From: Dictyostelium fasciculatum | Lineage: Eukaryota | DNA length: 64,000 nt | Direction: 5' to 3' | NCBI RefSeq assembly: GCF_000203815.1 | Contig: NW_004457713.1 | Location: 73,358-137,357 of the forward strand | Shown: positions 1 to 64,000 of the stretch, one piece after another | Numbering within the stretch: position 1 is the first letter of the stretch | How the letters are laid out: every line of letters starts with the position of its first letter | Made by a program: the position numbers and the translations under genes | The notes under the pieces: generated by a model | Databases searched by the model: none | Seen by the model: only the letters and a program-made list of their open reading frames with translations | What the model was told of the DNA's origin: nothing

Positions 1-407
1 AATATTTGGAAGAACGCAAAGAGGAAGAATATGAACATTTGGATCGCCAACAGCAGCAAATTAATGAAGAGACAATTACTACCACCACCACAACAACCAC
101 TACTACCACAACTACACAACAACCATTGATGATTTCCAGCACCGACACAGATATGGTATATTCTGATACAGGTTCCGAATGGAGAGACTCTGAATATGGT
201 GATGACCCACCACCCATGTCTCCTGCCGCTCTATTGGCAATCACCCCTGTTCGTAATATTGAACAGTTTGAATACGAGTACAATGAAGAAGAAGAAAAGT
301 GTACTGGAATTTTCTTGGCTGGAAGGGCGGACAATATGATTCCCCAAGATGATGGCTCTTCCGATAATTCTCAGAATATATTCTTTAAATGGTTTTATTT
401 CCCTTGA
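1..407 (+). CDS. 3' end of a gene continuing upstream of the window; poly-Thr and acidic low-complexity C-terminus, function unknown
   Basis: ORF 6..407 is open to the window start. The T13 run and acidic tail are typical Dictyostelium low-complexity coding, and an AT-rich 3' flank follows. Confidence 0.35.
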   Translation, partial: YLEERKEEEYEHLDRQQQQINEETITTTTTTTTTTTTTQQPLMISSTDTDMVYSDTGSEWRDSEYGDDPPPMSPAALLAITPVRNIEQFEYEYNEEEEKCTGIFLAGRADNMIPQDDGSSDNSQNIFFKWFYFP

Positions 408-1272
408 TGATTTCAAAACAATTTTTGATTTAAAAACTGAGTATCTTTCATTACATTATTTATCACCCCATCAAAAATGAATAAATAAATTATTGTAGAC
501 AAAAAGATGATGACCGCTGATTACTTTTGATTTATTTGATTGATCATTATTGAAATTCAAATTATTTATGTTGTTTTTGAGTGTTGATTTGTTTTTTAAT
601 TTTTAAAAAATAAAGAAAAAAAAACTTATTATAAGAATATATAGTTTTCAAATATAATAAATAAATAATAGAATTAATATGTATAGTTTAATAGTATAAG
701 ACCAATAAACAAAATGAGTTTGATAAACACACTTGGTTTGGATCTAACTTGAATGGTCTGTCTCTCTTTCTATTCTTAAATTATCTAATTACTAATTCTA
801 TTTCTTTACTTTTTTTTTCCCAAATTATAGGTTACATTTACATGTCCAAGAACAGTAATTTATAAATCTAGATCATCTCAATTGGATCCCCTTTTTTCTT
901 TAAAATATAACACTTCCAAGAAAATTTCTGTCCATATGTATTTCAATCGACACATGGAACACCTTCACTTTTAAATTGTTATTGATCCAAGTATATTTTA
1001 ATCACGAATTGGGATCAAATAAAAAAGATGGGGTGTCCAACCAATCTCCTACCGTGGTACAGGAGATATTTTTAACACATCGGTATTGACCACATTTTTT
1101 ACCCCAATGATTGGGCAGGTTTATACTCGGCCAAAAGGGGTTACCAATGTTGCCTCGATAAACACAATGGTGTGTTAAGACCATTGCAACCATCACCATT
1201 AATGAATAAATACTAATACCACAGATAGAGAAAAGAGAGATAATGATTAAAATAGATTAATTATCAAAAAAC

Positions 1273-3206
1273 ATGAAACCATCATCCCACCATCATCATC
1301 TAGCCAATCGTCGATTCTTTCTTCTATTACTACTCTTACTACTATGGATGATTAACCAAGTGTCATCAGACTTTGTCATTTTAAAAGAAACATTAAACAA
1401 AGATATAGATAATGACTCTATTGCACAAACTCAAATATCAAATCAGTGTGACCACCAATCAGCTGATACAAATCATTGTCTCATTGCACATATCATAAAT
1501 GATGATGGTATGTAAATAACTCCAACCTCTTTTACAACAGTTGTTGATCATTACAGAGATTTATTAATCAATCAAATCAATTTGTATAGATTATATTGGT
1601 TTCTCTTATCGATCCAATCATCAACAACAACAGACACCATTTAATTCAACCGACAACAGATATATAGAGTTTAAGTTAATGGTTACTCCTCCCCCTACTA
1701 CTACTACTACAGCTACGACACCTATTCTATCAGTATCAATAGACACTGATGGAATAGTAGTATTAAACAATAATACATTATATGTAGAGGAGAGCAGCAG
1801 CAACAGAGACGGAGGAGAAACCAATTTTTTTACACAATACCGATTGATACGAATCTATCTAGGTAGATTAAACATTAAAGACAACTCCCAATTCAAATCG
1901 ATTCGTATTCAATGTTCATTAAAACAATCAATCATTTATCTATCTTCTGTATCTTTATTATTAAATCGTATGTATATATATATATGGAAATATACAAACT
2001 CTATTGCTATTTATTAATATTTTTTGGGTTTGATTGATCAATAGCCACATCTTTAAATCCTTCAGGTGGATTTAATACAAACAACAACAATGATAGTAAC
2101 GATAGAGGAAGAAGAGGTAAAATAGCAGCAGGTGTAGTAGTACCATTGGTAGTTTTAATCATCATTGCTCTGATTATTATTGTATATAAAAGAAAAAAAC
2201 AAAGTGATAAGAAATTTATATCAAATCTTTATGATAATCAATCTATTGGTTCAAGATATGGTGGTGGTGGTGGTGCTGGTGGTCAAAGTTTTAATGGTCA
2301 AAGTTTTAATGATCAAAGTAACGGTGGTGATCCAAACGCAATTGAGATGACTGTATTTTCTTCAACTCCAACACCTCCTATGACAATAACCAATCAAATG
2401 TCAATCATTGTAGAGAAACCAATAACAACGCCTACCTCATTATCTCCTCCGCCATCACCTCCTCCTCCACCACCAATTCCATCACCAATATTTCCACCAA
2501 AAATCAAATCAAATAGAGCCTATTATTCTACACCAAATCCTCTAAAATCAATTAATTTCTCACCTCCTCTTCCTCCTCCTCCTCCTCCTAATCCTACTCC
2601 TACTTCACCCCCTCCACATCCAGCTAAAATATTTGGACAACCTATTAAAGGAGATAAAGTACCATATATAGTTCTAAGTACCATTGAACATTTAACAAGG
2701 TATGGATTAAAAGAACAAGGAATACTTAGAGTTGCAGGTAGTAAAGTGCAAGTTGATAAATTAGTTCAACTATATGATAGTGGCCTATCAGTAAATCTAA
2801 TAGAATCTACCAACGATATACATGCTGTCGGTGATGTACTTAAAAAATATTTACGCGAATTACCTCAATCATTGTTGACTGAAAATGTTGACCATATCAT
2901 ATTTATGCAAGACAAACAACAACAAATAGAGTGTTTAAAAAAGTTGATAGATTCTATGCAAGAGTTTGAAAGATCTACCATTGAAGTATTATTTAAATTC
3001 CTTTCTCTTGTATCTCTTCATTCTGATGAAAACAAAATGAATAATTCTAATATCTCTTTAATATTTTCTCCAACTTTAAATGTATGTAAAAATATAGAAA
3101 GAAATCAAAAAGGATTATTATTAATCAATCCTTACTTTTACTTTTATTAAATAGTTTGTTCCAGATTTAATTGATTTATTTATTAAACATTGTGAAATAA
3201 TATTTT
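1273..3206 (+). CDS. Type-I transmembrane RhoGAP. It has a signal peptide, a Thr-rich ectodomain, one TM helix, a Pro-rich linker and a RhoGAP domain. About 4 exons: ~1273-1506, ~1661-1862, ~2046-3082, 3154-3206.
   Basis: Signal peptide [27 protein letters not shown] helix VVLIIIALIIIVYKRKKQ. RhoGAP motifs (PYIVLSTIEHLTRYGLKEQGILRVAGS..., arginine finger; HAVGDVLKKYLRELPQSLL). Introns read from GTATGT/GTAGAT..AG with phases that join the ORF-track frames. The last small exon (FVPDLIDLFIKHCEIIF*) follows a GTATGT..AAATAG intron. Confidence 0.7.
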
Positions 3207-3404
3207 AAAAATAAATAAATAAAAAATAATTAAAAAAAAAAATAGTTCGGATTTATGAACTTTCAACAAAACTAAAACCTCTGTGTTCAAATTGATTCTT
3301 ATTCTTTTCAACTTATCTTTTATTTAAACAATGGGAGGTTTGTATTTATTATTCATTCATTCAAGCACATTGATCATTTATTAATCTTCTTCTTATTTCT
3401 CTAC

Positions 3405-3407
3405 TAC

Positions 3408-3470
<63 letters not shown>
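3405..3470. repeat. (ATT)n microsatellite in the sf3b1 5' flank
   Basis: More than 20 perfect ATT units are directly visible. Confidence 0.95.
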
Positions 3471-3472
<2 letters not shown>

Positions 3473-3479
3473 TTACACA

Positions 3480-6400
3480 ATGAAAGATAAAACTACTACA
3501 ACATCAGAATGGGATGAAACACCATCAACCAAAACTACAGCAGCAGTAGCAGCAACACCAAGAAGAAATAGATGGGATGAAACACCACAAAAGTTAGCAA
3601 CATCAACTATAGAACAGACACCAAAGAGAAGATCTAGATGGGATGAAACACCTGTAACGATTAGTGGTGGTATGGGAGGATCTGCAACACCTCAAATAAT
3701 GAGTGGTGGTATTGGTGCGACACCAAGATTCGATGTATCATCTACACCAAACGTATTGATGCATGCTGGTATGATGACTCCCGATGTACATCAATTACGT
3801 GCAGAAAAGGAATTGGACGAACGAAACAAACCATGGACAGATGAAGATCTCAATGCAGCATTGCCATCGGAAGGCTACGAAATATTAATGCCACCTAGTA
3901 ACTATCAACCCATCATGACACCTGCCAGAAAGTTAATGGCTACACCTGCTGCAGGTGTTGGTGGTGGATTTTTTATGCAAGAGGAAAATAGATCACAAGA
4001 CTATGGTGTTTCAGAGACAATGACTCAGGGTGGTCTACCAATCAAACCAGAGGATAAACAATATTTTGACAAGTTGCTCAAAGTAAGCGACGAGGATGAA
4101 GAGATGCTCTCACCAGAGGAGCTAAAGGAAAGAAAAATTATGAAATTATTATTGCGTATCAAGAATGGAACACCACCAATGAGAAAGGCTGCTCTTCGTC
4201 AACTAACAGACAAGGCAAAGGAATTTGGTCCTGCCGCTCTGTTTAATCAAATCTTACCACTCTTTACATCACAATCGTTGGAAGATCAAGAACGTCATCT
4301 TTTGGTCAAGGTCATCGATCGTATTCTCTACAAGTTGGATGATTTGGTTCGTCCCTTTGTCAGAAAGATTCTTTCAGTCATTGAACCATACCTCATCGAT
4401 CAAAACTATTATGCTCGTGTAGAAGCTCGTGAAATCATTTCCAATCTTTCAAAGGCTGCCGGTCTTGCCAGTATGACTGCAACAATGCGTCCAGATATCG
4501 ACAGTCCAGAAGAGGATATTAGAAATACGACTGCTCGTGCATTTGCAGTTGTCGCATCTGCCTTGGGTATTCCTGCACTCCTTCCATTCCTTACTGCCGT
4601 TTGTCGTAGTAAAAAATCATGGCAAGCAAGACACACTGGTATCAAGATTGTCCAACAGATTGCTATTCTAATGGGATGTGCCATTTTGCCACATCTAAAG
4701 GGCCTCGTAGAGATTGTTGAACACGGTCTCACAGACGAACAACCCAAGGTTCGTACCATTACCGCTTTGGCTATTGCAGCCCTCGCCGAAGCAGCCACTC
4801 CCTATGGTATCGAATCATTTGACAGTGTTCTCAAACCACTCTGGTACGGTATTCAACACTATCGTGAAAAGGGATTGGCCGCCTTTTTCAAGGCCATTGG
4901 TTATATCATCCCACTTATGGATGCAAGTTATGCCAGCTACTATACCAAAGAAGTGATGGGTATTCTCATCAGAGAATTCAAAACCAACGAAGATGAAATG
5001 AAAAAGATTGTGTTAAAGGTTGTCAAGCAGTGCGTTGGAACAGAGGGTGTAGAGGCTCAATACATTAGAGACGAAGTGTTGCCAGAGTTTTTCAAATGTT
5101 TTTGGATCAGAAGAATGGCTCTCGACAGAAGAAATCACAAACAATTGGTAGATACCACCGTAGAGTTGGCCAACAAGGTTGGCGGTGCAGAGATTATCTC
5201 TCGTATTGTAGATGACCTAAAGGACGAGTCAGAGGCTTACAGAAAAATGGTTATGGAAGCTATTGAAAAGATCATCTCTACACTTGGCGCTTCCGATATC
5301 AACCCTCGTCTTGAAGAACAGTTGATCGATGGCATTTTGTATGCCTTTCAAGAACAAACCACCGACGAAACTGCCATTATGCTTCAAGGTTTTGGTACAA
5401 TCGTCTTGGCACTTGGTGTGCGAGTCAAGCCCTATCTCACCCAAATCGCAGGTACCATCAAGTGGCGTCTCAACAACAAGGCGGCCAAGGTACGTCAACA
5501 AGCTGCCGATCTCATCTCTCGTATTGCAGTGGTCGTCCAAATGTGTGAAGAGGAGCAACTCTTGGGTCATCTTGGTCAAATCCTCTATGAATACCTCGGT
5601 GAAGAGTATCCAGAGGTATTGGGTTCGATTTTGGGTGCACTAAAGGCCATTGTCAATGTTATTGGTATGACCAAAATGACACCACCCATCAAAGATCTCC
5701 TTCCACGTCTTACACCCATTCTCAAGAATCGTCACGAAAAGGTACAAGAGAATTGCATCGATTTGGTAGGTCGTATTGCCGATCGTGGTGCCGATTTTGT
5801 TTTGGAACGTGAATGGATGCGTATTTGTTTTGAGTTGCTCGACCTTTTAAAGGCACACAAAAAGGGGATCAGAAGAGCCGCAGTCAATACTTTTGGTTAC
5901 ATTGCAAAGGCAATAGGTCCACAAGATGTATTGACAACACTCCTCAACAATCTCAAGGTGCAAGATCGTCAGAATCGTGTTTGTACTACAATTGCCATTG
6001 CCATTGTCGCAGAAACATCTGCCCCCTATACTGTCCTTCCAGGCCTCATGAATGAATATCGTATCCCAGAGCTCAACGTTCAAAATGGTGTCTTGAAATC
6101 GCTCTCTTTTCTCTTTGAATACATTGGCGAAATGGGTAAAGACTATATATACGCTGTTACTCCTCTACTAGAGGACGCTCTCATGGATCGTGATCCAGTT
6201 CATCGTCAAACTGCATGCTCTGCCGTCAAACACATGTCTCTTGGAGTACAAGGTCTAGGTTGCGAGGATGCACTCGTTCATCTACTCAATCTTGTGTGGC
6301 CAAATATTTTAGAAACCTCTCCCCATGTTATCAATGCATTTTTAGAGGCAGTAGAGGGTTTACGTATCGCTTTGGGGCCTGCTGTCATTCTTCAATATAC

Positions 6401-6566
6401 TTTACAAGGACTCTTCCATCCAGCTCGTCGTGTTCGTGACATTTATTGGAAGGTTTTCAACATGCTCTACGTTTCCTCTCAAGATTCAATGATTCCTGCC
6501 TATCCAAAAACAATAGACGATGGATTAAATACTTATCAACGTTATGAATTGGAATATATATTGTAA
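3480..6566 (+). CDS. sf3b1: Splicing factor 3B subunit 1 (SF3B1/SAP155), intronless, 1028 aa
   Basis: The N-terminus has repeated RWDETP / TP motifs (the U2AF/p14-binding TP-rich region). These are followed by about 20 HEAT repeats that are highly conserved (e.g. ...[31 protein letters not shown]...). Confidence 0.93.
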
Positions 6567-6591
6567 TAAATAAAAAAAGAAAGACTATAGT

Positions 6592-8560
6592 TTATTTAAA
6601 CTTTGGAGTACTACTATCTTTGGTTTTAGTCTTTTTCAATGAACCAGATTTGAAACTTTCAATTGATGATAATAAATTCTTTCTACCTCCTCCCGATCCT
6701 GATGGGGTTGATGATGGTGGAGGTGGTGGTGGTGGTGGACCTCCAGCTGGTGGTGGTGGTGGAGGAGGAGGAGGTGGTGGTGGGCCTCCAGATGGTGGTG
6801 GTGGGGCTGGTGGACCTCCAGCAGAGGAACTAGTTGGCTTTGAAGGAGTATTGAAAAGAGTGGTGGTTGAAATAGTAGAAGCAGTAGTAGTAGTAGTAGT
6901 TGGGGTAGTAGAGGTTGTTGAAAATGAAGAAGATAGAGATGGCATGGAATTTGAGAAATGACTACCAGTATAGGAAGAGGAAGTTGAAAATGGTTGGGGA
7001 TTTGAAGAAGAGACATTGAGATTTGTTTGAGAAAGATTAATCTCAACTGGTACAAATGTCAATTGTTTTCTCTTTTTTTGTTTCTTAAATTCCTTCATTG
7101 ATGGTACACTCTCTGCTTTTTGAGAAGAGATAAAAGATTTGTTCAATTTGTTGGCTGCCTCTATCATTTCCTTTTCTCTCGAAGAGTGGGTAATACGTTG
7201 AATAGGTAGATTTTTAAATTTATGATAAGAAAAGAAATCCAATTTTGATAATTCTTCCAATGATGGTGGATTTCCATACCATGGTTTAAAAATTGATTCT
7301 AAAATCTAAAAGAGAGAGAATGATTAATAAAACTAAACAAAAAACATTTCTTTTTCTCTTTTGTTTTACTTTTTTAACTTCTTGATGACAATGAGATGGA
7401 ATACCAACTTCAATTGATTGTTTTGATTCTAGTTCATAACCACATCCCATTTCATATAAAATAGTTCCAAAACATAATACCTCTGGATCCAAATCTGATG
7501 AATAAGATGAAAGAATATTTGATAATCTTGGTTTTAATCCTAAAAATGCATTTTCATAATCACTTATTCTAAAAAAAGAAAAAAAGTTAGATATATTATA
7601 TTATTCTAATTTTAATTTACATACAAAATATTTTGTTCATCTAAAAGAATATTTGAAGCATTTAAATGGAAATAGGGGAAATTATGATGTTTCATAAACA
7701 TTAAAGCTTCTAGTATTTGTCTACCAAACTTTGAGATGAGCTTTTCGTTGAGTTGGAATGTTTCACGATGTTTGTCTTTGTAATTCATCTTTGGTTTTGC
7801 TTGATGAATAAAATCTCTCAATGAACCCTTTGCATAAAAAGGTCTAATTGAAACTGCACATCTTTTATCTGGTAAATAATCTACCAATAATGGTACACTA
7901 ATAAATGGATGAATCTAATAAAAAGAAAGAATGTTAAAAAAAAAGAATTCTTTTCTTTTTTCTCCATCTTTTTTCTCTTACTTCTAAAGATTTGACAAGT
8001 GTACGATAGGTATTTCTACCAACCTCTGTAGATAATGGAATTGGCCATTGATTTGATACTGGAACCATAGACATTATTCTTTCATTGTCTAATCTATTTG
8101 TAGGATTGGTGCCAACAACTGAAAAGTAGTTTTTGTCTGTTCTAGAACCAATCGATGGCAATTGTCTATCAAGACTATAAATAGTAGATCTAAGATAAAA
8201 TCTTGCATTCATTATGATTGTATCCTCTTTTAGAAAGAAAAAATGGTAAGATATTTGTTTTTCTATTCTATGAATTAATCACATGATTATATATTACCTT
8301 TGATCTGTTGAGAATTATCTCTTTCATAAACAAAAACATTTCCTTTTTCTAATGGTGTATACTTTTTACGACTATAAAATAAAATACATATCTAATTAGT
8401 AAAAAGAAGGATATTTAAAGATCTCCTCTTGTTTATTATTTCTGATTCTTCATACTCTTTACTGATGAAATAATATGCAATGAATACAATGATCACAATG
8501 ATCAATATACCACCTCCACAGGCTATAGCTATAATCTCTGCTGTATTCATTCTATAGTTG
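6592..8560 (-). CDS. PXK/Slob-like protein. It has an N-terminal TM helix, a PX-like region, a pseudokinase domain, a poly-Pro tract and a C-terminal WH2 motif. About 6 exons: ~8490-8560, ~8255-8330, ~7975-8228, ~7622-7905, ~7370-7560, 6592-7306.
   Basis: Kinase-like subdomains are present, but HLNASNILL replaces HRDLKxxN, so it is a likely pseudokinase. DPEVLCFGTILYEMGCG matches subdomain IX. C-terminal to these come [23 protein letters not shown] and a WH2-like ...RKNLLSSIESFKSGSLKKT. Exons were joined via GTAAGA/GTATGT/GTAAAA..AG introns with matching phases. The first exon encodes MNTAEIIAIACGGGILIIVIIVFIAYYFI. Confidence 0.6.
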
Positions 8561-8769
8561 TACAACTTTGATCAAAAATAATATATTGAAATGATGTGTA
8601 GATTATTTCGGAATGCGGCACTTATCAAACGATGTTTTGTTGCGCAAAAATTAAAGAAAAAAAAAAAGGATTCTTTCTACGCCTTTTCAAACAAGTAATT
8701 TATTTAAAAATGGGCACCACTTCAGAATGATCATTCTGAAGTGAATTCTCGCTGGAAATATTATATATT

Positions 8770-9387
8770 ATGTTTAATATAGTTGTATTAATATCAGGTA
8801 ATGGAAGCAATTTGCAAGCCATCATAGATGCAATTGAAAACAAGACACTGGAAGGAGTATCTATTAGTGCTGTCATCTCAAACAAGTCAGAAGCATTTGG
8901 TCTAAAGAGAGCAGAGAAACACAATATAGCCACAAGAGTATTCTCTTTACAAAAGTACTTGAAAGATGATGCATCTAGAAATCGTAATGACTATGGTATA
9001 GAGTTGGCAAAGATCATAAGAGAATACAATCCAAAGTTGATTGTTTTGGCTGGTTGGATGATCATCTTGCCAGCAAGCTTTTTAGTAGAGTTTGAAAAGA
9101 ATCAACCCATCATTGACGTTATCAATCTTCATCCCGCTTTGCCTGGGCAGTTTGCTGGTGCACACGCCATTGAACGTGCCTATGAATCCTTTCAAAAGGG
9201 TGAAATTGATCACACTGGTCTAATGGTTCACAAAGTAATCGAAGAGATTGATGCAGGTCAAGTAATACTCACTGCAAATGTAGACATTAAAAAAGAGGAT
9301 ACTCTAAGTGATTTAGAAGAAAGAATGCACTCTGTTGAACATACTACTTTGGTCAATGCAATTAAATTATTATCTACTCAACAATAA
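8770..9387 (+). CDS. purN: Phosphoribosylglycinamide formyltransferase (GAR transformylase, purine biosynthesis), single exon
   Basis: MFNIVVLISGNGSNLQAIID... (the GAR-Tfase N-terminal signature), NLHPALLP-type motif (VINLHPALPGQFAG), and a folate-binding C-terminal region. Confidence 0.88.
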   Translation: MFNIVVLISGNGSNLQAIIDAIENKTLEGVSISAVISNKSEAFGLKRAEKHNIATRVFSLQKYLKDDASRNRNDYGIELAKIIREYNPKLIVLAGWMIILPASFLVEFEKNQPIIDVINLHPALPGQFAGAHAIERAYESFQKGEIDHTGLMVHKVIEEIDAGQVILTANVDIKKEDTLSDLEERMHSVEHTTLVNAIKLLSTQQ

Positions 9388-9481
9388 ATTAACATATATC
9401 AATAAATATATTTCTTCTCTATTTTTTTGGTATTATACAATTCTATTTTATTTTTTAATATATTACTAATATTAGAGAGTT

Positions 9482-12400
9482 TTAGGTACCTATATAAAGA
9501 TTTAATAAATGTTGTGAAAGAGAAATTAAAGTTGATTGATCGGTGGTGGTAGCCATATCACTTGGAACTGATGAAACAATTGTAGATAGACCTGTTGTAG
9601 TGGTTGGAGCGGCTGTTGTAGTGGCAGTAGCTGTTGTAGTGTCTACTCCAGTTGTTGTATCAGTGGCGGTGGTTGTAGGGGTGGTTGTGGTTGCGCCATG
9701 AGTGGTCGCACTGGCTGTATTGGTGGTTGTTGAGTTGGTTGTGGCCGTAGTATTACAGAGAGCAGAGTCACAACTTGAATCGGTATTGAGGAAACCACCT
9801 GTCGATGGGATATTAACATCTCCAATGCCAGACTTGAGGGTACCCAATATAGCAGATAGGGCAACCAATGAAAGGATTAAAAAGACAGTGATAATACCGA
9901 CAGTGATAAAGATCTTTTTACGTTTTCGGTTCTTTTCAATCTCTCGTATTGTTTGTTGTTCCAACTCTCCTACCTTGTTTCCAAGTACCTCGATCTTTTT
10001 CTTGTCTAGAATATCGAGTTCAATACAAACATTGTCCACCTTTTTAGACAATTCCTGGGTGGCACCAACGTTTTCCATAAAGATGGCATCCTTGTTGACC
10101 ATTAAAAAGTCTTTGAGAACTGTTCCGTCTGAGAGTTCTCTGTCACCAGTTTCCTTGACTGCATTGGGTATAACCTCACGAAGTTCTTGGGCCAAAACAC
10201 CACGTTCCTTCTTTTCAGTGATACCAGTATCTTTGGCCCATTGGTCGGTGAGTTGGTAGTCATAGAGTTGAAGCTTCTTGATCTTTTCCAATTGCTCCTT
10301 GGTATTGACTGGCTTAATGTCTTTCTTTACTCTTCTATCTGATGGATTGTATGTGGTTCCAGTAACTGCAATGTTGCCATGAACCGATAGGGCTTCATTT
10401 GGCTCTGCATTGTTAATACCAACATTACCATATCGATAGATACCCCCTCTATGATTTTGATCCCATTGTCCGTTGACTTCAATATTATTATTATTATTTG
10501 TTGTTGTTGTTGAGGTTGTACCTATAGTAGGTGGTGAATCATTTTCTACATCTGTTGTTGAACTTGATGGTGTATTATTTTGTTGTTGAATGATTTGTTG
10601 TTGTAATGGGTGATAGTTTGTAGTATTAAATTGTTGTTGTTGTAAAATGATTTGTTGTTGTTGTTGTTGTTGTAATTGTTGGTTATATTGATCTTGATCA
10701 GGTGAGTTGTGTGATGATGATGGTGGAGAATGATAAATGTTTTGAATAATGGTTTGTTGTTGTTGAGCCGATGTTGCAGTTGAAGAGGTAGAAGATACAT
10801 TGGCAGTTGTCATTGATTCTTCTTGATGATTCTTTAACATTGTCAATGGAGATGATGGTGATGTCATTGTGGATGTGGTGACATTATTATGATTATTATT
10901 ATTATTATTTGTGCCAAGACTAAATAGTGGCAATTGTTGAGATGGTGGAGGAGGAATTTGGTTACTCGAAGCATTGAGTGGTGATCGTGTTACAATAAGT
11001 GGTGAATGATGATGTTGGGAATGAGTGAAAATGGGTGTGTTGTTTGTAGTAGTAGGTGTAAGTTGTAATGTTCTTGGTGACGAGTGTGTTGCAAGTGGCG
11101 AAAATTGTGGTTGTTGTTGCAACACAAGTGGCGACGACAGTCCTTCCTCTGGTGTTGGTATACCACTTGGTGTACCACTTGTTGAATTAGTATTATTATT
11201 AGTAGTAGAAGTAGTGTTATTATTAGAGTTACTATTATTATTATTGTTATCCTTTGAGCTAATTTTGGTTGTTGATGATAAAGAACCAAAAGTTAAAGTT
11301 GGATGACCGGTACGAACAATCAATGGATCGGAGATAAGAGACATGACGCAGTAATCTCTTTGATGATAACGAGCACTAACAGTGATAACCAATCTGAAAA
11401 ATTCTTGTTGTGGGTTTGGAAGCTTGTGTTTACGAGCATTGTTTGAAGTTGCCTTTCTGAAATGAAGACGAGGAATGGCTACTGTATTGCAGTTGGTGAT
11501 TGGCATAAGAGGTGGTTGTTTCTCTTCATTCTTTTCACGTTTTGAATTGGTTTGGTACAATTCAACCTCTACTTCCTCTGCAGGATTGCCAATATCGGTA
11601 CTTTTTACACCACGGATTCCAATATTCAATGATTCTATTGGATAAGTGACAGAATTGATTTCAACCAATGGCCGGCTATTGTCATCAATGGTAAAATGAT
11701 GTTGTATAGATACTCCGAGTTGGAAATGGTTTCTACGATAATAAACCCATGATGAATCAACCTCACTATATGAAAATCCTTTTTCTGCTAAAATAATCAA
11801 AGTTGGTGGGAGTCTTTGAGAAAGAGAGGGAAAAAGAAAAAGAATGAAATGTTGGTTATTAATGAGTCAAAAGGAGTACTTGTTCTTTTTGGATAATTAC
11901 AATTCAGTTCCAAAAGGTGATACTATTCTATGCCAATAGTTTGAGCAATAAGGAGTCCAATGAAAGATATGATTTTGGTCAATAATATATCTTCTCTTTT
12001 TAATATGAATTCCACCACCACCACCACCACCATTGGTAGAGATTGTTGAAGTTGCTTCACTTAATGATGATGTTGATGATGACAGGTCTATTCTTTTCAC
12101 TCCAACAAGTTTATCATTTGATGATGGTTGTTCAACATTCATTTCATTATCACTATCGTTATTATCATCATTATTATTATTGTTATTATTATTATTATTA
12201 TTTGTTAATGATACTTGTTGTTGTTGTTGTTGTTGTTGTTGTGGGGGTGGTGGTGGTATTGGAGTATTAATAGTTGGTATTATGATTGGTGTTGCTTTAA
12301 CCAATTGTTCAGACATATTTTCATTTATAGCCAATAGATTAGAATGATTGCTACCGCTGTTATTCATTATGATTGGTTGTGATGAGTTTAGATTGGAAAA

Positions 12401-12578
12401 CATCGTCAAACCACTGAATAAAGAGTTGCCAGAGTTTGATAACATTTCCATGTGTGTTGGAATGTTGCTTTGTGGTGAAAATATATTTTGTTGTAAATCT
12501 TGAAGAAAACATCTAAATATTTATAGATAACGAGTAAATCAAGATTGTATGCCGATGGTTTATGAGATTTTTATGGTG

Positions 12579-12609
<31 letters not shown>

Positions 12610-13002
12610 AAGGAAAAGAGTGAGTTAATTTTTTTTTTGTCCTTGTGATCGATCAGCTTCGCTCCATCGAGAGAGACAATAAAACAAGAAAGATACGTAC
12701 AATTCTGATGATCCTGTAATATTACTTGATGGTTGTGAAAGTGGTAGAGGTGATGGTATTAATGATGATGATGTATTGTTACCATGTTGATTAAATTGTT
12801 GTTGTTGATGATGATGAAGGTGACTTGCTTCGTTATCCATTTTTATAAACATGTTATTGTGATGTTGTTGTTGTTGTTGATTAAACTGTTGTTGTTGAAT
12901 ATAGTTTTGTTGTTGTTGTTGCTGCTGCTGCTGTGGCATTGACCCCAAGAATTGATTGCCATTATGATTATTATTATTATTATTATTATTATTACTAAAC
13001 AT
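9482..13002 (-). CDS. mrfA: Myelin-gene-regulatory-factor-type transcription factor. It has a poly-Q/N N-terminus, an NDT80/PhoG DNA-binding domain, an ICA (peptidase S74) autoprocessing domain, a TM helix and a Thr-rich lumenal tail. About 3 exons: 12713-13002, ~11890-12520, 9482-11786.
   Basis: NDT80 core FRLVITVSARYHQRDYCVMSLISDPLIVRTGHP. ICA domain SDRRVKKDIKPV...LQLYDYQLTDQWAKDTGITEKKERGVLAQELREVIPNAV. TM helix IFITVGIITVFLILSLVALSAILG. An MRF homologue (MrfA) is described in Dictyostelium. The exon1/2 junction was verified (GAATT|GTACGT ... TTTAG|A gives ...GSSELCFLQDL...). The exon2/3 junction near 11786-11895 is not resolved to the base. Confidence 0.8.
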
Positions 13003-13639
13003 TTTTATGATGATACTTTCGTAATCCGAAATCTATTTATAAAAGATATATGTTTGTTGTGTAACAAGAAGAAAAGGGATGAATAGTTGTGAATCCACTA
13101 TCTATGATCGATATTTAGTTGATGTTGTGATTGTGACCTACCAACATTATAAAAAATGAGGGTAGGATGCGATGATGTTGATGATATTCGTTACTACTAT
13201 GTTTTGTTGTTTCTACTCTCTATCTATCTATCGATATCTTAACGTCTGCTGGCTGTTGCTGTTGTTATATGTGTGTGTCTCTCCGAGATAGGCCCTTTTG
13301 AATCGATAGTGATTGTTGGTTATAAAAATATTAATATAATAATATTATTATTATTGTTGTTTGGGTTACTATTAGCTAACAAATTTTGGTTATGATCTTT
13401 TTTGATGGTGGATGTGTCCTCAACACAAAACCTCTGTTTTTCGCTCACCCCTTTTCTGATTTTTTTGTTTTTTGGTGCACCAAAATTTTTTTTTTTTTTT
13501 TTTTTTTGATTGCTCGAGGTGATTATTTATTTTTATTTAATATTATTTATTTTCCTCCTCCTTTTTAGATTAAACTGTTGTTCATTTCTTTGCAAAAATA
13601 AACTATAGGAAAAAAACATATTTGGTTTATTCTTTCAAT

Positions 13640-13665
13640 CAACCTTCTCTCTCTCTCTCTCTCTC
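13640..13665. repeat. (CT)n dinucleotide repeat plus adjacent T18 tract in the mrfA upstream region
   Basis: ctctctctctctctctct at ~13640 and a tttttttttttttttttt run at ~13487-13505. Confidence 0.9.
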
Positions 13666-14019
13666 TCACAATTATTTTGATGCAACGTTTTTCGTGCACA
13701 GTGTGGTTGGTTGGTTTAACCAGAGATCTCACACGTCTTGCATTTCTGGGTGTCGATGATAAAACAAACATAATGAAAATGTTGGTAGAGAGGTGGTGCA
13801 ATTCACCTGTGTAGGTATAAAAAAAAAAGCTTGTAAAATACAATACAAAACATCCATCGATCAAACCATCAATCTCATCTCGATGTTGCCTGTTTCCTAC
13901 CACACAACAACAACAACAACAATGACGACTACTATTTTGTTTAATATATTTAAGAAGAGAGGTGTTGACTTGTTTTAAAAAATATTTTATATAGTTAGTG
14001 TAACACTAAAAGTTGTTGA

Positions 14020-15078
14020 TTAAAGTTTAGCTTTTGGGATTTCTTCATCCAAGAAGAAATCAGTGATAAGAGAGGCACCTGGAGTATAGGAGTATTGATC
14101 CAAATCGGTAATACCCAATTCCTTGGTAATGATATCATCGTCGATGGCAAAATTACCGGTATAGGTGATTGGTTGTGTAAGAAGCCAATGGGCAGCGTCA
14201 GACATGATGGCTGGTTTTCTACATTGGTCTTTGACTTCACCACCACCTCCAATCATTTCCATGGCTGCCGTATATACAGCGGTTCTTGGCCACAAAGCAT
14301 TGACAGCAACACGACCTTTGAATTCCTCGGCCATACCCAACACACACATTGACATACCATACTTTGCCATTGTGTAGGCAACATGACCTTTGAACCATTT
14401 CTTGTCCATGTTTAATGGTGGTGAGATATTTAATACATGTGGATTCTTTGATTTCAATAGATATGGTAAACATTTTTGTGTTGTCAAGAATGTTCCTCTT
14501 GCATTGATTCCATTCTATAGAAATTAAATAATAAAAACATAGAGAGTATAGTGTTAGAGGAGATCTAATGATAGCTGATTAGTTCATATTAATTAGTTAC
14601 CATTAGATCATATTTCTTTGAAGGGGTTTCCAATGTACCAGTTAAAGAGATTGCACTAGCATTATTGATTAAAATATCGATACCACCAAATGTTTCTACA
14701 GCCTTTTGAACAGCAGCCTCTATCTGTTCTTCATTTCTAATATCACAAATACATGCTAAACATTTACCACCTGCATCTTCAATCTCCTTTTTTGCAGTAT
14801 AAATTGTACCTGGTAACTTTGGATGTGCTTCTGCTGTCTTTGCTGCAATAATGATATTTGCTCCATCTTTTGCAGCTCTAAATATAATATAAGAGGTAGA
14901 GTAGAGAGAGAGAGAGAAAGGGATAGATAAAAAAGAAGGTTAGCTTAACCTATTATTACCAAATACATTGATCAGATGATTATTTGTTTATTAGATCTAT
15001 CCTTACCTAAGAGCTATTTCTTTGCCAATACCACGACTTGCACCTGTAATAAAAATGGTTTTACCTTTGAGTGACATC
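14020..15078 (-). CDS. Short-chain dehydrogenase/reductase, HSDL2-like, 3 exons (~15008-15078, ~14650-14880, 14020-14510)
   Basis: MSLKGKTIFITGASRGIGKEIAL (Rossmann TGxxxGIG), then ...ILINNASAISLTGTLETP (the NNAS motif) and ...YTMAKYGMSMCVLGMAEEF (YxxxK catalytic). Introns begin GTAAGG/GTAACT. Confidence 0.8.
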
Positions 15079-15279
15079 TTATCTATCTCTTTGTTGTTGT
15101 TGTTTATAATGTTATAAAGTATAATAACTAAATTTTATTACACAAATACTAGTTGTTGGGTTGTTTGAAAAAAAAAATCAAATTAATTGTAATTCGATAA
15201 TAATTTCCTTTTTTGTCAATGGCGATTGAAATTTCCTCTTTTTTTTGATTTGTACTTTAATATTTATGATTTTATAACT

Positions 15280-18200
15280 TTATTCGGCATAATAAATAGT
15301 ATCTTTTTGAGAGGTATCAATTAAAATATGAGGATGTTTTTCTTGTAGTTGTACTGGGTTGATGTTGAGACATTGTCGTACATGGATCTTGACCAATTCA
15401 AAGGATTCCGATGCAATGAGATTGGCACCAGCAGTAGTCATCAGACAACCACCGATAGATATCTTGCGGAGGTTTTGGAAACGGAGAATGTGGTGAGCAG
15501 AGACATCGCTAATCTTTCTGCATCCAACCAAAGAGAGAACTTCCAAAGTCGAATAGATGGCACCTTCAGACAGTGCTTTGATACCTTCGTCAGTGATATT
15601 GACGACTGCATCAATCTTTAGTTTCTTGAGACTGGTGAGTGATGATGCAATACGTTCGATTGAAGTGTCGGTAAGGTTCTTGCAAAATGCAATGTTGAGA
15701 GAGGTAAGTTGTTTACAGGAATGTGTGATCGAGTGTATGGTTTGAAATTCAATGTTTCCATAACTCCAATCGAGTTGGGTGAGTTTGGGCATTGAATGAA
15801 TTTCACCATCCTCTGACAACATGGTAACGTCTTGGAGACCATAACAACGACGTAAACGGAAATTAGTAAGCTTGGTACATCCTTTGGTGATACATCCCAA
15901 GTCTGACGATATCTTGTGGCAGCCAGAGATATCGAGTTCGACCAACTCTTGACAACCGCGACCGATTGGCTTGAGCGAGGTGACGTTGTTGAGATTAGCC
16001 ATTCTAAAGATTCTCAATTTCGAGCAATGTTGTGCGATATAGGCAATACCAACATCGCTGATTGAACTACAGTAGGAAATGTCAAGTTCCAAGAGCGAGT
16101 TTGTAAACTTGGTCATTGCAGTGATACCTTGGTCCGATATGATTGGATTGTGTGTAAAGTTGGCGTACTGTAGGTCGGGACAATACTTGCCAATGAGACG
16201 GAGTGTATTGTCAGAGGCAGAGGCAATAGATTGTGCAAGACTGATGAGTCTAATGTCGTGGAGGTTTCTAAAGAGCTTGTCAATGGCCGACGATGTAACG
16301 TTGCGACATTTGTTCATTGACAACTCTTTGAGCAAGAGACAGTTGTTGGCGATGGCGTGGACAGTGGCATCACCGATTTGGTGACAGCCCGAAAAATCAA
16401 TGATAGCCAACTTGGGCGATTGTTGAATGAGTGCGACTGCTGAATGGTCGGATATATTACATTTCTTGAGATATACATTGACGAGTGGCAACTGCATGTT
16501 GGCAATGGCAATGATCTTGTCGTCGGTGATAGATTTACATTTTGTGAGGTTGAGTGTGTGCAAATGAGTGAGTGGTTTGTTTGTGGGTGGTGATTGTGGA
16601 GTGAGCGTAGTGGACAAGAGAAGAATGTTGTTGAGTGATGATACCAATGTGCCAGAGGCAACTACTGGATTGTTGACGTGGCTGTTGGCTCTTCCCAATG
16701 CCTTGTCAATAAAGCAATGCTTGATGGTGTGATGTGGAGAGATGGGACCACTGTCGCTGTTGGACAGTTGCTTCTCAATCGATCCAGGTGCAGACGAAGA
16801 ATGGAGTGGGTGGTGGTCTTTGGTGAGGAGATTGGTTGGAATGATGGTACTGACATTTGTACAAGAGACAAGACTGAGTGTCTCGAGATGTAGAAGCTTT
16901 CGGACGATCAGTTCGACAGTGCTGTCTGTGATTTGCTTGCATCCATCCAACACCAACATCTTTACACGTGGACTGTATTCAATGATACCTTCGATAAACT
17001 CGATTGGCAAATGACTGCAGTCCTTGAGTGACATGTGTGCAATTCTCAAGAGACGATCCTCGACAAAGTCCAAAATCGATGGACATCCAATAGCAGATTG
17101 GTAAAATTCGACAAACTGTGACGACGATGTAAACTTTTTAATGTGGTTGATAATAATGTCACGGTTGTATGGGTCGAGGTCGATACCCTTTTGAAAGAGA
17201 CTTCCAGCCTTTTTGAGTAATTTGATAGAGGCCATTTTGGTGTGTGGTCTCTTTGAACACATGATACCATAGACATGTGATAGATATCCATAACGAATAT
17301 AGGCACATCCCATTTCAATACGAATGATTGACATTGGATCAGAGTCTAGAAGCTTTTGTATTTCGTTTTCGTCTTTTTTCTTTGATACAAAGCTCTTGTG
17401 TGATACATTGTCATAGACTGAACGATGAATAAGATCTGGTGACTCTGATGCTTCCTTTTCTTGCATGAGCAACTCAAAGGGTGAGAGATTTTGAGTGATT
17501 GCTTCGGCAATTTCGCGGTGGTGTGATTCTGGTAACTTTTCAAACGACTGAATCAAACAGTTGAGTACTGTCGATGCACCGGCATAATAGGCAGCCGACT
17601 CTTTGAAACTTTGAGAAGTATGGAATCCCTTTTCAATAAATTGTGATTTTTGGAGTACAACTGGGAATTTGGAGGGATTAATCTTGATGGCTTCGATGAT
17701 CTTTTTACTTGCTCGAGAGAATACTTTGCTACGCAATCCATTTGCTTCGTTCATATCCAATTCAATATTGTTGTGTGTACCATTGATGCAAAGAAATTCG
17801 GCATACTCGAGTAAAACATTGTCGAGTGTAATCTTGGGACGTCCACCATCACAAACACTAGCACGTAACTTGTCTTCGGCAGCGTCATAATGAAGATCAG
17901 CCATATCCGGACTACATAGACGAGACATTCTTGCACGTTCGACCAACATGAGTGCCCAATTGGCAGATACCTCACCACTGTGAGGAGATACAGAGAGAGC
18001 ACTTCTAAAATGATCATCGGCCAAACTCATCAAACGTTCGGCGATTCTTGAAGTGTCAACATCGGTTGGACAATGACATTGTTGAGTGTCCTTTTCACGT
18101 GTTTGTTCTTGTTTGGCTTCATCCCACAGTACCATACCTTCGGCAAACTCGACAAGATGATGAGCCTTTACCTTGGCCTTCATACGTTTAACATCGGATT

Positions 18201-21200
18201 GTACCAAACGAATACCATCGTTTTTCATCAATTCCGAAGATGCTCTTTTAGTCAAAGCTACACCCGTAAGTTGACTAAATCTCTTCATTACCCATTGAAT
18301 ATCGACGAGGTCAACAAAAAATTCTTCTTCCTCTTTGATATCTACACCTCTAATGTACTTTTTCAACATATCTTCATCAAATTTCTTATTGTGAATTTGT
18401 TCAAATGTAATAATCTCTCTTGATTTTGGAATAATTTGAAAAGTTCCAACAAATTTCTTTCTAATCGATTCCCTAATGATATATATAAAATAAATGAAAA
18501 TAAATTGAAAAAAATAAAAAAGATTAATTAATAAATGGGTTCCATTTTTGTTTTGTTTCTACGACGTCTTTGACATACTTTATAGAATCAGGCCAGATTT
18601 TTCCTTTTGGAGTTTGTTCATATGTAAAAATAGTATTAAAGTAATGAACAACCACCTCTTTAAATGGTTCTTCAGAAGGAGTATCTGCTGTTTTCATTTT
18701 GCCTCTAAATAGTGACATGATTTCACTACGCATTGTTCTTGCTAAAATTTCACCCAAAATGATCTTTCGAAGTGAATTACATGTAAACAATCTTCTAGCA
18801 AGTCCCAAATATCTACAATTAATTCCCATTCTATGTAATTCTTGTGTAAGATGTAATTCTCTTTTTTCCATTGAATCCATGTGATCTAAATGATAAACAA
18901 ATTTTGGTATAACTTGTAAAAATAATCTATATGATGCTTCTTTTACTTCATCTAAAAAAATAAAAAGAATAAGAAAATAATTAAGGAGATTTTTTTTTTC
19001 TATAATTTTTTTTTTACTTACAATTATGTTCTGTAGAATTTGGATCAAATTTACCCCAACCGGTTAACGCATCTGATGATAATGGATTTTTATTTGATTT
19101 TACTAATTCAGGCTATAAAAGAAAAAGAAAAGTGTTTGGTTTAGTTTTGATTTTTTAGATTTTTTTTAGATTTTTGTTTCCATCCAACATACTCTAATTA
19201 ATTCATATAAATGAGAAGGAGGAGTATTATCATTAATTTTAACAATTGGAGGATAAACTCTTGCAAAATCTAAAAGATAATGTAAACCATCTGAACCAAT
19301 ATGACCTTCAATATCACCACAAGAATGTAATAATCTTGGAGAATCTTTTCCAACAAGATGACCTTTAAGATTGAGAGCTTGTGCTGATTGTTTCATTTTT
19401 TCGTTGAATCCAGGATCTTCGCTGTGAACTGTTATACCACCATCACTGCTACCATAGACAATAGTCTCTGAATTGATTGGTAACAATGACATGGCAACCA
19501 AACGATAACCTCTATAGTCGATCAATGCCATCAATGGATGATGTAAATCCTCTACTCTAGCATTGTAATAACTCATCAATCCCTTTAATTCATGACCTGC
19601 TGCTTTCATTGCATTCTTATCACCTGCATATAATCCTTGTGAATCTAATGCCAACTAAAATAGATAATAAAAAAAAAAAAAAAAAAAAGTTAATAAAGAG
19701 AAACATTTATATTATATTTTTTCTTCTTTTTTCTTTTTCTTTTTTCACTTACTTTAAATAAGATACCACAAGAAATATATTTATGACCACCGGCAACACC
19801 ACCAATATTGATTGGTTTAATAGTTTTGAGGTGAAGAGGTAGAGTAAGTTCAGAGATGATAACCTTTCCATAGATTTTGGCAGTGTATACAAAATCGTGT
19901 GCCAATTTACTAATCTCTCTGTATCCTTCCATTTTGTTGTTATTGACCAATGTTTGAAACTCTGCATTCCAATCTTTGGCGGTGGACAGTACCTTTTGTA
20001 CTGGTTTTAGGATGGCAGCCTTTTCATCGTATTCGTCTGCCATGTAGCCGGCACCTACTCTTGGGTAGGGTGGTGTTGTTGACGATGCTTGAGCATCGAC
20101 ATAGGATGATTTGACAGCCGACAAGTAGGACTGTGGTAGATGATTTCTATCGGGTGGTTCCAAAGCTCTTACTTTGTTCATTTCGCCAGTCTCTATCGAT
20201 GGCAGCGTATAAGGTGTAATGGTATGAGGAAATGCCAATACAGGTGTTTTATGTGGTGCTGGTTGTGGTGTAGATGGACCAACCACATCATCTATTGTTG
20301 AAGGTGCAGTCATTGATATAATTGGTTGTGATTGTGTTATAAATGGTGGTTTATGATTATTATTATTATTATTATTACTATCTTTATTTGTTGGTACTCC
20401 ATAGAAATAATTATTACTTGATGAAGTTGATGAATCGAGTTGAGGAGAATTGGTTGGTGATGATATATTTGCGGTTGGTATATGTTTGATGTTATCAAGT
20501 GATGATGCAGATGTTAACGATTCCATTGAAGGTGATTGTTGTTGTTCAAGTAATGATGGATAAGATGTTTGATGTTGTGCTGGAGGTACTTGTTGACTTT
20601 GTTGACTTTGTTGTTTCAAAGAAGAAGAAGAAGAAGAAGAAGTTCTTGGTCTTTGACGAGATTTATAAAAAGAAGCATCAGATGATGATGAAGTCTCGTC
20701 AAGAGACTCTACATTTGAATCGTGAGCATAGGAATAACCCATGTCATCGTGATCGTGATGTCCTTTGTAGCCATACAATTCAGAGATGTGTTGTTTCTGT
20801 TCGTCGGTTGGATGTTGATAGACATACAATGAAAATCTTCTTGCTTTTTTCTCTGTACTACTCATACTACCACCACTACTATTACTACCCATACTCTGAC
20901 TTAACATATTACCTGATTTACTTATAGTAGGACTACCATTACTATGTTGAATGGTATTGTTTCCATTACCGTTACTATTACTATTACTATTACTATTTTT
21001 TATATGATTATTATTATTATTACTATGATGAATATTGTCTGTTGTTATATTTGATACGTCATTACTACTTTGAATAGGTGATCCACCCATACCCATAAAA
21101 GGTATTTCATACTTTGGTGGATGATTGATATCAGTGTTCAAGTTTAGACTAGCTAACTTTTGTTTAATCAATCGTTCCTTTTCCTCTAGACTATCAATCT

Positions 21201-21321
21201 TTGATATCATATCTTCATCTTTTCGATTACCATTACTAGTACCGTTATTCTCTAAATAAACCTCTCCACCATAATGCATATTATTATCATTATTGTTATT
21301 ATTATTATTATTGTTACTCAT
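15280..21321 (-). CDS. Large CLU-domain protein fused to Cys-containing leucine-rich repeats (F-box/LRR-like). About 4+ exons: 19690-21321, 19166-19654, ~18524-19030, 15280-~18476.
   Basis: The N-terminal exon is poly-N/S-rich. The CLU central domain spans two exons (...LKGLMSYYNARVEDLHHPLMALIDYRGYRLVAMSLLPI...GLHYLLDFARVYPP). The C-terminal 1029-aa exon has many LRR_cc repeats (ISDVGIAYIAQHCSKLRIFRMANLNNVT...LDISGCHKISSD...). Its exon acceptor at ~18477 is verified (cattag|GGAATCG continues the ORF upstream of its first Met). The neighbouring donor was not resolved. Confidence 0.65.
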
Positions 21322-21942
21322 TTTCGTAATATATATATATATATATAGTTGAGAGAGAAGAGAAAAGTAAGTTAGCTCTTAAGCTACAGCAACACAAAAA
21401 AGAGAGGATAGAGGATTTAAAATTGATGTGTACTCTTGTTGTTGTTGTTGTTGCTTGTTGTCTACTACTACTATCTATCTAGTTTTAAATATTATATATA
21501 TATAATGTTATAAATTACACTAATGTTATAAATCTATATGTTGTAATGTTATTATTCTAAATTAATTTTAATACACTTTTTAAACAAGAAGAGGTGTTTG
21601 TTTAATAATTCTATAGTTTTAATCGATTTTGTGACAACATAGAGAAAAATTCGAGTTTTGAGGGGGAGAACCGTCTTCCAAAAAAGGAATTTAAAAACGA
21701 AGGTGATTTAGGGCATTCCAAAATGTTGTAGTGTAAGTTTACGCTCTAGAGTCCTTTTTAATAATATTATTGGTTTTAAAAAAAAAGACAGGATAATTAA
21801 ATTTATTTATTAATTATTTTAAATATGTTGTTTTTACACAAGCGTATATATATAACACATATGATGAGATGGCTGGTTACTTGTTTTGAAAAAAAAGAAT
21901 GATACTTCTTTTTAATTATTATTATTGTTAGGTTTGTTTGGT

Positions 21943-23481
21943 TTAAATACCTGGTAATGGGAATTGTTTAGAGAATGATTCAACTTGAGATTTAATTTCT
22001 TTGATTTCTTGGTTGCTTTCGAGGGCAGCAGTGAAATCGACCAACTTTGGACCAACCTTGGTTTGAATGTCAATGCAAATCTTGAGGATACGATCGAGGA
22101 ATTCGACGACCTTTACAAAATCTTGTTCCTTGAAACCACGAGAGGTGAGGGCTGGAGCACCGATACGGACACCACCTGGGGAGAGAGCACTGGCATCACC
22201 GTGGACAGCATTTTTGTTGACAGTGATGTTGGCAGCATCACAAGCCTTTTCAAACTTGTTGCCAGTGATTCCTTGTGGACGGAGATCCCACAAGACGAGA
22301 TGGTTGTCAGTGCCACCAGTCACCAACTTGTAACCCTTGGCAATGAGATTCTCGCCAATGGTACGAGCATTCTTTTGGACTTGAGCAGCGTATTCGTGGA
22401 AAGCAGGTTGAGAGGCTTCGAGGAGGGCAACGGCAACACCAGCAATGACATTTTCGTGTGGACCACCTTGGAGCATTGGAAAGACGGCAAAGTTGATCTT
22501 GTTTTCAATTTCGGGGATTGACTTTTTGAAAAAGATGATACCGGAACGTGGACCTCTGAGAGTCTTGTGAGTGGTGGTGGTAACGACATCACAGTACTTG
22601 AATGGCGAGTCGAGGAGGTTGGCAGCAACCAAACCAGAATAGTGAGCCATATCACACATCAAATAGGCACCGACACTATCAGCAATCTCACGGAACTTGG
22701 CATAGTTCCATTCACGTGGATATGCAGAGCCACCACAAATGATGAGCTTTGGCTTAAAGAGGTGTACATTCTCTTGGAGACGTTGGTGGTCGATCAAACC
22801 ATCGGCACCGATTTGGTATGGCATCGATTCAAAGTAGACAGAACTGGCTGAAATCTTCTTTTTAGCGGTTTGGTAACCGTGTGTCAAATGACCTCCAGAT
22901 GGGAGATCAAGTCCCATGATACGGTCGTGTGGTTGGAGAAGAGCAGTATATACTTCAAAGTTGGCTGGTGATCCACTGTATGGTTGAACGTTGGCTCCCC
23001 ATTCCTTTTCGTCGAGATGGAAACATTTCAAAGCTCTTGCGATACACAATCTTTCCAATTCATCGACAACTTCAGCACCACCATAATATCTAGCACCTGG
23101 ATATCCTTCAGCATATTTATTGGTAAAATGTGATCCAATAGCTTCCATAACTGCTTTTGATGTAAAGTTCTAGAAATAAATAAATAAATATATATATTAG
23201 TATATAGATCTATATTATATAAACAACAAAGAAAGAGTAAAACACAAAAACACTACATACTTCTGAAGCAATTAATTCCAAACCATCAGTTTGTCTTTTC
23301 TTTTCTCTACCAATCAAGTTGAATACATCTTTATCTACAGTCTCTAATGATCTGCATCCAATAAATTCTTCTGTTGACTAATAATAATAGTAATAGTAAT
23401 AATAGGTAGAATGAATGAAGAGTTAGTATTAAATACGTTGTATGTGAACTTCAGTTGCTACACTACACATCTCTCTTACCA
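21943..23481 (-). CDS. shmt: Serine hydroxymethyltransferase (SHMT), 3 exons: 23479-23481 (start codon only), 23261-23377, 21943-23169
   Basis: Exon 1 is ATG|GTAAGAG. Exon 2 is [39 protein letters not shown]. Exon 3 is [31 protein letters not shown]... with a PLP-binding region ([14 protein letters not shown]). All junctions are in phase. Confidence 0.9.
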
Positions 23482-23669
23482 TGGTTGGTTATAATATATA
23501 AGTAGTACTTGAGTGTATAAAGAAAAATAAATAAAAATGATTAATAAGAGATGGTTGGTATACCTTTTACTAGTGATAAAAATAAAACTATTAATTAAAT
23601 TAAATGTTTATGATGATTCATCCGTTTGCAAGAACAACAAAAAAGAATAAGATCAGTTTTGAGTTCGCA

Positions 23670-23855
23670 CAAATTTTTTGGGTGGTCAGAGCAATTTACC
23701 GAACCACGGGCGTACCTCTGCATCGTGATGCTCGTTTGTTAGACTCGGTCGTTGCAGATCAGCAGTCGGCTGATGAGTCACTCAAGATACCATTTCCCAA
23801 TCTATCTACCGCCTTCGTGGATATTATCCCGACCGAAAAGAGATGATCACCACAT
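23670..23855. ncRNA. Candidate structured ncRNA of unassigned class. It is a GC-rich island of ~180 nt with box C/D-like termini (minus-strand reading: 5'-GUGG-UGAUCA ... CUGA-CCAC-3').
   Basis: GC is about 50% against roughly 20% background, and codon usage is non-Dictyostelium in the overlapping ORF 23604-23846. The plus strand has an Sm-site-like AAUUUUUUGG at ~23672 and a CUGAUGA box. It is intergenic, between SHMT (5' end) and RasGEF (3' end). Confidence 0.4.
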
Positions 23856-24013
23856 TTTATTGTAAAGTAAAAAAAAACTACTATTTATTTATTTTTTAAA
23901 AAGATGTTAAAAGTAGTATTTATACATGGAATTGGGGAAAAAATACAAAATATTAATAATATTACTATTGTTGTTGTTGTTGTTATTGTTATTGGTTGTA
24001 ATTTGTGTGGAAA

Positions 24014-24030
24014 GGGGGGGGGGGGGGGGG
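24014..24030. repeat. G17 homopolymer, 25 bp downstream of the RasGEF stop codon
   Basis: aaag(g)17tt. This is highly atypical in an AT-rich genome. A near-identical tract lies at 27853-27868. Confidence 0.95.
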
Positions 24031-24055
24031 TTAAGTTGTTGTTATTGTTATAAGA

Positions 24056-26718
24056 TTACAAGATTTCATTTCTTTCTTTGTTTCTTGCTTCAAATTTAAG
24101 AGATCTACGATAGAGATCCTCTTCATCGAAACGAGGTTTAAGATTTTTCAAGAGTTTAGATATTTGGTATACTGGTTGAAGGTTGTAACGAGACAATTGA
24201 GATCCGAGTACAGTAGAGATTACATTATAGACCAATCTTCTCTTGCTAAAGTTAATCAAATTACCAATGAAATCGGGATTACCATCTTCGATAAAGGTGA
24301 GATCGGTAAGACAAACACCGAGATAGGGCAGGAGTGGTGGATTGGCTTTGGCCAAAAGTTCACGATATACTTTGTAGGAAAAGGCATTGGATAGTTGAGC
24401 TTGTAGATCGGTATATGATTGTTGAACGGCCTTTGGCATTTCTTCACGTGTAAACTTTAATCTATGAATAGCAGATTGATTTAATCCTGATAAAATTGCC
24501 ATTGCTGTATTATAATTATTTAATTGTTTTAATAAAAACTAAATGAAAAAAAGGATTAATTAGTATCTATTATCTAATCACGATATCTATTTATAATTTA
24601 ACATACTTCACCAATTTTAACAAATTTAGCCATAACTCTTGCTCTATCTTTAACCTTGTCATGATTCAAAATCATTGAAGCAGTCCAAGAAGAGATTTCA
24701 TTAAAACGAGAGATGAGAGCCAAAACATTGGGAGAACGGTGACGAAGTTTTGGTTTGTTCCACGATTGATTGAGAAGTTCACTTGGTTTGATGGCAGCAA
24801 ACATTTCAAAATCGATAAGTGTAAGTTGACGAGCAATTTCTTCATCATCAACGTCTAGAATATCGAGTGATTGAGACCAAATATTCTTTGGTACCTTTGG
24901 TTCTGGTGCCGGTGTAGTAAAGACGACCTTGTTCTTTTTGTCGTCTTCATCCTCTTCAGAACCACCCTTGATCTTGGAGTTTAGCGTTGTCATGATACGA
25001 ACAGAGTGTGAATGGTTACCTTCGTGACGGAGGTTTTCGCAAAATGCCTTGATGGTTTGAATCATCTTGTCGTTGAGGTCAGAGAAACTCTCCTTGACCC
25101 AGTTTTTGAGTACATTGACAACACGAAGTTGAATGTAGATGGCAATCTTTTTCCATTCTTCCTCTGTTTGTCCGGCTAGTTGTGGTACATTGTAACGTTG
25201 AATGAGCTTTTGTAAAAGCTTCTCGGGTGTGGTAAACGATTGATAGGTCAAGAGGAAGATCTTTGTATATTCGAGATCGTGGTTCTTTTCTGGTGCCAAA
25301 AGGATAACCAATTTGTTGAGTGAAGCTGCCTTGATTGCTTTGATATTGTTACTTGGATCGTTGTTGTTGTTGTTGTTGTTCATATTCATGTGGTTGATAC
25401 TACTGCTGCTTGATAAGAGACTGGCGCTACTAAGATTGTTTGGTAATGGAATACCTCCTGATTGTGTAAGAATTGATGGTGATGGATGGCTTGGTGGTGT
25501 GGTTGGATTGGATGGTGTACCAGTCATCGATGCTCCCAATCCTCCACTCAACGATGTCGATTGTGTAATACCTGCTGGTGGTGATGTACCATTTTGTGCA
25601 GCTGCCATTGCTTGTTGTTGTTCCTTTTCTTTATCCTTTTCTTCAACATACAAAATATTGGAATCTGGTTCATCATAAATATTTGCATCTTCCATTTCAA
25701 CAGGTTCTATAAAAAAGAGAGAAATAAAACAAAAATCAATAAATGATTCATAACATACAAATATATTTCCTTCTTTTCTCTCCCTCTCTTACCTTCATAT
25801 AATAAACCCAAAAAAGCAAGATGTTCTTCTAATGATTGTTGAGCATCCTTTTGTCTTTCATCCAAAGTTAGTCCAAAAATCTTTTCAGAATCTTTCAAAG
25901 CTGTTCTAATTAAAGTTACTAATCTACTTTCATTAAATGCATAGTCTGGATCTAAATAAAAATAAAACAAGGAGTTTAGAATGATTAGTTGGTGTTATTA
26001 TTATTATTATTATTTGTTTCTTTTTGTCTTTTCCTTTACATACATTTTACATTTGCTTCTTCTTCTAAAGACTTTCTAGAATTTAATAAACCTTCATATT
26101 GTAAATGTTGAAGAATCAATTGAATCATTGAATCACCACCGATAAGCGGATCATTTGCAAGTGTCTCTTCGTAGGCATAACACTGACCCAAAGCTATACA
26201 TCTATTGATTGGTTTGATTCTATCGTAGAGATCAGCAATCTCTGGGTGTTCTTTGAGTGCTCTAACAGTCCACAATGATTTATCAATCTTTTCACCATTG
26301 TCATTTGCAGCACCAGCCGATGAATGTGAAAGGGGTATATCTGGTGATTGTCCAGAGCCAACCTCATCGACACCAGTGGATTGATGCAGATTACTGCTGC
26401 TTTGTGGTGGAGTACTTGGATAGAAACTATTTGGTTTGGGCATGAATCCACTGCTACCAAAACTACCACTACTACTTGTACGATTCAAATTTTGTAAGAT
26501 ATTCTTTGCTGCTTTATGATGTGATTTTCTATTTGCTAAATCAATACCTAATAATTATAATATATACATATAATAATAAATATAATAGATTGAAATGTTA
26601 ACGAAATACAGATATATATATATATATATATATTATTTGCTATGAATACTATATGTCATACTTGATCTTGCAGGTGATGTTCCTGAACGAGGAGATGAAT
26701 ATAACATTGAATCTCCAT
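24056..26718 (-). CDS. Ras guanine-nucleotide exchange factor with an N-terminal LisH motif. About 5 exons: 26661-26718, ~26030-26546, ~25793-25975, 24609-25706, 24056-24538.
   Basis: LisH (IQLILQHLQYEGLLNSRKSLEE). RasGEF N-terminal domain (LVTLIRTALKDSEKIFGL). CDC25-homology catalytic domain (LTLIDFEMFAAIKPSELLNQSW...KFVKIGE|FLLKQLNNYNTAMAILSGLNQSAIHRLKFT...LPYLGVCLTDLTFIEDGNPD). The last intron was placed so that the conserved LNNYNTAMAIL segment is restored (phase 0 GAA|GTATGT...TTTAG|TTT). The junction around 25975-26030 is unresolved. Confidence 0.78.
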
Positions 26719-27494
26719 TTGGTGATCCCTATGATAGAACAAATAGAATATTATTAGTTTAAATTCTAACTACATGATGATGATGAATGATAATATATCT
26801 AAATCTATATTTACAGAATTGGGTAGTGACATGATGACGATGATGATATGCTATAAGAATAGTTTTACAGATTTTATGTTTGTTGTTCGACTACTACTTT
26901 CTGCTCTGCTCCTGCCTACTACTACTACTATTTGTTATGTTTATCCTTTTATATATATTGTTGAGTAGAGTATCTATCTGCTGTCTATTATAATGGTGTC
27001 ATACAAACAAGCAAGTTATAGGGTGAGTTGATTCTTTTTTTTTTTTTTTTTTCAGTACAATTTTTTTGACCAGATCTTTATCTTACTTTGGTTCAAGTTG
27101 ACTTTATATATCTATTATCTTTTCAACTTTTCTCTCATAAATCTATACGACAGGACAGATTTACTCCCTAATGATATGAATAGTACTATTCAAAGATGTA
27201 CAGCTCATCATCATTGCCACCGATCAACTAGATGATACAACTACGCTCACAAGATAATGGTTAGAGATTATATTCTCACACAATCATGTTTATTTATGAA
27301 GCTGATTGGCCAAAGTTTGTCGGGGAGAACAGTGTAATATGTAAGTGTAGTTTAATGATGATACAGTTTAATCATTAACGTGGTGGTTTTGTCTTTTTAA
27401 TATAGATTTTGGAGCTGGCAAGTTTAGCCACAACGGCAGTAGAGGTTGTCCAACCGTCTTCAAGGCATCTACCGTGGCTGATCACTTTTAATCA

Positions 27495-27666
27495 GTCGAC
27501 TGCAATGTTATAATGATCAACGAGTTCAATACCTCAAATTGAATTCGATTGTTGGTCTATGTTCAATTCTCTTTTGCCAAGCATTTTGATGATGGTTGTT
27601 CACCTTTGACGTGTGGCGCAGAGGTGAGGTATTAAACTCGTTTATCATTATAACATTGTAGTCGAC
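27495..27666. other. Long imperfect hairpin / inverted repeat (32-nt arms, 30/32 matches, ~108-nt loop) in an ORF-free, GC-elevated 1.4 kb interval
   Basis: Left arm gtcgactgcaatgttataatgatcaacgagtt (27495-27526). Right arm aactcgtttatcattataacattgtagtcgac (27635-27666), which is the reverse complement. No ORF of 60 aa or more lies on either strand between 26970 and 28127. Confidence 0.7.
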
Positions 27667-27852
27667 TACTGCTGCTGCTGCTCAACTGTCAATCGGCAAA
27701 TGACTATGGTCACGCTCATTGCTGCCAACTCAAACAAGGCAGCTTGGCTTAAGTCGACTTATTGTATTCCAAAACATTAATAATAATAAAATAATAATTA
27801 TTTTTATGTTATTTTAAACATACATATTTAATGATCATCTTTCGCGATCAAA

Positions 27853-27868
27853 GGGGGGGGGGGGGGGG
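27853..27868. repeat. G16 homopolymer (second poly-G tract, same strand and same aaagG(n)tt context as 24014-24030)
   Basis: tcaaag(g)16ttctac. Together with the first tract it brackets ~3.8 kb containing the RasGEF gene and the hairpin region. Confidence 0.95.
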
Positions 27869-28137
27869 TTCTACATCCAATTCCTTTGTATCTTATTGGT
27901 CTGTATACATCTTTCCAGAGAATCAACTATAGATACCAAGAAGGAGGATGTTGAGGGAGGCATTTTTTTATCTCTGTTTAACCTTGTACAACAGGTTAAC
28001 TGAACAGGACAACTCGATCTGTTCTACTAATTCAACAGATTTTTAAGAAATGGTTGATATATTTATTTATTTATTAAATTTAATTTATTAATTAATTAAT
28101 TTATTTATTTCATATTATTTTTGTACAATGTGTGTAT

Positions 28138-31100
28138 TTATATTTCCAATAAATGAACAAAAGTACTACGAGAAAGGCATTGATAGATTGGAGAATGAGA
28201 ATTGGTTGATGGGTAACTGTAGATTTGTGATAGTTGATGGAGTAGCTTTTCTGCTTGATTCGATTTGTCCTTTAGAAGAATCAAAAAGAGCATTACTAAT
28301 TGACCAAGTATTCTTTCTTCACCACCTTGTTTGACGATAAAACTATCAGATTCAGAGATACCAATCAATGGAAGTATAACATTCTTTTTCCATCTGATTC
28401 CATTAGACAATAGACTATCTACTACTTGGATGAGTGTCTCTACTGTACCACCACTAACTGTTTCTGAACCACAATGAGTGATGGTTGTGTCCTTACCACG
28501 AGATGATTTTCTCTTTGCTGACGCACTTGCAGAACCTCCTCTTCCACCTTTACTTGAGAATGAGTCCCTAAAGGCTGAAGTACCAGTACTTAAAAGTTCG
28601 GATTTGGGTGGGGCCATATCTTGTGCTTTCTTTTCTCTAGAGTCAAACATTGAAAGGAACGATGGTAGAGTTCTAGACATCTCAATATTATTGTTCACGT
28701 TTGTGTTCTTGTACATGTTGTTATTGTTATTGTTGCCATTGATTTGTTCTAGTAGTTCAAGTTGTGAATGTTGTTGTAGTTGTTGTTGATAATGTTGTAC
28801 TTGTTGTTGTTGTAGAGCTGATAGTTGTTGTGGTTGTGGAGATGGTGCCTGTTGTGGTTGTGCTTGTTGATAATAAAATTGCTTTTGTAGTTTTTGTGGT
28901 TGTTGTTGTTGTCCTTGTAGTTGTTGTTGTAGTACTAGTTGTTGTCCTTGTAGTTGTTGTTGTTGTGGAATCATTCTCATCATTCCACTTGGTTTGGGAG
29001 CTGGCATTGATTTGTCAGCAGCAGCAGCAGATGATCCAAAAGTACTCGAGAGAAGCGAACTAATAGATGAAGCACCTGAAGGAATATCAAAAGATCGGTT
29101 AGAGATAGGAGCCAAAGTAACTGAATTAGGACGAGAGGTAGGAGCAGGAGGGGCTCTACTAACAGGTGGGGCAGGGGCAGGAGAAGGAGCAGGAGCAGGA
29201 GCAGGAGTTGGAGCTTCATAATCGAATAGACCGAATCCCATTGCTCCATCGTCTTCTTCTTCTTCTTCTTCATATCTCACCACAGATTTCTTAGCATATG
29301 ATGATGATGATGATGAGGAGCTAGCAATGGCAGCAGCAGCACTGGCAACTGGAGTTGATGAGAAAAAGTCAAACATGTCACCATCTGCGAAACCCATGTC
29401 TTGTTCCTCTTCTTCTTGCACTACTTGTTTGGCCAACATCTTTTTTCCAGCCATTGGTAAAGTAGAGGTGGTTGCAAAAGAAGAAGAGGTAGTAGTAGCT
29501 GCTGGTTTGTTGACAACAATAGGTTCAGCTGGATAATCGCCAAATAGATCGAATCCCATGTCGCCCTCTGAAGAATCATCATCATCAGCAGCATAAGGTG
29601 TTGATATGATGGTCTTTCGGTCGTATGATCTTTCTTTTTCTTCGGCTACAGGTTCAGGGTAATCTGTCATATATGCCAAACCAGAATCATCATCCCATTC
29701 TTCATCGTCGTCTTGATCTGCATTATTTTCCTCTTCAATGAGTGCCGACGAAAGTCTTCTTCTCGATAGAGCACTTGCAAGAGTATACATCATATCAGAC
29801 TTTGCTTCCTCTTTCATTATCTCCTTTTTGACTTGTTCAGATGTCTTTTTCAATGCGAATCCACTTTTAATAGCACCAAGTAGAGACGATTGCTTTTCTG
29901 ATTCATTAACAGCAGCAACAGAGAGAGAAGAAGCAGCACGTGGTGCATTGCCTGGTACTGGTGGAGGTGGAGCAGCTAGAGGGGCACTTGGTGGTCTAGG
30001 AGCACTTGGTAGTGGTGGAGGTGGTGGTGCACCAAAAGCAGAAGCACCACGTGGTGCATTGCCTGGTGGTGGTGGTGGAGGTGGAGCAGACTTGGTGATG
30101 GGGGCTAGAGTTGGTCTTGGAGGGGCACTTGTTGTTGGTGGTGGTGGTGGTGGTCCTCCAACCAAAGCTTTACCACGTGGTAGGTGTATCATACCGTTGC
30201 CACCAAATGATCTGGCAGCTGGTTGGACAAACATTCCTCCCAATGGTACTGATGTAGCTCCAAACAATGTTGTAGGTACACCTGCTGACATTGAACTTGA
30301 AAATGATGAACTACTTGCAGAGTATGATAGATTACCTGCAGCTGAGTAACTTGGAGAAGTTGGTGAATAACTTGGTGAAGTTGGGGAGTAACTTGGAGAA
30401 GTTGGGGAGTAACTTGGTGAAGTTGGTTCATAACTTGGAGAACTTGGTTCATAACTTGGTTCATAACTTGAATAAGTTGGTAAATAAGTTGGGGCATCAT
30501 CACGTGGAGCATATGAACCGAAACTTTGAGCATAGTCATGTGAAACAATACGAGATTCTCTTGATCTGACTGCCCCACCTCTATCTTCTTTCAAAGATGG
30601 CTTCGACTCCTTTTTACACTTTTTCTTTTCGAGTACTTCTTTGAATTTTGCTTTAGGAGCTAATAATTCACCACCACCACCCCAAGAATTATCATATGGA
30701 GCAGCTTCACCGCCTTCGCCATATCTCATGTCATGTTCATCTTCTTCATCCATAATGTCAGACCAACTTTGTTTTGGTTTCTCTGGTGTAACAAGATAAC
30801 TGTCCAATGTAGCACCACCAACAATTGACCATTGATTGATTTTAGATGGTGTTGGTTGATCGAGATCAATCTCTGTTGAAGACTGTTGTGGTTTCTTTTT
30901 AGATGGTGTTAGATTGATCAATGTTGTTGGTCCATTTTCCTCTTGTGTCCAATCTGTTAGATCATCACGAATAGTTTGCAAGATGAGTGTCGATTCTGAA
31001 TAACTATCCTCTGAAAGTGTATCCAATTCACTGATTGCATCGTCAAATGACTTTTTAGCCAATTGAATGGCTGTTTCCGGTTTTCCAATCTTTTTATAAA

Positions 31101-34100
31101 AGGTGGCTACCTTTTTAACAAGACGTAGATGGACTGTGGAATTGGGAGGTAGACATTGTTGAGACTTGCCAAGGGCACGATCGAAAATCTCTTTTGTCTT
31201 TTCAATGACCGACTTTCTGGAAATGTCATTACTCTCGACATTGGACAATGCATCCATGATTTCAGCATTCTTTTCCAACAAAACAATTGCATGTTCTTGA
31301 ATGGTACACTTGGTCAATGATGAATCAATCAATCTTAGAATAGATTGAGATTGATAGTTTAACTCGTCGATTGCCTTTTGCTTTTCTCTCTTTAACTTGT
31401 TGAGAGCCAATGGGGTGGCTGGTTTGGATGACGGGGTGGTGGGTTGTGGCACTTGTTTGTTAATCTTTGATTGAGTCACGGTGAGGAATGAATCAATTGA
31501 TTCGGCCAATAGATTGATTTCTCTATTATTGAAATCACCAAAAGTATCTGCTATTTGATGGAAAATACGGAGTGTTTGGTTATTGTCTTTACTCTCCTCG
31601 ATGAGATTCTCAAGTTGTTGACGTTTGGTGAGCATGGTTGGATCGGATTCATTGTCGACACCATTGCCGGCATCATGCTCATCTTGGAAGGGGATGTATG
31701 GTAGTGCGTCAACCTTGTATTGATCGACAATCTCTTTGAGTGGTGGTGCATTCTTGAGTGGTTGTTCATTCTTTTCACGTTTCTCTACGGCTACAAACGA
31801 AGTGAATTGAGTGACGATCGAGTAACGAATCGATAGATCAATGACATCACTCTTTTTGGCAAGTTTAATCTTTTCGTGTTGTATTTTGTTTTCACTGTAC
31901 GATCCGTCATTGTACTCTCTGATCATGGATCGAGCTGCCAACTTGTGAATCAAACTGCCACGAATAAATCCAATCTCTGGTGTGTGGACAGTGTTGGTGA
32001 GCAGACCACCGCCAGGTGCTTGACAGGTGAGTGTGGCACGTGTACAAATACCCGAGAATGCATAGATCACTTGACGTTGTTGACGGAAAATGGATGTGAT
32101 CACTGATGGCGACTGTTCAATCTTGTCGGTAGAGTCAAACTTGACGCAGACATTGCTCATTGCCGGTTGGACACAACGTTGCAGTTGGTCGATAATCTTT
32201 TTGGCCGATGGACGTTTGTTTGGTGTGATAAACTCTGATTGACCTGCACCCAAACGAGCAATCGATTTGATAAAGTGACGAGATACATTCTCACCAATAC
32301 CAAAACAAAAGATACGACAAAATGATGATGCACGCTTGACCAATTGTTGGATTGTCGATTCGTTAGAGACATTACCGTCGGACAAGAGTATAATATTGTT
32401 TGGACGAGTGGGTGTGGCATTGGAAGAGAGAAGGATGAGTGACTCTAGTGGCAGTAAAAGTTGTGTACCACCATAGCTTGGTTGCAACTTGGTGTTGATA
32501 TGGTTCCATGCAATCTGGAGATTGGCATCGGTCGGTGCAACATTTTCAGCAAAGAGCCAATCGTAAATATCACCAAACTGAACGATATTGAAACGTACAT
32601 TCATACCACGGAGGTTTTGTACTGCCATACGAAGTGTTCTCAACATGTCTTGGAATGGGTCACCACGCATCGAAGCACTCAAATCGACGAGGAAGGTGAT
32701 GTCGGTTGGTGGAGTTGAATCTGCATCAGCAATACCAGTATCCAAATCCAACTTTGGATAGAAAGCCAACATGGAAGCATGATGTCCTTTACTGTCAACC
32801 TCTACCCACATACGTGGAGAATATACATCCTCCAGACCAATCAACAATTGGAAGTTTTTACCAAGTGATAGAGTGTCGGTTGCCTTACTGTCTCTTGTTA
32901 GTTCTACCGTTGCTTTGGTATGTGTCTTTTTGAATCGAATGGGATGTGATGGTGACACAATCTTTACAATGTTGTATGGCATTTCAAGACCTACTTGAAC
33001 CGATAGATTGGCTTGTGAATCATCGGATACTTGGACGGTAGAAGTGGTGGCTTGGGTGAATTGAGCACCCGATAGTTGTCTCTGAGCAGGTGCAATACTG
33101 GCAGGTAGAACAAATGAAATGTCGAGACCGTCGACACTCAGCTCAGTGACATAGGTTATCTTGATGAGTACCTCTGCATTGGCTGGCAAGTTACCAACGC
33201 TGACTGTAAACACATCTGGTTTCTCTTCGTCCATTAGATAAGCTCCATGACCTTCGGCAATAGCTTGGCGATATTCCTTGTGAGCCTTTTCCTTTTCCTT
33301 TACCTCTCCAATAATATGTTTACCATTGATGTATGCTTCAAAACCACATACAGCTCCCATTTCATCCAATGGGAATACATACTTGGCTTCTATTGGTTTG
33401 GATGAGGTATTCTTGTAGTGTTGGTAGATGGTAACCTCTCCAATGAGATCCAATAACTTGGCTCTTACATGAACAGCCTTTAGTGGAATCTGAACACCTC
33501 CACCAATCAAACCAGACTCTTTTGCCTCTTCTTGTTCCTCTTCTTGTTTTGATTTTGGTGGAACAGTAGATGAAACAACATCACTATCAATAACAGATGG
33601 GATGACAGGCTTTTCTTCAATCTTTAGAGTTGATTGAGGTATTGGCTTTAAAGATTTGTCTTGTGGTTCAAATTCGATTAGATATTGCAATGTTTGTTGC
33701 TTTGGATCGAAAATGACCATTTCATCGTCTGAAAATTGAGAGTTGTTATTGTCATTCTTGGCGACACCTTGGACACTGTTGAAACCACGTGGTGGTTCGA
33801 CAAGCTGTGTTTGATGACTTGTATATTTCTTTGTGCTTCCCAATGCGACACGACACATCAACATGAATCTATTTGGTGATGCAATGACAGGAGTATCACA
33901 ATATTGATAACTAGTATTTGCATTGGTTCCAAAATAAATACCAGCACCCAAATAACCTGCATCACGTCTCTTTGCACCTGCTACCGATCCCGACAACTTT
34001 GGTGTCAACAAACCACGAGACAAAATACCTAAAATATTACTTGTTCTACTACCATGATACAATGTCTTTACATTTTGAACTTTAAATGTTAAATTCTCTT

Positions 34101-35865
34101 CATCTCTTCTTTCAATTTTAAATATATTTTTAATATTCATTTTCTAAAAAAGAAATAATAAAATAAAAGATAGAATTAATATTAAAAGGAAAATAAATAT
34201 TATTATTATTATACTTGTTAATTATTATTTTTTTACATACATGATTTGGATTTAAATTAACTTGGGATGATAACTTTTTAAAATCTTTTGAAGTAGAGTC
34301 AATACGAGAGATATTACATCTCATGGCACGGTATCTAGTATCGATTGGATTTGAGGTGGCATTAGAGACACCTAGTGATTCACCAACATTTAAAAGATCT
34401 TTCATCAATTGTACCATATCTTGAATGTCACCAAGAGATGATTCAGGTGATGATCGAGCTTGTGGAATATGACCATACAACTCTTGATAGAGTTTGGTTA
34501 CAACTGGGTCAGAGGTAGGTGTTCCTGATTCAAGTGCAGTGGCAATTTGGGTGAGTACCAACTCTGCCTTTTCAACTTGTGGCAATGACACTGTTCCCAG
34601 TGGCGTTTGAAGTGAACCCTCTGGAGTGAGTGATAGTTTACCCTTTGATTTGGCATCCATCTTGTCTTCCAAACTTGCAATAGCTTCATTATACAATGTA
34701 CCAACCAATTGTTGTATCTCTGGTTGAAGTAGTGATGTCGACGATTGTTGCAATGGATTCTGTGCAGTTAGTTTATCAGAACCTACAGACAATGTCATCA
34801 TTGTTTGTTTTTGGTATCCTGGTTTAGTGACCGAATATTGAACGACTAAATAGTTGTAGATAGAGAGTGCGTCGGCAATCGAACTGGCACTGATCCACTC
34901 CTTTTTAGAAGTACCAACAATATCAGTAGTACGACCTTGGTGGAGGAATACACGGTAATACGACTGATCATTCGTATCTCTTTCATTAGATACGACAGTA
35001 TTGACATCACCAATTTGTATGAGTGACAATGTTCCACCGGCAGCATGCACTTCAATGCAAGCAAATTCCTTTGTACCTCCATTGGTCAACAAACTGTATT
35101 TAACAACATGATACTTGTCTTCTGGAAAGGTTGGTGTATCTCCAGCAATTGACTTGTATACATGTCTCTTTAATTGTGAGAATTTATCTCCAGCCGTAGC
35201 ACCACCAGCAGCAGTTGCACCATTGCCGTCGTCCAAAAGATTTCCAAAATCCAATGATTGAAAGTGATGTTCATTAATGTTGTACAGTGATGCCAATGCA
35301 TATTCATCAGGTGATAGTAAAGATCCAAATTGAGCAGAATCCTCTACATATTGTTTAGTGACCACTGGTATATTAAACTTTAATGCCTTTCTAATATTGA
35401 ATGATAAATCATCCAAAAACATATTCTTTTTCTTTCTTGGTGTCTTTTCCAATTGATTACCATCTTCATCTACATCTAATAATTCATTACCATCATCATT
35501 CTCTTCTTCTCCTTCTTGTTGGTTATCATTATTATTATTATTATCTTTTGATAATCTATTTAAATCATTGATACAACAAATATAGTAATTTACCTAGATA
35601 GATAGATGGAGAGTAATAGTTTAGTTAATATCTATTTCAAACACTTATACTTTCTCTCTCTTTATAAATACAATACTTTTTGATTTAATAAAGTAGTGAT
35701 GGAACCACCATATTTAATGATTAACTCTTGAACTACTTTTTTATCTTTTAATGTTACACCTCCACCATCTACATAACATAACTTTGATTCTAAAATCTTG
35801 TTTACAACACCACCGGTAGAGTTGATGTTATTGCTGCTGTTACCACCACTAGTTCTAATTGTCAT
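28138..35865 (-). CDS. Vault-type poly(ADP-ribose) polymerase (PARP4/vPARP-like), about 2.5k aa. Domain order is BRCT, WGR-like, PARP regulatory and catalytic, VIT, vWA, then a very long disordered tail with Pol-II-CTD-like heptads, P-stalk-like acidic motifs and poly-Pro. Exons: ~35668-35865, 34236-35590, 28138-34150.
   Basis: BRCT-like start ([29 protein letters not shown]). PARP catalytic H-G-S/Y/E signature ([20 protein letters not shown]...GAGIYFG...LMCRVALG). VIT ([26 protein letters not shown]...) and vWA MIDAS motif (FLVDLSASM). The tail has [55 protein letters not shown], and PPPPPP tracts. Two introns verified in phase (AAA|GTATTG...TCTAG|GTA and CAT|GTATGT...TTTTAG|AAA). Confidence 0.8.
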
Positions 35866-36234
35866 TTATCTCTGTGTGTGTTGCAAAGTTGCTTATGTTA
35901 TCTCTGTCTCTATCTATTTATATATATATATTTACAATAAATGTTTATTATATCTTCTTTTTTATATTTTTAAATTAATTCACAATCTTCTTTAACTTGA
36001 GTTATTTAATGTATATACAAATAGTTAACTATGTACAGTAGTAGTAGTTTAGTTGTGTGTCTAGTTGTTCACAACTTTCTATGTCTCTGAAGAAAAATCA
36101 AGAGTAATAACATTTCTTTCTCATTTTCTCACTTGTTACCTTAAAAGATTCATCGAAATGGATATTTTCAAGGTCGTGGCCACTCGATTGTTGTAATACA
36201 TCGAATGTAAGCACACAGTATTATAACAAAAGGT

Positions 36235-36235
<1 letters not shown>

Positions 36236-36265
<30 letters not shown>
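36236..36265. repeat. (AT)n microsatellite; nearby (GTT)n at 36775-36836 and (ATC)/(CAT)n at 36946-36970
   Basis: Direct inspection. Confidence 0.95.
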
Positions 36266-36270
<5 letters not shown>

Positions 36271-36334
36271 AGTTTGTTTAGGTTATTTTAAATTATCTAT
36301 ATTATATTATGTTGTTTAAGCGTTCTTTCTTAAT

Positions 36335-36794
36335 TTATGAGTAAAAGTAGATCCAGCTTCTGGATGGTGTTGAGTTGCTTCTCTCTGTATGAATTGATAA
36401 TATGATTAATATAAACATTATTTGACAATTATATTATATGTCATCTGACACCTCTCTCTCTCTCTATCCTATCCTATCCTAGTAGTAATACTAACCTCTA
36501 ATCTAGTAGAAATGTAAAAGGTACCTGCAAGTACACCAACAAGACCTACAACAAACTTATTACGGAAAGCAGCATATCCTTTTGGGAAGTCATTCCACCA
36601 ACCTGTATTAAAATAGTTTGAAAAAGAAATATATATAAGTATTCATTATTGCTATTATTATTATGATTACTGTTCAATCAACTATTATTATCATCATCAA
36701 TGCATGCTGAGCTGTAGAGTAATGTGTTGTTTTTAACTAATATTATCTTGATTATTGATGAATGATATATGTTGTTATTGTTGTTGTTGTTGTT

Positions 36795-36833
<39 letters not shown>

Positions 36834-36870
36834 GAATCCCTATGATTGTCATACCTCCTGAAAATGCCCA
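36335..36870 (-). CDS. Probable small (~70-80 aa) single-TM protein gene missed by the ORF track. It has at least 3 micro-exons and resembles a mitochondrial membrane small subunit (ATP-synthase subunit-e-like GxxxG helix).
   Basis: Minus-strand exons ...VWAFSG|G WWNDFPKGYAAFRNKFVVGLVGVLAGTFYISTRLE|REATQHHPEAGSTFTHKLRKNA*. They are joined by GTATGA..ACAG and GTTAGT..TACAG introns in consistent phase. The start codon is not located. Confidence 0.35.
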
Positions 36871-37074
36871 AACGGCTAGATATAAAAGAAAGATATATTA
36901 GAATTAGATCATGTTACTACTACTCCTCTTGATGATAAGAACTCTATCATCATCATCATCATCATCATCTGATACATACACTTTGGATAAGGATATCTTT
37001 GAACTGCACCCATTCTCTCTTTCTTTCTTTCTTTACAAAACGTTTAATCTAAAAGAACAAAAGATCATTCACTT

Positions 37075-39198
37075 TTGATTCAGCTTTGCAAATTTTCGAT
37101 TCTCTCACAAACAATAATGAATAATAATAATAATAATAATAATAATAGTGCAGTAGTAGTAGAAACATGTTATTTAATTTATAAATTACCAAATACAGTA
37201 TTATTGAATATAGTCAACAATGTAACAGATAATGTAGATCTGATATGTTTATTGTTGACTTGTAAAAAGTTGTATCTTCACATTAGACAACATTATAGTG
37301 CATCGTTACAATTCAACAAACCTCTAGAGTACATCACATCGTTTGGAGATCATTATGATGACCACTTTATCAATACTCTAAAGCAATTTAGTCTAGTATC
37401 TTTTAGATCGCTCTTTGACAACTCGTTATCAAATCAAATTGTAATATCTAAAGATGATGGTGATTCACCTGTCTCTATCAATAACCATCGCATCAAAGAA
37501 ACAACTAGTAGTAGTAGTAGTCGTATCAATGATCATCAACGACGTGAAACAAGTATACTTGTAAAAGACATGTCAAAGATTGGTGGAGAATCTCTTTTTG
37601 TCATTCCTCCCAATACAACATCAATCTATTTAATGGAACCAATCAAATCACCAACATCGCTACCATTCTTATCTCATCTTTATCATTCGACCGATATTAA
37701 AAAGATGACTGTGGGACGTTATAGATCTACTGAAGAACTTTTCAAGTTGCCAGAGAGTCTTCAAAGCTTGCACTTGACATTTAACCGTCCAAGTTGTTTA
37801 AAAAGAGGGGATGTATTTCCTCGACACCTCGAAACACTTGAACTCAATGAAGGTACCATTGACCTTTCAGACATTCGTCTAGACAAACTTCAATCACTCA
37901 AAGATTTGGTGTTGTTCCCAGTTATTCATACATTGCCCGGTTTCCTTCCGGTTTCATTGACAAGTCTTTCCATTGAGTTTACTAAAGAACCACCATCCAA
38001 CATTTTCCAATCATTGGTTTCACTGTCTAAACTCACTCTGTACGTTACTCTTGATGACGCTCTACGCCAACACAGTTATGCAATAGATCTCACCAACCTT
38101 GGCTCACTAAAGTCGTTCCACTTCTACCCAGGCGAGTCGGTCGCTAATAGTTCCATTTTAAGGCTTCCTCTATCGTCGTCTCTTGAAACCTTGATCATTT
38201 TCAACCAATGTACATTGACCAACCTCTCTACACTATTCTTCCCAACAACACTTACTAGTCTTGATATATCGGTCAAGTTGATGTTGGACATGGAGAGAGT
38301 ATGTTTACCAACAACACTCAAGAAACTAACTCTTGCAAAGTGTAATGTAACCATACCTGTAGGATTCATTCCTGCCAATGTCAACACCCTCACCATCAAA
38401 TCAGATGAAGATGTTGGTTTGTTGGAAGGGTCAATACCTAGTTTGGTTGAAAGATTAACATTGTTTGGATACAATGGGCCAATTAACTCTAGATATCTTC
38501 CCAATTCAATTAAATTCTTGTCTTGGAATAGAATAAAGGATGATCATTGGTTGCCAGAAAGATTGGATAAATTAGCCTGGATGGATTTTGATTCTACTAG
38601 ACCTCAAATTATTTCATCGTATCCTTCAACTATTCGTTCCCTCGATTATTCAAATTTATTTGGAGAATTTCAAATCATAGTTCCTCCATCTCTAAATAGT
38701 CTTTATTGTTCCCTCAGATCAACTTTATCAATTGACAATGTACCAATTTATTCATTGACAAGATCAAATTTAAAAATGCCAAAAAATGACATTGACTATG
38801 ACTATGACTATGACAACTACAATGGACAAACCTTTTTACTACCAAGTAATTTAAAGAAATTAAAGATTAAACTATTCCATCCCAGTCGAGATGAAACACT
38901 AAGTTTTCGATTGGATGATATCATTAACCAAACAAATATAGATCAACTCTCAATTTATATTCATGGTAGATTATTATTCAAAACAACAATTAAAAGACTA
39001 GATCATCAATCAGTAATGTTGGTAAACTCTAAAACATTATTTGGTGGTATTATTAATCAAAAACAAAAAATAGAAATTAATAATAATAATCAAAATAATA
39101 ATAATAATAATAATAATAATAATTATTTACCATTTTATCTTCATTCTCTAAAAGGAAAAGTACCATTTTGGAGTTATGAAAATATTAAAAAAAATTAA
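37075..39198 (+). CDS. FNIP-like leucine-rich repeat protein with an N-terminal F-box-like motif (paralogue A). The true start is probably the Met at ~37117.
   Basis: N-terminal NVDLICLLLTCKKLYLHIRQ (shared with paralogue B). Repeated ~22-aa units of the type LP.SL..L.F...FNQPI (e.g. IPSLVERLTLFGYNGPINSRYLPNSIKFLSW). Poly-N tracts. Confidence 0.6.
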   Translation: MIQLCKFSILSQTIMNNNNNNNNNSAVVVETCYLIYKLPNTVLLNIVNNVTDNVDLICLLLTCKKLYLHIRQHYSASLQFNKPLEYITSFGDHYDDHFINTLKQFSLVSFRSLFDNSLSNQIVISKDDGDSPVSINNHRIKETTSSSSSRINDHQRRETSILVKDMSKIGGESLFVIPPNTTSIYLMEPIKSPTSLPFLSHLYHSTDIKKMTVGRYRSTEELFKLPESLQSLHLTFNRPSCLKRGDVFPRHLETLELNEGTIDLSDIRLDKLQSLKDLVLFPVIHTLPGFLPVSLTSLSIEFTKEPPSNIFQSLVSLSKLTLYVTLDDALRQHSYAIDLTNLGSLKSFHFYPGESVANSSILRLPLSSSLETLIIFNQCTLTNLSTLFFPTTLTSLDISVKLMLDMERVCLPTTLKKLTLAKCNVTIPVGFIPANVNTLTIKSDEDVGLLEGSIPSLVERLTLFGYNGPINSRYLPNSIKFLSWNRIKDDHWLPERLDKLAWMDFDSTRPQIISSYPSTIRSLDYSNLFGEFQIIVPPSLNSLYCSLRSTLSIDNVPIYSLTRSNLKMPKNDIDYDYDYDNYNGQTFLLPSNLKKLKIKLFHPSRDETLSFRLDDIINQTNIDQLSIYIHGRLLFKTTIKRLDHQSVMLVNSKTLFGGIINQKQKIEINNNNQNNNNNNNNNNYLPFYLHSLKGKVPFWSYENIKKN

Positions 39199-39291
39199 TT
39201 AATTAATAAATTTAATGAATCCCCAAAAAAATATTTATTATGATTCTTTGGTAATGATATCAATTACCATGAATGAAACGTTTTGTTTTAT

Positions 39292-41083
39292 TTATTCATC
39301 TTCTTGAAGAATGAATGAAGAACCCTTAAGAGCAATGATGACTGAAGGTATGTTGGTATTGGATGAAGGAGTCACTGGAATTACAGATGCATCGATTACA
39401 TTAATATTCTTTGATCCTTTTAATTTTAATCTTGGTGAAAGTGGTGATGTAACATCTGATCCCATTCTAACACTAAATAAAAAAATAAAATAAATAAATA
39501 AATTAGTTTGTATGTATATATTTGTTATTTTTCTTTTCTTTTTTGTTTTGTTACCTTCCATGTGGATGATAATCAGTTAGAGAAGTAGCACGAATATGTT
39601 TTTCAAGATCTTCCAAAGATTGAACAGCAAAACCAGGTAAGAATTCATCACCTTGAAGATACCCTCTTTCTAAAAGTTTAGATTCAATCATTCTACAAGC
39701 TTTTAGACCATCTTGAATGACATTGATATCTTGTTGTGATGAAAGATAGTTTTTGTCGACCAATGGAACTGTGAAACTGGTGGTTGTTGCATTTTCAATT
39801 TGAATGGAACCAGAAGATTGTGGATAAACCAATTCAACAAAACAAATGAATCTATTACCACCCATGAAAGGTCTAATATCTGGATTAAGAATCCATTTAA
39901 TCTTTTGACTACCATTATTGTCTTCTGGTTTTGGACCATAGATAACGTAGCCGTCGGCAGCTACATCATGTAGAAAGGCTGATGGAGGTATATGACTATA
40001 TTGGTCGCTAACAGATGCTCCTAGAATATAGGAGAACATATGGTCATACAGATTCTTACCAACATATGGTGAATGGAGTACTGGTTTGATGCCAGCTCTA
40101 CGGAGTGATTCCCAATCACCGATACCAGAGAATTGAAGGAACAGTGGAGAATCGTATGCACCCATACTAATTACGATTTGTTTTCTAACTTTGGCATAAA
40201 TGATACGATGTGTTGTTTTGTCCAAGAGATAGACACCTTTGGCTTCAACCATTGCCTTTTTCTTGTCAACTTCTACGTCCAACTTTAGTGCCTTTGTACC
40301 TTCATAGACATCAAGATTGGAACGATCGGCAATGATATTATCTACAAACTGACCATACGATGTTTGTCTCTTCCAATGACCGGTTCGATTGTCAAAAGAT
40401 TGTGCAAACCTTCTATCCAAGAATAAACCAATTCTGGTGTCAATCTCTTCACCATAGGTATATCCAACGTCTTGGAGTACTTGTTTCATCTCTGGTAGGA
40501 ATACACGGTCCTTGTCATTAACACGTACATTGAATGCCTTGTTGAACAATTCACTATCGACCAATGGTTTAATGGATGTGTCAAAGTCCCATTCCATGTC
40601 ACCACCACAATGTTCTACCCAAAGGTCATAGTCTTCCTTTACACCAACTTGAAAGATCATAGCATTGATCATACCACAACCACCCAAACCAACACCTCTT
40701 CTCAACTCTATCGATCTATTATGAGTATTTGATCGAGGAGTTGAGAAGAAAGACTTTGCATAGTCTGGCTGATAATTAAAGATCCAGTTGTCAGACCATC
40801 CATTTGGTTCCCAGATGAGTGGATGTTGAGGATATTTACCTTCCTCTACCAATAAAACACGGTTAAGTTTGTTTGCCGATAGCTTATTGGCAACTACAGA
40901 TCCCGATGTTCCTGCTCCTAATATAATATAATCATATTCTACTGTTTTACTAATCTTTCCAAATATTGATTCATCCTTTTTTGATTGTTGTTGATCTGAT
41001 GCTGCAGATGATGATGATGATGGTATACTATCAGATTGAATATATCCAAAATATAAAAATATAAATAATAATAATAATTTCAT
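39292..41083 (-). CDS. Secreted GMC (glucose-methanol-choline) family FAD oxidoreductase, 2 exons (39574-41083, 39292-39487)
   Basis: Signal peptide MKLLLLFIFLYFGYIQS. FAD-binding YDYIILGAGTSGSVVANKLS. C-terminal active-site region HPHG|S VRMG...VIDASVIP, restored by a GTAACA...TTTAG intron in phase 2. Confidence 0.85.
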
Positions 41084-41196
41084 TCTAATTTCTTTCTATT
41101 TTTAACGCTTAACACAAATCAAAATGTTATTCAGGATAGGCGGTTGCGACGGTTCAAAAAAAATATATAAAAAATTGTTGTTATTAAAAGAGAGAT

Positions 41197-43386
41197 TTGA
41201 AGTTCAAGCATTTTTTGTGTAGTTTGCAATTTACAGGAACGATGGAGATAGATACACCTTGTTATCTTATCAATATAATACCAAACATTATTTTATATAA
41301 AATAATAGAGTACATTAAAGATAATGTAGATCTTATATGTTTATTGTTGACTTGTAAAAGGTTATACTTTGATATTCTCAGACAACAACCACAACGTCAT
41401 CTTGCATTCAAAGGTATTGGCTTTTATAAATGGAGGATTGATGGTATACATGAAGTTTTAAACTTTAATCTATTATCATCTTTGACTAGATTTCACCTAG
41501 GTGCATTCAAATCATTATTTGATAATGCTCTAGCTAATCAATTGGTCTTGTTGCACAATGAAACTAATCTAGATAGTGATCGTCGTCTCAATGATGATTA
41601 TAGTGCATTAATACAACATACAACAAATCAAATAGATAATAATAATAATAATAATAATAATAGTTATCCAATAACCAATGTAACAATTAGACCATTCCAA
41701 ATTGATGATGAAGATACACCACAACATCAACTATTACAATTACAAGAAGGAATATTTACAGATATTCCATCAACAACTAAAACATTGGTATTACGTGGCT
41801 TGGAAACTAATCATCTAGATAAAGTGTTGGCTACAGTCGTCTCCAATAATAATAATAATAATATCAATAACAGTCAATTGGAATCATTAGAGATTGTATC
41901 AACAGAATTTAATGAATCAACTGCCATCTTGGTTGAAAGGTTGATTGGATTGAAAAATATATTCCTTCACTATTGTCCTCATATTTATATCCCATCAACA
42001 ACTGAATCACTTGTCATCTCCTCTAATATGGATCGTCATCAACCTTTAAATTTAAAGACCCTTTTTAGAAATTTATCCTCTTCCTCTTCATCCCCATCCT
42101 CTTCAAATCTTACAACACTAGATATCTCTAGTATCGATATATTGGATGATATTAATCAACCCAATTTATTACCACCAACATTAAAGACTTTACACATTAA
42201 ACTATCACAACCACCACCAATCTCATTATTTCCACAATCACTACGTAATCTCTTTATTAAATATTCACCACTAGTGAAAAATGTAGAAGAGGAAGAGGAA
42301 GAGGAGACACCCTTTGCAATTATACTTGACCATTTGAAAGGGCTTAAAAAGCTTTCATTAGATTTTAGTTCAAGAGGATGTAATCACATTAGTCTACCTT
42401 TAAACCTATCAGTATTAAAGTTTCAAATGTGGACGACAAACCTCAATAACATCCTTCCATCTGGTTTAACCAAACTAGAAACAGATTTAGACTCACTTTT
42501 GTTGTTTGGTGACCACCTACCTCTACATCTCAAGAAACTTATAATCCCTAGTGCAGAGAGACCTATACCTGTAGGTCTTTTACCATCGGGATTGCTTTAT
42601 CTAGAGATATTCTTTACTGGAATAGATGACAACATTCTCGCCGGATCGTTACCACAAGGATTAGAGTATCTCCACCTTTTATCCTACATAGGTCCAATCA
42701 ACTCGGACATTATTCCAAAGTCTCTCAAAACACTAAAGTTGGAATTCTGCCAACCCGATTTCGACGATGATGATTTGTCAACATTCCTACCACACTTGGA
42801 GAGACTAGAAATTGTTGGCTCAACCAAACCACTTCCCACTATTTATCCTTCTTCTCTTAAATACTTTGATGCTCAATTTGAGGAAAGATATTATATTCCA
42901 ACCTCTGTTGAACATCTAATTTGTGTAGCCAATAGCACAAAATTGAAGGATGATATCCATTCTTCCTCTTATTCACTAGATCCATTTAAAAATATCGATT
43001 TTATAAACAACAACAATAACAACGACAGTGATACAAGATCAAAATTAAAAATACTTGAATATAGAGTTGACATTCCCAATGGTAATCATTTTAGTTTAAA
43101 GTTGAATGAACTTGTACTTAGAAAGGATGTAGAGGAGTTATTTATTTTCAATTACAGTGATAGTTCAACATACGATTATCAAATCAAAAGAATCGATCAT
43201 AATTATGTATTGATGGTAAACAAAAATACACTATATGGTGGATTGATCAACATTACAGACAGGTTCTACTTGGACAATGATAGAACCCAAGAAAGAGATT
43301 TATATCTTCATTTTATATCACAACCAGATAGTTTTGTTATTATTCAACAAATAAGTAATAATAAAGATCCAACAACAAATAAATAA
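41197..43386 (+). CDS. FNIP-like leucine-rich repeat protein with an N-terminal F-box-like motif (paralogue B). The likely start is the Met at ~41242.
   Basis: NVDLICLLLTCKRLYFDILRQ. The repeat architecture is colinear with 37075-39198 (e.g. ...IPVGLLPSGLLYLEIFFTGIDDNILAGSLPQGLEYLHLLSYIGPINSDIIPKSLKTLKL), and the C-terminus is shared (...HQSVMLVNSKTLFGG / ...HNYVLMVNKNTLYGG). Confidence 0.6.
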   Translation: MKFKHFLCSLQFTGTMEIDTPCYLINIIPNIILYKIIEYIKDNVDLICLLLTCKRLYFDILRQQPQRHLAFKGIGFYKWRIDGIHEVLNFNLLSSLTRFHLGAFKSLFDNALANQLVLLHNETNLDSDRRLNDDYSALIQHTTNQIDNNNNNNNNSYPITNVTIRPFQIDDEDTPQHQLLQLQEGIFTDIPSTTKTLVLRGLETNHLDKVLATVVSNNNNNNINNSQLESLEIVSTEFNESTAILVERLIGLKNIFLHYCPHIYIPSTTESLVISSNMDRHQPLNLKTLFRNLSSSSSSPSSSNLTTLDISSIDILDDINQPNLLPPTLKTLHIKLSQPPPISLFPQSLRNLFIKYSPLVKNVEEEEEEETPFAIILDHLKGLKKLSLDFSSRGCNHISLPLNLSVLKFQMWTTNLNNILPSGLTKLETDLDSLLLFGDHLPLHLKKLIIPSAERPIPVGLLPSGLLYLEIFFTGIDDNILAGSLPQGLEYLHLLSYIGPINSDIIPKSLKTLKLEFCQPDFDDDDLSTFLPHLERLEIVGSTKPLPTIYPSSLKYFDAQFEERYYIPTSVEHLICVANSTKLKDDIHSSSYSLDPFKNIDFINNNNNNDSDTRSKLKILEYRVDIPNGNHFSLKLNELVLRKDVEELFIFNYSDSSTYDYQIKRIDHNYVLMVNKNTLYGGLINITDRFYLDNDRTQERDLYLHFISQPDSFVIIQQISNNKDPTTNK

Positions 43387-43730
43387 ATAAATAAATAAAT
43401 AATCCAAAAATATATTATTATTAAATATTATATTTTTATCGATGTATGTGGAGGATTACGACTTTTACACAGAGTAGGAGTCCGAAAAAGAGGAAGAACT
43501 TCTTCTTTGGTCGACCGATTTCGGTTGGAAAAAAAAAAAAAAAAAAAGAAAAAAAAGATCTTTGTTGTGAACCAACTTTTAAGGTTTGAGGGGTTATTGT
43601 ATTCTAATAATAATAATTAGAATAGTTTTATCTCTTTCTTTCTATCTCTTTCTCTGTTTTTAACAATACAACAAATCTAATTGATATACCTAATACATAC
43701 TCATACAAATAAGAAGAAGTAGAAAGAAAG

Positions 43731-45086
43731 ATGAATAAACTAACGTTTATATTTTTACTCATATCGTTGGTATGGTTGGCATCGATATTGGTATACCTAA
43801 CTAGAAATCAAGGTGGTGAAGGTGCAACAGGTGGAGGTCCGACTACTTCCCCAGCTACTCTTCCTACCAAAGAGGTATTCCATTGCGAACATATAGATGC
43901 TGTTTACACTTGGGTAAATGGTAGTGACCCAATTCACATTGAAAAGAGAACTCAAAGATCTGGGTATGTAGTAGATTATGGAGATAATACTATAGAGAGT
44001 GCAACTTATTAACTTGCTCTCATTTATTTATTTATATATTACAGTAATAGCAGATATTCACAACCAGGTAACAATAGATTCAGAGATTTGATGGGTTTGA
44101 AATACAGTTTAAGAAGTTTGAAAAAGTATGCTCCATGGATTAGAAGGGTACATGTTGTTGCCGACGACCAATATCCTTCATGGTTTGATACAAATAACGA
44201 TGAGATTAACTTTATCTTTCACAGAGATTATTTCCCAAATGTGTAAGAATGAAAGAAAAAAGAAAAGAGAAAAGAGTTATTGTGATGATGACTCATCATC
44301 AAATATTTGATATTTACTGACTATATATATTTCTAATATATTTTTATAGTGAAGATGTACCAACATTTAATTCTAATGGTATTGAAGCCAACTTTTTCAA
44401 TCTACCAGATGATCAGGTAGCTGATTGTTTTATTTATTTTAATGATGATATTTTTGTTGGATCACCAAGTATGTTGCGATAATAATCATGATCATTCTTA
44501 TGATACATTGAGAGCTAACAATTATTTATTTTTAAACACTTTAGTTGAACCAAAAGATTTTTGGGATCCAGTATATGGTCAAGCAATTTATAAATCATCA
44601 TGGACAGCACCACAATCAAAAGAGAAACAACAAAATATTTGGCATGCATCGGTAGCCTATACCAACGAACTTTTAAATAGAGAATGGGAGGTTGACAATT
44701 CAAACAGACACTATGCTTCACATGGTGCCAACTTTTTCAACAAAAAGATTTTCAAAGACATGCAACAATTGTTGCCAGAGGAATTCAAGGCTACTGCCCG
44801 TCATCCATTCCGTACTGCACAAGATGTCCAAGTTCCATTCCTCTACCTTCAAATGGTTCAACGTTACTATGCCACGTTTACACCACGTGCCATTAATCAC
44901 TATGCTCTCATTCAAGACGATCTTTCAAAGATGAAGGTCGAATATAAAAAGATTCTCGATCGTCGTCCAAAGACTGTTTGCCTCAACGATGGTCTCTCTG
45001 TCGACAATCCAAATCAAGAAGTTATCGATGAATTATATATAATGTTTGAAACTTTCTTCCCAGAGAAACCTTCATGGGAATTGTAA
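43731..45086 (+). CDS. Stealth-family protein (GlcNAc-1-phosphotransferase-like hexose-1-phosphoryltransferase), type-II signal anchor. 4 exons: 43731-43955, 44048-44245, 44351-44470, 44508-45086.
   Basis: Stealth CR1 (DAVYTWVNGSDP). CR2 (NNRFRDLMGLKYSLRSLKKYAPWIRRVHVVADDQYPSWF). CR3 (FIYFNDDIFVG). CR4-containing C-terminal exon. All three introns (GTATGT/GTGTAA/GTATGT...AG) join in phase. Confidence 0.8.
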
Positions 45087-45404
45087 AACATTAACTAAAC
45101 ACTAAAAGTTACACTCCTCTTGGTTTATTAATCGATAACCGCCACCACCACCACCACCATTATTTATACATATTTCGCAGCCAGCCATAATCATGATTAC
45201 TTTTTAAATGTTATTTTTGGTAATCATAACTTTTTTAAAACAAATCAATTTAACTGGTACTTGTTTAAATTAATAATAAATAACTAAACTATTTAATAAT
45301 AATAACAAATTCGGAACAGCATGGATAGACAACTTTTAAGGATTGAATTGATTTAAAAAAAATGAATAAGATTTATTATTTTAAAACATTGAATATTTGT
45401 TGCG

Positions 45405-45530
45405 ACGAGATAGTAGCGAGTAGGGGCCATGGATCAAGTACACCTCAGGGTACTTAAAGATCCACTGCAGACGTCGACTGGTTGTTATATTTATTTATAT
45501 CTGCGTCAGTCTCCATGACGGAGAGATAAT
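45405..45530. other. GC-rich structured patch between convergent gene 3' ends. It has stacked perfect hairpins (GGATC-AAGTAC-acctcagg-GTACTT-aaa-GATCC; CTCC-atgac-GGAG). It could be an ncRNA or a terminator element.
   Basis: The local GC content is well above the flanks. The palindromic stems are visible directly at 45428-45462 and 45514-45528. Confidence 0.3.
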
Positions 45531-45650
45531 GAACTTTCTCTTTTTACAATAGTATATACACAAATTAATTGGTGTTGTTTTATCCACCTTTAATCATAAT
45601 TTCAGAATATGACTTTGATTTACTAATCCATGACTATATAAAAGGATAAA

Positions 45651-47326
45651 TTAAATGTTAATAACCAAAAAGTAATCAATAGCTAATCCGATCAACTTTA
45701 CTATTTCTAAAATATCAACATGAACCGATCCGTTTGAACCACCAATAAAATATATTTTGTTACCCAATGTACATAAACCTGCACAGTTCTTATTTGATGG
45801 AGAGTTGATTCCTTTTAATGGATGCCATATATTGGTGATTGTGTCAAGGTAGTATTTGGAATCTGTCAAAAAACTATTATAACATCCACCAAACAATAAA
45901 AATATATGATGTCCAACGGCGAAAAATGAAGAAAAGGTTGTCATTGTTGGGGATTTGTAACATTTAATTTCTTTCCATTCTAAAATACAACAACTGTCAT
46001 GACCAACATGGTCGTCAATCTCTAATTTAAAGAGTTGACTATTTCTATTGACCCAACTTTTAATTCGATCCCATACACCTCCACCATAGATATAAATAGT
46101 TTTTCCAACAGATATCATTGAATGGCCTGATCTCGGTGAAGGTGGTGATAAACATTCAATCTTTTCCCAAACCATAGTATCTATAAAATTAAAATAATAA
46201 GTTAAAAAAAATATAGAGAGAGATAGAGTTGCCTTTTTCTTCTTACCTGTATGAAAAACATATAAATCATTTAAAGGTTTAATTGATTCATCTGATCCAC
46301 CAAAAATATATATATCCTTTCCAATGACAGTTGAAGTATGATCAGAACGAGAAGATGGAATAGTTCCAGTAGTTTTTAATGGTTTCCAAATAATGCGATC
46401 CACACCATCATCTTTGTTGGATTGATAAATCATTAGATCCATAGAGTTTGATTTAATGGTATGACGAGGAAGAGATAAAAACACACAAGAATTTTTAGAA
46501 ATGGTACGTAATCCACCAAATACAAATACACCAACCCCAGGTATATAATCGGCTGTATGTCTACAAATGCCAATGTCCAACTCTGCCATTTCTACAAAAC
46601 AATGATCCGATACCTCTTTTTTAATGATTGGTTGATTCATTTTAAATGTTGGTTCCAAAGGATCAACAATGATAATATCCGACTTTGCAACAGCAGTATC
46701 ACAATCACTACCACCAATCACCATAAACTTTGTTTTACCTTTTTCCTCAGAGGAGATTATCGTTGTCGATGTATGACAATATCTTTGCAATGTTTTAGTT
46801 GTTGGTGTTCTTTTAGACCACATCATTGAATCTAAATATTTTAAAATGTTAATAAAAAGACACAGACAGACAGACAGACAGTAATTATAATTATGATTCC
46901 AAACATACCGTTTTGATTTAATGATACATTTTCTACAAAATAATTTAACCAATTGATATCTGGTTGGTATTGTTTTGATAGTTGATCAAACAATGATGAT
47001 GATGACGACGATGAATTACCAGTATTGGAATAGTTTGGTATGGGGATTCTATTCATTTGATCAGGGATCATATGATTCAATGCAATCATCTTCCACAATG
47101 AATTATTTCTACTACATCTATAGAGTAACCTAGATACTCTTGATATTGAATTGATAATATCAAATGGATTACACATTGATATGATATAAAGTATTAATTC
47201 AATGGGTTGATTTGTTAAAAGATCTTCATTATCATCATTGTCCACAAGTTGTTGTATATCATTATTGAGTATGTTGTTATTACTATTACTACTACTATTA
47301 TTACAGAGTACAGATTTTATTTCCAT
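45651..47326 (-). CDS. F-box / Kelch-repeat protein, at least 3 exons (F-box exon ~46990-47326; kelch exons 45651-~46950 with an intron near 46200-46260)
   Basis: F-box LILYIISMCNPFDIINSISRVSRLLYRCSRNNSLWK. Kelch/galactose-oxidase-type blades are repeated (IYIFGG..., VFGGL..., IYIYGGG..., IYFIGG...). There is intron read-through in the ORF (GKKKKATLSLSIFF...). Confidence 0.7.
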
Positions 47327-48111
47327 TTTCTCTCTTTCTCTCTCTCAATGTCTATCTATGATTTAAAATAAATAACATTATTACTACTACTTCTTATTAT
47401 TAGTTTTATGTTAATATTTATTGTTTGTTATCGCTTTTATAGTGCAAATCAACTGATTTTTAAACCCTCACCCAACCCAACCCAACCGTTCATTTATTTT
47501 GTTTTAATATTAAAAACAGGTAGGTAGGTAGGTTGCTAGCAGCTGTAAGGAAGAAGGATTCACCTGTTGATTGATGATGTCTTGTGGACAAGTATGCTTT
47601 AATTTACCAGGCCAGGTCAACAGGGTTGCAATGCCAAAAAGATCAGCTGATGATTAAATAAATATAAAAGTCTACTATATCATGCTTTTGCATCCAGTCT
47701 TCTTAAAATGATTAAATGAATCAAATCATACACCAGCAGAAAAGAAATAAATAATCTCATCCTGTGTGTTAAGATTAACACTGTAGTTTCGGCACCTTGA
47801 ATTTTCGTGTGAAAAAATACGCTCAAAACAATTCATTTTTTTCTTTAAAAGCAAGCAATGATCAAGGAATGAATGAAAACCCATACTTTAAATATCCTAA
47901 TCGCTGCTCCCTCTGTCTGTCTGTCTGTCCGTAGTTACAACAATTGTATAACTAAAGTTTAACATACATCATAAAGTTAACATCAACAAACTACTACTAC
48001 TACCACAACAACAACAACAACAATAAGATTCGAATAGACACTTTTTAAAAGAAGAAGAATAGATTTTGTGGTGGAAAGAAAAGTAGAGTAGAGAGCAGAG
48101 TAAAGAATAGA

Positions 48112-50716
48112 ATGTCAGATATACCTTTAGGTTCTTTAAAGAATAGTGGAGGTTTCTATTATGAAACTCCAGGTAATGATAGCACTGATGAAAATCAACA
48201 ACAACAACAACAACCAATATTATCACAATCAACACCAGCACAGTCAACATCAACATCTGGGCAATATCAAACCTATCAAATAGTAAACTCTAATTCACCT
48301 GGTGCAATATTATCAACATCAGTTGATATACCAAATAGTAGTAATAATAATAACAATAACAATAATAATAATAATAATAATAATAATGGACCAAGAAAGA
48401 GATTACATCATTCACTTGATCCAAATGCATTGGATGGAGATGAAGGGTCACAATTATCATTATCTAGAACAATGGCAACACCAGATACACCATTGACATA
48501 CAAAGACTATGGTATTACCGATGATACTAGTGCATTAGAGGCAAGAAGAACCATTCAAAATCATATGTTTGGTTTCAGACCTTTCAAATCGAAAATCACA
48601 AAAAAGAATATCGATGATCATTCACCAGAGGTTAGACAATTGTATTTGGATGGTGGTCCAACAAGTTCATACAGAGGTATCAATACTATTGGCAATTATG
48701 TTTATTCTATCTTTTTTGGTTCCCTTTTATATTTAATATTTGTTTTATTATCCTTTATTTTAACGTATGTAAACAGAAATATTGAATATTAAATCAACAA
48801 CTATTTATTAATCTCTCTTTTTTAATTTCTTTTATTTTTTAGAATAACATATTTTGGATTCCCATTTGCAAAGATATTATGGGATATGAAAGGATTTGTG
48901 TTATGGCCTTTTGGTAAATACTTGCAATTGGCATTGAATCAATATGCATCGTTGGGTGGTTCAGATATGGATGGTGAAAAACAACCGTTGAGAGGTACCA
49001 GTAGAACTTCATATGCTTCCTTGAGTAATCCAATCAAGGATAGATCGAGTCTATCAATCAATATTGGTCGTGTCCTTTACTATCTATTGGCAGCTCCCAT
49101 TCTCATTTTATTCCATGGTATCATAATGGCATTTACTTGGTTGATCGTTGTTATGATTCCAACCTCTAAAATGCAATCTAAAATTCTTTGGAATCTTTTG
49201 GCAAATCCACTTTTGGTTAGACAATCCATTTCACCTCGTTCTGATTGTCAAATCATTAATTTCCCTGTTGAAGCTATCAATCGTATTTATTATAAATATA
49301 CTTTAAATGGAATGAATATTTGTTTGGTTAGTATGTATATAGAAAAAAATACAAAAAATATAATTAATTATTATTATTACTTGTTTCATTCATTATATTA
49401 ATCTAATTTTTTTTTTTTTTTTTTTTTTAGATTTATTACCATTTGTAATTTTATCATTAATATTTGGATACTTTTTAGAACATGTTATTCATCCAGTTGT
49501 TATATTCCTTTGTTGTATATTATCGACCATTCCATTGTCCTATTATAATGGTATGGCGATTGCTAGTTTATCGGCACAGACTAGTTTTGCTGTCGGTGCT
49601 TTGATCAACGCTAGTTTTGGATCAATCATTGAGTTGATTCTCTACATTGTCACCATCAATGGCCAACAAGAAGAGGTTGCTCGTTCAGCCCTGACCGGTG
49701 CACTTTTGGGTGCCATGTTGTTGATTCCAGGTCTGTCGATGGTGATTGGTGGCATCAAACACAAGGAACAAAAGTTTAACCCAACCGTCATGGGTGTCAG
49801 CACTGCCTTGTTGACGGTGGCTGTTATCGGTGCGTTTGCACCAACCATCTTTTACAAGATCTATGGCAACTACTCGCTCTCGTGCACTGGTTGTACCGAT
49901 GTGACTGGAGCTATGAGTTGCACGAATTGTGCCTATGTTCAAAGTGACTTGGATGACGATCCCGTCTACACTGGTAAGGCTCGTACTCTTATGTACATCA
50001 TCTCTGGTACATTGCCCGTAGCCTATCTCGTCGGTCTCTTGTTTACACTAAAGACACACACTCACATCCTCCATCCAATCGAAGACAAAAAGGAAAAGGG
50101 TCATGGTCACAATAGCAACGGCGAAGCATCTGTTGAAAGTGAATGGAGCAAGAAACAATGTATCATTGTCCTTTGTATATGTACCACCATGTTTGCTTTG
50201 GTCTCTGAGAAACTCGTCGAATCGATCGATCCAGTTGTTCAACTACTCGGTCTCACCCACGAATTCCTTGGTGTCACCATTCTAGGTATCATCCCATCCG
50301 CCGCCGAATACCTAAATGCCATCCAATTTGCACTCAACAATAACATGCCACTCGCACTTGAAATTGGTGCATCAGCTGCCGTCCAAATCACTCTTTTCCA
50401 AATGCCAGTATTAGTATTTATTTCTGCCATTTTAAATCATTTGTAAGTCAAAACAAAAAAATATAAATAATAATAATAATTATAATAATCATAATTTCAT
50501 CGATATTAATTATTCAATTCTTTTAATATTTATAGGAGTAGTAATGGATCATTTACATTGATTTTCCCATTAATTGATTTCTTTGCGGTATTCTTTGGAG
50601 TGATTGTAATGAATGTTATTTTCAGTAATGGTAAAACCAATTATTTCATTGGTTCAACTCTTTGTATTGTTTATTTAATCATTGTATTTGCTTTCTTCTT
50701 TACTCCCGATTCTTAA
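48112..50716 (+). CDS. Vacuolar Ca2+/H+ exchanger (CaCA/CAX family) with a long low-complexity N-terminus, about 4 exons (48112-~48770, ~48885-49335, ~49430-50445, ~50535-50716)
   Basis: Two alpha-repeat regions (GSIIELILYIVTI... and ILGIIPSAAEYLNAIQFALNNNMPLALEIGASAAVQITLFQMP) and 10-11 TM segments. A poly-N tract is at 48340-48390. Confidence 0.8.
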
Positions 50717-51232
50717 CATTTATCAAAAAAAAAAAATAAAACTTTAAAATACATACATACATATTTATATTATAATAAATAATCATACACAAAAGAGTGA
50801 TCATTATAAAATTAAATTTCATTCAATTCCACACATTAATATGTGCACATATTGATGACCTGTTGTTTTTGTAGAGGAAGCGTCTTCTGAAGGTACCTTT
50901 TGTATTGTTTTCGCGGTGTGAGTCAAAAATATCAAAAGAAGCTCATCTGGCTCTTCTCTTTGTATTTTTAGGGGGTTTTTTACAACCTTTGGGAGAAGCA
51001 AGTTCCCGGGCTGATAGTCAATCGAGAATCAACCTGTTCAAGATATTCTTCTCTGATGATTCAATTTAAAAATGAAATTCCAAAGAAAATTGGTGATTAC
51101 ACAAAGCAATAGAAAAACATAAATAGTTGGTCAATAGACTCTTTTTAAATCATTCAATTAAATCAACAACCAAGCAATCAATCAAATATAAATAATTAAC
51201 TTATTTGTTTTATAACTCATATATATTCTAAA

Positions 51233-52000
51233 ATGTCACAACCAACTTTTTATTATGTATGTTGCGAACTATAGATGAAGTAGTTAGACCAAACTCATAT
51301 TCTTTTACTAACCAATCAATCTTTTTAATTTTTAGTTTAACGGAAGAGGAAAGGGAGAAGTAGTACGTCTCTTGTTAACCTTTGCAGGTGTCTCATTCAA
51401 GGATGTTAGAGTAGAGAATATTGATGATGCCCTTAGAGCTCGTCTCCCATTTGGTCAAATTCCATTCTTTGAAGACAATGAAATCGAATTGGCTCAATCC
51501 GGATCAATCATTAGATACGTCGCTCAAAAGTACAAGATTGCTGGTGACAATAATGTAGATATTGCCCATGGTGATGCCATCATTGAATCAATCTGGGATG
51601 TCTTGACTCCATACTGGCAAACAAAGGACAACGAAGAAAAGTTCAACAAGTACAAGACTGAAACTATTCCAAAGTTTTTAACCAGATGGGAAGAATTACT
51701 CTTGAAAAATGGTGGTAAACAATTTGTGTATGTATAACAAACATTTAATCATCAAATAATAATAATGGTATTTTATCATTATACTAATCCATATCAATTT
51801 ATTAATACTATTATAGTGGAAAATCATTAACATCAGCTGATATTGCAGTCTTCCATGCCATTGATCATTTGAATTTCTTAAAGGTATACCAACTTGAAAC
51901 CACCAAGTACCCAACTCTTTCTGCTCTCTATACTACTGTTTCTGAAGTACCAGCTTTGAAGACTTATTTGGCTGCCAGAGCTACTGATTCAAAGTTTTAA
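51233..52000 (+). CDS. Sigma-class glutathione S-transferase / prostaglandin-D-synthase-like, 3 exons (51233-51256, 51323-51738, 51807-52000)
   Basis: MSQPTFYY|FNGRGKGEVVRLLLTFAGVSFKD (a classic sigma GST start). ...FGQIPFFEDNEIELAQSGSIIRYVA. C-terminal exon ...SADIAVFHAIDHL.... Introns are GTATGT...TTTTAG / ...TATAG, in phase. Confidence 0.85.
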
Positions 52001-52365
52001 ATCAACAATCATAGTAGAGTGTATAAAAAAAATTAATTTAAATAAATATAAAATATATATATATTGTCAATACTAAAGTAATGTGTATCAATATATCCTG
52101 GGTATGATGATGACCAGGATACTTTTCAATACCACTTTTAAATATTTAATTGTCTCCGAATAAGATACTAATTTAGGGACTTGTTGGGAAAAATAAATAT
52201 CTTTTTCCAAAGGGGATTTAAAAATTTATTTTTCGGTTCAATCAATGTTGCATTGTTCGAATCTCATCACCTCTTCCCTCCTCCTATCGGACTATAGATG
52301 CATTGTAATACATTGTGTAATAATAGTCGTATATATATATAGGTAGAAGAGGGTGAAGGAGAGGA

Positions 52366-53952
52366 ATGAGCATAGAAAATATTAGTCACAATCATACAGA
52401 GAAATCACCTCTTTTAAATGAGCAACAACATGTATCTTTACCAATCAATAATGATGACAGTACTGCGACAATAACAAAGACACCATCAGCTACACCTACA
52501 ACAACCCAAAGAAAAAGAGTACTTTCATTAGACACTGTTAGAGGATTAACTATATTTGGAATGATGTATGTAGTGTAGTAAACATTGATAGTATACTGTC
52601 ATGTGTCTCTCTCTCTCTAACTTTTGTATTTAAATATATATATATAGCTTAGTTGATAATCAAGGAGGACCACAAGTTATTTGGCCACTTCTTGAAACAG
52701 AATGGAATGGACTTTCAACAGCCGATTTAATCTTTCCATCTTTTCTCTTTATTTGTGGTTTCTCGGTCGCTTTGGCTTTAAAATCGGCAAAGAATGATAT
52801 TAAAAGTAATTATTATTATTAATCACATTTAGAATATATGTGCTCTCCTTTTCTAATATTATCTCTTTATCTTTTTTTTATTAGCATGGTACAATATTAT
52901 AAGAAGAACATTATTATTGTTTTTTATTCAAGCATTCCTTAATTTAATGGCACATAAATTCGTATTTGATAGTTTTAGAGTTATGGGGTATATTATGTTG
53001 GATGGATCATATGTGAATGAATCATTTACTAATTTGATTTATTTCATTATTTAGAGTATTACAAAGAATATCAATATGTTATTTTGCATGTTGTTGTAGT
53101 TTCTTGTTACTACCACTTGTTGGACAAAGAATATTTTTAGTTGCTTGTGCTGCCATCTATCTATCTGTGATGTATGGATTAGATGTTCCTGGTTGTGGTA
53201 GAGGTGTTCTTACTCCATCTTGTAATGCTGGTTCTTATATTGATAATTCGGTTCTAGGTGCTAATATGTATGTGAAACTTAAAACAAACCTAGTTGTTGT
53301 GGTATACCACAACAATATTAATGATTTAATTAATTTTTATATTTATTTATTTCCTATTAGGATTCATCCAAATGATCCAGAAGGATTATTATCAACATTT
53401 AGTGCATTTATAACAACATGGATGGGATTAGAATTAGGTAGAATATTTACCCGATTCTATAGAAAACATGATTATGCTCATTTGAATATTCTAATTCGTT
53501 GGATTGGTATCGCAGTTGTATTTGGTGTGACTGGTATTGCATTGGGTGTAACAAAGATGCCAGTCAACAAATTAATTTGGAGTTTTAGTTTTGCTCTGAT
53601 TACAGTGGCCTGTGGATCACTTTTAATTAGTGTAGCATACTATCTATTAGATGTCGTTGAATGGAGTCCAACTGTCAAACGTCATATTGAATTCTCTATT
53701 CAACCATTTATGTGGATCGGTATGAACCCAATATCAATCTACACTCTGATGATCTTTATTGAAATCATATTTATGTTTTATCTTCACACGTCTGATGGAA
53801 CGTCGTTGTGGACGGCCATCTATGAAAAAATGTATCTCACATGGCTACGTAATGGCTATCTTGCTAGTACTGTCTTTTCACTTGGTTGGTTTGCATTCTT
53901 TGATTTCATTGCCTTTTTAATGTTTAAATTTAATATTATCATTAAATTATAA
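52366..53952 (+). CDS. Heparan-alpha-glucosaminide N-acetyltransferase (HGSNAT/TMEM76)-like multipass membrane protein, about 5 exons
   Basis: RVLSLDTVRGLTIFGMM| (the family's N-terminal signature), then |LVDNQGGPQVIWPLLETEWNGLSTADLIFPSFLFICGFSVALA..., and further TM exons ending in ORF 53104-53952. Confidence 0.75.
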
Positions 53953-54873
53953 AATCTAAACTAAATAAATATTATTTATTATTTTTAAATTTAACCTCCT
54001 CCTCCTCCTCCTCCATGAATTATTTATTAATAATGATAATAATATTATTATTATCTTTCAACACAAGATGTGATTGTTGTGACGATGCAATTGTGTTTTA
54101 GAATCATTAGGTGTCCAATAAACTGGGTTTCCAATTTTTGTCGCCTCGTCATTCTTCCCAGATTTAACCATCCTTTTTTATGATTATTCTAGTGAAAATT
54201 ATTCTTTAAGCATTTTTAGAATAAGAATTTAATTATATATAGCAACAAAGGGTGATCGATTTGAGCATAAACTCAAACAACACAACAAACATTCTCTTAT
54301 TTTTACTTTATATATAGATAATTAAAAGGTAATACAAACTAAAACATTTTATGATTATCTATCAATAGATCGTCGATGTAGATTTGCTTGCTATGCTCTC
54401 TGCTGTGCAACCCATCACACAAAATATATTTGATAACACACTCACACAATACCCTCCTTCATCCACAAAAAGAAAGGAAACCCCTTATTATCAAAGGTTT
54501 ATATTATATTCCATACTAAATATATATCTCTCAATCTCTTTATCTCATTAACAAATATATTATAGTTTTTTTTTTACTATCAGTATCAGTACTAGGAGAT
54601 AATACAATCACAGTCGTCAGTAGTGTTATCTTTTAAATCTAAAATCAATCTAGAATTAGAATAGTTCATTAACTCTTCATCCTCTTCATTTTTTTCCTCT
54701 TCATCCACTTCTACTTCCTCCTCCTCCTCCTCTTCTTCTTCTTTTAATTGTTAAATACATATACATTTTTTCATATGTAATCTTCGTTTATCCTCTTCTT
54801 CCTCTTCATCCATCCTTTTAAAAAAAAAATCCTCTTCATCCTCCATCCATTATTATATTATTCTATATAGATC

Positions 54874-55944
54874 ATGAACATATTACTATTATTATTAAGT
54901 TTAATAATTGGTTGTTCAACTTTAGTAAATGGACAAGTTAATTGTGTCACTACACCTAGTGACAGTAGTTGTGTAAACTATCAATATCCAATTCAAAACA
55001 TTACACAGGATATTGGATCGTTGTGTGGACAGATGAAATTCATGGCACTGTGTGACATTCAACAACAATGTCAAACGATTGACAGTCAATCGGGTGTCTG
55101 CAATCCATTCTCAATCTTGGCAGACGGTTGTCAAGCCGATATGCCAAAGATGGGTGGTTGTAGCAACTACAACAGTCTCTGTGGCAATGGATCGGTCGTC
55201 CAACAATGCACCAAGTACCAAATGATTCCATCGCTTCCACAAACCAAACAACTCTCGCAATATGTCTATAGCATTTGCACGTCGATGAACATGGATGCCT
55301 GTTCGCAATGCACCATTCCACCAACCTACTCTATGCTCCAATGCGACGTCATGAATGTCTACACTCAACTCTGTCAGCAGATGCCAGACATGACTGAATG
55401 TGCTTCATGGAAATCAATGTGCGAACCAGGTACCCTCCTCCAAACCAGTTCACTCAACACTGTCTATTGTGAGCTGCCAGTTGGCGAGCAGATCCCATTG
55501 ATGCGTATGTTTTTCCATACTGGCATTCTCGACTATATCTTGTTTGAAACTTGGGTGCCACGTACCAGAAACCAATTCATTGGCTATTGGTTTCTCATCT
55601 TTTTCGCCGCCATCATTTTCGAGTGTGAAAAGACTCTCCGTTCAATCCTCGAGAAACGTTGGGAAGCCGAGAAACAACTTGCCAGAGACTTGGATATCAA
55701 CTCGAACGAATCTCTTGTCAGCAAGGGTATTTTCAAAGGAACCTATCCAACCTTTAACCTAAAGGTTGATCTACTCAGAGGTTTCCTCCACGGTTTCGAA
55801 TTGACACTCTCCTACCTTTTAATGTTGGTTGCCATGACCTTTAACGTTGCTCTCTTCTTTGCTGTCATTGCCGGTACGATAGCTGGTAACGTTGCTGTTG
55901 GTCGTTACCGTAGTTTTAAACCAAAAGTAACTTGTTGCGATTAA
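54874..55944 (+). CDS. Ctr-family copper transporter with a large Cys-rich N-terminal ectodomain (p80-like), single exon
   Basis: Signal peptide. About 24 Cys in the first 190 aa. The C-terminus has three TM helices with MxxxM (LLMLVAM) and GxxxG (IAGTIAGNVAVG) Ctr motifs. Confidence 0.7.
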   Translation: MNILLLLLSLIIGCSTLVNGQVNCVTTPSDSSCVNYQYPIQNITQDIGSLCGQMKFMALCDIQQQCQTIDSQSGVCNPFSILADGCQADMPKMGGCSNYNSLCGNGSVVQQCTKYQMIPSLPQTKQLSQYVYSICTSMNMDACSQCTIPPTYSMLQCDVMNVYTQLCQQMPDMTECASWKSMCEPGTLLQTSSLNTVYCELPVGEQIPLMRMFFHTGILDYILFETWVPRTRNQFIGYWFLIFFAAIIFECEKTLRSILEKRWEAEKQLARDLDINSNESLVSKGIFKGTYPTFNLKVDLLRGFLHGFELTLSYLLMLVAMTFNVALFFAVIAGTIAGNVAVGRYRSFKPKVTCCD

Positions 55945-56269
55945 ATTAAAAATCTCTTTCTCTCCCTCTCTCCTCCTCCTCCTCTTCATCCAAACAACCC
56001 AAAAAAAACAAAGAACAAGAATAATAATAATAGAAATCCAATCCCCATTTTTTATTCTTCTCTCTATTTTTTAGATAAACCAAAAGTCACATGATGCGAC
56101 CACCATCAATCCAAAAACCAAAAGTTCTTCTTCTACTACTCCTCCTCATCAAATTAAACAAGAATAATAAAATCATCCCAAACAAATCAAAATATCTTGT
56201 GAAATTTTAGAATAAAGACATGAATTTAAAGTAGAAGTAGTTTCATTTTCATATTTGTTTAATTAAATA

Positions 56270-57230
56270 ATGTCATCATCATTACAACCAGGAGTACATA
56301 AAACAGCACTTGGATTTCAAAACAATTCAGCTCAAACCTATGTTAAAGGTAGACCAAGTCTTCCATTAGAGACTATTGATTTTATAAAGAACAAGTTTAA
56401 TCTAAAAGAAAATAATATCATTGTTGATTTGGCATCTGGTATGTTTAACATATATATATATTATATAGTTTTAAAATTACAACAAAAAGGTAACATTGAC
56501 TCTATCTATTGTTGAATGATACACTCATGTAGGAACTGGTAAATTTACAGAATTATTATTTGGGTATGGCGGATTTAATAATATTACTTGTGTTGAACCA
56601 AGTGCTGATTTTAGAGATGCTTGTTCACAAATATTACAATCGATTATTGATAATACAGAGGATCAAGATACAAGAGAAAAGAAACAATTCAAGGTATTAG
56701 ATGGTACAGCTATATCGATACCATTGGCCGATAACTCTGTTGATGCATTATTTGCATCACAAGCATTCCATTGGTTTGCCAATGATGATGCCATCAAAGA
56801 GATGGTACGTGTACTCAAACCAGGTGCACCATTAATCTTGGTGTGGTGTGAAGCGGATCTAAGCAACCCAATGGTTAAAGCTACCACTGATATCTATCGA
56901 GTCAAGTATGCTAATCTCGACGACCCAAATCCACAATTCCGGTCGTATGAATGGATTAAGGTATTTGAGCAACCAAGTGAACAAACAAAGTCACTCATCA
57001 ATCTACCATTGGGTAGTGACAAGACATTCAAGATGAACCATCATCTTACCAGAGACACTCTTCTAGCACGTATCTATTCTATCTCTTTTATATCTCTACT
57101 GTCAGATGACCGCAAACAAGAATTGAAAAAAGATATTCTAAATGTCATTGACACTTTAAAAGATTACAAAGATAAAGAATCATTTGATTGTCCTTATCGT
57201 GTTGAAATTTATTTTACTACTAAAAAGTAA
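56270..57230 (+). CDS. Class-I SAM-dependent methyltransferase (Methyltransf_11; Crg1/Tmt1-like), copy 1, 2 exons (56270-56446, ~56527-57230)
   Basis: Motif I IVDLASG|TGKFTELL spans the intron. Then ...LKPGAPLILVW... and DALFASQAFHWF. Confidence 0.8.
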
Positions 57231-57463
57231 CAAAAGTAAAAGTAAAAAGTAGGTAGTATTAATATTACCTGCCCAATTAATTAATTAATAAAAAAAATAA
57301 AAAAAAAGAATTTAAAAAAAATCGGGAGCAAGTCGAGTCTCATCATTATTAGTCACATGAGTTCAGATCTTTAGAACAAGACCATCCCCCATACCCATTC
57401 TTCCAACTACACATTCTTTGCTTTATACAATTTGTAGTTTAAAAAGAGAGAGATAGATAAAAG

Positions 57464-58986
57464 ATGATAAAGAATACAGTAAAGAGTCTAGTTGGTATCT
57501 CTTCAAGAAATATCAACTCTGCTGCATTGTGTAGCCATGTAAATAAATCATCATTCATCACAAAGAGACAATATGCTACCCTTTCTACTCCTTCTAATGC
57601 TGCTGGTAAGTGAAAAACAAAGATACACACAAACTATAGTTAGTTTACTTATATATTCTCTATTATTATTACTTTAATGTAGAAATGGTTCAACCAATTT
57701 ATTTAGATATGCAAGCAACTACACCAATAGATCCAAGAGTATTAGATGCAATGTTACCTTTATATACTGAGAGTTATGGTAATCCTCATTCAAAGACTCA
57801 TCAATATGGTTGGACTTCAAATGATTATGTAGAAAATGCAAGAGAAGTATGTAGTAGAAAGATAAAGAAGACAAAGTAGAATAACATATCACTCTTTCAC
57901 GTACACTTACTTACTTACTTTTTATTTTATTTATAGCAAGTATCAAAGACAATTAAAGCAGATCCAAAAGAGATTATATTTACATCAGGTGCAACTGAAT
58001 CAAATAATATAGCAATTAAAGGTGTTGCAAGATTCTACAAGGAGAAAAAGAATCATATCATCACTACAGAGACTGATCATAAATGTGTATTGGATTCATG
58101 TCGTCATTTAGAGACTGAAGGATTCGAGGTAACCTATCTAAAGGTGAAACAAAACGGTATCATTGATTTGGAGGAACTTGAAAATGCAATTACACCACAA
58201 ACTAGTTTGGTCAGTATCATGGCCGTCAACAATGAAATCGGTGTCATTCAACCACTCAAAGAGATTGGTGCCATCTGCAAAAAGAAGGGTACCTTTTTCC
58301 ACACTGATGCAGCTCAAGCTGTCGGCAAGATCAAGATGGACGTCAACGAGATGAACATTGACCTCTTGTCTATATCTGGACACAAGTTGTACGGACCAAA
58401 GGGTATTGGTGCCCTCTACCTCCGTCGTCGTCCACGTGTTAGAGTCGAGTCAATCATTAGTGGTGGTGGACAAGAACGTGGTATCCGTTCAGGTACCCTC
58501 CCATCGACATTGATCACTGGGTTTGGAAAGGCATGTCAAATTGCAATGGACGAGATGGAACGTGATAAAAAGTGGATCAAGTTCCTCTATGACCGTCTTT
58601 TGGCTGGTATCACTGCCAATATTACACACGTCAAGATCAATGGTGACGAGGAGCTTCGTTACTATGGCAATTTGAATATCTCGTTTTCCTATGTCGAGGG
58701 TGAGAGTTTGTTGATGGCCATCAAGGATGTCGCATGCTCTAGTGGTAGTGCCTGTACATCTGCCTCTCTCGAACCATCCTATGTATTGCGTTCACTCGGT
58801 CTCGAAGAAGATATGGCCCACTCTTCGATTCGTTTTGGTATTGGCCGTTTCACTACCGTCAAGGAAATTGATTACACTATCGAATTACTTTCAAAACAAG
58901 TTCAACGTCTAAGAGATATGTCTCCACTTTGGGAAATGGTTCAAGAAGGTATTGATTTGAAAACTATTGAATGGAGTCAACATTAA
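57464..58986 (+). CDS. nfs1: Mitochondrial cysteine desulfurase NFS1 (IscS), 3 exons (57464-57607, ~57681-57855, ~57938-58986)
   Basis: Presequence exon [23 protein letters not shown].... [19 protein letters not shown].... PLP Lys motif [17 protein letters not shown]. Active-site Cys loop SSGSACTS. Confidence 0.9.
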
Positions 58987-59303
58987 AAAAAAATAAAAGA
59001 AAAACAAATAAATAATAATAATAGTTATTTTTAAAAACTAAGAGGAATGATGGATGGATATATATATATTTGATTGTTTGTTTAAAAAGTCTAAATAGAT
59101 CTGTTAATGGATCGGTGAATGAGCCATAAGGATTAGGTGGTGGCAAGTACCCAAATTAATTTAATTAAATTGTCGTTTTTCGGCACGGTTTACGACTTTA
59201 GATTTTCCGCCTTGCCTTCAAAAACAGTATCTATTTAAGGCTTTATAAATTTAACATTTTCATCATTCTTTTTCTAAATTAAAATTAGATAACCAAACAA
59301 ATA

Positions 59304-60227
59304 ATGACATTACATGCATCAGCATTAGGATATCATAATAAGAAAACAACAGATTCTTATTTAAAGGGTAGACCAACATTACCTGTTGAACTTGTTGACT
59401 TTATCAACTCAAACTTTAATATTGACCACGATGCTAATATCGTTGATTTAGCTTCTGGTATGTGTCTTTCTAAAAAAAAAAGATGGTTGAATATATAGCA
59501 AACAACTGACTCGTCCTATCTACTTTTTATTTAGGTACTGGTAAATTTACAGAACTAATGTTTAGTTATGGTGGATTTAATAATATTACATGTGTTGAAC
59601 CAAGTCCCGATTTTAGAGATGCTTGTTCACAGATATTACAATCGGTTATTGATAATACAGAGGATCAACAAGTTAAAGTAAAGAAACAATTCAAGGTATT
59701 AGATGGTACAGCTACATCGATCCCATTGGCCGAATAACTCTGTCGATGCATTATTTGCATCACAAGCATTCCATTGGTTTGCCAATGATGATGCCATCAA
59801 AGAGATGGTACGTGTACTCAAACCAGGTGCACCATTAATCTTTGTATGGTGTGAAGCAGATACCTCATATCCATTGGTTAAAGCCACTACCGATATCTTT
59901 CACGAAAAGTACTATGATGGCTGTACACCACAATTCCGTGCTTACAAGTGGTTGAATCTCTTTACTAGTCCAAGTGAACAAACAAAGTCACTCATCAATC
60001 TACCATTAAACTGCAAGAAACCATTCCCAATGCTACCACATTTCAACCGTGACAGTCTTAGAGATAGAATCTTTTCCATCTCTTACATTTCTCTATTCTC
60101 TGACGAAAAGAAGAAACAAATGATGGATGAAGTCTATGCTGCCATTGACGCTCTACCAGAATACAAAGATAAAGAATCATTTGATTATCCTTACTTTGCT
60201 GAAACTTGGTGGACTTTTAAAAAGTAA
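59304..60227 (+). pseudogene. Methyltransferase copy 2: a paralogue of 56270-57230 with a +1 frameshift (extra A at ~59736, ...PLAE* instead of ...PLADNSVDALF). It is either a pseudogene or a sequencing error.
   Basis: The same exon/intron layout and about 80% protein identity to copy 1. The reading frame breaks, then resumes in another frame as ORF 59703-60227 (NSVDALFASQAFHWFANDDAIKEMVRVLKPGAPLIFVWCEAD...). Confidence 0.6.
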
Positions 60228-60418
60228 ACATATTAAATAAACACACACATTTTGTTGTTTGTCTTCCCCGTTTTGGGTGGGTAAAAAATTACTCGTTCGG
60301 CTTTTTTCTCTTTTTTTCTCAAACGAACGACAATTTGATTTGTATGAGCCAAGGTTCCTTTCTCTTATTGTATTCACATTTAAATTATATCTTTATTAGA
60401 GAGAGAGAAGAGAGAGAT

Positions 60419-62539
60419 ATGACTAAAGAGAATAGAGAAGCAACATTTCAAGATGATGAAGAAGATGTAGATTATCAATCAACATCGGGAGATGAGGAAG
60501 ATGATGAAGACTATGAAGAGATGACCGAAGAACAAATGGAAGAGTTGAATAGATTATCATCAAATGTCAACGACCCATTTGGAAGTAGAAGACAACTTGC
60601 ACCAGCTCCAGCTCCTGCACCAGCTGCTAGACCTGCTGGTCCAACCCTTGCTGAATTAATGGCAATGAATCTCAAGATTGAGTCTGATAAAAAGACTGCT
60701 GCTGGCAACGACCAAGATGAAGGAGAATGGATCGACGGTGAAGATATTGAAGGAGAAGAAGGTGAAGAAGGAGAGGAAGAAGAGGAACAAGAGACAATGA
60801 CACTTTCACATGCAAAGAGAACAGCATCTCATCTAGTCATTGATACCAACGCTATCATTCAAGCGACCAGATTCGATTCACTCGCAAGAGTATTGTGGAC
60901 CATTGAAGAGGTTATAGACGAAGTCAAGGACAAACGTTCAGTCGATTTTTTAGCCTCTCTTCCATACGAAATCAAAACCAAGGAACCTACTCCCCAATCG
61001 GTCAAGGCTGTCTTGGAGTTTTCAAAGTTGACTGGTGACTATCCATCGTTGTCGGCGGTCGATCTCAAGGTTCTTGCCCTTGCCCACACTCTTCACTGTC
61101 AATATGACAAGGCCGTCCCACTCCGTACCGAACCATTACCACTCCAAGTCAATGCACATGGTGTTGGAAAGAGACCAGATCAAATGTTACAAGATGGTGA
61201 CAACAAGAAATCAACTACCACTACTACTACTACAACTACTACCGACGATAACAACAACAATGGTGAACCAGTATTCATCATTTCTGATACTCGTAGCAAT
61301 GCAAATAGAAAGAAGAAATTAATCATCGTTCCACCAAAACCAGTCGTAGAAGAAAAGAAACAAGATAATAATGTAACATCATCAACAACAACAACAACCA
61401 CCACAACAGATAATACTACTGCTGCTGCCACTACTGGAGACAGTGTTGACAAAAAGAAAAAGAAAAAGAAAAACAAGAATAAGAAAAAGAAGGCTCCAGT
61501 TGTTGTTGCTGCTGTTGCCGAAGAATTAGTTAAAGTTGATGAATGTTGTGATCATGGACATGATGGACATGATCATCAACATAAACATCAAACTGATAAA
61601 CCAATTGAAACACCATCATCAGCTTCTTTATATAATAATACCAACAACAACCAAGAACAAACAAACAAAAAGAATAAGAAAAAGAATAGTTTAATGGTTA
61701 ATTTGGATGAATTGACAGAGGATAAACCAATCGTCGATGGTAGAGCCATCCTCGAACAATTAAAGTTACAAAAATTAAAAGAAGAGGAAGAAAAGAGAAG
61801 AAATAAGCAAAAGGGTATCGATATGGATGGTGAAGATGGTTGGATCACCGAAGACAATATTCGTGATAAATTGGCTGCCGATGAGAATTCAAAGACTGAA
61901 AAGAAACATGTTCCAGTTGCTTTGATCACTTCCGATTTCCCAATGCAAAATGTTATGCTTCAAATGGGTCTCCATCTCTTTACCGTCAATGGTATGGCTA
62001 TCAAACAAGTTAGTCAATTCGTATTAAAATGTTTCTCTTGTTTAAAGTAAGTTGGAAAAATAGCTAAATTGAAGGCAATATCAATATATTAATTGTTTCT
62101 ATTTCTTTTTCTTTTTAGGACAACAATTGATATGAAGAGAATGTGGTGCCCACATTGTGGAAATAAAACATTGGTAAAGGCTATGAAATATATAGATCGT
62201 AATGGTAATGTTACCGTTGGTAAGGGGTCTGGTAGACAATATAACCTTCGTGGTAAAAAGTATAGCATTCCAAAGATGAAGGGTGGACAAAGACATTCTG
62301 ATATTGTCTTGTCCGAGGAACAATATATTCATCGTATGAAGGCTACTGGCCTCTTTTACCGTAAACGTGCTCATGAAAGAAAGTTGGAAAAGGCTATGGA
62401 GTCGGGTGACCTCGAACGTTTTGAAACTATTCTTGGATCCAATCCAGGTAATGATGTAAAGGTTGGTTATGGAAAGATTAATCCAAACATTGCTAGAAGA
62501 AAGATTGGTAAAAAGAATAAATCCATTTTAAATAAATAA
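60419..62539 (+). CDS. nob1: NOB1 pre-18S rRNA D-site endonuclease (PIN domain + zinc ribbon), 2 exons (60419-62044, 62118-62539)
   Basis: PIN domain (HLVIDTNAIIQATRFDSLARVLWTIEEVIDEVKD). His-rich linker. Zn ribbon CFSCL|K...MWCPHCGN across a TTAAA|GTAAGT...TTTTAG|G phase-2 intron. Basic C-terminus. Confidence 0.85.
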
Positions 62540-62683
62540 AATAAATAGAAATAATAGAAATAAATATATTTTTAAAAAAAAAAAAAAACAAAAAGTATTT
62601 ATTTATTGTTTAAACAATGATACATGTATAATGAAAAGTTACATCTATATTATTACATATATAAATATATATATATATAAAAT

Positions 62684-64000
62684 AGAGTTATTTGATTTCA
62701 ACCATTTGGCGAGTTGATGATTTTTTGGTCTTTGGCATTACTTTATATAATGAGTTTTCCATTACATCATTATAGGTACCCATCAAGTCTTGGTAATCTC
62801 TTGTGTAGATGTGAATCTTTTGAAGAATCCATAACATTAAATCACAAAATGTAACTGATGCTATAAAGTACTAGAGTAGAGTAGATAGATAATATTGTTA
62901 ATTATTTAAAATTACATTTTAGCTCAAACTTCCAATCAAACATACCTTTACTAAGAAATCAAATACAAATTTAGCCAAGGACACTGGATTTGGGAAAGGT
63001 ATAAAGTTTGTTAAACTACTCCATTTAATTCTTGCCAACCTGTCTTGACCAATAAAGGTAAAGGCCAAGTTCAAAAAATAGCCAATTAAACATAATCCTG
63101 CAAGTATATAAAAAGCCATAGCTTTACAAAAAGGAAGAATTAATTAATTAATATTTAGTTTAAATGAGGTAGTTATTAATCTTTCATTTATATTATAATA
63201 CATACATATTCTACTTATTGTTTTTAAACGTTCTGCAACTTCTTTACCACTTTTAAAGGGTTTTGTAATATTTAAACCTTTGAATGGTACGATGATAAAT
63301 ACCATATTGGCTACGATAAAGAGAATAATGGCAACAAATACTATAAAGTCACAAACGATTTGGTAGAAAAAGATAATTGGGCCAAGCATGATGGGAACAC
63401 TAATAAGACGTAGTCCTTTGATGAGGAAACCAAGAACTGGGGACTGTGGCAACAGAGTCTTTATCGAAGTACAACCTTTGGCCAATGCAGGAAGAATGGC
63501 AAGTACAGCTGGCGATAATTTCATATAGGATTCAATTGCAAATAGCAATCTTACCGATATGATCGAAGTAATATATTCGAAACTTGGTACAGCATCATCA
63601 TTTAAAGGTGGAGCATTATGGAAAATCAGTGCGGCAATTGGTAGAATATTGATTAAAAATGGTAAAGTAAATGATGTAATCCATGATATCAATAATAATT
63701 TGGCCGATCGATGGAATCTCTAATAAAAAATAAAGGTAAATATTAATATTTAAAATTTATATTTGTTTTGTTTTTTTCTTTTTATAATTTACCTTCCAAT
63801 GATACAAAGATAGAACATAAAATACACAAGTTAGGGCAGAAATGACCAAACTTACTACATTACATGCAAAAACAAATCTTTTGGTATTTTGTTTCTTGTC
63901 AAAATGGTTTAGCTTGTTGAGACCAAAGTTTTCTTCATAGATTTCATCGTTGGTGTATGTTTCCTGATAACACTGATCGGGACAGTTATCACCACAATCA
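62684..64000 (-). CDS. Multi-pass membrane protein of unidentified family, at least 3 exons, 5' end beyond the window
   Basis: Minus-strand ORFs 63144-63692 and 62919-63119 plus flanking exons encode about 7 hydrophobic helices (…ILPIAALIF…, …LLPQSPVLGFLIKGL…, …IVFVAIILFIVANMVFIIVPF…). Confidence 0.45.

Follow-up and report, generated by a model that had tools for sequence, protein, structure and literature searches.

The vault-PARP gene and its enzyme part

The window, a 64,000-nucleotide stretch of Cavenderia fasciculata DNA, carries a three-exon gene at 28138..35865, predicted to encode a PARP4/vPARP orthologue of 2,515 aa. The gene and all features described below lie on the minus strand. 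In-frame joining of the open reading frames placed the ATG at 35865 and the exons at 35865-35677, 35593-34241 and 34143-28138 (stop included), separated by two introns, both GT..AG, that are 83 and 97 nt long. The predicted product showed 100% identity to the annotated C. fasciculata protein P0001, with one splice junction differing.

Domain searches with Pfam profiles recovered BRCT, PARP, VIT and VWA matches, as an earlier sequence-only reading of this DNA had anticipated. The BRCT domain (aa 23-149; 35336..35799) extends across intron 1 and an acidic insert and scored above the cut-offs for both BRCT_2 (31.2 bits) and BRCT (26.3 bits). The PARP helical/regulatory domain (HD; aa 342-474, 34361..34759) reached 22.8 bits with PARP_reg, below the cut-off of 26.8, and could be aligned to the human PARP4 HD (8sx1). 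It is followed by the ADP-ribosyltransferase (ART) domain in exon 3 (33700..34140; PF00644, 81 bits), a VIT domain (aa 735-845; 33151..33483; PF08487, 125.7 bits) and a von Willebrand A domain (aa 995-1152; 32230..32703; VWA_3 70.9 bits, VWA 56.5 bits). Residue-by-residue alignment with human PARP4 indicates a PARP4-type enzyme part with an intact ART H-Y-E triad (LYHGS, GAGIYF, DDEMVIF). For the combined HD and ART, human PARP4 (8sx1) was the best PDB match (E 1.5e-43, vs 8.8e-23 for PARP1), and animal PARP4 proteins matched the predicted protein with E 1e-160 to 1e-195 at ~40% identity. Together with the domain matches, these data corroborate the PARP4/vault-PARP architecture put forward earlier and identify the gene, at the level of sequence, as a true PARP4/vPARP orthologue of C. 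fasciculata.

One unbroken 6,003-nt ORF spans the PARP catalytic domain and the entire tail to the stop, in agreement with the earlier claim of a single gene. The gene model was predicted from DNA alone, and the PARP4 portion might in principle belong to a different gene or transcript from the motif-rich tail, the two being joined by artefact; we give this next to no credence, given that the ORF runs from the ART domain through the C-terminus despite an AT-rich genome, that five species have the same architecture, and that the PARP4s of Mastigella and Euglena, which are single assembled transcripts, have stalk-like motifs (see below) in the same polypeptide.

Modules of the tail

The tail comprises, in order, a pseudo-14-3-3 domain, heptads of the RNA polymerase II CTD type, a region of proline-rich, WH2, C and acidic-Trp elements, stalk-like motifs and a C-terminal helical domain. 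It had been described as more than 1,200 residues of disordered sequence, a description that does not survive the finding of a 14-3-3 fold of ~220 aa and a helical domain in the last ~110 aa. The pseudo-14-3-3 domain (aa 1361-1580; 30946..31605) matched PF00244 with E 9e-27 over profile positions 4-223 and aligned with 14-3-3 zeta at E 2.9e-24; its AF2 model had a pLDDT of 88.6, and the top Foldseek matches were all 14-3-3 (TM 0.75-0.82). The phosphate-binding residues K49, R56, R127 and Y128 are replaced by D, Q, D and A, respectively, and these positions are replaced in all dictyostelid orthologues; N173 and N224 of 14-3-3 are likewise replaced in the C. fasciculata protein. Model and alignments thus point to a complete, nine-helix 14-3-3 fold that is degenerate and has lost all canonical phosphopeptide-binding residues, suggesting a structural or non-canonical binding module.

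The heptad array (30349..30465) consists of degenerate units followed by YSPTSPS copies and scored 19.4 bits with Pfam RNA_pol_Rpb1_R, slightly below the cut-off of 20.3. The presence of heptads and of degenerate YEPS units, which lie upstream of the perfect copies, agrees with the sequence-only reading, but its count of four perfect heptads has to be corrected: there are three perfect YSPTSPS and three degenerate heptads, and four perfect units are obtained only in the PTSPSYS register. The DNA of the perfect copies differs at synonymous sites only, and when the tail was shuffled 20,000 times with its composition preserved, even one YSPTSPS arose in just 5 cases. Heptad arrays are present in four of five dictyostelids, with up to seven units in other dictyostelids, and the tail of a sponge PARP4 has ~12 units; copy number and position differ among species.

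The proline-rich region, located at 30153-29959 where it had been reported, contains PPPPPP, PPPPPPP, PPPPP and PPPP runs with G/A-P starts and FG flanks, and is kept in all orthologues. Downstream lie three elements that the sequence-only reading had not noted: a WH2 motif (aa 1935-1947; 29845..29883), which reached 15.6 bits, below the Pfam WH2 cut-off, and has no counterpart in one orthologue (P0003); a central (C) helix (aa 1965-1980; 29746..29793), aligned to the C regions of WAVE1 and N-WASP (VATILSRRIAV; IVGALMEVMQKRSKAI); and an acidic (A) motif with a Trp (aa 1990-2000; 29686..29718), recognised in the sequence itself, aligned to the A region of N-WASP and kept in all five orthologues. 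In an orthologue profile, the WH2 matched those of N-WASP and WAVE2 (E 4.5e-5 and 7e-3), the top seven PDB matches were all V or VCA segments of N-WASP, WAVE1 or WAVE2 (best E 4.5e-5), and full V-C-A alignments gave E 0.003-0.01. The proline runs had been likened to a formin FH1 region, which would supply profilin-actin to a processive elongation machine. Runs of 5-7 prolines preceded by G/A, as found here, are of the profilin-binding kind, but those of WASP/WAVE proteins bind profilin too. A Pfam-type domain search detected no FH2 domain anywhere in the protein, and WH2, C helix and acidic-Trp motif follow within ~30 residues after the proline runs, which is the WASP/WAVE arrangement. Because the runs adjoin WH2-C-A and FH2 is lacking, we regard the FH1 assignment as barely tenable and prefer a predicted WASP/WAVE-type VCA layout.

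Directly after the VCA, three stalk-like motifs resembling the conserved C-terminal peptide of the ribosomal P-stalk proteins were recovered at or very near the positions given by the sequence-only reading: motif 1 at 29533..29586, the degenerate motif 2 at 29362..29415, and motif 3, with the P1/P2 core hexapeptide MGFGLF, at 29218..29271. Pfam Ribosomal_60s matches three tail stretches, with 30.7 bits on the tail piece (cut-off 28.1) and motif 3 falling within profile positions 48-88 of 88. Dictyostelids have two to four acidic-(S)-D/E-MGF(G/D)LF copies, in most species with an upstream CK2-type serine and often ending in LFGDY. The observed counts were reached in none of 20,000 composition-preserving tail shuffles, and across the family 12 of 172 PARP4-type tails contain the motif, 20 times in all, where 0.015 would be expected. 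The motif is also found in PARP4 tails of Euglena, Mastigella, molluscs, a millipede and teleosts, and is absent from mammalian and many other PARP4s; P1/P2-like examples are EESDGDMGFGLFGD in Dictyostelium purpureum and ESSDDDMGFGLFT in a teleost.

The conserved C-terminal P-stalk peptide is itself the GTPase-docking element and a CK2 target. Rather than functional mimics of it, the motifs could be generic acidic-aromatic short linear motifs for other machinery, such as extra contacts to Arp2/3 or actin regulators beyond the VCA on its downstream side, ligands of the AP-1/GGA gamma-ear, or activation-domain-like acidic peptides. Their internal position, their place right behind the VCA in dictyostelids and the frequent LFGDY ending would suit this explanation: the gamma-ear consensus is aromatic-G-[PDE]-aromatic, which dictyostelid FGDY fits, and a consensus is likewise recognised for activation domains. 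However, the likeness to P1/P2 extends to MGFGLF, to the D/E run before it and, in many cases, to the SD/E CK2-type serine, the Ribosomal_60s score exceeds its cut-off, and Euglena, molluscs and fish have the motif without a VCA and without FGDY. We consider such a generic role unlikely, while treating it as a serious contender.

Between the stalk-like motifs and the C-terminus lies a Gln-rich low-complexity stretch (28726..28974) that is absent from P0002-P0004 at the same position; such species-specific low complexity in the tail also includes PAPAPA and Ser runs. The protein ends in a helical domain (aa 2404-2515; 28141..28476), a candidate counterpart to the PARP4 domain that interacts with major vault protein (MVP).

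Conservation and recurrence of the tail modules

Five dictyostelid species from across the group retain the set of tail modules, and individual modules reappear in PARP4 tails from unrelated eukaryotes. Heptads and stalk-like motifs, for which a comparison of orthologues had been proposed, were found in close orthologues and again in distant PARP4s. An orthologue was sought in Dictyostelium discoideum and not found, and an older survey reported no VIT or vWA in the clade-5 PARPs of that species (PMC2964712). Our literature search gave no paper describing these PARP4 tail motifs, in line with the earlier view that the arrangement is undescribed. The low-complexity runs noted above and the varying copy number and position of the heptads are what neutral drift would produce, with heptads, proline runs and acidic-Phe motifs arising by chance in a biased, fast-evolving disordered tail. 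This origin is contradicted by the retention of the modules in five dictyostelids and their recurrence in other PARP4 tails, as well as by the shuffles, the family-wide excess of stalk-like motifs and the synonymous-only differences among the heptad copies, and we judge it very improbable.

Other PARP4 tails hold further near-copies of hub proteins. Euglenids and deuterostomes have 14-3-3-like pieces, which in amphioxus and Ptychodera are 14-3-3 halves; Euglena and molluscs carry ubiquitin-like domains; and in cnidarians, molluscs, a flatworm and a hemichordate the tail includes the ~55 N-terminal residues of actin. This pattern across eukaryotes might mean that PARP4 tails gather copies of conserved host proteins targeted by pathogen effectors (P-stalk tail, actin N-terminus, ubiquitin, 14-3-3, CTD), so that a vault-bound PARP senses or traps effectors. 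The linker of human PARP4 is under positive selection and has been proposed to contact viral factors (PMC10450202), and ribosome-inactivating toxins dock on the P-stalk (PMC9823235). Against such a bait stand its derivation from pattern only, the good conservation of the modules in dictyostelids, where they are not fast-evolving, and the fact that a working VCA is not obviously bait. No such effector is known for amoebae, and overall we find the bait explanation quite improbable.

A possible docking scaffold and its relation to known systems

On balance, we think it probable, though well short of assured, that the gene is a PARP4 orthologue whose long linker, between the ITIH-like VIT-vWA block and the C-terminal helical anchor, became a conserved multivalent docking scaffold in dictyostelids. 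The candidate C-terminal helical domain would anchor the protein to MVP, as in human PARP4, where the C-terminus is anchored inside the vault and the remainder forms a flexible tether (PMC12280208). Proline runs, WH2 and CA may recruit profilin-actin, G-actin and the Arp2/3 complex, and the heptads may offer CTD kinases and readers phospho-regulated docking sites. The stalk-like motifs would fill the pockets by which eEF2, eEF1A, eRF3 and eIF5B recognise the P-stalk tail, bringing translational GTPases, or ribosome complexes bearing them, to the ADP-ribosyltransferase or into vaults; GCN2, which depends on the P-stalk as well, may be another partner. Translational GTPases are activated by the P-stalk, which interacts with or activates GCN2, and stalk proteins are phosphorylated (PMC11624264, PMC6421407). 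We infer recruitment of CTD- and stalk-binding factors, as the sequence-only reading had suggested, from the motifs themselves.

Several observations weigh against a docking scaffold: the stalk-like motifs are internal, copy 2 is degenerate in C. fasciculata, and mammalian and many other PARP4s do without the motif; the WH2 is below the Pfam cut-off and missing in P0003; the protein lacks an N-terminal regulatory domain of the WASP type, and an actin nucleator would be topologically odd were the tail within the vault lumen; and D. discoideum yielded neither an orthologue nor, in the older survey, VIT/vWA (PMC2964712). Interest in a stalk-like tail is raised by reports that 80S ribosomes lie within D. 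discoideum vaults in fixed orientations and that several PARPs, along with 69 of 79 ribosomal proteins, are enriched there by MVP proximity labelling (PMC13100048). The tail motifs provide testable leads on the binding partners of vault PARP.

Human PARP4 and the amoeba protein have one and the same order of domains, BRCT, helical domain, ART with H-Y-E, VIT and vWA, followed by a long flexible linker and a C-terminal helical domain (PMC10450202, PMC12280208), which in the amoeba protein is a candidate only as homologue of the human MVP-interacting domain. The linker is proline-rich in both but roughly twice as long in the amoeba, and its 14-3-3 fold, CTD heptads, WH2-C-A and P-stalk-like motifs occur in none of the mammalian PARP4 sequences examined. 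VWA5A, the only other human protein reported with a domain like the PARP4 MVP-interacting domain (PMC10450202), typifies intracellular proteins in which a helical C-terminal domain likewise comes after the VIT-vWA block, but which lack the PARP module and the motif-rich linker. True 14-3-3 proteins share the nine-helix fold, with the last two helices nearly identical, yet they are free dimers, whereas the pseudo-14-3-3 is a domain within a 2,515-aa protein and has ~20 residues inserted after helix 3 and before helix 4. Tandem YSPTSPS consensus heptads are common to the tail and the Rpb1 CTD of RNA polymerase II; unlike the latter, the amoeba array has very few repeats, YEPS variants alongside and no attached polymerase. 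With WASP, WAVE (SCAR) and N-WASP the tail shares a proline-rich region, WH2, an amphipathic C helix with the SRR(R) signature and an acidic stretch with a single Trp, but here the VCA-like module sits mid-PARP, and the WH1, SCAR-homology or WASH N-terminal regulatory domain of class I nucleation-promoting factors is missing. Finally, the stalk-like motifs and the tail of ribosomal P1/P2 (and uL10/P0) have in common an acidic run, often with an SD/E serine, and then (D)MGFGLF(D); the dictyostelid proteins have this tail only, without the N-terminal dimerisation domain, and carry it in 2-4 internal copies usually extended to LFGDY, in contrast to the peptide at the extreme C-terminus of P1/P2.

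The gene model and the enzymatic core

The gene lies on the minus strand of the window at 28138-35865, with its ATG at 35865 and a product of 2,515 residues. Joining of open reading frames across two short GT..AG introns gave three minus-strand exons (35865-35677, 35593-34241 and 34143-28138), the last of which is an uninterrupted 6,003-nt frame running from the PARP catalytic domain to the stop codon. Because this exon alone forms a single frame, no splicing model can separate the enzyme from any part of its tail, and the continuous reading frame rules out a division of the region into two genes. The annotated Cavenderia fasciculata protein (P0001; 2,504 residues) is 100% identical to our product across the aligned portion, and lacks 11 residues at the exon 1/2 junction (35593-35677, inside the BRCT domain) that the three-exon model keeps. 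The VNYY(V/I) at this junction is conserved in orthologues, indicating that the acceptor starting exon 2 at 35593 is the better one; as judged from these alignments, the splice site in the deposited model is probably wrong.

Pfam recovered the BRCT, PARP, VIT and vWA domains from which the PARP4 (vault PARP) architecture had originally been proposed. The N-terminus exceeds the cut-offs of both BRCT and BRCT_2, the PARP regulatory domain gives a weak match and the catalytic domain scores 81 bits; a VIT domain (125.7 bits) follows the ADP-ribosyltransferase (ART) domain and is itself followed by a vWA domain (57-71 bits; VWA_3, 70.9 bits). The ART domain occupies the middle of the protein with the helical regulatory domain ahead of it, and the top solved-structure match of the two was human PARP4 (E 1.5e-43, compared with 8.8e-23 for PARP1), with which the catalytic triad of His, Tyr and Glu is aligned. 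Residues 500-1583, used as a query, retrieved animal PARP4 proteins at E 1e-160 to 1e-195 with approximately 40% identity. By these sequence comparisons, the gene is a genuine PARP4/vPARP orthologue, encoding a catalytically plausible enzyme with a long linker that joins a C-terminal helical domain. In an early survey, two D. discoideum PARPs were assigned to the vPARP clade and VIT and vWA were reported to be absent from them (PMC2964712); unlike in that report, both domains are present in the dictyostelid PARP4 proteins found here.

Several long open reading frames (203, 103 and 99 residues, Gly-rich or Val-rich) run antisense to the gene at 29738-30349 and 28478-29063 on the plus strand. 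They mirror the low-complexity codons of the Pro-, Gln- and Ser-rich tail across from them and are artefacts, not genes. The neighbouring genes encode SF3b1 (3480-6566, plus strand), a MYRF-like NDT80/Peptidase_S74 protein (9482-11800, minus), an LRR protein (15280-18369, minus), CLU (19690-21321, minus), serine hydroxymethyltransferase (21943-23148, minus), a RasGEF (24598-25695, minus), a GMC oxidoreductase (39551-41083, minus) and a PIN-domain protein (60335-62050, plus); these are ordinary housekeeping eukaryotic genes without bearing on the PARP4 tail. The G+C content of the window is 30-43%, and no tRNA genes were found in its 64,000 nt.

Modules of the PARP4 tail

The tail that follows the ITIH-like block measures approximately 1,220 residues. 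The sequence-only reading had described more than 1,200 residues of disorder, which is right as to length but not as to disorder throughout, the tail containing a 14-3-3 fold and the C-terminal helical domain. Residues 1361-1580 match the entire 14-3-3 profile (E 9e-27; 14-3-3 zeta, E 2.9e-24), and AlphaFold modelling with four orthologues gave nine helices at pLDDT 88.6, the model's top Foldseek matches all being 14-3-3 proteins (TM 0.75-0.82). The phosphate-binding residues are replaced (K49D, R56Q, R127D and Y128A), and none is restored in the other orthologues. At residues 1641-1650 (30736-30765), a Trp-x-x-Ile core precedes an acidic run in the form of an Atg8/LC3-interacting motif; the same combination occurs in Synstelium (WSEITEEDE) and Heterostelium (WAMITEEDE), and is absent in D. 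purpureum and in the orthologue P0003.

The heptad array (30465-30349, minus strand) comprises three perfect YSPTSPS copies and three variants, YEPS lying upstream of the perfect copies. Both the array and the YEPS units had been noticed earlier, the perfect copies then being counted as four. Differences among the perfect copies are synonymous only, and the Pfam CTD repeat model scores 19.4 bits on the heptads against a cut-off of 20.3. No RNA polymerase domains were detected by Pfam in the whole protein.

Proline runs at 30153-29959 (minus strand) are followed by a WH2 motif, a central (C) helix and an acidic-Trp (A) motif, the order of a WASP-type VCA module. These runs had been likened to formin FH1 segments. 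Since the whole protein has no FH2 match (Pfam, E <= 0.1) and WH2-C-A lies downstream, the proline-rich region is instead read as part of a WASP/WAVE-type output module, and the formin assignment is ruled out. The WH2 motif scores 15.6 bits in Pfam, under the 23.1 cut-off, and is missing from P0003; the acidic-Trp motif is found in all five orthologues. A single-sequence PDB search of the segment returned weak E-values only. With a three-orthologue V-C-A profile, the top seven PDB matches were V or VCA segments of N-WASP, WAVE1 and WAVE2, led by the WH2 of N-WASP (E 4.5e-5; WAVE2 WH2, E 7e-3), and alignments covering V, C and A together gave E 0.003-0.01. The central amphipathic helix and the acidic stretch with its Trp align with the C and A regions of WAVE1 and N-WASP. 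No N-terminal regulatory domain of the WH1, SHD or WAHD type was matched by Pfam in the whole protein. The protein may work like a nucleation-promoting factor (NPF). We know of no other PARP with a WASP-type VCA module, and this gene would be the first.

Related elements were observed in other PARP4 linkers. A repeated unit, TF(A/G/T)GMFGA(A/T)PPPPP, occurs in two dictyostelid tails (P0002, residues ~2010-2050; P0003, residues ~1860-1960), and similar FGAxPPPP units occur in a teleost linker (P0121, residues ~1340-1375); the combination of FG with polyproline may, from these sequences, be an old feature of the PARP4 linker. In the Pelomyxa schiedti PARP4 (P0195, residues ~1278-1372 and ~1440-1600), the order is inverted, with an acidic-Trp motif followed by a WH2-like segment, LLQQIQNGKQLKK; this model terminates in a Rab-like GTPase domain and is possibly a fused gene model.

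Three stalk-like motifs of the form acidic-MGF(G/D)LF, resembling the C-terminal peptide of ribosomal P1/P2, were read directly at 29586-29533, 29415-29362 and 29271-29218 (minus strand), 360-480 residues before the C-terminus. Their earlier recognition as P-stalk-like peptides is borne out by Pfam, where the tail piece alone exceeds the Ribosomal_60s cut-off (30.7 versus 28.1 bits, at profile positions 48-88 only), and by shuffling of the tail, which reproduced the motifs in none of 20,000 trials. A CK2-type serine upstream of the peptide is present in most species.

The last 112 residues, downstream of a species-specific Gln-rich stretch, are conserved among orthologues and predicted to form a seven-helix domain (pLDDT 81). 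Comparison of this domain with nine animal PARP4 C-termini by hhalign was not significant, a PDB profile search gave chance matches only, and Foldseek against the PDB found no match below E 1.8.

Conservation among dictyostelids and across the PARP4 family

A full-length homologue search was dominated by low-complexity words and returned four proteins only, and a word-indexed search with a D. purpureum tail composite as query gave no match. A HMMER search run exhaustively over 1.84 billion representatives yielded five dictyostelid-type orthologues aligned throughout the 14-3-3-like domain, from Cavenderia fasciculata, Heterostelium album, Synstelium polycarpum, Dictyostelium purpureum and one EukProt species. 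All five carry the 14-3-3-like domain, the proline runs, the C helix, the acidic-Trp motif, the C-terminal domain and at least one acidic-MGF(G/D)LF motif (four copies in D. purpureum). WH2 and the heptad array (2 to 7 units) are each found in four of the five. Two species have the array ahead of the proline runs, and in two others it falls between WH2 and the C helix, so that its presence is kept and its position is not. Both the heptads and the P-stalk-like peptides that the sequence-only reading had picked out are thus found in close orthologues, and the absence which that reading had named as grounds for refuting it is clearly not seen.

Several modules recur at greater distance. PARP4-like proteins of the sponge Sycon ciliatum (P0146/P0260, residues ~1585-1665) contain approximately 12 tandem YSPT(S/A)PS heptads, making this a second lineage in which PARP4 has CTD-type repeats. 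Pieces resembling 14-3-3 are present in the tails of a euglenid, amphioxus, a hemichordate and a starfish. Several animal PARP4 tails include a close copy of the N-terminal ~55 residues of actin, restricted to Pfam Actin positions 5-65 (Ptychodera P0006, residues ~1401-1452; Nematostella P0015, residues 1490-1555; Hydra P0137; Mytilus P0138, with GFAGDDHP; Macrostomum P0209). Ubiquitin-like domains occur in Euglena gracilis (P0187, residues ~1270-1345) and Aplysia (P0018, residues 1364-1435), and tails of several mollusc PARP4s have Pfam ubiquitin matches; the Euglena domain has LRLRGG at its end, with five acidic-(M/I)G(F/M)GLF-type motifs downstream. Outside dictyostelids, the stalk-like motif itself was found in Euglena gracilis, the archamoeba Mastigella, several molluscs, a millipede and several teleosts (for example, EDESSDDDMGFGLFT and SDDESVDDMGFGLFDDD). 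Family-wide, 12 of 172 PARP4-type tails hold 20 such motifs, compared with 0.015 expected from shuffling, a recurrence in the compared sequences that is additional to the original finding.

Retention of the modules in orthologues and their recurrence in distant PARP4s indicate, at the sequence level, that they are under selection. Neutral drift of the tail is ruled out by the orthologue conservation together with the shuffle tests.

Vault context and relation to known systems

Few eukaryotic particles are as large or as abundant as vaults, and PARP4 is their only known enzymatic component. To our knowledge, they have no agreed function, and the PARP4 linker has until now been treated as featureless. 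No description of these tail features came to light in our literature searches, which paired PARP4 with P-stalk, GFGLFD, WH2/VCA or short linear motifs, in agreement with the initial view of an undescribed arrangement. The gene was annotated before and belongs to a known family, and its tail architecture is an undescribed variant. The original observation is confirmed with three corrections, to the heptad count, the order in the tail and the proline runs, now WASP-type.

The human PARP4 C-terminal domain anchors inside the vault, leaving the remainder as a flexible tether (PMC12280208, PMC10450202), and by analogy with the human enzyme the amoeba domain would bind the major vault protein. From family knowledge, we infer that the proline runs and WH2-C-A would recruit profilin-actin, G-actin and Arp2/3, and that the heptads would offer sites to CTD kinases and readers. 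The stalk-like peptides would occupy the pockets that translational GTPases use to recognise P1/P2 tails; the P-stalk is also required for GCN2 activation (PMC11624264, PMC6421407).

Cryo-tomography of D. discoideum is reported to show 80S ribosomes, held in fixed orientations, inside approximately 8% of vaults, and proximity labelling of MVP enriched 69 of 79 ribosomal proteins along with several PARPs (PMC13100048). The most enriched PARP was Q54HY5 (DDB_G0289141; log2 fold change 3.5, 40 peptides; MVP-TurboID supplement of PMC13100048), and Q54LJ4 (DDB_G0286613), Q55GU8 (adprt4) and Q8I7C6 (adprt2) were likewise enriched (PMC13100048); these four are candidate D. discoideum counterparts. 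A stalk-like motif in a vault PARP is a natural candidate, though only that, for a link to vault-enclosed ribosomes. A broader proposal, which we hold to be improbable, is that PARP4 linkers throughout eukaryotes are modular copies of hub surfaces (P-stalk tail, Pol II CTD, actin N-terminus, ubiquitin, 14-3-3 and WASP VCA) by which vaults capture the partners of those hubs, the P-stalk-like motifs tethering translational GTPases, and thereby 80S ribosomes, inside vaults and presenting them to the ADP-ribosyltransferase. If true, it would explain the oriented ribosomes within Dictyostelium vaults and provide a candidate for the long-sought cellular eEF2 ADP-ribosyltransferase.

The PARP4 linker carries recognisable, conserved and putative docking modules, with the stalk-like peptide extending to euglenids, amoebae, molluscs, an arthropod and fish. 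Their functions are inferred from sequence, and they offer concrete, mutable handles on PARP4 and vault binding, with translation factors or ribosomes, Arp2/3 and actin, and CTD readers as candidate partners, in a group of organisms with good genetics in which vault-enclosed ribosomes have just been reported.

Formins pair FH1 with FH2, whereas the PARP4 tail has no FH2 beside its proline runs. The C and A regions are like those of WAVE1 and N-WASP, but WH1, SHD and WAHD are absent, and the protein is not a member of the WASP, SCAR or WASH families. The nine-helix fold of 14-3-3 proteins is present, whereas the phosphopeptide-binding K49, R56, R127 and Y128 are lost. Tandem YSPTSPS repeats are shared with the Rpb1 CTD, although here they are not attached to the polymerase. 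Finally, whereas the dimerisation domain of ribosomal P1/P2 is absent and the peptide is internal in the PARP4 tail, the acidic-MGFGLFD peptide is common to both.
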